IMG/VR virus record: IMGVR_UViG_3300035670_013237
Location: 120,001 to 152,000 of that record
Direction: 5' to 3' (one strand)
Length of the DNA stretch: 32,000 nucleotides
Source: a virus
Part shown: positions 1 to 32,000 of the stretch, piece after piece
Layout of the letters: every line of letters begins with the position of its first letter
Numbering within the stretch: the first letter of the stretch is position 1
Made by a program: the position numbers and the translations under genes
The notes under the pieces: generated by a model
Databases searched by the model: none
What the model saw: only the letters and a program-made list of their open reading frames with translations
Told to the model about the DNA's origin: nothing

Positions 1-450
1 CTTCGATATATCAAGGGACTCCGCGTGGTGGTGGAGTGGTGCACCGCACGCTCACTGACCGTGGTCTTCAAGAACCAGCATGGAGGGATCTTCTTCCCCG
101 CACAGGACAAGATCACAATCAGCGAGCGGGCGGTGCCCAAGCTTCAGCTCCACTATCTCCTCCATGAGTGTGGTCATGCACTCATTGGCCCGAAACAGCC
201 CGGCGGCCGCTTCAGCATGGGCTACGGGGTGAAGAACGATCGGGCCCTCCGCTCCCCCCAGCACAAGCTAGACGTCATCGAGGAAGAGTTCGAGGCATGG
301 CACCGGGGCTGGAAGCTGGGCCGGAAGCTGGGGGTCTTCATCCGGTCGGATCGTGCATGCTACGACGACACGCGGGTAAAGATGTTGAGGACTTACATTG
401 ATTGGGCTTCCAAGTCCTGGGGATCCTCGACCACAATTGACCCTGAGTGA
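1..450 (+). CDS. ImmA/IrrE-like HExxH metallopeptidase, 5' end outside window
   Basis: Frame 1 is open from base 1, so the listed ORF 25..450 is an internal start. Motif LHYLLHECGHALI (HExxH) is followed by EEEFEAW, the HExxH...E..A pattern of COG2856/DUF955 peptidases. Stop TGA 448-450. Confidence 0.6.
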   Translation, partial: LRYIKGLRVVVEWCTARSLTVVFKNQHGGIFFPAQDKITISERAVPKLQLHYLLHECGHALIGPKQPGGRFSMGYGVKNDRALRSPQHKLDVIEEEFEAWHRGWKLGRKLGVFIRSDRACYDDTRVKMLRTYIDWASKSWGSSTTIDPE

Positions 451-551
451 GGCTCAGATAAAAGAGACAAAATGAGATAGGTTTGCTCCCATGGAATTTA
501 CGAGAGCCCATCTCAGCCCACCCTGCCAACCGAAAAAAAAGTTTGTGGAGG

Positions 552-582
552 TGTGCAAACTTCCACAGGCACATTGTAGAGT
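552..582 (+). promoter_or_regulatory. promoter cassette, leaderless class (589..990)
   Basis: A-run 533-540, TGTGCAAACT, 15-nt spacer, TAGAGT, then 6 nt to the ATG. Confidence 0.55.
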
Positions 583-588
583 TGGACC

Positions 589-990
589 ATGAAAGGACGT
601 AAGGTGACATGGAAGGCAGGCGAGGACCCGGCGGTTGCCGGACGCCCTGCACCTCCCCCACGGTACAGGGGAGCGCAGAGCACCTCTCACCTGGAGAAGA
701 TCGCTGACCAGTTGTACCCAGGAGCGCTCCTTGCCTGCGAACGAGAACTATACGTGGACACGTACCACACGAATCTTCCCCATCCGCTCCTTGTCACGAG
801 CGATCCAGCCTGGGCACAGGCGGCGCCCACTGTCGCTCATCGGGGTGACCTTGTCATCTATGCCGGCACTGTACGTTACGAGGAGGAGACTTCAAAGAGT
901 TCTCTGCGTGTCGTACGTCACACGGTCATCTGCCGGGGACAACGATACATCCTCAGCACTCTCGACGGAGTGAAGCCTGTCGACGATTAA
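589..990 (+). CDS. hypothetical protein (133 aa)
   Basis: Listed ORF. The ATG lies 6 nt after the -10-like TAGAGT of promoter 552..582, so it is the leaderless class. GC-rich third codon positions. Confidence 0.6.
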   Translation: MKGRKVTWKAGEDPAVAGRPAPPPRYRGAQSTSHLEKIADQLYPGALLACERELYVDTYHTNLPHPLLVTSDPAWAQAAPTVAHRGDLVIYAGTVRYEEETSKSSLRVVRHTVICRGQRYILSTLDGVKPVDD

Positions 991-1001
991 ATTCGTGAAT
1001 G

Positions 1002-1032
1002 TGTGCAAATAGCCCGCCAATCTTGGTACAAC
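1002..1032 (+). promoter_or_regulatory. promoter cassette (1074..1274 operon)
   Basis: TGTGCAAATA, 15 nt, TGG-TACAAC. Leader hairpin 1042-1061, SD AGGAG. Confidence 0.6.
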
Positions 1033-1073
1033 AGAACTGTGGGGTGGGAGAGTGCCCGCCCAGGAGATGAGCG

Positions 1074-1274
1074 ATGCAAGAGTTTACCATCATGCGAGCC
1101 CGCCGAACCACAGGTGGCGAGTACGTCATCCTGTGCCACCTGCCTGAGAACAAGGTGACGCCCTGGGTGACGTGGCGTGCGGCGACAGTCGACGGCCAGG
1201 GCGCGTACCGGGGCAACTATTTCTACGCGAACGAAGAGACCTTCGCATACGAGGACTTCAACACTCGCACCTGA
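1074..1274 (+). CDS. hypothetical protein (66 aa)
   Basis: Listed ORF preceded by promoter cassette 1002..1032, leader hairpin 1042-1061 and SD AGGAG 1062-1066. Confidence 0.65.
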   Translation: MQEFTIMRARRTTGGEYVILCHLPENKVTPWVTWRAATVDGQGAYRGNYFYANEETFAYEDFNTRT

Positions 1275-1284
1275 GGGAGACCAC

Positions 1285-1563
1285 ATGAGAGAGCACTTCA
1301 TCCCATCCGCCAAAGATCCAACCAGGCGGATTCACGTGATCGAATACGGAGGCAGGTGGTGGGCTCGAGTGGGTGGCTCACCACAGGTGTCCATGTTCTG
1401 GCGCACTCCCAGGGGAGACTGGGGCTTTAGCGCCCCTGTGGACCCTCCCCCGGGCCTTGCAGCATGGTCCACTGACGACACGGTGGAGTGGATCGCAGAC
1501 CTCCGGACGGTCATCAGCTTCTTCGAAGAACAACAACGATACTTCAAGGCGACGGAACTATGA
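1285..1563 (+). CDS. hypothetical protein (92 aa)
   Basis: Internal ATG of listed ORF 1177..1563 with SD GGGAGA 6 nt upstream. It starts 8 nt after the stop of the previous gene. The earlier part of the ORF overlaps 1074..1274. Confidence 0.65.
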   Translation: MREHFIPSAKDPTRRIHVIEYGGRWWARVGGSPQVSMFWRTPRGDWGFSAPVDPPPGLAAWSTDDTVEWIADLRTVISFFEEQQRYFKATEL

Positions 1564-1784
1564 ACACTCTCATTATCGCTGGTGTCATCCTGCTGGGCGT
1601 CGGGCTCGCGGCATTCGTCACATGGGGCGTGCTCCAGGCCGTGCTCGACCTCATAGTCTTGAGGCGCATGAGAGAGGGAGACACCGAGGGCGTAAAGCGT
1701 GCCCTCGATCACAGCTCCGTACGGATCTCTCAGCGTGTTAGAATCACAGCAGAGGTCTGGCTCAAGGACCGGGAGGGACCATGA
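1560..1784 (+). CDS. small membrane protein (74 aa, one N-terminal TM helix)
   Basis: ATG at 1560 inside listed ORF 1488..1784. ATGA overlap with the upstream stop. Hydrophobic MNTLIIAGVILLGVGLAAFVTWGVL. Confidence 0.65.
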   Translation: MNTLIIAGVILLGVGLAAFVTWGVLQAVLDLIVLRRMREGDTEGVKRALDHSSVRISQRVRITAEVWLKDREGP

Positions 1785-2146
1785 CTACGTACTATGAGAA
1801 GCGGGGACGTCGATACTATCCAGTCGCAGAACACATGACACGTGACGCTCTTCCGGAAGGTCACTATCTGGTCACAGTCAAGCCCGGCATCACTTCGTGG
1901 ACGAGGGACGTCACTCCTGACACGGCTGCATTGAAGGCGGCACAGAAGATGGTGATCGATGAACTGGCAAAGTGGATCTATGAGGCAGGCCAGGCACGAC
2001 CCTCAACGACTCCACTTACTCCTGAACAGAAGGTGGCATGGGAGGTGTGCCGTGCCGCCCACGGCGGAGGACCCTTCTACCTGGAGTTCCCCGCCGCGCA
2101 GGACATCGCCAAGAAATTCCTGGATCGATTGGACGGGCTCCCATGA
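1781..2146 (+). CDS. hypothetical protein (121 aa)
   Basis: Listed ORF. ATGA start/stop overlap with 1560..1784, suggesting translational coupling. Confidence 0.7.
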   Translation: MTTYYEKRGRRYYPVAEHMTRDALPEGHYLVTVKPGITSWTRDVTPDTAALKAAQKMVIDELAKWIYEAGQARPSTTPLTPEQKVAWEVCRAAHGGGPFYLEFPAAQDIAKKFLDRLDGLP

Positions 2147-2283
2147 GCCTCATCATTGTCATGGTGCTCCTGGCTGCGTGCCTCGTGGGGCTTGCACCAC
2201 CCCAGTTCAGACGGCACTTGACATACATTTACGCGACCCTCATCTTCTTCATGGCACTCTTGAACATTTGTGTTAAACCCTAG
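2143..2283 (+). CDS. small membrane protein (46 aa)
   Basis: ATG 2143 inside listed ORF 2038..2283. ATGA overlap with the upstream stop. Two hydrophobic stretches (MSLIIVMVLLAACLVGLA, LIFFMALLNI). Confidence 0.55.
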   Translation: MSLIIVMVLLAACLVGLAPPQFRRHLTYIYATLIFFMALLNICVKP

Positions 2284-2300
2284 CTTTAATTTGCGCTGAT

Positions 2301-2331
2301 GGTGCAAACCTCGATTGGTCCATGTTACAAA
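2301..2331 (+). promoter_or_regulatory. promoter cassette (2370..3716)
   Basis: GGTGCAAACC, 15 nt, TACAAA. Leader hairpin GGTGG-N9-CCACC 2342-2360, SD GGAGG. Confidence 0.6.
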
Positions 2332-2369
2332 GGGATCATGAGGTGGCAACGGACACCACCGGAGGAAAT

Positions 2370-3716
2370 ATGTGGGCATCAACTGAGACTGACTTCAACC
2401 TCGAGCGGCATCTCATCACGTTCCTGCAGGAGTCACCCTTCTACGCGGAAATCTCCCGGCACGTCCGGAAGACCCCCACGACCCGTCTCCCGACTGCGGC
2501 CATCGCCTGGAATAAGGAGTCGGACGAGCTGACCCTGTACTGGAACCCGGGGTTCTTCGCGGAGCTCTCGAACTGGGAGATTCGCGGCGTCCTCCTCCAC
2601 GAGTTTAACCACCTCGTCTTCGGCCACCTGGCTGCCCGCCACCGCGAGCCCCCGAAGCTCTGGAACATCGCCACGGACTTGGCGATCAACTCCCTCATCA
2701 TCGCCTCAGCAGGCAACCGCCGCGAGGGCGATAAACCTGATGCACGCCCCCTGCCCAAGGGCGCTCTCATCCCAGGTCAAGCCAGCGCCATCGACCCTGA
2801 GACCCTGAAGAAGATGCCCCCTGAGGTACGGGAAGCGCATGAAAAGATGTCGGCCCTCATCGCATCCTTCCCACCGCTCCAGACTTCAGAGTGGTATTTC
2901 TTCAAGCTCCTGGAAGAGCTGGGCAACGACCCTGGTTCATGCTTCGGCCCTGGAGGAGACCAAGACCAAGATGGTGACACCATCCCAGGCTCTCCCACCC
3001 TGGACGACCACAGTGGCTGGGGCGGTGTGCCCGATGACATGCGCGAGTACCTTGAGGGGAAGGTCAAGGGTATCCTGGAGAAGGCGGTCAACCACGCTGA
3101 CAGCAGCCCGAATGGCTGGGGTTCCATGCCTGCGGACGTCCAGCGCGAGATTCGCAAGTCCGTGTCCCAGGTGATCGACTGGCGCAGCGTCCTCCGCCAG
3201 TTCGTGGGCTCGCTCACTCGAGCGGAGCGCTCGACCTCGATCAAGCGCATCAATAAGAGGTATCCTTACATCCATCCAGGCACGAAACGAGGGTACACTG
3301 CGCGCCTCTGCGTCGCGATCGACCAGTCAGGTTCGGTAGACGACGGCCAGCTCCAGAGCTTCTTCTCTGAGCTTGCGAGCCTCACGCGCCGGGTGTCGGT
3401 GGATATCCTCCCATTCGACTGCGCGGCACAGGAGTCCGACATCTTTGAGTGGAAGAAAGGCACAAATCCGAAGCTCAAGCGGGTCCGGGGTGGAGGCACG
3501 GACTTCAACGCCCCCACCCGGCTCATCAACAACCCGAAGCACAGGGGACGCTGGGATGGGTTCCTCATCATGACCGATGGGGAGTGCTCGGCGCCTGAAT
3601 CGTCCCGGGTAAAGCGTGGCTGGGTCCTGAGCCGGGGCTGCAAGCTCCACTTCAGCTCCTCCGAGCTCCAAGTGTTCCTGGATGACGCGAGGAAAATGAC
3701 GGGAGCTTGGCGCTGA
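2370..3716 (+). CDS. DUF2201-type putative metallopeptidase with C-terminal VWA-like domain
   Basis: The start is taken at ATG 2370, with SD GGAGG 2361-2365 after leader hairpin 2342-2360. The listed ORF begins at 2322. Motifs LLHEFNHLVFGH plus WNIATDLAINS form an HExxH core. The C-terminal LCVAIDQSGSV...MTDGE is a VWA/MIDAS-like DxSGS. Confidence 0.8.
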   Translation: MWASTETDFNLERHLITFLQESPFYAEISRHVRKTPTTRLPTAAIAWNKESDELTLYWNPGFFAELSNWEIRGVLLHEFNHLVFGHLAARHREPPKLWNIATDLAINSLIIASAGNRREGDKPDARPLPKGALIPGQASAIDPETLKKMPPEVREAHEKMSALIASFPPLQTSEWYFFKLLEELGNDPGSCFGPGGDQDQDGDTIPGSPTLDDHSGWGGVPDDMREYLEGKVKGILEKAVNHADSSPNGWGSMPADVQREIRKSVSQVIDWRSVLRQFVGSLTRAERSTSIKRINKRYPYIHPGTKRGYTARLCVAIDQSGSVDDGQLQSFFSELASLTRRVSVDILPFDCAAQESDIFEWKKGTNPKLKRVRGGGTDFNAPTRLINNPKHRGRWDGFLIMTDGECSAPESSRVKRGWVLSRGCKLHFSSSELQVFLDDARKMTGAWR

Positions 3717-3717
3717 C

Positions 3718-3748
3718 GGTGCAAATCGCCGACGAAACATGGTATCCT
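3718..3748 (+). promoter_or_regulatory. promoter cassette (3777..4004)
   Basis: GGTGCAAATC, 15 nt, TGG-TATCCT. The decamer starts 2 nt after the upstream stop. Confidence 0.5.
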
Positions 3749-3776
3749 TGACCCAGGAATAGAGAGAGGAGGCTAT

Positions 3777-4004
3777 ATGCCAGTCGTCATCGGTATCGTA
3801 ATCTTCCTTGCTGTCTGTTGGATGTTCCCCCGGCTCATACTCTTCTGCTTCGTGACCCCCATCGCAGCCTTCGTCCTAGGCGGGTTCTTGTGGGCGCTCG
3901 GGGCGCTGTATGATAAGTCCCTCAACAACTTGGACACTTTCTGCATCTTCGTGGGCGTGGCCTGGATCGCCTCAGCCTTCTATTTCATGAAAGACACAGC
4001 GTAA
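3777..4004 (+). CDS. membrane protein (75 aa, probably 3 TM)
   Basis: Listed ORF. SD GAGGAGG 5 nt upstream. Promoter 3718..3748. Strongly hydrophobic sequence. Confidence 0.7.
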   Translation: MPVVIGIVIFLAVCWMFPRLILFCFVTPIAAFVLGGFLWALGALYDKSLNNLDTFCIFVGVAWIASAFYFMKDTA

Positions 4005-4006
4005 AA

Positions 4007-4037
4007 GGTGCAAATCAACATCGAACTGTGTTACAAC
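4007..4037 (+). promoter_or_regulatory. promoter cassette (4081..4398)
   Basis: GGTGCAAATC, 15 nt, TGT-TACAAC. Leader hairpin GGCGGGGA-CGGC-TCCCCGCC 4048-4067, SD GAGGAG. Confidence 0.65.
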
Positions 4038-4080
4038 AGATTCATGAGGCGGGGACGGCTCCCCGCCGAGGAGAACGAAG

Positions 4081-4398
4081 ATGCACATCACCGAAACACA
4101 TCACGGCGACATCATCATCCGCTCTTATGTCCTCCCCCGGGAGAGGATCGAGCTTCACTCCTATAGGAAAGGAGAGCTCATCAGCGTGCGATCTTTCTCG
4201 GTGGGCGACGCGGCGGAGTACGACTCGTTCAACCTCTCTTACTGGGGGAAGATTAAGTCCATCACGGAGAAATCCATAACGATCGCCGAGAGCTGGGGCA
4301 GCAGGTCCCGCCGGCTCAAGCTGGATACCTTCGCATGGAGGAACTGGGACTGGACCCTCGAGGGTGCCCAGGAACGGAGCAGAAATTTCATGGATTGA
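4081..4398 (+). CDS. hypothetical protein, paralogue family A (with 7187..7525 and 4475..4690)
   Basis: Listed ORF with a full cassette upstream: promoter 4007..4037, hairpin 4048-4067, SD GAGGAG. Shares GDxAEYDSxNxxYxG.I.SIT.KS..I...S....L..DTF.WRNW with 7187..7525. Confidence 0.75.
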   Translation: MHITETHHGDIIIRSYVLPRERIELHSYRKGELISVRSFSVGDAAEYDSFNLSYWGKIKSITEKSITIAESWGSRSRRLKLDTFAWRNWDWTLEGAQERSRNFMD

Positions 4399-4429
4399 GG
4401 TGCAAACCTTCACCGGACCGTGATACAAC
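4399..4429 (+). promoter_or_regulatory. promoter cassette (4475..4690)
   Basis: GGTGCAAACC, 15 nt, TGA-TACAAC. Hairpin GGTGGGG-N8-CCCCACC 4440-4461, SD AAGGAG. Confidence 0.65.
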
Positions 4430-4474
4430 AGATTCAAGAGGTGGGGAGGGGAATCCCCACCAAGGAGAATGTCG

Positions 4475-4690
4475 ATGGGAACTATCATTGCTGGTGGTAA
4501 GGACTTCAAGGCCGGTGATCGAGCAGTGTGTGATACCCTCTGGGTGTCCTCAGACGGACCTCTTCCTGGTTACCTGGCCACCTACGAAGGAACCATCAAG
4601 TCCATCACCCAGAAGAATGTGGTGATGGTGGACGACACCGGGTGTGTCAGGCGCCTGAAGCACGAGGAATTCGTCAAGAAGAATTCCTAA
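4475..4690 (+). CDS. hypothetical protein, short relative of family A
   Basis: The listed ORF starts at 4469, but SD AAGGAG (4462-4467) is only 1 nt from that ATG and 7 nt from the ATG at 4475. GTIKSITQKNVVM...RRLKHEEF aligns with the C-terminal half of 4081..4398. Confidence 0.65.
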   Translation: MGTIIAGGKDFKAGDRAVCDTLWVSSDGPLPGYLATYEGTIKSITQKNVVMVDDTGCVRRLKHEEFVKKNS

Positions 4691-4692
4691 AG

Positions 4693-4723
4693 GGTGCAAA
4701 TCAACATCGAGCTGTGATACAAA
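4693..4723 (+). promoter_or_regulatory. promoter cassette (4767..5417)
   Basis: GGTGCAAATC, 15 nt, TGA-TACAAA. Hairpin 4734-4753 is identical to 4048-4067. Confidence 0.65.
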
Positions 4724-4766
4724 TAATTCATGAGGCGGGGACGGCTCCCCGCCGAGGAGAACGAAG

Positions 4767-5417
4767 ATGCCGATCATCGTCAAGAGCAATGGGGAAGAGA
4801 CCACCACCTACACCGGCCGCGTTGTTGAGGTCACCGAGACCCGGGAACAGCGCAACCTGAGCGACACGCTGGACTACAGCGACTGGCAGACCGTCCGGGT
4901 CGTCCATGCCCTCGTCTGGCTCGGCCCCGAAGGCAAGCCGGAGGACCAGTTCACGTGGATTGATTGTTCCAACCTCTTCGCTTGGCGTGGTGAGCCCGTC
5001 AAGACCGCGGTGGTCGACGGCGCTCCCAACAACTTCATGTCGGCCCTCAACCCCGAGGCGCCGCTGATGTGGACCAACCTCACCATCTACAAACAATTCA
5101 AGATTGACGAAGCTCGCGAGGCCGAGGAAGCCCGGGCTCGTCTCTTCGCCCAGGTTGAGGCGGAGCGTCAGGCCTTCGCCGACAAAAAGTCGGCCGCGGC
5201 TCTGAAGCGCCAAGCCACGGACGAGGCCAAGTGCGCCGCCGCGGAAGCCCTGCTCGAGGGTGTGGCCAAGGGTAAGACCTACACCACCAAGGAGGGCTTC
5301 ACTGGAAACCTCTTCTGGAAGGGCGCCAAGAAATATCGCGGCACCTGGTCCGCCCGGGTGGGGCTCAAGGACCCCAACGGCCAGGTGGTCTGGACTAGTG
5401 TGGACCAACTAGTCTAA
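4767..5417 (+). CDS. hypothetical protein (216 aa) with central Ala/Glu-rich helical segment
   Basis: Listed ORF. The upstream cassette is almost identical to that of 4081: promoter 4693..4723, hairpin 4734-4753, SD GAGGAG. Confidence 0.75.
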   Translation: MPIIVKSNGEETTTYTGRVVEVTETREQRNLSDTLDYSDWQTVRVVHALVWLGPEGKPEDQFTWIDCSNLFAWRGEPVKTAVVDGAPNNFMSALNPEAPLMWTNLTIYKQFKIDEAREAEEARARLFAQVEAERQAFADKKSAAALKRQATDEAKCAAAEALLEGVAKGKTYTTKEGFTGNLFWKGAKKYRGTWSARVGLKDPNGQVVWTSVDQLV

Positions 5418-5486
5418 TGGAGGAACTAGTCTCCGGACTAGTCAAATGGACTAGTAAGGCGCCCAACTAGTGGTTGGGCAACTAGT
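5394..5486. promoter_or_regulatory. cluster of seven ACTAGT (RRACTAGTM) sites
   Basis: ACTAGT at 5394, 5408, 5425, 5437, 5450, 5466 and 5481, with spacings of 12-17 nt. It spans the last codons of 4767..5417 and the region upstream of wHTH gene 5582..5905. Sites 5425/5437 form the inverted repeat ACTAGTC-TCCG-GACTAGT. Confidence 0.6.
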
Positions 5487-5514
5487 CCACATGCACCGTG
5501 GAATCTGGTACGAT
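5484..5514 (+). promoter_or_regulatory. degenerate promoter variant overlapped by an ACTAGT site (5582..6093 unit)
   Basis: AGTCCACATG (5 of 7 core matches), 15 nt, TGG-TACGAT. ACTAGT at 5481-5486 overlaps the decamer. Confidence 0.35.
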
Positions 5515-5581
5515 GACACGGTTTGTACGAATGGACTACCTCATGGTAGAATAACCACAACAAGCAAGGAGCAAAGAGAAC

Positions 5582-5905
5582 ATGCGAAAGACTTCTACTA
5601 CCACTGCAACCGCCACTTCCACGAATCGCAACCGCACACCCCGCATTGGTATCACCGTCGCTGAGGTACTTGAAGACCTCATCAGCAATGGCCCCGCCAC
5701 CGAGAGCCAGCTCCTCGGGCCCTATCGCAACGACTCTCGTGATCGTTGGGGCAACTCCCTCTTCCTGGTGGGCGAGGGCCTGGGCTCGGAGGCTTCGCTC
5801 GTGAAGCGAGGGCTCGTGAAGGTGGTCGGGTCGCTCTATCGGGCCCGTGTGTATGACATCACGCCGAAGGGCCGCGCGGCGCTCCGCCGGTACGGGACGA
5901 TGTGA
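5582..5905 (+). CDS. winged-helix DNA-binding protein (107 aa)
   Basis: Listed ORF with SD AAGGAG upstream. ITVAEVLEDLISNGPATESQL...LVKRGLVKVV...YDITPKGRAAL has the helix-turn-helix plus wing pattern of MarR/PadR-like wHTH proteins. It lies immediately downstream of the 7x ACTAGT cluster. Confidence 0.7.
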   Translation: MRKTSTTTATATSTNRNRTPRIGITVAEVLEDLISNGPATESQLLGPYRNDSRDRWGNSLFLVGEGLGSEASLVKRGLVKVVGSLYRARVYDITPKGRAALRRYGTM

Positions 5906-6093
5906 TGAAGACTTTGACAATCCAGCTGGAAGAGGAAGACGTCGAGGTTGTCCTCGAGGCCCTTGAGCTCCTCCACGATAGGCTGCTGGAGTTCGACACA
6001 CACTGGGATAACGATGAGGAAACTCGGAGGGACCTGGAGGCAGTGCGGCGAGTGGGCGCCATCTTCGATACGCTCGGTGTAAATCAATCCTAA
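5905..6093 (+). CDS. small acidic protein (62 aa)
   Basis: The listed ORF starts at GTG 5902. ATG 5905 overlaps the upstream TGA (TGATG). Glu/Asp-rich helical sequence. Confidence 0.6.
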   Translation: MKTLTIQLEEEDVEVVLEALELLHDRLLEFDTHWDNDEETRRDLEAVRRVGAIFDTLGVNQS

Positions 6094-6106
6094 ACGGTGA
6101 TACAAA
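6076..6106 (+). promoter_or_regulatory. promoter cassette reading into ORF-less structured region
   Basis: GGTGTAAATC (inside the end of CDS 5905..6093), 15 nt, TGA-TACAAA. Hairpin GGAGGA-N8-TCCTCC 6115-6134, SD GAGGAAG, then only a 26-codon ORF. Confidence 0.55.
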
Positions 6107-6412
6107 AGAATCATGGAGGACAACAGGGTCCTCCACACCAGAGGAAGATGAGCACCCGCCTGCTGCGCTGTGGCTCACGAAGATACTCGGGCTTGAGCTC
6201 TGCAGCAAGAGAGCTTGCCACTTGTTGAGGCTCTCTTGCTGCTCAAGAGCTCTTGATGCAAGAGTGCGGTGGCAGGTGCCTCGAGGTGAGCCACACTTGG
6301 GGGGTGTCCAGCCTCACCGCTACCGCCACTGTGATTGCACTCTCCATGGCCATGGAGGTGCTGTGGACTCCTTGAGTGTAGCCTAACTTGGCAATAGATT
6401 TACACCCAGATC
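6107..6412. ncRNA. candidate structured non-coding (sense/antisense) RNA locus
   Basis: About 300 nt with no ORF over 36 codons that is compatible with the flanking signals. It is bracketed by convergent promoter cassettes (6076..6106 plus strand, 6375..6406 minus strand). It contains a 13-bp perfect stem (6202-6214/6230-6242), a 16-nt perfect palindrome CTCCATGGCCATGGAG and long-range complementary arms. Only a 26-codon ORF (6148..6228) follows the leader and SD. Confidence 0.3.
6375..6406 (-). promoter_or_regulatory. minus-strand promoter cassette convergent with 6076..6106
   Basis: The reverse complement reads AAAAAAAAGTT...GGTGTAAATC, 16 nt, TACACT. It points leftward into 6148-6370, where no convincing ORF exists. 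Confidence 0.45.
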
Positions 6413-6437
6413 AGAAAAAAACTTTTTTTTCGAAAAC

Positions 6438-6468
6438 GGTATAAAACGCGAATCGACCGTGATATAAC
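6438..6468 (+). promoter_or_regulatory. promoter cassette (6511..6759)
   Basis: GGTATAAAAC, 15 nt, TGA-TATAAC. Leader TTCATCCGGTGGGGATGGTCCCCCGCC 6472-6498. Confidence 0.55.
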
Positions 6469-6510
6469 TAATTCATCCGGTGGGGATGGTCCCCCGCCGC
6501 GGAGGTCGAA

Positions 6511-6759
6511 ATGAATCATCAATTCGTTGAACAGGATTCGGCGCGCGAAAATCTAACCAACGCCATCAAGGCGTTCGATGGGGCCCGGCTCCCCGCCGCG
6601 CTGGAGACCATCGTGGATGTCTTCGCCATCGAGGAGGAGGAGGAGCTGCTGGACGAAGTCCTCCTCGCCGCGACGTGCGCCGGATTCGATGACGGGGGCG
6701 ACGACGAACGCTGGGCCTGGAACAGCGCCATCGAATGGTGGGAGAGCAACCACGGATAA
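6511..6759 (+). CDS. small acidic protein (82 aa)
   Basis: Listed ORF. Promoter 6438..6468, leader hairpin 6479-6498, SD GGAGG. Confidence 0.7.
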   Translation: MNHQFVEQDSARENLTNAIKAFDGARLPAALETIVDVFAIEEEEELLDEVLLAATCAGFDDGGDDERWAWNSAIEWWESNHG

Positions 6760-6779
6760 TTCCGAAAAAGTGGGGGGAG

Positions 6780-6810
6780 GGTGCAAACCCTCCCGGCTCC
6801 ATGATATAAC
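6780..6810 (+). promoter_or_regulatory. promoter cassette (6857..7093)
   Basis: A-run, GGTGCAAACC in the loop of stem GGGAGGG/CCCTCCC (6775-6794), 15 nt, TGA-TATAAC. Leader TTCATCCGGTGGGGA. Confidence 0.65.
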
Positions 6811-6856
6811 CAATTCATCCGGTGGGGATGGTGCCCTAACCGGCAACGGAGCGAAA

Positions 6857-7093
6857 ATGTCAACGAACGTACTCAGCATCCGGACCATCACTGACCTTCT
6901 TACCCCGGCCGAGCGCAACGAGTTCTGGCATTACCTCGGAGGAGAGGTTACTTCTCGTGAAGCCGAAACCGGGATCGTGGGCCCCTCCAAAGTAAAAGAA
7001 ATCCTGGGGTTCTATATGGATCTCACTGCGAAGGACTCCCGCGACCGCGGCATCGTCTTTCCAAAGGGCGCCAAGTTCCAGCTTGAGCTCTAA
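6857..7093 (+). CDS. hypothetical protein, paralogue family B (with 14003..14248 on the minus strand)
   Basis: ATG 6857 inside listed ORF 6578..7093. Promoter 6780..6810 and leader lie inside the long ORF, so the N-terminal extension is rejected. Shares VLSI.TITD.LTP.E...FW.YLG.EVTS.EA.TGIVGP..VK...PKGAKFQLE with the minus-strand copy. Confidence 0.75.
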   Translation: MSTNVLSIRTITDLLTPAERNEFWHYLGGEVTSREAETGIVGPSKVKEILGFYMDLTAKDSRDRGIVFPKGAKFQLEL

Positions 7094-7109
7094 AAAAGTT
7101 GGGCACGGG

Positions 7110-13566: not shown

Positions 13567-13597
13567 GCTATAACACAAAGGGCCGGCGGTTTGCACC
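13567..13597 (-). promoter_or_regulatory. promoter cassette (13324..13539)
   Basis: The minus strand reads AAAAACTT, GGTGCAAACC in the loop of the 9-bp stem GGCCGGCGG/CCGCCGGCC (13581-13604), 15 nt, TATAGC. Confidence 0.55.
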
Positions 13598-13618
13598 GCC
13601 GGCCCCAAGTTTTTGGGA

Positions 13619-13906
13619 TCATTCGTAGGGGTTGAGGCCTACGGATTCCATGAGGAAGACCCCAGGTTCGATGGCACCGTCCTCGTCCCGCCAGATGAGA
13701 GTGGAGGGGAACTTATTGTCGAAGGCGAGGGAGAGTTCGTGGAGCCGGCTGGTGTCCTTTGCCAGGAGGGCGTGGTATTCTTCGAACCCGGCCTTGAACC
13801 TGGAGATTTGCCCGGCCGTGGCCGCCTTGCAGTCAAAGTCATCGAGCTGGGCGGTATCGGTTTGGGCGGTGAAGGTGCCATCGAAGAAGCAGATGCCGTG
13901 TGCCAT
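13619..13906 (-). CDS. hypothetical protein (95 aa)
   Basis: ATG 13906 inside listed ORF 13619..13966. The leader (13925-13953) and promoter 13957..13987 occupy the rest of the ORF. Confidence 0.65.
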   Translation of the reverse strand: MAHGICFFDGTFTAQTDTAQLDDFDCKAATAGQISRFKAGFEEYHALLAKDTSRLHELSLAFDNKFPSTLIWRDEDGAIEPGVFLMESVGLNPYE

Positions 13907-13956
13907 TGCGGTTACCCCGTTTTTCCGTGGGGAGGTATTCCCCACCGGATGAATTA

Positions 13957-13987
13957 GTTGTACCATAAGGAGCCGGGGGTTTGCACC
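13957..13987 (-). promoter_or_regulatory. promoter cassette (13619..13906)
   Basis: The minus strand reads AAAAAAAGTG, GGTGCAAACC in the loop of GCCGGGGG/CCCCCGGC, 15 nt, TGG-TACAAC, then TAATTCATCCGGTGGGGA. Confidence 0.65.
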
Positions 13988-14002
13988 CCCGGCGCACTTT
14001 TT

Positions 14003-14248
14003 TTAGCGCTCAAGTTGGAATTTGGCACCTTTGGGAAGCTCGATGCCTTTGATCTCGCGGTCAATGATGTGGCCCAACCCGATTTGGTCCAGGACAAATT
14101 TGACGGTCCGCGGACCAACGATGCCGGTGTCGGCTTCCTTGGAGGTAACCTCGTCGCCAAGGTAACCCCAAAAATCGTCGTACTCCTTGGGGGTAAGGCG
14201 GTCCGTGATGGTTTTGATGCTGAGCACATAGGCGGTTTTGGCAGGCAT
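14003..14248 (-). CDS. hypothetical protein, paralogue family B (inverted copy of 6857..7093)
   Basis: The listed ORF reaches 14254. The second ATG (14248) has better spacing to SD AAGGA and aligns with the start of the paralogue. Promoter 14293..14323, leader 14261-14289. Confidence 0.75.
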   Translation of the reverse strand: MPAKTAYVLSIKTITDRLTPKEYDDFWGYLGDEVTSKEADTGIVGPRTVKFVLDQIGLGHIIDREIKGIELPKGAKFQLER

Positions 14249-14292
14249 TTTCATTCCTTACCGGGAGGATCCATTCCCCACCGGATGAATTA

Positions 14293-14323
14293 GTTGTACC
14301 ATAGGTTGGAGATGGTTTGCACC
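14293..14323 (-). promoter_or_regulatory. promoter cassette (14003..14248)
   Basis: The minus strand reads AAAAAAGTTT, GGTGCAAACC, 15 nt, TGG-TACAAC, then TAATTCATCCGGTGGGGAATGGATCCTCCCGG. Confidence 0.65.
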
Positions 14324-14350
14324 GCCGCAACAAACTTTTTTAAAAGATTC

Positions 14351-14998
14351 TTAGCGGCTCCACTCGAACCCGGGCGCAACTGTGCCGAAGGCTTCGTGCA
14401 CCTTGTCCACCGCCTCCGCATCGATGTGCCGGAGGTCCTCAGCGGTCAGCGCCCTGCCGTCCCTGCGGTCGACCAGCATGTGCACAACCGCGGTGGAGTA
14501 CCGCTGCGCGAGCCCGTCGTGGCTCCGCTCTGACAGCACGCTCCAAGTCGACAGAGCCGCCGTCGGGAGCAAGACAGTGTCCTGCCGAGCGTCCAGGATG
14601 AGACAGATGCTGTCGACGAGCGCTCCGTCGTCTCCCACGGTCCTGTTCGCCACGAGGTCCTCGATCAGCTTCTTGGTGACCTTCTTCGACCACGGGTGCT
14701 CGCAGTGCATCGGGGTGCCCCCCGACACAGGACCCAGGCGCCACCGAGCTCGGTTGTAGCGCGTCTCAGGCCCACGCCACTCGACGGGCAGCTGCGGGAG
14801 CGCATTGGTGGCTCTATTGAAGGCAGTGAGACGGGCACTTCTCTGAAGGCCTGAGACCCCATGGGGAGCTAGTTCATCTCGGACACGCATGAGACCCAAC
14901 CATGCCCGCGCGGTCTCCTTCAGTAGTGCCCAGTACTGGGGCTCTCCGCGGAAGTCAAGCCACTTGCCGTCAGGATCGATGTGCTTCGGTCTAGTCAT
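14351..14998 (-). CDS. hypothetical protein (215 aa)
   Basis: Listed ORF with GC-rich third codon positions. The long upstream control region contains a perfect ACTAGT-bearing inverted repeat. No family recognised by eye. Confidence 0.75.
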   Translation of the reverse strand: MTRPKHIDPDGKWLDFRGEPQYWALLKETARAWLGLMRVRDELAPHGVSGLQRSARLTAFNRATNALPQLPVEWRGPETRYNRARWRLGPVSGGTPMHCEHPWSKKVTKKLIEDLVANRTVGDDGALVDSICLILDARQDTVLLPTAALSTWSVLSERSHDGLAQRYSTAVVHMLVDRRDGRALTAEDLRHIDAEAVDKVHEAFGTVAPGFEWSR

Positions 14999-15100
14999 AT
15001 ACTACCTCGGCCTGGGGAGTGCCACTCCCACTCCCGTCCCTCTGCTTCTCTCATGAAGGTAGTCCATCAAGGAGCCCAGAGAAGCTTCAACTCAGCTCAA

Positions 15101-15128
15101 ACTAGTAGTCACCGGAGAGACTACTAGT
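15101..15128. promoter_or_regulatory. perfect inverted repeat ACTAGTAGTC-N8-GACTACTAGT (operator candidate)
   Basis: 10-bp arms at 15101-15110 and 15119-15128, about 100 nt upstream of the start of 14351..14998. A TCTAGT variant lies at 14990-14995, next to the start codon. Confidence 0.55.
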
Positions 15129-15150
15129 ACACCAAGCGGAGGCTCTTAAT

Positions 15151-15184
15151 CACAAAAGAGAGGGTCCAGGCTGGACCTCTCTCG
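15151..15184 (-). terminator. promoter-proximal terminator-like hairpin in the leader of 14351..14998
   Basis: The minus strand reads GAGAGAGGTCCA-GCC-TGGACCCTCTC followed by TTTTGTGA. It is enclosed by a second 10-bp pairing CCAAGCGGAG/CTCCGCTTGG (15134-15143 / 15189-15198). Confidence 0.45.
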
Positions 15185-15201
15185 CTACTCCGCTTGGGCT
15201 T

Positions 15202-15233
15202 ATTATACAAGGATGGGCCCGGGGGTTTGCACC
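15202..15233 (-). promoter_or_regulatory. promoter cassette followed by terminator-like leader (upstream of 14351..14998)
   Basis: On the minus strand, GGTGCAAACC sits in the loop of the 11-bp stem GGGCCCGGGGG/CCCCCGGGCCC (15215-15242). 16 nt, TATAAT. Confidence 0.55.
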
Positions 15234-15252
15234 CCCGGGCCCACGGACCCCG

Positions 15253-15453
15253 TCAAGAGAGGGGGATTATGGTAACCCCCGGTTTCTCCACGAAGAGGCC
15301 CGAGTCCGGCTCCTGGCCCGTGACCGCGAACACATGGTCATGGAGGTCTTCGTCCGGGAGGAAGAGGGCGCCGAAGGGACCGTCCTCCTCGAAGAGGGTG
15401 CCAGTGATGGTTCCGAGCTCGGGATAGTTGGCGTTGGTATAAGCGTAGCGCAT
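15253..15453 (-). CDS. hypothetical protein (66 aa)
   Basis: Listed ORF. Promoter 15503..15533, leader 15471-15499, SD AAGGAAG. Confidence 0.65.
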   Translation of the reverse strand: MRYAYTNANYPELGTITGTLFEEDGPFGALFLPDEDLHDHVFAVTGQEPDSGLFVEKPGVTIIPLS

Positions 15454-15502
15454 TTGCTTTCTTCCTTTTGCCGGGAGGATCCATTCCCCACCGGATGAAC
15501 CA

Positions 15503-15533
15503 GTTGTACCATGGTTGGGCTGGCTTTTGCACC
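15503..15533 (-). promoter_or_regulatory. promoter cassette (15253..15453)
   Basis: The minus strand reads AAAAAAAGTT, GGTGCAAAAG, 15 nt, TGG-TACAAC. The leader is identical to that of 14003..14248. Confidence 0.65.
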
Positions 15534-15580
15534 GCCCCGCGAACTTTTTTTGAGCCCCACCGCGCTGAGGGCAGCGGGCG

Positions 15581-15611
15581 ATTATACAATAGGATCCCGG
15601 GGGTTTGCACC
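15581..15611 (-). promoter_or_regulatory. orphan/tandem promoter cassette (no ORF before the next cassette)
   Basis: On the minus strand, GGTGCAAACC sits in the loop of CCGGGGG/CCCCCGG. 15 nt, TATAAT. Only about 45 nt separate it from the A-run of cassette 15503..15533. Confidence 0.5.
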
Positions 15612-15628
15612 CCCGGTCCCAACATTCC

Positions 15629-15931
15629 TCAACCCCCGATGAAGGCCTTCCCGGCCGGGGTCAAGGTCCAAAGGGTGGCGTTCCCCTTCTTACCCGCAGG
15701 CTGGATGAACCCCCGGATGAAGAGGGATGAGGCCTGGCCGTGGCCCGTTGGTCCGCCGAAGTAATTGGTGGTCAACCGAGGGGCGAAGTAGGATTGGCCC
15801 CAGGTTCGATGGCACACCGGCTTATCCCAGGGGATGACCGGCTTCCGCGCCTCGGCGGAAGTGCACCCGGTCGGGCCGGCGGCGGCGATGGTACGAAGGA
15901 TGGTGAGCGCGGTATTTCCGAGATTGGGCAT
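15629..15931 (-). CDS. possible winged-helix protein (100 aa)
   Basis: Listed ORF. Promoter 15980..16010, leader 15950-15974, SD GGAGGAAG. LTILRTIAAAGPTGCTSAEA...GFIQPAGKKGNATLWTLTPAGKAFI resembles an HTH plus wing. Confidence 0.7.
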   Translation of the reverse strand: MPNLGNTALTILRTIAAAGPTGCTSAEARKPVIPWDKPVCHRTWGQSYFAPRLTTNYFGGPTGHGQASSLFIRGFIQPAGKKGNATLWTLTPAGKAFIGG

Positions 15932-15979
15932 TTGGCTTCCTCCAATTTACCGGGGGGTTCCTCCCCACCGGATGTTTTA

Positions 15980-16010
15980 TTTGTACCATAGGTTGGTTGG
16001 GCTTTGCACC
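15980..16010 (-). promoter_or_regulatory. promoter cassette (15629..15931)
   Basis: The minus strand reads AAAAAAAAGTT, GGTGCAAAGC, 15 nt, TGG-TACAAA, then ACATCCGGTGGGGAGGAACCCCCCGG. Confidence 0.65.
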
Positions 16011-16069
16011 TTTTCCAACTTTTTTTTACCAGGTTGGTTTTTTCCTTTCCATCCCCACCTGATGAATTA

Positions 16070-16100
16070 TTTGTACCATAGGCCATTTTCGTTTTTCACT
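16070..16100 (-). promoter_or_regulatory. orphan promoter cassette with truncated leader
   Basis: The minus strand reads AGTGAAAAAC, 15 nt, TGG-TACAAA, then TAATTCATCAGGTGGGGATGG. It runs straight into the A-run of cassette 15980..16010. Only a 7-codon ORF is present. Confidence 0.45.
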
Positions 16101-16129
16101 AAAATCGAAAATTAGTTTTTTTAAAAAAC

Positions 16130-16160
16130 CGTGTAAAAGGGGCCCCGGCCCCATTATAAT
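16130..16160 (+). promoter_or_regulatory. promoter cassette reading rightward into the ORF-less GGGGCCCC region
   Basis: CGTGTAAAAG, 15 nt (GGGCCCCGGCCCCAT), perfect TATAAT. Divergent from 16070..16100 across 29 nt of A/T. Confidence 0.5.
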
Positions 16161-16250
16161 ACGGGGGCCCCGGGGCCCCCCATTAAGGGCCATTAAATGG
16201 GGCCCCTTAAGCCCCTAAAACCATTGGTTTAAATGGGGGGCCCCGCCCCT
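16140..16250. repeat. array of GGGGCCCC-type palindromes alternating with A/T blocks
   Basis: GGGGCCCCGGCCCC (16139-16152), GGGGGCCCCGGGGCCCCCC (16164-16182), GGGCC (16187-16191), GGGGCCCC (16199-16206), GCCCC (16211-16215), GGGGGGCCCCGCCCC (16235-16249). These are separated by ATTATAATAC, ATTAA, ATTAAAT, TTAA, TAAAACCATTGGTTTAAAT and followed by TAAAAAAGG. No ORF is supported. Confidence 0.6.
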
Positions 16251-16500
16251 AAAAAAGGCAACCTTTGTGGTGCAAAACTGGCGGTGGGGCGCGCTAAGTG
16301 CACTCAAAAATTCTGGAGAAAATTCCGTCACCGTTCACCCCTTGCTCCCGCCCACCTCATGGACTCGTGTCCTCTCGTGTTCCCTCGTCTTCTTAAAAGT
16401 GGGTATGGGGTGGGGGGTGATTCCCGGAGGGCCCCCGGCGTCCCGAAAAATTCTGGAAACATTTTTGGGTTGGAATGGTCCTCGCGGGCGCTCGTTTCCC

Positions 16501-17280
16501 TCAGCCGTCGTAGTGGATCTTGAAGAAGTTACCGATTGCCTCCGGGAGGCGCGCGACGAACGTGCGCCGGCCCTGCGGGTCGAGGGTGTCGAGGAACTGC
16601 TGGTGCGCGGCTTCGAGGCGCGCGAGGAGGCCCGCCTCCCAGCCCTCGGGGCCGTACGCGTAGTCGAGGTAGAAGTCTCCCTCGGGCGCCTCGACGGGCG
16701 TCCCGCCCGTCCGCCGCGCCTTCGCCGAGCGCCGGAGCTGCTCCTTCCACTGTTCCTCCTCGTCGCTCTGGAGGAACGGGAGGTGCACCGCGCAGTCGTC
16801 CTCCGGGGGTGGCGTCGCGGGGTTGTCCACGTCGTCGAGCTTCCACTTGGGGCGGCCCTTGTGGAATTGTGTTTCCCACGCGTCGCGTGCGGCGTCCGAC
16901 ACCGAGAGGCGGTCGGGCATGATGCGGCCGTTGGGGGCGAGGGCGTAGCCCACGCCGTACACGATCTTGCCGATGCCTGGGCCTGCTGACGTTGTGACTT
17001 CCCATGCCCCGTTGCACGGGTGGCGCGTGTCCGCGAGGCGGATGATCCCTCGGATCGCCGTGCGCGCGAGGATTTCCTTGTAAGTTGTTCCGGGGGTGGC
17101 CGGGTCGAGGATGCGGTCCAGGTTGGGCGCGAGGGCCCCTGGGTCGTAGATGACGGCCGCCAGCCGCGACGACAGCGGGCGGGTGACGGCGACGGCGAGG
17201 CCGTCGCCCAGGGATTCGATGAGGAGGCGGCGCGCGACGGCCTCGAAGATGTGGCGGGTGGGTCGGGTGGTGTGGGGCAC
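16501..17280 (-). CDS. hypothetical protein (259 aa), paralogue family E (with 18353..19069)
   Basis: Frame of listed ORF 16501..17445. GTG at 17280 lies 7 nt after SD GGAGGA. Shares PC.GAW....AGPG...VYG..YAL.P.G...PDR.SVS..A..AW...LDD.D.P......DDC...L.RL.AAH with 18353..19069. Confidence 0.7.
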   Translation of the reverse strand: MPHTTRPTRHIFEAVARRLLIESLGDGLAVAVTRPLSSRLAAVIYDPGALAPNLDRILDPATPGTTYKEILARTAIRGIIRLADTRHPCNGAWEVTTSAGPGIGKIVYGVGYALAPNGRIMPDRLSVSDAARDAWETQFHKGRPKWKLDDVDNPATPPPEDDCAVHLPFLQSDEEEQWKEQLRRSAKARRTGGTPVEAPEGDFYLDYAYGPEGWEAGLLARLEAAHQQFLDTLDPQGRRTFVARLPEAIGNFFKIHYDG

Positions 17281-17472
17281 TCTCGTTTCCTCCGGGGGCC
17301 CCCGGGGGCCCCCCGCAAAATGGGGTGTGGATTTCCTTGCCGAATTTTCAAGTTTTTTCTCGCGCCCCCTGGGGCGCTCTTCTCTAAGTATCTTGGCGTG
17401 GGCGCGGAGCACAGAATCCCACGAATTAATCGCGGCCGCGCGCATACTGCTGCCCAGCAGAGGAGACGCGAC

Positions 17473-18327
17473 ATGGTTGCAAGGATTGACTCAATTGGGC
17501 TATACGAGGTGCGAGGCGGGGGGCCGAACCTGATCGTCGAGGGTGACGTGCTGTCGAGCAACATCGGGGCGCTGTCGTCCTCGTTCGCGGCCCTCGAGGG
17601 CCGCGCGGTGGCGTACGATTCCATTTGTCCCACTGGGGATGGCGTCCCGCTCTCGACAGGGGAGACGGCCTTCGCGTCGACGCTGACCCTGCCCGCGAGC
17701 TCGAGCGTGGGCGACGCCCTCGAGATCTATGCGTTCGTCGAGTGCCCAGAGCCGCCCCCGCAGGGCGGCCTCGTGCAGGATGGGTCCGTCGCCGCCCCGG
17801 GGACCGGGTATTTACCCGGGGACCAGGTGACGATCTTGGGCGGGGATGGCGGGGCGGTCGTGACTTTTACAGACGAGTTTACACCCCTTGAAGTTGTCAA
17901 TCCTGGGTCGAATTACACGGAGGGTGTGTACGACGTCAGTGGGGGTGCGGGCGAGGGCATGCAGGTCTATATTACAGCAAGCGGCATCAGCATACCCACA
18001 TTTGTGCCGAAGGTGTACATTGGCACCGCCGCGGAGCCCCTCTTGTGGCACATCACACCAGGAATTTCAAGCGTGGGTGCCTATCCCGACGGCGTCAACA
18101 GGTATTACATCAGGTGCACGGCTTTCCTGAAGCCAGGCGAGGGGTCCTACGAGATCTTTGGCGGTGCCTACGCGGTCTCCAGCGCGAACATCAAGTGCAA
18201 TGCTTCATTTTCGTATGCGGGTTCCCCCACCTTGCCCCTCATCCTCACGGTGACGTCCACGAGCAGCGCCGCGGACCCGACCGAGGCACTATTGAAGCTC
18301 CTCGCCTATCGGGTCACGCCTGCGTGA
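17473..18327 (+). CDS. hypothetical Gly/Ser/Thr/Val-rich, probably beta-rich protein (284 aa)
   Basis: ATG 17473 inside listed ORF 17020..18327. SD AGGAGA 6 nt upstream. The upstream part of the ORF is antisense to 16501..17280. Confidence 0.7.
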   Translation: MVARIDSIGLYEVRGGGPNLIVEGDVLSSNIGALSSSFAALEGRAVAYDSICPTGDGVPLSTGETAFASTLTLPASSSVGDALEIYAFVECPEPPPQGGLVQDGSVAAPGTGYLPGDQVTILGGDGGAVVTFTDEFTPLEVVNPGSNYTEGVYDVSGGAGEGMQVYITASGISIPTFVPKVYIGTAAEPLLWHITPGISSVGAYPDGVNRYYIRCTAFLKPGEGSYEIFGGAYAVSSANIKCNASFSYAGSPTLPLILTVTSTSSAADPTEALLKLLAYRVTPA

Positions 18328-18352
18328 TAAACGATTCCTGGTGTGGTGATCG

Positions 18353-19069
18353 ATGATCAAGTATCACGCACCAGGATATTTAGAGTTCATGAAGAATGAG
18401 ACGTTGGCCGAGCGGGTGTACAGGCGGTTGCTCCGTGAGGGATCAGGGGCTATTGATGACGGCATGGCCGTGTGCGTCACAAGCACACCGGGCGTGCGGG
18501 CTACAGCCACGGTGTATCGGGCGGAGGAGACCTTAGAGCGATGGCGCGATGTTGCTGGCTTTGATGGCTCATGCATTGTCGGTTGGGTGAACCTGTGGAA
18601 GCCCACGGGCGCACCTTGCCGGGGCGCCTGGATGATCGCGGGCATCGCAGGTCCTGGTCGACTTGTTTATGGATTGGCGTATGCCTTGTCCCCGACCGGA
18701 TTGGTTGTGCCTGATCGGACCAGCGTGTCGACCTCGGCGAGGGCTGCGTGGCGGGGGTATGCCGCGAAGGCTGCGGCTCGCGGCGCCATGTATCCTCTTG
18801 ATGACGCCGATCATCCACCAAAAGGCCAGAGCGTCCATCACGACGCGTACCACACTGAGGACCCGAACGACGATTGTTACACGTCGCACAGTGAGGACTT
18901 CCTTAACGCTGCGTATGAGGGCCATGGTGACGAGGGTGCAGTGTTGAAGCGTCTGCAGGCCGCGCACCGTGCCGTGTTGGCCCAGATTCCGGAAGGGCTT
19001 CGGCACAAGTTCGAGGAAGAGGTTCAGGACGCAGGCTACTTCTGGGCCGACCCGCAGATCGACAACTGA
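18353..19069 (+). CDS. hypothetical protein (238 aa), paralogue family E
   Basis: Listed ORF. Aligns with 16501..17280 over most of its length. Confidence 0.75.
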   Translation: MIKYHAPGYLEFMKNETLAERVYRRLLREGSGAIDDGMAVCVTSTPGVRATATVYRAEETLERWRDVAGFDGSCIVGWVNLWKPTGAPCRGAWMIAGIAGPGRLVYGLAYALSPTGLVVPDRTSVSTSARAAWRGYAAKAAARGAMYPLDDADHPPKGQSVHHDAYHTEDPNDDCYTSHSEDFLNAAYEGHGDEGAVLKRLQAAHRAVLAQIPEGLRHKFEEEVQDAGYFWADPQIDN

Positions 19070-19071
19070 TC

Positions 19072-19102
19072 TGTGTAAAACCGCCTCGTGTCATGTTACA
19101 CT
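19072..19102 (+). promoter_or_regulatory. promoter cassette, leaderless class (19110..19706)
   Basis: TGTGTAAAAC, 15 nt, TGT-TACACT, then 7 nt to the ATG. Confidence 0.55.
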
Positions 19103-19109
19103 GTGTAAC

Positions 19110-19706
19110 ATGAAGTTCTCACGGCAGGTATGCAGCGCTCTTACAGCCTTCTTTCTCGGGGCGCCCGTCCAGGCGTCCGAGCCATTCCCGCTATCTCTAG
19201 GAATCGGAGCAGGGGTGGGAGTGAACAAGCACTTCCATCCCGAAGTTTCTCGCGAGGATGTGGCGTTTATTAACGTAGCGTGCGTGCGTCTTAAGTTCCT
19301 GTGGATTTTTGGTGTTGATTATTCGTATGACATGTCCCGGGATGCGGAGCTGCAGACCCACCCTGAGGAGGGCGACCTGCATTATCGGGCGAAGTTACGG
19401 CTGAGCGGGCTGTTGTATCCTCTTCCATTGGGGCATTTTAATTTTTATTTTATAGGTGGCACTGGTGCAGCGCACCTGAGCGAGGCGTTTTTGATTGCAG
19501 CGCCGGGGGAGAGTTATCATGGTGGAATTGGATTTGAGGTGTTTTTCGACGACCATGTCGCCCTCGATTTGAGCTTCGTTTTGGTCGCGCCCGGCGTGCA
19601 CACAGCAGCCGAGAGGGCTCTTCACGCTGGAGAGATTCCACGGCTTAATTCTCTTTTTGGCCTGAAGAACCATGAGTTTGTCCTGCGGTTTTTGTTTTTT
19701 TTGTGA
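19110..19706 (+). CDS. outer-membrane beta-barrel protein with signal peptide (198 aa)
   Basis: ATG 19110 inside listed ORF 18969..19706. Signal peptide MKFSRQVCSALTAFFLGAPVQA/SEP. Alternating hydrophobic beta-strand pattern and an aromatic C-terminus (RFLFFL). The ATG is 7 nt after the -10 of promoter 19072..19102, so it is leaderless. Confidence 0.7.
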   Translation: MKFSRQVCSALTAFFLGAPVQASEPFPLSLGIGAGVGVNKHFHPEVSREDVAFINVACVRLKFLWIFGVDYSYDMSRDAELQTHPEEGDLHYRAKLRLSGLLYPLPLGHFNFYFIGGTGAAHLSEAFLIAAPGESYHGGIGFEVFFDDHVALDLSFVLVAPGVHTAAERALHAGEIPRLNSLFGLKNHEFVLRFLFFL

Positions 19707-19709
19707 TTT

Positions 19710-19740
19710 GGTGTAAACTCCAGATGGGTTGGGTTATAAT
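19710..19740 (+). promoter_or_regulatory. promoter cassette (19828..20664) with structured 87-nt leader
   Basis: GGTGTAAACT, 15 nt, TATAAT. The leader has nested hairpins (ACCCCCAA...TTGGGGGT enclosing AGGGT-N8-ACCCT; GGCCAA-GAAA-TTGGCC). Confidence 0.6.
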
Positions 19741-19827
19741 TGAACCCCCAAAATATGAGGGTGAATATTTACCCTTCCCGATTGGGGGTGCGGCCAAGAA
19801 ATTGGCCTCTTGACAAGAAGGTAAAAG

Positions 19828-20664
19828 ATGAAATCAAAGTATCATATGGTTGAGAAGCGCAGCAGAGATCTGGGTGATGTGCCGACGGGGTATGAGATGT
19901 TGGCAATTTTCACGATTTGGCTCGTTGCGATGTTTGGTTTGGCGATGTCGACCGGGTGCGATGGCGAAGCCCGCGCCGAGCTCCGTGATCCGCCAGTGAT
20001 TCTCAATAAGATTGAGCGTGACCGGGTGCCCTCGCCGAGGTCTCCGAAGCTGCATGTTCGGCAGAAGCCCGTTGATCCAGAGACTGTGATGTGTTTCTCT
20101 CCAGAGGGTCCGGCGCCTGATCGCACTGGTGTTCTCTTACAGGATCCGCCCACCGAAGAGGAGAGGCGGATGATTGATGTGCAGCTTGACCACTGCAAGC
20201 GCGACATTCGTGGTGTGGCTGATCCATTTCTTATGTTGGCAGTCCTACGGTTCGAGGAGGAGATTGGCGTGCCTGATGAGGCTCGTGGAATCTTGGGTGC
20301 TGTGTGGTGCATTGAAGCCTCCATGATGCTAAAAGGGCGCGATGGTGGTCCAATTCGTGGTGATTGGCACGGCAGTCATGCCAACGCTCATGGCCCAGCC
20401 CAGTTGTGGTCATGGCATCGTAATTGGTGTGGGTTGTCTGAGGGCGGTGCTGATGATCTTTACACGGCACTTGGGTGTTACTGGAAGCGTGCTGGGGATC
20501 GTCGTGAGAAGCGGGCGATGGGTTGCATTGACACGTGGCGTGTAGGTGAGGCACTAGCAGCGAATGGTGTGAAGTACAGGCCCCATGGGTGCAAGGCACA
20601 GTCATCTCACTGGAAAGAGATGAAAAAGTGGCACCGCATTTTAGACACTTCAGCAGGTGGCTAA
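19828..20664 (+). CDS. possible lytic transglycosylase (SLT-like) with N-terminal membrane or lipoprotein anchor
   Basis: Listed ORF. Hydrophobic LAIFTIWLVAMFGLAMSTGC. WCIEASM...AHGPAQLW resembles the E-S...G(L/P)xQ catalytic motifs of SLT domains. The assignment is tentative. Confidence 0.6.
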   Translation: MKSKYHMVEKRSRDLGDVPTGYEMLAIFTIWLVAMFGLAMSTGCDGEARAELRDPPVILNKIERDRVPSPRSPKLHVRQKPVDPETVMCFSPEGPAPDRTGVLLQDPPTEEERRMIDVQLDHCKRDIRGVADPFLMLAVLRFEEEIGVPDEARGILGAVWCIEASMMLKGRDGGPIRGDWHGSHANAHGPAQLWSWHRNWCGLSEGGADDLYTALGCYWKRAGDRREKRAMGCIDTWRVGEALAANGVKYRPHGCKAQSSHWKEMKKWHRILDTSAGG

Positions 20665-20676
20665 TATTTTAGACGT

Positions 20677-21018
20677 ATGAGTGAAATGTCACTGGACCCT
20701 GAAATGCAACGTTTGGCTCAAGAGGCCATAAAGTGTAAAAAATGGCGGTGGATTCCAGGCATGGCTTGGACTTCACCAGGAGGAGCATGCGGGCGGGTCG
20801 TATTAGATTGGATACCTGATAAATTTTCTTATCCTGTCCTCTCTGACCCAGCCACACTAGGTTGTCTCCTGCACATTGTACGCGAGGCATGGGGACAGCC
20901 TAGTCTCGGCTGCCATAAGTTGTTTGATAGTAGTTGGGTTGTTACGCACTGCAGCCCGACAATTGGTGGCTCCTCTGAAGCTGCCGCATTGATAGCAGCA
21001 CTTGCTCAAAAAAACTGA
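20677..21018 (+). CDS. hypothetical protein, paralogue family D (WRWxPGM / DPATxGC)
   Basis: Listed ORF. Motifs KKWRWIPGM and LSDPATLGCLLHIVREAWG are shared with 21792, 23734 and 25116. Confidence 0.7.
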   Translation: MSEMSLDPEMQRLAQEAIKCKKWRWIPGMAWTSPGGACGRVVLDWIPDKFSYPVLSDPATLGCLLHIVREAWGQPSLGCHKLFDSSWVVTHCSPTIGGSSEAAALIAALAQKN

Positions 21019-21110
21019 ATCTTTATTATAAATTTGTGCATGTGTATGATAACCTTGTCTTGCCCCGCAGTGGGGCAAGAGCTTTCCTTGAAGATTTATT
21101 GAGGGAGTTT

Positions 21111-21302
21111 ATGTCTGCAAAAAGAATAGTTCAGCAAGCGTTCCATAAGTACGATGCTCTATCAGTCTCTCAAGTCGCCAGTGGTCCTGACTGGGATTCT
21201 TTCATACCCCTGGAACGACATGAGAAGATCATCGCATACCGCGATTTGATTCGTGGTGATGTTCACATTCGCTATCAGGTGGAGCAGCTCCACCGCCGCT
21301 GA
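21111..21302 (+). CDS. hypothetical protein (63 aa)
   Basis: ATG 21111 inside listed ORF 21036..21302. SD GAGGGAG 4 nt upstream. An 8-bp hairpin (21059-21079) lies inside the longer ORF. Confidence 0.55.
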   Translation: MSAKRIVQQAFHKYDALSVSQVASGPDWDSFIPLERHEKIIAYRDLIRGDVHIRYQVEQLHRR

Positions 21303-21359
21303 GATTCGAAAATTTTAATGAGAGCTTGAGTTGTCTAAATAAAGGAAGTGGTTTTTGAC

Positions 21360-21608
21360 ATGAAGAAGTGGAGATTGGTTGTTATTCACTCGGACGGTTC
21401 TACATATGACACAGACCTTGAGGACTGTACGGTTGCTATTCTCAATAGTGACGGAATTAGGGAGCTCGATGATACAGGCGACGCAAAGTGCCTTGATGAA
21501 GAGCATTTTGTGTCTTCCATGAGCGCTTATGACATGGCTGTTGATGCAGGTCTCGTTGAGCTTGCTGAAGAATATGCTGAAGAAGATGATGAAGAGGACG
21601 ACGAGTGA
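21360..21608 (+). CDS. acidic hypothetical protein (82 aa)
   Basis: ATG 21360 inside the listed ORF, which starts at GTG 21348. SD AAGGAAG upstream. The C-terminus is EEYAEEDDEEDDE. Confidence 0.6.
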   Translation: MKKWRLVVIHSDGSTYDTDLEDCTVAILNSDGIRELDDTGDAKCLDEEHFVSSMSAYDMAVDAGLVELAEEYAEEDDEEDDE

Positions 21609-21802
21609 GAGATAAACGACTCTTACGTAATGCATGCCGGTGTACAAAGTGTGACACTATCATCGAGAGCCGCCATCGCCATGACTTTCAATGGTGTAAA
21701 TGCCAATCTGTCTTCGTAGATGGCGGTCTCGACTACATACGTCGCGGAGGAGAGCCACAGTACATGGAAGATCTATCAGTCTACAGCGAGGATGGCAGCT
21801 AA
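21605..21802 (+). CDS. small Cys-rich zinc-ribbon-like protein (65 aa)
   Basis: Listed ORF. GTGA overlap with the upstream stop. CRCTKC...HRHDFQWCKC...VDGGLDYIRRGG is a four-Cys pattern. Confidence 0.6.
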   Translation: MRDKRLLRNACRCTKCDTIIESRHRHDFQWCKCQSVFVDGGLDYIRRGGEPQYMEDLSVYSEDGS

Positions 21803-22139
21803 CGTGGATGAACTCTCGCCCAGAGAATCTCTGGCACGGCGTGCCATTTTGTGTCCGAGTTGGCGCTGGTTGTCAGGTATGAGGGTAATTTATAGTACGG
21901 AGCGTGACGTAGGTGATCGCTTCATTACCATGGATGATGAATATGTCTATCTTGTGGCAGACGATCTCGGGATCAATCGGCCTACAGAGATCGTGGCTGT
22001 GAAGAAGAGATTGGATAAATTCCATAGAGACTGCCTGCCTGATCTTGAGGACCCTGCGACATTTGGGTGTTTAGCACACATGCTGGGTTGTGCACAAAAT
22101 ACAGAAGATTTGGTAAAAATTCTTGAAGCGGCAAGATAG
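21792..22139 (+). CDS. hypothetical protein, paralogue family D
   Basis: ATG 21792 inside listed ORF 21720..22139. Motifs SWRWLSGM and LEDPATFGCLAHML. Confidence 0.65.
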   Translation: MAANVDELSPRESLARRAILCPSWRWLSGMRVIYSTERDVGDRFITMDDEYVYLVADDLGINRPTEIVAVKKRLDKFHRDCLPDLEDPATFGCLAHMLGCAQNTEDLVKILEAAR

Positions 22140-22148
22140 ATAATAAGC

Positions 22149-22559
22149 ATGAAAATCACACTCTCACAGCTCAAAAGAATTATTAAAGAAGAGGCCTCAC
22201 GCGTCAACGAGGCCCTCACCCCGCCTAAAAAGGCTGATCGTGAATTTAGATTGAAGCTAATCAACGCCCTAGAAAGTGTTGCTGAGGAAAATAAAAATGC
22301 GGGTTACCCTATTACAATGAACATAAAGAGGCTGCAATACGAGCTTGGTAAGCACGGAATTTCGCTAGAAAACTCGCGCACTGATTATGTGTCCTTGAGC
22401 AATCCTGAAGATCGTGCTGACGCCCAGAAATATTTTCTTCCGGTTGTGAACGAGCCTGAAGAGGGACAGGAGCCTGCTGACGCTTTCGGCGCCGTGAGTG
22501 ATTTTGTCGCCAGTGTCGACCATCGTAGGTGGGAACAGAACAAAAAGTACGGAGTCTAA
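22149..22559 (+). CDS. hypothetical protein with N-terminal MKITLSQLKRIIKEE motif
   Basis: Listed ORF, followed by terminator 22583..22614. Confidence 0.7.
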   Translation: MKITLSQLKRIIKEEASRVNEALTPPKKADREFRLKLINALESVAEENKNAGYPITMNIKRLQYELGKHGISLENSRTDYVSLSNPEDRADAQKYFLPVVNEPEEGQEPADAFGAVSDFVASVDHRRWEQNKKYGV

Positions 22560-22582
22560 ACCCCGAGAGTTCGCCTGTGAGA

Positions 22583-22614
22583 ATGAAGGCCACCGCAAGG
22601 TGGCCTTCATCTTT
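22583..22614 (+). terminator. rho-independent terminator after 22149..22559
   Basis: 12-bp perfect stem ATGAAGGCCACC/GGTGGCCTTCAT, loop GCAA, then CTTT. Confidence 0.7.
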
Positions 22615-22648
22615 AACTCCGTAGGCTTGCGATTTTTTTTGATGAATT

Positions 22649-22679
22649 GGTGTAAAACTCCTGTGGGCTGTGGTACACT
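22649..22679 (+). promoter_or_regulatory. promoter cassette (22767..23405)
   Basis: A T-run then GGTGTAAAAC, 15 nt, TGG-TACACT. It lies just after terminator 22583..22614. Confidence 0.6.
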
Positions 22680-22766
22680 ACATTCAAGAAGAGCGGAGGG
22701 TGGTTCCTCGGCTCGAATAGAAATGCCCGGTAGCCAATCCGGAATGCACACGGAGAATTAGAGAAA

Positions 22767-23405
22767 ATGTCTGATGCTATTGATAATGCCAAGCTTTCTA
22801 AAATTGATGCAGCCATCGCCGCGGCCAAGGCTCGCAAGGCTGCACGTGAGGCTCAAGAGTCCGAAGAGGGCACATCCTCGAGCCAGGAAAACTCGGTGAA
22901 GAAGGTCAAGTTGAGTGCCGAAGAGCGCGCAAAGAAGAAGGAGGCGATCCTTGTCGAGCGTGCAGCTCGTAAGGCCGCACAGCTCGTCGAGCGCGAAGCA
23001 AAGCGTGCTGCTAAGGCTTCGGCAGGTGAAAAACCCACCCGCATATCGAAGGTCGATCGAGCAGGTGCGAAGCTTCCCCGGCTCCTTGATACTGCTCAGG
23101 CGATCTTTGAAGATATCACCGTCAACCTGGGCGCGGAGCAGCTCGCCGCCTTGGCACAACACATCCTTCACCACAACAGGGTAAAGTCAACGGAGCGGGC
23201 ACAGGGCGCGAAGCTTGAAGTGGGCCAGCGAGTTCGCATTACTGGTGGCGATCCCAAGTGGTATGGGGTGCATGGGACCCTCTCCAAAGTTCAGCGAATC
23301 CGCTGCTTCGTGGAAGTTCCGGGTGCCAACAAGCCGGTTTACCTCTTCACTTCGGACGTGGAGCCCATCGCTGACGACGTCCCCCGCACCGGCACCGAGG
23401 GGTAA
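22767..23405 (+). CDS. Lys/Ala/Glu-rich protein with C-terminal KOW/SH3-like segment (212 aa)
   Basis: Listed ORF. Promoter 22649..22679 with a leader of about 85 nt. Followed by long-stem terminator 23415..23491. Confidence 0.7.
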   Translation: MSDAIDNAKLSKIDAAIAAAKARKAAREAQESEEGTSSSQENSVKKVKLSAEERAKKKEAILVERAARKAAQLVEREAKRAAKASAGEKPTRISKVDRAGAKLPRLLDTAQAIFEDITVNLGAEQLAALAQHILHHNRVKSTERAQGAKLEVGQRVRITGGDPKWYGVHGTLSKVQRIRCFVEVPGANKPVYLFTSDVEPIADDVPRTGTEG

Positions 23406-23414
23406 CCCTCGTCC

Positions 23415-23491
23415 ACTTCTCTGGGAAGAGACCACCAGCGACATGTCATAAGCACGGAGGTCCTGTGGTTCTCTTCCCAGAGAAGCTTTTT
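23415..23491 (+). terminator. long-stem terminator after 22767..23405
   Basis: 20-bp arms CTTCTCTGGGAAGAGACCAC / GTGGT(T)CTCTTCCCAGAGAAG with a 30-nt loop, then CTTTTT. Confidence 0.6.
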
Positions 23492-23498
23492 ACAAAAT

Positions 23499-23528
23499 AG
23501 TGTAAATCTTCTCAAAACCGGTTATATT
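23499..23528 (+). promoter_or_regulatory. promoter cassette (23612..24786 unit)
   Basis: AGTGTAAATC, 14 nt, TATATT. It lies just after terminator 23415..23491. Confidence 0.5.
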
Positions 23529-23611
23529 CAGCGGACCATCTAACGGTGGAAGGGTTCTCTGGCGGGTCGCCGAGGTATCCTAACACCTCGTATTATCAAG
23601 AGAGAAAACAC

Positions 23612-23734
23612 ATGAATCCGTATCATAACGATAGCAAGCTCGTCTCCAAGGTTGATGATTTCTTCAGCAGTTTTTTTCTGTTCTCTTTTCTTGGCGCGTT
23701 CGTAGCAGCGTTTGCCGTGCCGTGGATTGCCTGA
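23612..23734 (+). CDS. small membrane peptide (40 aa)
   Basis: ATG 23612 inside listed ORF 23546..23734, downstream of promoter 23499..23528. Hydrophobic tail FFSSFFLFSFLGAFVAAFAVPWIA. Confidence 0.45.
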   Translation: MNPYHNDSKLVSKVDDFFSSFFLFSFLGAFVAAFAVPWIA

Positions 23735-24108
23735 TGAGTATCAACTCTCGAGACCTGGGCATCAGGATCGCAAACAACAAGTTCTTTCGGCCCACACCAG
23801 GCATGCTCCTTGTCGCTGACAACGGTTGGGCAGGTCGGGTTATCTCTGACGATCCAGTCTATGTTGGTTGTCGGCGAGCTCTGGTGATGGGGAATCCTCA
23901 ATCGGGAGACGGGATGCCCTACGTGCAGGGTCTACAGGACATGAAGGTATATCCAGATGTCACTGACCCTGCGACGGTGGGATGCATTCAAGCGTTGATC
24001 AAAACGGCGGAAGCGAAATATAATAATCCAGACCTCAACACCAAGGCACAAATGTACGATCTGCTGGACTTGGTGAAGCTGTCGGAGGTCTGGGAGAAAG
24101 ATTCGTAA
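23734..24108 (+). CDS. hypothetical protein, paralogue family D
   Basis: ATG 23734 overlaps the upstream TGA (TGATG). The listed ORF begins at GTG 23722. Motifs RPTPGM and VTDPATVGCIQALI. Confidence 0.65.
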   Translation: MSINSRDLGIRIANNKFFRPTPGMLLVADNGWAGRVISDDPVYVGCRRALVMGNPQSGDGMPYVQGLQDMKVYPDVTDPATVGCIQALIKTAEAKYNNPDLNTKAQMYDLLDLVKLSEVWEKDS

Positions 24109-24464
24109 TGTTGTATTGGGAAATTCTCACGGGAAAGTTCAACATCTCTCGTGAATCAGGGCAGCAGGGCGCAGGGCGTGCCCTGCGCTCCTGGTATCTC
24201 AGAAAATATGGTGCCGAAGTTTCTAACTTTAGAGTAAAGCTAAAAGATGGTGTTCCTGTCGAGGTCCACTTAGGGCTGGAAGTTCCTATTCAAGACCTAC
24301 ACACAACTGTCGAACACCTAGAATCAGGTCAGGTTTCAGACCTTGAGGGCGCAAGTTTGCGCTACATTGAAGAGCTCATCGACATGAAGCACATCACAAG
24401 CTGGTCGCTACACCGTCACCCTCTCATGTCTGATAGAGCAGCACTAAATTTTGTCTTGAGCTGA
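24108..24464 (+). CDS. hypothetical protein (118 aa)
   Basis: Listed ORF. TAATG overlap with the upstream stop. Confidence 0.6.
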   Translation: MLYWEILTGKFNISRESGQQGAGRALRSWYLRKYGAEVSNFRVKLKDGVPVEVHLGLEVPIQDLHTTVEHLESGQVSDLEGASLRYIEELIDMKHITSWSLHRHPLMSDRAALNFVLS

Positions 24465-24471
24465 GGAGATT

Positions 24472-24786
24472 ATGGATCCCAGAGAATTGGCACGCAAGGC
24501 AGGTTTTTCAGAGCAGCAGGCTGAAGCATGGGTTTCAGGTTTTGAGCACGGATATATCGAGCGCTCTCGCCTCCAAGAGACTGTCAACTTGCTCTTATCA
24601 CATGGGCAAAAAGACCAAGAGCGCTGGCGCTCCGCAGGCCTCACGTATTCAGCGGTGCGCGAGCTCATTTCTGCTTACGAGCTCGATGAGATCAGTTTTG
24701 GGAAACTTGTGGAAGAAATTCGTGGAATGGCCTCAGGAGAGGTCACACGGCAGCTTAGAGAATTTTCTAAAAAAGAAGAGGAGTAA
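24472..24786 (+). CDS. hypothetical protein (104 aa)
   Basis: Listed ORF. SD GAGGAG 5 nt upstream. Confidence 0.65.
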   Translation: MDPRELARKAGFSEQQAEAWVSGFEHGYIERSRLQETVNLLLSHGQKDQERWRSAGLTYSAVRELISAYELDEISFGKLVEEIRGMASGEVTRQLREFSKKEEE

Positions 24787-24788
24787 TT

Positions 24789-24956
24789 ATGAATTTTGGA
24801 ATTGTTGAAATTTCTTTTGGAATCGGAGTGGCGGCTCTTGTGGTCGGAGCGTACCTCTTGGGATATGTGCATGGTGATAATGCACGTGACCGCCAGTTGT
24901 GGGCCTCACTCAAGAATATCAAGCCCCTTGCGGAAGATGAGGATGTCAAATCTTGA
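24789..24956 (+). CDS. small membrane protein (55 aa), holin-like candidate
   Basis: Too short for the ORF track. The ATG is 2 nt after the upstream stop. One TM helix (GIVEISFGIGVAALVVGAYLLGYV) followed by a charged tail. Confidence 0.5.
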   Translation: MNFGIVEISFGIGVAALVVGAYLLGYVHGDNARDRQLWASLKNIKPLAEDEDVKS

Positions 24957-25153
24957 ATTTGACGTCGAACATCGAGCTCATCATCCTGCTCTACATTGCC
25001 ACTTTCTTTTTTCTAGGTGTGATTTTCGCAGCTGGCATGGCAATCGGGTATAAAATGCGCGGTCGTGAGCTGCGGTACATAAAAAAATATTATCAAAAAA
25101 ATCTGGATAAAGAAGATGTCCGTAGCTCTAGCAGCACAAGCAGTCAAAGCTAA
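24953..25153 (+). CDS. small membrane protein (66 aa), holin/antiholin- or i-spanin-like candidate
   Basis: Listed ORF with a TTG start overlapping the upstream stop (TTGA). One TM helix (IELIILLYIATFFFLGVIFAAGMAIGY) and a basic tail. Confidence 0.5.
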   Translation: MNLTSNIELIILLYIATFFFLGVIFAAGMAIGYKMRGRELRYIKKYYQKNLDKEDVRSSSSTSSQS

Positions 25154-25442
25154 ATATTGGAGGTGGATGCCGGGTATGTTAGCATGTCTTCATGGTAAAT
25201 CTTTTAGAGTTTCGTTTGGGGGTGTGCCTTCTGGAGCAATTCCTGACCTTGATGATGAGACCACATTAAATTGTATTTTGCACTTGGTAAGGGTTATGCG
25301 AAGTGACCACGGCTGGGAACCCCGAGCACTCTATCATGACCCTGAACCTGACTGGGTCGTTGATCCTCCAACATCTATGCGACAGACTCTACATCCTAGC
25401 TACACTTCAGCACTTATCGCAGCACTTTGCAGTTTCAAATAA
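25116..25442 (+). CDS. hypothetical protein, paralogue family D
   Basis: Listed ORF. Motifs KYWRWMPGM and PDLDDETTLNCILHLVRVM. Confidence 0.65.
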   Translation: MSVALAAQAVKAKYWRWMPGMLACLHGKSFRVSFGGVPSGAIPDLDDETTLNCILHLVRVMRSDHGWEPRALYHDPEPDWVVDPPTSMRQTLHPSYTSALIAALCSFK

Positions 25443-25487
25443 TCGTCTAAGTCTAAAACGGGTACCTATCTAGGTGTAGGAGTTAAT

Positions 25488-26204
25488 ATGGACAATTTAT
25501 TGAAAAAAGCTGGTGAGTTGGCGTTAGAGCGCGCGCTGGTCGAGTGGAAGCGTGATGTGGTTGATCCTCCGCGTCGTTCATTGCAGGATCCGTTGTTTGA
25601 TGATGACCGCAAGGCGATCGATGGGTACATTCGGAATGGCGCGCAGTTGGGAGGCGTGTCGAATCCGGGTAAGTTCGTTTATCAGAAGGATGGTGACTAT
25701 GAGTGGTGTGGAGCCTTTCACGCTCACTGTTGGGAACCGTTTATTCAACCCGACCTGAGGCAGTTGTACTGGCCTTCCACGTATCGTCTTGATTGTTATG
25801 GGCGTTATGTTGCCGGGTTTGCGTCTGCAAATGCTAAGGCCACCGCGGCGAAGTATCCTCGACCTGTAGCTGATGGGCGCAAGTACCTGAAGTTGACCGC
25901 GGCGTCGACACCTGAAGAGGTCACGGCGTTTGGCCCACGCCCAGGTGACATTCTGCTGGTGGGCTTTGCGCCAGGTTATGGTTATGGCTCACATGTCACG
26001 CTGGTCGAGCGTTGGGATCCTGCCACACGCATCTTCCACACTGTTGAAGGCAATGCGACAGGCGTTGGTCCCGATGGTTCACGGCGCCAGGGCGTGATCA
26101 AGCACCAGCGCCCGCTTGGGACTGCGACTCCGGCGAAGACGTACCACGCACTGAGGTTAATTCGTCCTGGTATTAACGACCTAATCCCAGGCTCCGTTAA
26201 GTGA
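25488..26204 (+). CDS. NlpC/P60-CHAP-like cell-wall hydrolase (endolysin candidate)
   Basis: Listed ORF with SD TAGGAG. A Cys-His-polar triad in the usual order and context: YEWCGAFHAHCW, GSHVTLVERW, FHTVEGNATG. This resembles the TIGR02594/CHAP families. Confidence 0.7.
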   Translation: MDNLLKKAGELALERALVEWKRDVVDPPRRSLQDPLFDDDRKAIDGYIRNGAQLGGVSNPGKFVYQKDGDYEWCGAFHAHCWEPFIQPDLRQLYWPSTYRLDCYGRYVAGFASANAKATAAKYPRPVADGRKYLKLTAASTPEEVTAFGPRPGDILLVGFAPGYGYGSHVTLVERWDPATRIFHTVEGNATGVGPDGSRRQGVIKHQRPLGTATPAKTYHALRLIRPGINDLIPGSVK

Positions 26205-26470
26205 GGATATACACAAGCATGTATAATAAACTGTTGACGTTTATTGTTATGTTGGGCATTATATCGTCAGGTTGTTTTTATGAGCCTGTGCGTGTTGTTC
26301 GACCTGAGCCTGTGAGAGTTGAGTCTCCGCGCCCGCCTTCTCGAAGAGTTGTGAGCGCAGGATATCGATCTCTTGGGACATGGATTCATGTCTGTGAGCC
26401 GTCACGGCATGGACACTATGTGTATAGCCAGTGTTATTGGGTTCGACTCAGCGAATATTCGAGATATTGA
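26201..26470 (+). CDS. lipoprotein, o-spanin-like candidate
   Basis: Listed ORF. GTG 26201 overlaps the hydrolase stop; ATG 26219 is an alternative start. Lipobox-like IISSGC after a hydrophobic segment. Pro/Arg/Val-rich mature part. Followed by terminator 26494..26527. Confidence 0.6.
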   Translation: MRIYTSMYNKLLTFIVMLGIISSGCFYEPVRVVRPEPVRVESPRPPSRRVVSAGYRSLGTWIHVCEPSRHGHYVYSQCYWVRLSEYSRY

Positions 26471-26493
26471 AAATTAGCTGGTGATTTGTGTAT

Positions 26494-26527
26494 GCTCCTT
26501 CATGATATTTTGTGAGGGAGCTTTTTT
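26494..26527 (+). terminator. rho-independent terminator after 26201..26470
   Basis: Stem GCTCCTTCA/TGAGGGAGC (one mismatch), 10-nt loop, then TTTTTT. Confidence 0.6.
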
Positions 26528-26545
26528 GTTTTATACTTAAAGGAT

Positions 26546-26713
26546 ATGAAGATCAAGCTTGGTGAATTGCGGCGCATTATTCGTGAGGCGATCAAGGATG
26601 TACAAGAAGATTCTGTGCCTCCCGATAAATGGGCAGCCAATACAGGCAAGCCCGCTAAAGAAGATGACCTTCAACGCCTTGGTGAGGACGAAGAAGATGA
26701 GGATGAGGGATGA
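26546..26713 (+). CDS. small acidic protein (55 aa) with N-terminal MKIKLGELRRIIREA motif
   Basis: Too short for the ORF track. SD AAAGGA upstream. ATGA overlap with the next gene. Confidence 0.5.
   Translation: MKIKLGELRRIIREAIKDVQEDSVPPDKWAANTGKPAKEDDLQRLGEDEEDEDEG

Positions 26714-32000: not shown

Follow-up and report, generated by a model that had tools for sequence, protein, structure and literature searches.

Promoter-like cassettes of an uncultivated jumbo phage carry a conserved GC-rich hairpin at the predicted 5' end of the mRNA

In T4-type phages, PeSL cassettes are composed of an AT-rich tract, a sigma70-like promoter that is strong and has 17-bp spacing, a stem-loop made of a G-run and a C-run, a Shine-Dalgarno sequence (SD) and an ATG (Arbiol 2010, PMC2839356; Comeau 2014, PMC4122927). 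In bacteria, mRNAs are stabilised by stem-loops at the 5' terminus and by ribosomes binding to strong SDs, as described for the 5' stabiliser stem-loops of E. coli ompA (Emory 1992) and the B. subtilis aprE leader (Hambraeus 2002; both reviewed in PMC7509114), and the SAS/ESAS motifs of Cluster K mycobacteriophages and Cluster EF Microbacterium phages have been proposed to have a role in translation (PMC3203893; PMC7302621). Here we describe a family of GC-rich hairpins that follow promoter-like units in an uncultivated, high-GC jumbo phage of ~271 kb, of which a 32-kb stretch (hereafter, the window) was analysed. Protein matches of the window were of 24-42% identity and came from diverse phages, and only six Pfam matches, all weak, were found among its 62 proteins.

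The promoter-like unit, (G)TGYAAA-N17-TACAAC with TG at -15/-14 (broader form TG(C/T)AAA-N17-TA(C/T)A(A/C)N), was found in 27 copies in the window, where GTGCAAA alone occurs 23 times versus 4.4 expected. A cassette consists, in order, of an A-tract near -50 that is similar to an UP element, GTGYAAA as a -35-like element, 17 bp of spacer with TG at its end, TACAAC as a -10-like element (the "hexamer" of the first-pass annotation), AGATTC-A(+1), 2-4 nt, a GC hairpin of 6-9 bp, an SD and a start codon. From this arrangement we infer that the units are promoters with a predicted +1 at the A 7 nt after the -10, the conserved T(-2) C(-1) A(+1) representing the discriminator and predicted start site. 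The gene at ATG 19110, which begins 8 nt after a -10 and has no SD, agrees with a start site at that distance. Sigma70-type enzymes normally need a T at -7, and this T is usually absent from the -10 hexamer here, so the promoter geometry could differ. The motif WRATTCAT, previously taken as part of the leader, sits 1-8 nt after the -10 and is mostly the discriminator and probable start site; the RNA leader would thus begin just 2-4 nt before the stem, a distance predicted from promoter geometry.

Similar to PeSLs, these are composite intergenic cassettes with the same order of parts (the promoter being assigned here by consensus match), and both are concentrated among small orphan genes. In both, related genomes differ by insertions, replacements and reorderings with junctions in the cassettes; here, the relatives L045 and L051 differ from the window in gene order, and the junctions lie within the promoter or leader of cassettes. 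In addition, some cassettes (e.g., palindromes at 6775-6794 and 13972-13993) have the -35 in the loop of a GC palindrome, as in one PeSL subclass. However, the PeSL stem-loop is a terminator that is mobile within or upstream of the promoter, whereas the stem-loop here is fixed downstream of the predicted start, as part of the gene's own mRNA, and lacks a T-run. The promoter consensus (GTGYAAA / TGnTACAAC) is also different, and this high-GC phage is not T4-type and had no nucleotide match for its window among 50,697 phage records.

The ompA and aprE leaders share with these cassettes a short leader with a stable stem-loop a few nucleotides from the 5' end (here, the predicted one) followed by a strong SD, and their function is set by structure and position rather than by sequence, comparable to the unrelated stems found here (see below). 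The T7 phi10 leader is another 5'-terminal stabiliser stem-loop, and in T7 late transcripts the conserved initially transcribed GGGAGA makes up the 5' arm, which would, as seen here, leave the 3' arm freer to vary than the conserved 5' arm. Those stabilisers, however, belong to single genes or to a phage-RNA-polymerase promoter class, whereas here one hairpin family occurs on ~60% of a sigma70-type promoter set. The SAS/ESAS motifs are likewise repeated, phage-specific and located before many non-structural genes, and form, immediately before the SD, imperfect inverted repeats in which the spacer varies and the left repeat is the better conserved. Unlike in ESAS, where departures from the consensus do not support RNA pairing, departures here do support it, and the motif is tied to promoters. 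The 13-bp SAS consensus GGGATAGGAGCCC gave three matches with two mismatches (0.95 expected), none of them at gene starts. Rfam covariance models detected only two tRNAs in the window at the gathering threshold, and no match over positions 3990-8300 at E up to 1.

The hairpin is genuine and maintained by selection. In 16 of the 27 promoters, the 30 nt that follow the predicted +1 fold with an MFE of at most -12 kcal/mol, a value reached by 4.4% of 4968 sense-strand background windows (binomial p 2e-15; Mann-Whitney p 1e-7), although these p-values overstate independence as the copies are paralogous. Even among the 12 promoters off the canonical model, eight were at or below -8 kcal/mol (21.7% background, p 0.001) and three at or below -12 (p 0.014). 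The GGYGGGG type accounts for about 13 window copies, with GGYGGGG(A) as the general 5' arm, and four to six further copies have unrelated stems. The motif TCANNNGGYGGGG occurs 11 times versus 0.23 expected, and CCGGTGGGGA, the 5' arm that was initially regarded as invariant, is limited to six copies. Stems are 6-9 bp long and span ~+5 to +28, their register shifts (a bulged U, CCGG type), and the 4- to 7-nt loop keeps a YGG motif, which a purely structural role leaves unexplained.

On the plus strand, the canonical form is represented by the cassette at 4008-4083, in which the hairpin GGCGGGGA-cggc-TCCCCGCC (4048-4067; -17.4 kcal/mol, z -3.2; 64.4 bits with model R1) adjoins the SD GAGGAG ahead of ATG 4081; a near-duplicate (~90% identity) at 4694-4769 (hairpin 4734-4753) precedes an unrelated 216-aa gene. 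The other canonical cassettes are at 4400-4477 (hairpin GGTGGGGA-N6-TCCCCACC, 4440-4461, stem pair 3 U-A), 6439-6513 (-35 TATAAA; GGTGGGG/CCCCGCC, 6479-6498, stem pair 3 U-G), 7111-7189 (hairpin 7151-7170), 7525-7600 (hairpin 7565-7584) and 8189-8264 (GGTGGGGA/TCCCTGCC, 8229-8248, with two G-U pairs). The cassette at 1003-1076 (-35 GTGCAAA, -10 TACAAC at 1027-1032) has the hairpin GGGTGGG/CCCGCCC (1042-1061), the SD AGGAG and ATG 1074, with an MFE of -14.4 and 19.7 bits with model R1; that at 2302-2372 has a short GGTGG-N9-CCACC hairpin (2342-2360) before a DUF2201 metallopeptidase/VWA gene; and that at 6781-6859, with its -35 in the palindrome loop, has a shifted pairing, CCGGT-GGG...CCC-t-AACCGG (6819-6843). 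On the minus strand, hairpins are CCGG(T)GGGG-aggaa-CCCCCCGG at 15950-15971 (cassette 15929-16009; SD GGAGG 6 nt downstream, ATG 15931), CCGG(T)GGGG...CCTCCCGG at 15471-15494 (cassette 15451-15532; a bulged U and one G-U pair), the same hairpin at 14261-14284 (cassette 14252-14322), and CC(G)GTGGGGA-atacc-TCCCCACGG at 13925-13948 (cassette 13913-13986, with the -35 in the loop of the 13972-13993 palindrome). All hairpins listed by the first-pass annotation are present, on the plus strand at 2342-2360, 4048-4067, 4440-4461, 6115-6134, 6479-6498, 7151-7170, 7565-7584 and 8229-8248, and on the minus strand at 13925-13953, 14261-14289, 15471-15499 and 15950-15974, and the identity of 14261-14289 and 15471-15499 was confirmed.

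Unrelated stems occupy the hairpin position at 6114-6135, 9704-9728, 11578-11600, 11809-11820 and 22691-22714, all on the plus strand. The first, (T)GGAGGAC/GTCCTCC(A), belongs to the cassette at 6077-6150 (MFE -13.9), which is followed by no more than a 26-aa ORF and 328 nt of highly structured sequence (z -4.9). The cassette at 11544-11600 has a promoter of this type before tRNA-Lys (11689-11764), with the hairpin ATGTTGG/CCAACAT and without an SD; hairpins occur also at the head of a tRNA transcript and of a probable non-coding transcript. The remaining examples are GCCC-ctcg-GGGC in the cassette at 11768-11835 and GAGC-g-GAGG/CCTC-g-GCTC (-15.4, z -3.3) in the cassette at 22650-22714 of the lower-GC arm. 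In the cassette at 9668-9778 (gene start 9776; z -4.1), the common promoter is followed by AAAATGGGAC-aaaaa-GTCCCATTTT and a T-run (9704-9734), which resembles a terminator or attenuator with its start close to the predicted +1 and is the only terminator-like hairpin among the cassettes; the terminator-like sites of the sense strand did not include the canonical hairpins, which lack a T-run.

Analyses of base pairing support a conserved RNA-level structure with compensatory changes, as judged from the window and about 25 further copies from related metagenome contigs. In the alignment of model R1 (34 distinct copies, 86% of cells paired), stem pair 3 is U-A in 18, U-G in seven and C-G in six copies and never C-A, and stem pair 7 is G-C in 30 and C-G in three; two adjacent pairs are inverted from GG/CC to CC/GG in three copies, with the flip seen in L038. 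The covariation score was 0.175 compared to 0.111 in shuffles (0 of 500 reached 0.175) and 0.03-0.07 with the partners slid, with the caveats that shuffle controls are generous for copies related by descent and that independent events are few (the C-G subfamily, the L038 GG/CC flip and whole-stem replacements). An ungapped seed alignment gave the same covariation picture. The sense strand folded more stably in 25 copies and the antisense strand in 12 (Wilcoxon p 8e-4), with 22 and 9 G-U pairs, respectively, which argues for an RNA element rather than a DNA palindrome. Covariation and this folding bias agree with the earlier suggestion that the compensatory changes imply an RNA structure, and covariation and the unrelated stems at the site indicate that structure rather than sequence is conserved.

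Among relatives, hairpin presence or absence is conserved gene by gene: the L051 and L071 orthologs of the 7111-7189 cassette keep the hairpin with U-A replacing U-G, and the L071 ortholog of that at 8189-8264 carries TCCCTACC, whereas plus-strand cassettes with the common promoter and no hairpin, namely 9060-9116 (18-nt leader), 9312-9370 (20-nt leader) and 10260-10318 (with ATTCAT, 20-nt leader), are likewise hairpin-less in L071 (as L071_8238), in L051 and L071, and in L071 and L074, respectively. An L045 gene 93.5% identical to the gene at 11833 has the canonical GGCGGGGA hairpin in place of GCCC-ctcg-GGGC.

The hairpin tracks the promoter and not the SD, as internal operon genes with good SDs (1285, 1781, 5582 and 10759) lack it. 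Leader lengths, for which four automatic start-codon calls inside hairpin loops were corrected, are bimodal: all eight leaders of at most 20 nt have no hairpin, and 38 of the 40 leaders of at least 29 nt have an MFE of -11 kcal/mol or lower, the remaining two having weaker hairpins. In the window, the promoters at 9089, 9341 and 10289 have no hairpin, and neither does a weaker promoter at 3719-3754. An SD within 0-3 nt of the stem, as first proposed for the leader, holds for about 10 of the 15 window copies, the distance being 4-7 nt in the others; overall it is between 0 and 11 nt, and in no copy does the stem include the SD.

We hypothesize, with about even confidence, that the element is a 5'-terminal protective and insulating hairpin inside recombining promoter cassettes, its stabilising or insulating effect being inferred. 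The cassettes head many small orphan genes, and the hairpin would form at the extreme 5' end of each mRNA, where it most likely protects against 5'-end-dependent decay of the RppH/RNase E or RNase J type and keeps the adjoining SD single-stranded, so that short monocistronic transcripts would be longer-lived and well translated. In hairpin-less cassettes, the leaders are so short (17-20 nt) that the 5' end would be covered by the initiating ribosome itself. The ~75 nt common to the cassettes would also make them homologous recombination sites that shuffle the flanked genes and keep the cassettes alike. A single-stranded 5' tail of 4 nt would make protection against RppH or RNase E borderline, and in B. 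subtilis ermC a stem too near the SD reduced mRNA stability (Sharp and Bechhofer 2005, cited in PMC7509114). Among the three roles originally proposed, a 5' stabiliser is the best fit, and the hairpin most likely just guards the mRNA 5' end, an already familiar function. The double-stranded substrates that RNase III is known to cut are longer than 6-9 bp, which makes the second role, a processing site, unlikely for stems of only this length.

The third role, a shared translational operator, is not favoured, and we regard it as unlikely. Here, a phage or host RNA-binding protein would recognise the GGYGGGG arm and loop YGG and, because the SD adjoins the stem, switch all cassette genes on or off together. 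Known phage operators, such as T4 RegA and gp32 sites and the MS2 coat-protein hairpin, are sequence-specific loops or unstructured sites overlapping the start codon; the resemblance would lie in an RNA element at or beside the ribosome-binding site and common to several genes, through which one protein could control many mRNAs. Such a reading would account for a 5' arm and loop YGG conserved beyond structural need, for the SD lying 0-3 nt from the stem in most copies, for hairpin presence or absence being kept per gene among relatives, and for the loops, about half of which read GGA while the SD offers a second such motif (GGA/GGAG) at a distance of 12-16 nt, a spacing that resembles the two-site geometry of CsrA targets. 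However, the hairpin follows promoters rather than SDs, loop length (4 to 7 nt), stem register and stem sequence are all variable, the SD is placed outside the stem, 0 to 11 nt from it, unrelated stems replace the canonical one even between orthologs, and a hairpin also precedes a tRNA gene. The supposedly invariant arm, which had suggested a sequence-specific binder, in fact varies, and every 3'-arm variant seen is a change that G-U pairing permits. Since the G-rich arm tolerates C-to-U changes opposite it and none in itself, its conservation needs no such binder. Recombination among the cassettes, by which they are homogenised, also bears on this conservation. No known RNA-binding family was found by Pfam among the 62 window proteins (32 kb of the ~271-kb genome). 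The broader possibility that a dedicated RNA-binding regulator, encoded by the phage or hijacked from the host, recognises the GGYGGGG arm and YGG loop, grips the stem beside the SD and so times dozens of early orphan genes together, through their translation or decay, seems quite unlikely to us. The hairpin would then be a structure-specific operator of a regulon, carried by mobile promoter cassettes. A new mechanism is improbable unless a specific binder is found.

It is also distinctly unlikely that the stem-loop is a PeSL-type transcriptional attenuator or insulator, which would stop or pause polymerase arriving from upstream cassettes, or act on its own promoter until an antiterminator is present, and so limit read-through along the small-gene array. 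The architecture shared with PeSLs, the termination of transcription by PeSL stem-loops in reporter assays (PMC2839356) and the terminator-like hairpin with T-run at exactly the hairpin position (9704-9734) agree with such a role, but the canonical stems are followed by the purine-rich SD instead of a T-run, and a stem that follows the predicted start would likewise end the transcript of the gene to which it belongs. Moreover, the stem keeps one position with respect to the start site, unlike PeSL stem-loops, which occur at various places within or upstream of the promoter (PMC2839356).

That the hairpin is functionless, an inverted repeat carried along by cassette spread and homogenisation with its compensation reflecting few inherited subfamilies, we consider very unlikely. 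The cassettes do recombine, which would homogenise them, near-identical copies exist (e.g., 4008-4083 and 4694-4769), and the C-G variants share a flanking ATGA and may be descendants of one event. Nevertheless, the stem stays paired while promoter spacer and loop diverge freely, unrelated stems arise at the site, U-A and U-G changes occur independently in orthologs, and the sense-strand G-U bias is not expected from descent alone. Finally, a DNA-level operator is highly improbable: the inverted repeat at +5 to +28 lies directly after the start site, where operators are often found and where a dimeric repressor could block all these promoters, and one half-site is conserved, but half-site spacing varies by 4-8 bp, changes in the second half-site keep RNA pairing (T opposite G) and break DNA symmetry, folding is better for the sense than for the antisense strand, and whole stems are replaced.

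Overall, these data provide a well-supported new RNA motif and promoter class for an uncultivated jumbo phage lineage, and a practical rule for finding transcription units and true start codons of orphan genes. They further suggest that regulatory cassettes doubling as recombination modules, reported to date for T4-type phages, also occur in an unrelated lineage, in which, unlike in T4-type cassettes, the stem-loop has shifted into the mRNA. Should the stabiliser role prove true, the ~75-bp cassette would be a compact portable expression part (strong promoter, protective 5' hairpin and SD). One minus-strand cassette (16022-16098) is decayed: promoter, ATTCAT and the 5' arm CAGGTGGGGA are kept (29 bits with model R1), the matching 3' arm and gene are absent (-0.1 kcal/mol), and the next cassette follows directly.

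All hairpins located by the first-pass annotation were found at the positions assigned to them, and we regard the hairpin itself as confirmed and the interpretation placed on it as partly supported. At 16 of 27 promoters, the 30 nt immediately following the putative +1 fold at -12 kcal/mol or lower, compared to 4.4% of 4968 sense-strand windows drawn from the same region. Per-copy z-scores against dinucleotide shuffles were modest (mean -1.25), since G-runs and C-runs fold even when shuffled; because of these modest scores and the paralogy of the copies, the case rests on position and covariation rather than on p-values. The canonical hairpin reads NN-GGYGGGG(A), a loop of 4-7 nt, and (U)CCCCRCC. 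An invariant 5' arm, as originally proposed, was not borne out, as "CCGGTGGGGA" occurs in 6 copies only. CCGG-type copies show a shifted register, in which CCGG pairs with CCGG and a U (or G) is bulged, and unrelated stems occupy the hairpin position at 6114-6135, 9704-9728, 11578-11600, 11809-11820, and 22691-22714. Among non-canonical promoters, 8 of 12 were followed by folds of -8 kcal/mol or lower (background 21.7%, p 0.001). The cassette (i.e., promoter-like unit, hairpin, Shine-Dalgarno sequence [SD], and ATG) of the gene starting at 11833 carries a GCCC/GGGC stem in the window and a canonical hairpin in its 93.5%-identical ortholog on the related metagenome contig L045.

The "hexamer" described upstream of the leader is present as placed and is best seen as a -10-like element; it belongs to a promoter motif of the sigma70 type, (G)TG(C/T)AAA - 17 bp - TA(C/T)A(A/C)N, whose TG at -15/-14 recalls extended -10 promoters; against a sigma70-type start geometry, the T at -7 is usually missing. 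This motif occurs 27 times in the window, every copy being co-oriented with its downstream gene, and GTGCAAA alone was seen 23 times versus 4.4 expected. The information profile revealed a moderately conserved, UP-element-like A-tract near -50, a non-conserved inter-hexamer spacer, and a peak directly 3' of the -10 at T(-2) C(-1) A(+1), where the A lying 7 nt after the -10 hexamer is counted as +1. Because of this peak, WRATTCAT, previously taken for a leader motif, more plausibly represents the discriminator plus a probable start site; the RNA would contain no more than its final two or three bases. One gene, with its ATG at 19110, begins 8 nt 3' of such a -10 and lacks an SD, as a leaderless mRNA would, and this arrangement fits a start site at such a distance; for all cassettes, we infer the start-site position from sequence. 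A phage-encoded sigma factor (29277-30092, + strand; regions 2 and 3 clear, region 4 match weak and partial) could recognise both GTGYAAA and the atypical -10, a TACAAC without T at -7. Separately, at several places the loop of a GC palindrome with an A-run in front of it holds a -35 element, TGCAAA (6775-6794, 7105-7122, 13580-13605, 13972-13993, 15220-15240, and 15598-15615, with 8168-8210 also listed among these sites). The palindromes form a canonical terminator (hairpin plus T-run) on the antisense strand and not on the sense strand, and may be antisense terminators or stem-loops over the -35 resembling those of PeSLs, the promoter-early stem-loop cassettes of T4-type phages. With the T-run missing from the sense strand, we rejected the reading that the A-tract and palindrome terminate the upstream gene.

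The hairpin goes with promoters rather than with SD sequences. It is absent from operon-internal genes with good SDs (those starting at 1285, 1781, 5582, and 10759), and it also heads the tRNA-Lys transcript and a 328-nt structured stretch (6113-6440, + strand) whose sole ORF is 26 aa long. The transcript of this stretch, from the promoter at 6077-6106, folds at -139 kcal/mol (z -4.9 versus shuffles) and has an A8-C-T8 palindrome at its end; it had no Rfam match and is a candidate structured non-coding RNA. Leaders were classed after correcting four start codons that the script had misplaced in hairpin loops. All 8 leaders of ≤20 nt lacked the hairpin, and 38 of the 40 leaders of ≥29 nt folded at -11 kcal/mol or lower, the remaining two having weaker hairpins, so that no long unstructured leader was found among the cassettes examined. 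The distance from hairpin to SD is 0-11 nt. Where the leader is short, 5-10 nt separate the SD from the predicted 5' end, a distance at which an initiating ribosome would cover this end. The presence or absence of the hairpin is kept between orthologous cassettes.

A scan of metagenome contigs identified L035, L038, L040 (12 cassettes within 9 kb), L045, L051, and L054 as true relatives, and contigs L071-L074 were reached through a homolog of gene 7187; the homolog search with this gene returned 3 relatives only. Its 112-aa product (7187-7525) and a paralogous 105-aa protein (4081-4398) are each encoded behind their own canonical cassette, and a database of 5.8 billion proteins contains just 3 homologs of this family. 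Scans of IMG/VR and of 185,579 species genomes for exact motifs yielded single chance matches only, without promoter context. Contigs L029-L032 (up to 340 kb), which encode DUF2201 protein relatives at ~50% identity, lack the promoter and leader motif and were therefore of no use for covariation; their genes look leaderless (TAGGAT-N6/7-ATG), as at the DUF2201 genes of the jumbo-phage relatives L029 (9950-10000) and L030 (9960-9985), and L029 additionally has tRNAs densely arrayed at 12.3-21.3 kb. The near-identical strain contigs L021-L028 contribute no variation. Window segments 1781-2146, 7111-9402, 11824-12207, and 13939-16031 were compared with L045, L051, and L040, where orthologs have 76-94% nucleotide identity and a changed gene order: orthologs of 1781, 11833, and 7598 are joined in L045, and L051 joins window 8210-9092 to 7111-7561, followed by 9312-9402. 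The shuffling junctions lie inside the promoter/leader, and one hybrid cassette combines a 9061-type spacer with a 7140-type leader.

As MAFFT failed to register 3' arms across differing loop lengths, 37 high-scoring copies (34 distinct) were aligned with a covariance model, R1; paired cells in this alignment amounted to 86%. Stem pair 3 is U-A in 18 copies, U-G in 7, C-G in 6, and never C-A. At stem pair 7, C-G replaces G-C in three L038 copies, whose arm changes from GGYGG-GG/CC-CCRCC to GGYGG-CC/GG-CCRCC (i.e., two adjacent pairs flipped). The covariation score was 0.175 versus 0.111 in shuffles (0 of 500 reached 0.175) and 0.03-0.07 for slid partners, figures to be read with an alignment fitted to the model and with shuffles that ignore relatedness; an ungapped seed alignment and RNAalifold agreed. 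The C-G copies at pair 3 have a flanking ATGA in common and possibly reflect one event, and independent compensatory events are few. Changes between U-A and U-G recur between orthologous cassettes (8218 versus L071_7368; 7140 versus L051_475 and L071_9958). Stability after folding both strands of 39 distinct copies favoured the sense strand in 25 copies and the antisense strand in 12 (Wilcoxon p 8e-4), with 22 G-U pairs on the sense strand versus 9 on the antisense. Covariation and the better-folding sense strand thus uphold the initial proposal of compensatory changes in an RNA-level structure. The 3'-arm variants are all of C-to-U type, the partner of U being A or G. The 5' arm is better conserved because any change in the G-rich arm breaks a pair and the C-rich arm tolerates C-to-U; the sequence-specific binder once invoked for this conservation is not needed, as G-U-compatible 3'-arm variants alone explain the asymmetry.

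The most economical reading, which we hold with moderate confidence, is a 5'-terminal protective hairpin on mRNA. Bacterial and phage mRNAs are known to be stabilised both by 5' stem-loops and by ribosomes bound at a strong SD (Emory 1992, Hambraeus 2002, reviewed in PMC7509114). A hairpin at the mRNA 5' end would protect the transcript, and a stem just 5' of the SD would keep the SD unpaired. The conserved YGG of the loop and the SD abutting the stem would also suit a shared translational operator, which we consider unlikely.

The whole cassette is closely similar to PeSLs, which likewise have an AT-rich tract, sigma70-like promoter, G/C stem-loop, SD, and ATG in order, border orphan genes, and bring about modular shuffling (PMC2839356, PMC4122927). 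Unlike in PeSLs, the stem here has a fixed place in the transcript, the promoter consensus is different, the T-run is missing, and the phage is unrelated to T4-type phages. A PeSL-like attenuator could draw on the terminator-like hairpin plus T-run at 9704-9734 (+ strand), which starts at ~+1 of promoter 9668-9697, ~40 nt 5' of gene 9776, and may be an attenuator or the upstream gene's terminator placed inside the next cassette; nevertheless, the general absence of T-runs and the stem's location downstream of the predicted start make this quite unlikely. The hairpin also resembles the ESAS (extended start-associated sequences) of Cluster K mycobacteriophages, which lie 5' of the SD with a better conserved left repeat and a looser right one; departures in ESAS do not support RNA pairing, whereas those here do. 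The start-associated sequence (SAS) consensus was absent from the window, and the hairpin matched no Rfam family. Inheritance of the hairpin without function strikes us as very unlikely. A DNA operator is the least credible of these readings and highly improbable, as varying half-site spacing and T-opposite-G departures disfavour a duplex-DNA site.

Several other candidates were rejected. The stems are too short for RNase III, which requires longer ones; an SD-sequestering switch or thermometer fails because no copy has its SD within the stem and because the 3' arm, lying directly next to the SD, cannot fold onto it. The ATG of TTCATG, considered as a leaderless uORF, is unconserved (ATC, AAG, and AGG also seen) and out of frame. 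GGTGG is a Chi-like motif, but it flips with gene orientation and the full Chi sequence is unmatched, which argues against a Chi-like recombination hotspot, and the tracts of a putative G-quadruplex are already paired in a stable stem.

The window belongs to an uncultivated jumbo phage and forms a hyperplastic region of orphan genes. Small genes crowd its left 16 kb (GC 58-60%), those between 1 and ~12.2 kb being on the + strand and those at 12.3-16.1 kb on the - strand, and a lower-GC arm follows. Recognisable families are scarce (6 weak Pfam matches among 62 window proteins), and the window also encodes two tRNAs and a DUF2201 metallopeptidase/VWA protein. With a 7 kb query, megablast matched none of 50,697 phage records at the nucleotide level, and the attempt at host identification yielded no host. 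Exact-sequence matches to window proteins lay on contigs of 0.2-1 Mb (longest 271,347 bp), and near-identical fragments were present in two sequencing runs and two JGI samples.

Two further intergenic elements were observed. The palindrome ACTAGT occurs 12 times in the window (3.1 expected), always between genes, with clusters at 5394-5486, 12950-13018, and 15101-15128 that lie 5' of genes without a GTGYAAA promoter; seven copies at 12-17 nt spacing separate genes 4767-5417 and 5582-5905. The clusters may be an operator array for a DNA-binding regulator. Between the divergent arms, 16080-16500 contains no convincing gene and is taken up by GGGGCCCC/GGCCCC palindromes, between which lie TTAA/ATTAAA and long A/T runs; it may be an origin, packaging site, or regulatory site.

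Follow-up and report, generated by a model that had tools for sequence, protein, structure and literature searches.

KorB of RK2 is a global regulator acting at several promoters. In E. coli, the trp operator, to which the dimeric repressor TrpR can bind in tandem, contains the hexamer ACTAGT twice, and phage P1 has a pac site with seven Dam hexamers within 162 bp. Another global regulator is the omega protein of pSM19035, with heptad arrays at three promoters (PMC9499535). TubR-tubC type III partition systems have been described for pBtoxis and for the Clostridium phage c-st (PMC6009700), and Cox of P2 and Apl of 186 are winged-helix recombination directionality factors (PMC7498355, PMC11963761).

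Here we describe a window of 32,000 nucleotides (positions 120,001 to 152,000 of the IMG/VR record IMGVR_UViG_3300035670_013237) from a novel metagenomic jumbo phage whose longest contig measures 271 kb. The hexamer ACTAGT is found in this window in three clusters, all of which are located in promoter or leader regions. The sites are most likely putative landing pads for a phage repressor and not an origin of replication or a partition site, and we see an even chance that they constitute the operator array of a small three-promoter regulon.

Distribution and placement of the ACTAGT sites

The first-pass annotation of this DNA had counted twelve ACTAGT sites, confined to three clusters, and both the count and the coordinates it gave proved exact. 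In dinucleotide-preserving shuffles (n=100), the hexamer occurred 3.1 times on average and 7 times at most, none of the 100 shuffles reaching the observed 12. If 12 sites were randomly placed, the probability of finding at least four of them within 100 bp would be about 6.5e-5, and ACTAGT ranks second for clustering among the hexamers of the window. Enrichment and clustering are thus far beyond chance and support the operator reading. Outside the clusters, no site was observed versus roughly 1.5-3 expected, numbers with which an avoidance of ACTAGT is not demonstrable. The genome-wide count called for earlier was run on a contiguous assembly of 37,950 bp (the window plus overlapping contigs) and revealed no site beyond the window's 12. 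An identical sequence (100%) is present in one Logan and one JGI assembly, both of which may derive from the same sample. The base composition, given before as about 60% GC, had to be corrected to 55% for the whole window, a value of approximately 59% being reached only in its first 19 kb.

The features around the largest cluster are as follows.

4767..5417, plus strand: upstream gene, 216 aa, of no family; sites 1 and 2 lie within its last eight codons
5394..5486, no strand: cluster 1, with exact ACTAGT at 5394, 5408, 5425, 5437, 5450, 5466 and 5481
5391..5489, no strand: nested dyads in the array, TGGACTAGT (5391-5399) pairing with ACTAGTCCA (5481-5489)
5461-5479: hairpin GCCCAAC-TAGTG-GTTGGGC inside the cluster 1 array
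5485..5514, plus strand: weak promoter-like element adjoining the last site, GTCCACA ... TGGTACGAT
5524..5552, plus strand: conserved promoter of the winged-helix operon, TGTACG (5524-5529), N17, TAGAAT (5547-5552), kept in relatives
5531..5541, plus strand: exact 11-mer ATGGACTACCT, whose only other copy is at 15057-15067 (minus strand)
5582..5905, plus strand: winged-helix protein, 107 aa, with an EarA-like Pfam match (E 7e-5), an AF2 model and a Foldseek search
5905..6093, plus strand: 62-aa protein, its start overlapping the winged-helix stop (ATGA)

Within cluster 1, the spacings, described before as 12-17 nt, are indeed 14, 17, 12, 13, 16 and 15 nt and show no helical phase preference. 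The proposed consensus RRACTAGTM does not hold at its 5' flank, which is S-R (GG, CA or GA) and not R-R in this cluster; as this S-R flank is on the plus strand at 7 of the 7 sites, the array reads as direct repeats of approximately 8-9 bp. Two other elements of the earlier description were recovered, namely the inverted repeat ACTAGTC-N4-GACTAGT at sites 5425 and 5437 (5425-5442) and the position of the array astride the stop codon of 4767..5417. The codons W-[T-S]-V-D-[Q-L-V]-stop of this gene carry sites 1 and 2, and its product has a C-terminus equal in length to that of its relatives; that the gene accommodates both sites in its final codons at unaltered length points to selection on the DNA and not to the insertion of a mobile piece. 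The inter-site sequences are mutually unrelated, which shows that the array is not a tandem duplication. Regarding its folding as RNA, cluster 1 gave a z of about -4.6, but a palindromic repeat largely yields such folding by itself. The GC content of the array is 48%, the lowest-GC 40-mer within 5000-5990 having 40%, and no terminator was found between 4767..5417 and the array.

About 32 copies of a promoter-like repeat, GGTGCAAAtC-N11-TGgTACAAC, are found ahead of genes in the early region (family profile GGTGCAAAtC-N11-cgTGgTACAAc), and strict matches to it in the window number 25 versus 0.3 expected. On this profile of the phage's own, the candidate that the first-pass annotation had taken as the promoter of the winged-helix gene (5485-5514) scores 4.8 bits, and a better, conserved promoter lies downstream of it at 5524..5552. 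The seven sites are located 96-188 bp upstream of the winged-helix start codon and the cluster is 38 bp upstream of the conserved promoter, with only partial promoter overlap. This location upstream of the conserved promoter and not on it, together with the missing phase, counts against the operator reading. The spacer of the conserved promoter contains the half-site-like GGACTACC, and the promoter spacers of relatives contain AACTACT at positions differing by 2-4 nt; both look like promoter-subclass features, though they may be degenerate operators. The match between the two copies of the 11-mer extends to ATGGACTACCT(T)CATGRKAGAAK.

The two other clusters are associated with minus-strand genes.

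12338..12946, minus strand: HExxH gene (proposed regulated gene 1), 202 aa, HEVGHH, conserved in jumbo-phage contigs
12950..12955, no strand: cluster 2 site, 4 nt ahead of the ATG of this gene (12946-12944)
12979..13009, minus strand: family promoter of 12338..12946, GGTGCAAA (13009-13002), 17-nt spacer, TAGATT (12984-12979), 26 bits
12993..12998, no strand: cluster 2 site within the promoter spacer, part of the 10-bp palindrome CAACTAGTTG
13010..13021, no strand: cluster 2 site (ACTAGT at 13013) as the perfect 12-bp palindrome AGGACTAGTCCT, abutting the extended -35
14351..14998, minus strand: 215-aa gene (proposed regulated gene 2), from a family of about 37 representatives
14990..14995, no strand: one-mismatch site TCTAGT, just inside the start of this gene (ATG 14998-14996)
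15057..15067, minus strand: second copy of ATGGACTACCT, between cluster 3 and the gene start
15101..15128, no strand: cluster 3, ACTAGT at 15101 and 15123, inverted repeat ACTAGTAGTC-N8-GACTACTAGT with centres 22 bp apart
15163..15177, minus strand: terminator-like hairpin core followed by TTTTG, between the next promoter and cluster 3
15202..15233, minus strand: strong family promoter, GGTGCAAACC ... TTGTATAAT, 19.4 bits, about 100 nt upstream of cluster 3
15629..15931, minus strand: winged-helix paralogue, 26% identical to 5582..5905 (E 3e-6)

With transcription start points assumed to be about 7 nt after the -10, the cluster 2 sites are at about -46..-41 (beside the -35), -26..-21 (in the spacer) and +18..+23 (before the ATG). 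Their centre spacings of 20 and 43 bp place them on one helical face (phase coherence 0.96). The HExxH protein has weak similarity to zinc peptidases of the ATLF/Zmp1 type. Cluster 3 forms an inverted repeat with 10-bp arms in the leader of 14351..14998, its 22 bp spacing being in phase; the promoter serving this gene can be assigned only tentatively, which counts against the operator reading. The AF2 model of the 215-aa protein is confident (pLDDT 92.8), and the fold search returned no PDB neighbour for it; the Pfam, NCBIfam and PHROGs searches returned no match. An Rfam search of the region of clusters 2 and 3 detected no RNA family.

The winged-helix protein and the relatives of the region

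The assignment of 5582..5905 to the wHTH proteins was confirmed, as the product is a winged helix. Its AF2 model is of moderate quality (pLDDT 70) and the top PDB fold match in Foldseek is TubR (6aht), a weak match with E 7e-4 and TM 0.5. MarR and PadR come next with E-values approximately tenfold weaker and similar TM-scores, and pNOB8 AspA and the TubR of phage c-st are among the fold matches; no sequence match to TubR was obtained. Homologues of this protein are 73-81% identical to it, with a nearly invariant central segment and an unchanged gene order, and upstream of the winged-helix gene these relatives have no ACTAGT and mostly no CTAG whatsoever. That the protein is kept where ACTAGT is absent argues against it as the binder, and the cooperative binding suggested for it earlier is to this extent disfavoured. 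A binder with recognition residues covarying with the upstream motif was rejected, as the winged-helix core is identical across phages with different motifs.

The 62-aa product of 5905..6093 is about 30% identical to a 67-aa protein of the relatives, which is itself more than 90% conserved among them. A ribbon-helix-helix assignment for this product, suggested by its N-terminal pattern alone, was abandoned after Pfam and PDB profile searches gave no match. Downstream of the winged-helix gene, the products have 62, 39, 82, 78 aa and so on. The window codes for at least two small winged-helix paralogues and for many unclassified small proteins, any of which could be the binder, and an 80% homologue of the paralogue 15629..15931 was found in a relative whose DNA is likewise enriched in ACTAGT. 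The products of 5582..5905, 15629..15931, 5905..6093 and 8521..8760 are the candidate ACTAGT binders.

Megablast and tblastn searches of 50,697 GenBank phages revealed no relative of the region, of the winged-helix protein or of the HExxH protein, and IMG/VR contained no relative of these two proteins; the one metagenome scan found a single relative. Nine relative contigs keep the gene order without ACTAGT upstream, two types having merely an 82-84 bp spacer. In relatives with the winged-helix gene, the slot of the array is empty of repeats or filled with unrelated long inverted repeats. The seven-site array is lineage-specific, being kept in no relative, and this absence counts against the operator reading.

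On a smaller scale, two relatives share the promoter/leader placement of ACTAGT, which speaks for the operator reading. The first, L141, has 7 sites in 15 kb versus 2.0 expected (1 of 200 shuffles reaches 7); two of its ACTAGT are at -10/+1 of family promoters, and a leader pair is syntenic with cluster 3. In the second, L134, GACTAGTCCAGG is 33 nt and ACTAGTTGGTG 16 nt ahead of start codons. ACTAGT arrays also occur in other, unrelated viral contigs, between the genes of the small and large terminase subunits. A widespread ACTAGT system, considered because of such arrays, was dismissed, as the control hexamer AGTACT gave equally many arrays in other phages, irregular ones included; the ACTAGT array therefore belongs to a common kind.

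The operator reading and its alternatives

From the site positions, the promoter placement and the helical phasing described above, we infer protein binding and repression. A dimeric sequence-specific DNA-binding protein, most likely phage-encoded, would recognise the ACTAGT palindrome; the palindromic core, the 12-bp AGGACTAGTCCT, the 10-bp CAACTAGTTG and two inverted-repeat pairs have the dyad symmetry that fits a dimeric binder. The early units under its control would be the winged-helix operon (5582..6093), the HExxH gene (12338..12946, minus strand) and the 215-aa gene (14351..14998, minus strand). For the HExxH gene, the three in-phase sites would flank the -35, occupy the spacer and mask the ribosome-binding region, and we propose that RNA polymerase would have no access to a promoter occupied in this way, where a small loop may form as well. 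At the 215-aa gene, the two inverted sites of the leader would stand in the way of initiation or of elongation. At the winged-helix operon, the seven packed sites would be covered by a continuous protein coat upstream, which could halt transcription running in from the upstream gene with its strong promoter, and which could further act by occlusion or titration at the promoter of the operon itself. The first-pass annotation had left the choice between an iteron array and an operator for the adjacent wHTH protein: the operator half is favoured by the clusters on promoters and leaders and by the in-phase cluster 2, and the wHTH protein as its binder is not.

The iteron half, in which an initiator would bind the repeats and melt the adjacent DNA, is extremely improbable. 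Seven close repeats of the same orientation in an intergenic position would suit it; however, the conserved unit of 6-9 bp is unphased and irregularly spaced at 12-17 bp, compared to the regular, helically phased direct repeats of about 17-22 bp expected of iterons; near the array there is no AT-rich stretch, no DnaA-box-like sequence within 19 kb and no change of GC skew at 5.4 kb, and no initiator, helicase or primase was recognised nearby, most flanking genes being unclassifiable. The most origin-like stretch of the window is 16086-16260 and not the array. Also quite unlikely in our view is a methylation switch, in which a DNA methyltransferase of the phage or its host would recognise ACTAGT and the clusters would be read by whether they are methylated; Dam GATC clusters are read in this way at oriC, the P1 pac site and some promoters. 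The 12 of 12 exact 6-bp palindromes with poor flanks form a pattern seen more often in targets of restriction or methylation than in transcription-factor motifs, and degenerate copies are few (one-mismatch variants near the clusters are barely enriched, 4 versus 1.7 expected), so that type II recognition fits better than a typical operator; against this, the window yielded no methyltransferase, no restriction enzyme and no SeqA-like protein. T4 RegB cleaves early mRNAs, and the ACTAGT sites could similarly work at the RNA level, either through structure or by being cut by an endoribonuclease close to ribosome-binding sites, which we judge very unlikely. Sites just ahead of start codons (12950, the near-site 14990 and both sites of L134), the good folding of the array (z about -4.5) and the missing terminator after 4767..5417 speak for such an element, whereas a good fold is automatic for a repeated palindrome, an exact hexamer without compensatory variation is contrary to what structure predicts, and the phased cluster 2 sites ahead of the -35 and within the spacer make sense on duplex DNA only.

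In partition, a TubR-like winged-helix protein would coat the array as a tubC-like centromere filament, which would shut off the promoter of the protein's own gene and anchor the genome to a partner, for instance a phage tubulin. TubR being first in the fold search, though weakly, this reading keeps a small probability and is very improbable overall. Published TubR systems have a split direct-repeat block right upstream of tubR and over its promoter (PMC6009700), and the flank orientation is identical at all cluster 1 sites. Against it, MarR and PadR score about like TubR on a model of moderate quality, and relatives with the winged-helix gene have no repeats or unrelated inverted repeats upstream; clusters 2 and 3, moreover, are on promoters of unrelated genes. 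No TubZ (tubulin/FtsZ family) gene was found in the winged-helix operon, the window ORFs scanned or the genes called on the flanking contigs, nor was any tubulin, actin or Walker-type motor recognised among the scanned window ORFs and the genes called on contigs extending to 38 kb. In a mixed version, to which we give scant credence, the array and a TubR-like protein would form a motor-less centromere-like filament, coupled to a tubulin or positioning system elsewhere in the 271 kb, and the same protein would repress the other two ACTAGT promoters. Finally, the sites may have no dedicated function, as remnants of duplication in place or of a small palindromic element that was mobile. The array is lineage-specific and sits in a variable slot, as this would predict, but the inter-site sequences are unrelated, sites 1 and 2 lie inside intact codons and the other five sites (clusters 2 and 3) are precisely on promoter elements; it is hardly probable as a whole, and its mobile-element form was rejected on the unrelated inter-site sequences together with the two sites within intact codons.

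If the operator reading is true, a small regulon would be defined in the early region of an uncultured jumbo phage, a region that otherwise resists annotation. Its members would be the winged-helix operon, the conserved HExxH protein and a protein whose fold has no counterpart in the PDB. ACTAGT would then be a simple, testable DNA handle for fishing out the regulator and, with the promoter family of about 32 copies, would provide a first transcription map for this phage group. General concepts would be left unchanged by it, as the control hexamer forms similar irregular arrays elsewhere.

Comparison with described systems

The same hexamer with its CTAG core is the putative recognition element here and in the trp operator, but no Trp-repressor-like protein was detected, the window array exceeds that operator by far in size and belongs to an unrelated organism. 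As in P1 pac, seven palindromic hexamers are found within a short stretch; unlike pac, the array is an early-region feature distant from any terminase, and a methyltransferase was not found in the window. TubR-tubC systems resemble the locus in having a winged-helix protein of about 100 aa with a repeat block right upstream that reaches the promoter region. They differ in that no TubZ gene is adjacent here, the structural match is weak and unspecific, relatives keep the protein without the repeats, and the motif is also on two unrelated promoters.

Cox and Apl are small winged-helix proteins that act cooperatively on five to seven direct repeats at promoters as transcriptional switches, and the window array is similar. 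Their sites are degenerate and one helical turn apart (PMC7498355), whereas those of the window array are 12-17 bp apart with an exact core; unlike in the Cox and Apl systems, no integrase or attachment site was seen. The omega and KorB systems differ from the locus in that no ribbon-helix-helix protein, ParB-type protein or ParA was recognised in the window, the binder here being putative, and the unit is an exact 6-bp palindrome at irregular 12-17 bp spacing instead of the contiguous heptads of omega. Like omega and KorB, the locus has short-repeat arrays at three promoter regions of one replicon, one array having seven units, and like repressor operators that bracket promoters, its ACTAGT sites overlap with a -35, a promoter spacer and a ribosome-binding region.

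Clustering of ACTAGT in an early-type jumbo-phage region

The window contains 12 copies of the hexamer ACTAGT, exactly at the coordinates listed in the first-pass annotation, and they fall into three clusters of seven (cluster 1: 5394, 5408, 5425, 5437, 5450, 5466, 5481), three (cluster 2: 12950, 12993, 13013) and two sites (cluster 3: 15101, 15123). Dinucleotide-preserving shuffles of the window contained a mean of 3.1 copies and a maximum of 7. For 12 randomly placed sites, the chance of at least four lying within 100 bp is about 6.5e-5, and ACTAGT ranked second among all hexamers for clustering in an unbiased scan of the window. The wider count proposed by that annotation, run to 37,950 bp via overlapping metagenomic contigs, yielded zero extra sites. 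Cluster 1 is as that annotation describes it: the spacings are 14, 17, 12, 13, 16 and 15 nt, sites 5425 and 5437 form an inverted pair, and the array runs over the end of 4767..5417. Two assemblies contain this array with 100% identity.

The window comes from an uncultured jumbo phage and is a region of early type. No deposited phage is related to it at the nucleotide level, contigs bearing its proteins reach 271,347 bp, and almost all ORFs other than those below gave no family match.

In the window: MoxR-type ATPase and DUF2201 gene pair
11689..11764 and 27694..27764: two tRNA genes
29277..30092: sigma-70-family gene (phage sigma factor)
Just past the right end of the window: DNA ligase gene and tail gene

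Near 19000 the GC content falls from about 60% to about 49%, and the GC skew is positive from about 17 kb, which suggests a module boundary. One small gene and its promoter are paralogous in both orientations (6765-7183 and 13939-14303, opposite strands, about 68% nucleotide identity), and several further small genes are also duplicated in the window.

Promoters at the three clusters

A repeat search of the window revealed a promoter-like element ahead of nearly every small gene. A strict pattern gave 25 copies against 0.3 expected, all 25 intergenic, with a ribosome-binding site and start codon within 40-75 nt downstream, while the profile nGGTGCAAAtC-N11-cgTGgTACAAcngAtTCAt gave about 32 copies above 12 bits (shuffle maximum, 13.6). 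Related jumbo-phage contigs carry the same family. From the sigma-70-like layout (TGCAAA, 17 nt, TG-n-TACAAC) and the position of these repeats, we infer that they are promoters.

551-31647: span of the family copies, for example 4006-4045, 7523-7562 and 10258-10297
13949-13988 and 14285-14324, minus strand: further family copies

Downstream of many of these promoters comes a conserved hairpin in the 5' leader (GGYGGGGAYGG..CCCCRCC), then GGAG and ATG (4045-4075, 4735-4760, 7563-7590, 8227-8255 and others); the hairpin could stabilise the RNA or serve as the target of a regulator. In several copies (13579-13606, 13972-13993, 7105-7130) the -35 TGCAAA makes up the loop of a hairpin that is rich in GC and flanked by A or T runs, so that the same cassette would act as a terminator when read on one strand and as a promoter on the opposite one.

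Cluster 2 lies on a 26-bit family promoter serving 12338..12946 (minus strand), with site centres 20 and 43 bp apart, that is, two and four helical turns.

13010-13021: 12-bp perfect palindrome AGGACTAGTCCT, abutting the extended -35 (13009-13002)
12993-12998: site in the 17-nt promoter spacer, palindrome CAACTAGTTG
12950-12955: third site, ending 4 nt ahead of the ATG

The product of 12338..12946 carries an HEVGHH motif, is one of a family of 48 proteins found on contigs of jumbo-phage size and faintly resembles ATLF/Zmp1 zinc peptidases; its more distant relatives have a promoter of the same family without ACTAGT. Upstream of the promoter is a 377-bp non-coding gap (12947-13323) with no ORF call and no Rfam match.

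Cluster 3 is a pair of inverted sites, ACTAGTAGTC-N8-GACTACTAGT, whose centres are separated by 22 bp; it lies within the 235-bp stretch from a strong family promoter (15233-15202) to the start of 14351..14998 (minus strand), where TCTAGT, one mismatch from ACTAGT, is found at the start codon. Because a terminator-like hairpin lies between this promoter and the pair, the promoter that serves 14351..14998 is uncertain. The element at 15140-15233 (minus strand), in which the strong promoter is followed by about 30 nt and then by the hairpin enclosed by CCAAGCGGAG/CTCCGCTTGG, may be a small RNA of about 60 nt, or else an attenuator placed immediately before cluster 3. The 215-aa product of 14351..14998 has invariant HCEHPW.K..TK, R138, DG..RY and DR motifs and about 37 representative homologues; its model is confident (pLDDT 92.8), and the PDB offers no structural neighbour for it.

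Cluster 1 ends 38 bp upstream of the promoter of the winged-helix gene 5582..5905, which was placed as follows because of its conservation:

5524-5529 (TGTACG) and 5547-5552 (TAGAAT), plus strand: winged-helix gene promoter, kept in all relatives

The candidate previously proposed beside the last site reaches just 4.8 bits, and relatives conserve 5524-5552 instead. An exact 11-mer, ATGGACTACCT, has just two copies in the window, one in the spacer of this promoter and one between cluster 3 and its gene, both gene-oriented, a further tie between the two control regions; it may either be a degenerate operator or characterise a subclass of promoters.

Relatives and candidate binders

Among 5.8 billion sequences, the winged-helix protein has just five relatives, at 73-81% identity; the window itself encodes one paralogue, 15629..15931. 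The order of 4767..5417 homologue, spacer, winged-helix gene and small gene is kept in nine relative contigs, and in none of the nine does the spacer contain ACTAGT: in two types it is just 82-84 bp and holds the promoter, and in two others it carries 14-15-bp inverted repeats around hairpins. The seven-site array is unique to the window's phage. The upstream protein has the same end length in all relatives, with a C-terminus W-T-S-V-D-Q-L-V in the window versus W-(I/V)-D-A-x-(Q/K)-(L/V)-(P/A) in the others, which indicates that sites 1 and 2 were written into codons rather than inserted.

The centre of the winged-helix protein hardly varies between phages whose upstream sequences are quite different, which makes it an unlikely reader of ACTAGT. 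Its AF2 model is a winged helix (pLDDT 70) with TubR as best PDB match (E 7e-4, TM 0.5); many MarR/PadR regulators follow with E-values about tenfold weaker and similar TM-scores, and a viral structure library returned generic winged-helix matches. The product of the coupled gene 5905..6093 is about 30% identical to its counterparts, which are more than 90% identical to one another; for the winged-helix gene next to it the figure is 73-81%. This divergence suggests that the gene 5905..6093 evolved fast or was replaced in the only phage that carries the array. Its N-terminus resembles the strand and helix of a ribbon-helix-helix protein, only a lead, for which profile searches gave no support.

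A second phage, contig L141, encodes an 80% homologue of the paralogue 15629..15931 and holds 7 ACTAGT in 15 kb versus 2.0 expected, two of them at -10/+1 of family promoters and a pair, GCTAGTCTAACAACTAGTCTCC, in a leader syntenic with cluster 3. Another relative, L134, carries GACTAGTCCAGG and ACTAGTTGGTG shortly ahead of start codons. This phage group therefore has a habit of placing ACTAGT near gene starts. In a third relative, L135, the 16-mer TGATTATAACTAGTTG occurs three times (1413-1432, 2652-2671, 6068-6087); its TGA is the stop codon of the upstream gene at two, and the third spans a two-gene junction.

Operators, alternative readings and arrays in other phages

The best supported reading is that the ACTAGT sites are operators, to which we give about an even chance. 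The cooperative operator suggested by the first-pass annotation is retained to that extent, whereas the adjacent winged-helix protein is probably not the binder, a role more likely to fall to another protein. The iteron origin also suggested there was rejected on GC content, DnaA-like box and skew: the cluster 1 array is 48% GC, no 40-mer below 40% GC lies between 5000 and 5990, and neither a DnaA-like box nor a GC-skew change was found near the cluster. The divergent region 16086-16260, between the leftward and rightward gene blocks, looks more origin-like: GC content reaches its minimum for the window there (17.5% over 40 bp), and five or six GGGGCCCC palindromes follow, with ATTAA/TAAA between them. 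No hexamer in the window is more clustered than GGCCCC.

A centromere or partition site is unlikely, since no motor gene was found in the window or on the contigs extending it to 38 kb and the array is not conserved, although the layout of cluster 1 resembles that of tubC-tubR (PMC6009700). ACTAGT might instead be a methylation target, as would fit an exact hexamer with weak flanks, but no enzyme was found in the window. The array also folds well, as an RNA element would; however, any repeated palindrome folds as well, and phasing on the promoter favours duplex DNA.

A scan of 2.9 million viral contigs revealed further irregular ACTAGT arrays: in two unrelated groups they lie between the putative genes for the small and large terminase subunits, and in another case between RusA and a primase-helicase. 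Those with 6-12 sites on unrelated contigs include:

L100: 5796-5925
L108: 635-775
L053: 1852-1995
L055: 5063-5115
L116: 4476-4625

The control hexamer AGTACT gave equally many arrays, irregular ones included, indicating that dense palindromic-hexamer arrays are a common device in phage control regions, each probably read by its own protein. Given this control, the ACTAGT clusters of the window belong to an already known kind of array.

Follow-up and report, generated by a model that had tools for sequence, protein, structure and literature searches.

A gene-free interval in an uncultivated giant phage as a candidate transcription-control and non-coding RNA locus

Introduction

Phages and prophages carry several loci at which a promoter without a gene fires convergently at the 3' end of a protein gene, including lambda OOP, P22 sar, and, in B. 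subtilis prophages, SR4/bsrG and RatA/txpA. Their non-coding products are complementary to the 3' portion of the mRNAs they act on, the targets being small toxins or cII, and lambda OOP RNA is 77 nt long. Other described systems combine palindromes, promoters, and runs of G and C in different ways. Intrinsic terminators have a GC-rich stem with a loop, followed at once by a U-tract, downstream of a gene. The lambda OR/OL operators and the stoperators of Cluster A mycobacteriophages place several copies of a short sequence over a promoter core or start, with a second cluster at a distance; stoperators are asymmetric and spread across the genome. At T4 oriF/oriG and in ColE1 RNA II, a promoter is followed by hybrid-prone G/C-rich sequence beside A/T-rich DNA. 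To our knowledge, the annotation of metagenomic giant phages has dealt almost solely with proteins, so that next to nothing is known of their regulatory signals and non-coding RNAs.

Here, we describe a 400-base gene-free stretch (16101-16500) in an uncultivated giant phage from a subsurface site, within a 32-kb stretch of its DNA analysed as a whole (hereafter, the window). With slightly less than even confidence, we read it as a transcription-control and non-coding RNA locus. On this reading it would share with each of the above systems the features just given, and it departs from each. Unlike the OOP-type RNAs, the putative transcript of its orphan promoter P+ shows no sequence or Rfam similarity to them, would be ~330 nt or longer, would overlap a long 3' untranslated region, and faces a 259-aa protein with no assigned function. 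Unlike in ordinary terminators, the loop and U-tract double as -10 and -35 elements of the opposite strand, and three more G4C4 blocks lie nearby without U-tracts. In contrast to stoperators, the GGGGCCCC sites are confined to the flanks of one gene; we know of no operator as short and simple as this 8-bp pure G4C4 palindrome, and of no cognate repressor. Finally, unlike at the T4 and ColE1 origins, replication genes are lacking nearby, and the skew gives no signal that can be used.

Results

Gene context and database searches

The interval sits between two minus-strand genes, of 259 aa (16501-17280) and 100 aa (15629-15931), and does not separate divergent genes; the true divergent gene junction is at 17281-17472, and the next plus-strand gene lies 1313 nt from P+. 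The first-pass annotation had placed the interval at the junction of a minus-strand gene block and a GC-rich island, which holds in part: the 259-aa gene belongs to the minus-strand block, yet lies itself within the island. The sequence elements that it listed were all found where it had put them. The interval contains a GGGGGCCCCGGGGCCCCCC block (16163-16181), a GGGGCCCC copy (16199-16206), the near-palindrome AAACCATTGGTTT (16218-16230), a GGGGGGCCCCGCCCC block (16235-16249), and the plus-strand direct repeat AAAAATTCTGGA(G/A)A, whose first copy (16306-16324; repeat D6) is unchanged in relative X11. Both reported copies of AAAAATTCTGGA, at 16306 and 16446, were confirmed, and they are the only exact copies in the window. 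What had been described as 29 nt of pure A/T separating the -35 elements is in fact a 31-nt spacer (16100-16130) with 26 A/T, as seen in the sequence and in the terminator scan; both promoters could use it as an UP element.

No DNA similarity to known phages was found. Scanning IMG/VR with GGGGCCCCGGGGCCCC returned 14 contigs, all unrelated, and a 22-mer from the region gave 0 matches there; a JGI metagenome scan with a 23-mer also gave 0 matches, though one JGI contig does carry the sequence. Protein-guided searches retrieved only distant paralogue loci (33-48% identity) without the palindromes, and none of the RNA-seq runs searched contained the region sequence.

Promoters of the genome-specific family

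The promoter pattern of this genome, GTG(C/T)AA-N18-TA(C/T)A(A/C)N, has 26 strict copies in the 32-kb window against 0.04 chance matches expected per 64 kb searched, and nearly all of the strict copies lie 27-50 nt 5' of a same-strand gene start. Membership was judged with a looser, sigma-70-like form (-35 GTG(C/T/A)AA, 18-nt spacer, -10 TA(C/T)A(A/C/T)N), which P1, P2, and P+ all match; the back-to-back promoters noted earlier are therefore taken as real family members. A phage sigma factor is encoded within the window, at 29277-30092. Of the two leftward promoters before the 100-aa gene, the proximal one, P1 (15980-16009, minus strand; GTGCAA-N18-TACAAA; family scan and direct repeat D2), stands 49 nt 5' of the gene, within the usual range, and is followed by the conserved leader CATCCGGTGGGGA..CCCGG and then a ribosome-binding site. 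The distal leftward promoter P2 (16070-16099, minus strand; GTGAAA-N18-TACAAA; family scan) is a tandem duplicate of the P1 cassette, leader included, and lies 139 nt upstream of the gene, outside that range.

P+ (16131-16160, plus strand) consists of GTGTAA (16131-16136), an 18-nt spacer, and TATAAT (16155-16160), the spacing being that of the family; its predicted start is at ~16166-16168, consistent with the previously proposed start near 16167. It departs from the family in position and leader, with neither a TTCATCCGGTGGGGA leader nor a gene behind it, and falls with 15202-15232 and 15581-15610 into a leaderless TATAAT subclass, of which the other members in this genome likewise overlap GC hairpins. 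The segment 15945-16140 is 100% identical in the near-identical strain X5, whose genes are 95-98% identical, and TATAAT with the upstream AAAAGGGGCCCC recurs at unchanged spacing in the diverged relative X12, at the loose end of a read.

A predicted minus-strand terminator overlapping P+

On the minus strand, 16139-16179 is predicted to form an intrinsic terminator hairpin of the 259-aa gene (-33.5 kcal/mol; perfect 10-nt inverted repeat I24), with arms at 16139-16152 and 16163-16179 that give a GC-rich stem of ~14-16 bp and a loop of 10 nt. The U-tract UUUUACACGGUUUUUU follows (16138 down to 16123), its distal U-run GGUUUUUU occupying 16123-16130, the right-hand part of the A/T-rich spacer; the next promoters lie downstream. 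The prediction rests on a stable GC hairpin, a U-tract, and a position downstream of a same-strand gene, and canonical intrinsic terminators are used elsewhere in the genome; a stock terminator scan, which needs 5 T in 8, did not call this hairpin. Read on the opposite strand, the loop supplies the P+ -10 element and the first part of the U-tract supplies the -35 element. In relative X12, the arm that partners 16139-16152 is altered and GGGGCCCC is retained, a change that fits octamer recognition better than a hairpin. The minus-strand reading of the palindromes as a predicted strong terminator is absent from the first-pass annotation. No convincing plus-strand terminator was found inside the interval.

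Coding potential

Local ORFs gave per-codon log-likelihoods of -0.06 to -0.26, whereas every real gene scored at least 0.12, and codon use in 16161-16500 was that of wrong frames. None of the local ORFs has a Shine-Dalgarno sequence, and relatives carry 1-nt insertions after 16245 and after 16476. A 96-aa ORF (16233-16523) was considered as a small basic protein and rejected on its codon score (-0.06), the missing ribosome-binding site, the relatives' frameshifting insertions (at codons 5 and 82), and the lack of any credible homologue among 1.84 billion representative proteins. On these grounds, the earlier view that the interval holds no ORF stands.

Clustered palindromic octamers

The octamer GGGGCCCC occurs seven times in the 32-kb window, against 1.0 expected from shuffles (0/100 shuffles reached 7), and is absent from a further ~6 kb of the same genome. 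Five copies lie at 16139-16244 and two at 17295-17312, so that the two clusters bracket a single minus-strand gene, that of 259 aa. Another palindrome, ACTAGT, is also clustered in this genome (12 copies versus 3.1 expected), with seven copies within 93 nt upstream of a winged-helix regulator gene; taken with the GGGGCCCC clusters, this suggests that the genome tends to use palindromic operators in clusters. Helix-turn-helix candidates are present among the small proteins encoded in the window. Restriction-site avoidance was rejected as a cause of the palindromes, as GGCC and GGGCCC are not depleted in the window.

Folding of the putative P+ RNA

For the segment 16161-16425, folding gave -116.3 kcal/mol (z -3.2) with plus-strand RNA and -104.9 kcal/mol (z -1.3) with the minus strand, z-scores that are modest. 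Inverted repeat I9 and the folds outline a 5' stem-loop domain (16163-16250, plus strand) with G4C4 blocks at 16163-16181, 16199-16215, and 16235-16249, in which 16171-16184 pairs perfectly with 16232-16245 over 14 bp, with the near-palindrome 16218-16230 inside; taken alone, this domain falls short of significance (z -1.5), and many other pairings are open to it. It is followed by a long plus-strand-specific hairpin (16335-16420; 14 + 6 bp, five G-U pairs), which scores -38.2 kcal/mol (z -3.2), compared with -31.8 kcal/mol (z -1.7) for the minus strand. Two substitutions in relatives, at 16343 (G-U to G-C) and 16354 (A-U to G-U), preserve its pairing solely in plus-strand RNA, and a further four are in loop positions; there are no compensatory double changes among ~13 substitutions. 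Folding of 16420-16500 gave a 3' plus-strand hairpin (16423-16487) that includes the second AAAAATTCTGGA copy (16446-16464) and is followed by CGCUCGUUUCCCUC. In this model it could act as a weak terminator (z -0.45, short U-tract), yielding an RNA of ~330 nt.

Rfam 15 recognized only two tRNAs in the window, the best scores in 15900-17500 being 12-25 bits against gathering thresholds of 34-158. A type III toxin-antitoxin (ToxI-like) array was not found: there are two imperfect units 36 nt apart (D17, D18) and no same-strand gene downstream, the next gene being convergent.

Conservation in relatives

The region is 92-98% identical in freshwater relatives and the flanking genes 81-97%; taken gene by gene within these runs, identity is 81-88% for the 100-aa gene and 85-97% for the 259-aa gene. 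These values come from a handful of low-coverage reads with ~13 substitutions, in runs chosen by similarity to the region. The conserved pieces are 16163-16295 (X12), 16199-16276 (X13), 16252-16400 (X11), 16333-16469 (X14), and 16422-16571 (X9). The stretch 16199-16245 is unchanged in the diverged relatives X12 and X13. Equally, the conservation could stem from a 3' untranslated region in the transcript of the 259-aa gene.

The 259-aa gene and its 5' palindrome

The 259-aa gene (16501-17280, minus strand), which is convergent with P+, belongs to a multi-copy family, as its homologues and paralogues show. Its GC3 (0.90) is above that of its neighbours, and in its present orientation it has no family-type promoter. 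The protein has no Pfam, PHROG, or fold match, and against PDB sequences it gave only a weak match to T7 gp5.5/5.7 (E = 0.012); AlphaFold models reached pLDDT 37 from the single sequence and 65 from a 12-sequence alignment, the latter again without a fold match.

Directly upstream of its ribosome-binding site lies a partner palindrome, GGGGGCCCCCGGGGGCCCCCC (17294-17325, minus strand; I1 72%, I2 89%), which together with CCCCATTTTGC aligns as a 32-nt imperfect inverted copy of 16149-16180. This palindrome at the 5' end of the gene is likewise absent from the first-pass annotation. Farther on, the terminator scan called a plus-strand terminator-like hairpin, GCGCCCCCTGGGGCGC, followed by TCTTCTCT (17362-17377); with no plus-strand gene before it, this hairpin might end a long antisense transcript from P+. 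Related phages with the 259-aa family showed no comparable region, and locus L009, which has a similar long gap after a paralogue, has no inverted repeats.

Continuity of assemblies

The two deepest assemblies, X1 (24x) and X2 (19x), are continuous through the region; the X4 assembly (~4x) is fragmented, with a contig end near 16161. The only contig ends within a palindrome are at 17302 in the 9x assembly (two assemblies of one low-coverage sample). They were rejected as genome termini, being confined to that assembly while the deeper ones are continuous.

Discussion

Judged from its sequence, the interval probably yields a conserved, folded non-coding RNA rather than serving as a replication origin or packaging site. 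The explanation that we regard as best, and put forward tentatively, is that a terminator and a promoter are combined here and that a new RNA, non-coding or antisense, is made from the promoter. P2 and P1 (leftward) and P+ (rightward) stand back to back over the A/T-rich spacer, and the G4C4 blocks flanking the P+ -10 element would pair in the minus-strand RNA and end the 259-aa mRNA before P2 and P1. P+ would fire at ~16167 into ~330 nt of conserved non-coding sequence, giving a structured RNA composed of the 5' G4C4 stem-loop domain, the hairpin at 16335-16420, and the 3' hairpin. Over its full length, this RNA would be complementary to the long 3' untranslated region that the convergent 259-aa mRNA carries and, if not stopped near 16490, would run antisense through the 259-aa gene to the hairpins at 17294-17377. 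Its likely role would be antisense or convergent-transcription control of that gene in the manner of lambda OOP RNA. Conservation, the plus-strand fold with its G-U pairs, and the wobble-compatible substitutions support the earlier suggestion of a structured non-coding RNA or an antisense transcript to 16501-17280. More speculatively, since GGGGCCCC covers the P+ spacer, the start site, and the 259-aa 5' end, it may also serve as the operator of a dimeric regulator coupling P+ and the 259-aa gene. An improbable extension is that the shared segment has two exclusive states, either a terminator hairpin (or cruciform) or exposed P+ -10 and -35 elements. A GGGGCCCC-binding phage regulator would then pick the state and bridge to the twin palindrome at the 259-aa 5' end, making a palindrome-bracketed, self-contained control unit around one gene of a multi-copy family, with a new ~330-nt class of phage RNA as its output.

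Partly overlapping with this explanation, and unlikely though credible, is the view that the octamers act mainly on DNA, as an operator array through which a dimeric phage regulator represses the 259-aa gene jointly with P+, perhaps with the intervening 1.1 kb drawn into a loop, the RNA being secondary. Seven perfect copies of an unbroken 8-bp palindrome, with none elsewhere in ~38 kb, argue for it, as does the fact that a loopless palindrome is unable to form a hairpin alone. The sites occupy classical repressor positions (the P+ spacer, the start at +4 to +19, +39, +77, and the 259-aa 5' end), X12 retains the octamer in the P+ spacer with its hairpin partner lost, and ACTAGT offers a parallel cluster before a regulator gene. 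However, no candidate binding protein was identified, the site spacings (25, 8, 27, and 38 nt) are out of helical phase, relative X13 has lost one octamer, and the conservation and plus-strand structure of 16260-16490 are left unexplained. In a simpler and rather improbable account, the interval is only a terminator and insulator with a long 3' untranslated region, and the P+ match either arises as a by-product of the terminator's loop and U-tract or is a silent relic left when the 5' region of the 259-aa gene was duplicated in inverted orientation. The strong minus-strand hairpin with its U-tract, the typical order of terminator then promoter, and the imperfect inverted copy of 17294-17325 at 16149-16180 are all in line with this account. 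Against it, P+ has the exact spacing of a family for which so few chance matches are expected, TATAAT is kept in the relative with a changed stem arm, termination needs neither the three extra G4C4 blocks nor 240 nt of conserved sequence, and folding and wobble substitutions favour the plus strand.

The first-pass annotation also offered a replication origin or a cos/pac-like site, proposals that find no support here, with no initiator, terminase, or recombinase gene nearby and with the deepest assemblies continuous. A transcription-primed origin, in which the P+ transcript forms a G/C-rich R-loop by the A/T blocks and primes the leading strand, appears highly improbable. The arrangement of a promoter followed by G-rich and C-rich runs alternating with A/T tracts would suit it, the A/T-rich 31-mer is present, and cumulative GC skew is flat to ~16500 and rises beyond. 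The skew change, however, coincides with a differently composed gene block, where AT skew also changes sign, and a window of 32 kb out of a 0.2-1 Mb contig does not allow the change to be read as an origin. Moreover, the repeats are palindromes with no iterons besides, no initiator, helicase loader, or primase gene was found among neighbours that have no known function, and related phages carrying the 259-aa family do without such a region. We give still less credence to a packaging (pac/cos) site, for which the GC-rich palindromes and the contig ends at 17302 are the sole support, since the deeper assemblies run through and there is no terminase gene in the window or the sampled flanks. A small basic protein encoded by the 96-aa ORF is placed at the same very low level: six of nine substitution events in relatives are synonymous in its frame by codon bookkeeping, but the codon score, the missing ribosome-binding site, the frameshifts, and the lack of a homologue all speak against it. 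Equally far-fetched is an invertible or mobile 1.1-kb cassette bounded by the palindromes at 16163-16181 and 17294-17312, in which a flip would set the ribosome-binding site and the 259-aa gene directly behind P+ as an on/off switch. Inverted repeats of 19-32 nt do bracket exactly one gene, that gene lacks a family promoter just as P+ lacks a gene, and its GC3 exceeds that of its neighbours. Yet a search for an invertible or terminal-inverted-repeat element found the repeats in one orientation only and no recombinase gene in the window; the left junction has the same orientation in 5/5 assemblies and in the relatives' reads, with no strand-changing joints (contigs hide rare forms), and these phages carry the 259-aa family as residents in multiple copies, without such repeats elsewhere.

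The promoter grammar of this phage is unusually clear, with one cassette per gene and ~26 copies in 32 kb, and against it stands one gene-less promoter inside the terminator of a convergent gene, before a conserved, structured, ORF-less sequence. If the combined terminator and promoter is not confirmed, the region would be an ordinary terminator and promoter spacer. If it is true, the locus would represent a new phage RNA family and a compact case of a terminator and a promoter sharing nucleotides on opposite strands, and the promoter model could serve again in annotating the transcription units of this group of phages.

Genome context and gene map

The window belongs to a large phage genome known from metagenomes only. 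Four subsurface runs and two JGI samples contained copies of it with 100% identity. A contig carrying it was 0.2–1 Mb in length, and no DNA similarity to known phages was found. Its genes were mostly short and without known relatives. Family matches in or just beside the window were an AAA_5 ATPase plus a DUF2201/VWA protein, a sigma-70 family factor (29277–30092, regions 2 and 3), and, just to the right, a DNA ligase and a tail-assembly protein (both at L034 10475–13163), accompanied by two tRNAs.

A gene map based on codon-position GC content and codon usage gave three blocks: plus strand at 1–12204, minus strand at 12338–17280, and plus strand from 17473. The real genes of the GC-rich island were 16501–17280 (minus strand, 259 aa, GC3 0.90) and 17473–18327 (plus strand), and the opposite-strand ORFs chosen there by one gene caller were rejected as shadows. 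GC content was very uneven (66–70% in the island at 16501–18300, 55–62% to its left, and 43–52% to the right at 19500–32000), and a steadily positive GC skew was confined to the part right of ~16500. Because the map assigns 16501–17280 to the minus strand, 15932–16500 is flanked by two minus-strand genes, encoding proteins of 100 aa (15629–15931) and 259 aa; the true divergent gene junction is 17281–17472.

A phage promoter family and the orphan promoter P+

Listing the intergenic regions revealed a regular promoter cassette, GTG(C/T)AA-18 nt-TA(C/T)A(A/C)N, usually with TGG just before the -10 element and, in many cases, with a conserved leader, TTCATCCGGTGGGGA...CCCGG, and then a ribosome-binding site downstream. 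The strict pattern occurred 26 times in the window (0.04 expected), nearly always on the correct strand and 27–50 nt before a gene start, and the same promoter type also occurs in distant relatives of this phage group. Almost every gene had its own cassette, leader, and ribosome-binding site (e.g., cassettes at 4008–4037, 7111–7140, 14293–14322, and 15503–15532); the cassette often started within a few bases of the preceding stop codon, and metagenome assemblies branched at the cassettes. A family promoter at 11544–11573 lies ~115 nt upstream of tRNA-Lys (11689–11764), which appears to have its own cassette. The phage sigma factor may read one promoter class.

The first-pass annotation had placed back-to-back promoters beside an ORF-less stretch at about 16101–16500. 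Although a stock sigma-70 scan found neither, both are backed by the cassette statistics of the genome itself, since P1, P2, and P+ all fit its promoter family. P2 (16070–16099), noticed in that annotation, and P1 (15980–16009), 90 nt downstream, point leftward to the 100-aa gene, while the rightward P+ consists of GTGTAA at 16131, exactly 18 nt, and TATAAT at 16155–16160. Every sequence element that the annotation listed was present in the window; the spacer between the cassettes, described as pure A/T, is actually A/T at 26 of 31 positions. P+ is unusual in that the family leader is absent, the sequence 3' of the -10 element is very GC-rich, and the next plus-strand gene is 1313 nt away. A second orphan family promoter (6375–6405, minus strand) lies in the long intergenic region 6094–6510, oriented against the plus-strand gene block.

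Coding potential and conservation

The absence of a gene from 16161–16500 was borne out on several counts. The local ORFs (96, 55, 44, and 38 aa) scored −0.06 to −0.26 per codon, resembling wrong frames (average −0.31) rather than real genes (all ≥0.12), and none had a Shine-Dalgarno sequence. Relatives carried an additional C after 16245, which cuts the 96-aa ORF to 21 aa, and an additional G after 16476, and a search of 1.84 billion representative proteins gave no credible homologue of the 96-aa ORF. In its frame, six of the nine substitution events were synonymous, which we regard as chance or as a three-base periodicity common with the opposite strand.

Diverged relatives were present at low coverage in freshwater metagenomes. 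Among the metagenome runs, identities were 92% over 16163–16295 in X12 (100-aa gene, 83%), 97% over 16199–16276 in X13 (100-aa gene, 88%; 259-aa gene, 85%), 95% over 16252–16400 in X11 (81 and 94%, respectively), 95% over 16333–16469 in X14 (259-aa gene, 89 and 96%), 98% over 16422–16571 in X9 (259-aa gene, 97%; 15374–15441, 85%), and 100% over the promoter region 15945–16140 in X5 (genes, 95–98%). These per-piece identities indicate that the interval is at least as constrained as the surrounding coding sequence, in runs that were picked by word matches to the interval and had a coverage of 2–5×. The leftward continuation of the X12 read was AAAAGGGGCCCCCCTCGCTTTATAATAAAA; thus, TATAAT and the upstream AAAAGGGGCCCC are retained at unchanged spacing, and changes fall in the second half of the palindrome block.

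Predicted RNA structures

The fold of 16161–16425 was stronger on the plus strand (−116.3 kcal/mol, z −3.2) than on the minus strand (−104.9 kcal/mol, z −1.3), as was that of the hairpin at 16335–16420 (−38.2 kcal/mol, z −3.2 versus −31.8 kcal/mol, z −1.7), where the strands differ because five G-U pairs turn into A-C mismatches on the minus strand. Relatives showed six substitutions in this hairpin, four in loops and two in stems. The stem substitutions (G-U to G-C at 16343 and A-U to G-U at 16354) keep pairing on the plus strand only, which is suggestive of a plus-strand RNA, yet is not strict covariation. The 5' domain of palindromic blocks contains a perfect 14-bp stem (16171–16184/16232–16245), but many alternative pairings exist, and alone it was not significant (z −1.5). 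No Rfam family matched.

On the minus strand, the blocks 16163–16179 and 16139–16152 pair into a hairpin of −33.5 kcal/mol directly followed by UUUUACACGGUUUUUU, a predicted strong canonical terminator of the 259-aa mRNA located shortly before P2 and P1. The P+ -10 element is complementary to the 10-nt loop of this hairpin, and the -35 element to the beginning of its U-tract. In two other promoters of the TATAAT subclass (15202–15232 and 15581–15610), too, a GC hairpin after the preceding gene carries the -35 element in its loop, and this genome appears to combine terminator and promoter habitually. At 15202–15232 (minus strand), the hairpin has 11 bp (15215–15242), and ~20 nt downstream of the promoter a terminator-like hairpin (15177–15163) is followed by CUCUCUUUUG; 15163–15242 could specify a small RNA of ~50 nt or an attenuator before gene 14351–14998.

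Palindromic octamers and alternative explanations

The palindromic octamer GGGGCCCC occurred seven times in the window against ~1 expected, a count reached by 0 of 100 shuffles, and all copies fell in two spots, 16139–16244 and 17295–17312, that flank the 259-aa gene; a further ~6 kb of the same genome contained none. Since the window shows no general avoidance of GGCC and GGGCCC, this pattern is not a restriction-site effect. A role of the octamers as DNA-level operators is a serious rival, compatible with the RNA model, because an 8-bp palindrome without a break cannot by itself fold into a hairpin and yet recurs exactly, survives in X12 where its pairing partner is lost, and occupies the P+ spacer, the start site, and the 5' end of the 259-aa gene. 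A second palindrome, ACTAGT, is also clustered (12 copies versus 3.1 expected), being confined to three regulatory clusters (5394–5486, 12950–13018, and 15101–15128), with seven copies packed into 93 nt shortly before an EarA-like winged-helix regulator gene (5582–5905). A phage regulator probably uses these clusters as operator arrays.

The partner palindrome at 17294–17312 immediately precedes the ribosome-binding site of the 259-aa gene and, with its outer flank, forms an imperfect inverted copy of 16149–16180; no family-type promoter serves this gene in its present orientation. We considered an invertible or mobile cassette, but a single orientation was seen in every assembly and in the relatives' reads, joints with a change of strand were absent, and the window contains no recombinase gene. 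The 259-aa protein, for which no function or fold match was found, is a member of a multi-copy family characteristic of these phages, with a second copy at 18353–19069 and about eight tandem copies in a related phage contig (L007 3524–10438), alongside SET-domain and eIF-1a-like genes. The family motif GAWE..G.GK..Y..A..P..PDR shows little or no variation, and such palindromes are absent from the other loci of the family. The proposal of a replication origin or cos/pac-like site gained no positive support: replication and packaging genes are absent nearby, the two deepest assemblies (X1 and X2) run continuously through the region, and contigs end at 17302 in a 9× sample only. The GC-skew change near 16500 coincides with a gene block of different composition, where AT skew also switches sign, so that the window gives no basis for reading it as an origin.

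A candidate antisense or non-coding RNA

The pattern noticed in the first-pass annotation is real and non-random. Its most economical account, which we advance tentatively as a quite possible one, has three parts: a minus-strand terminator would end the 259-aa transcript, back-to-back promoters of the phage's own family would follow, and the orphan P+ would transcribe a conserved, ORF-less stretch of ~330 nt or more, structured on the plus strand and convergent with the 259-aa gene. The analysis shows that the promoters belong to one family, that the interval lacks coding potential and is conserved, and that a terminator-like hairpin is present. From sequence we infer that P+ fires and that its RNA is functional and has a target of regulation. 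The putative P+ transcript would thus be a candidate new cis-antisense or non-coding RNA of this phage, with the octamers possibly doubling as operators.
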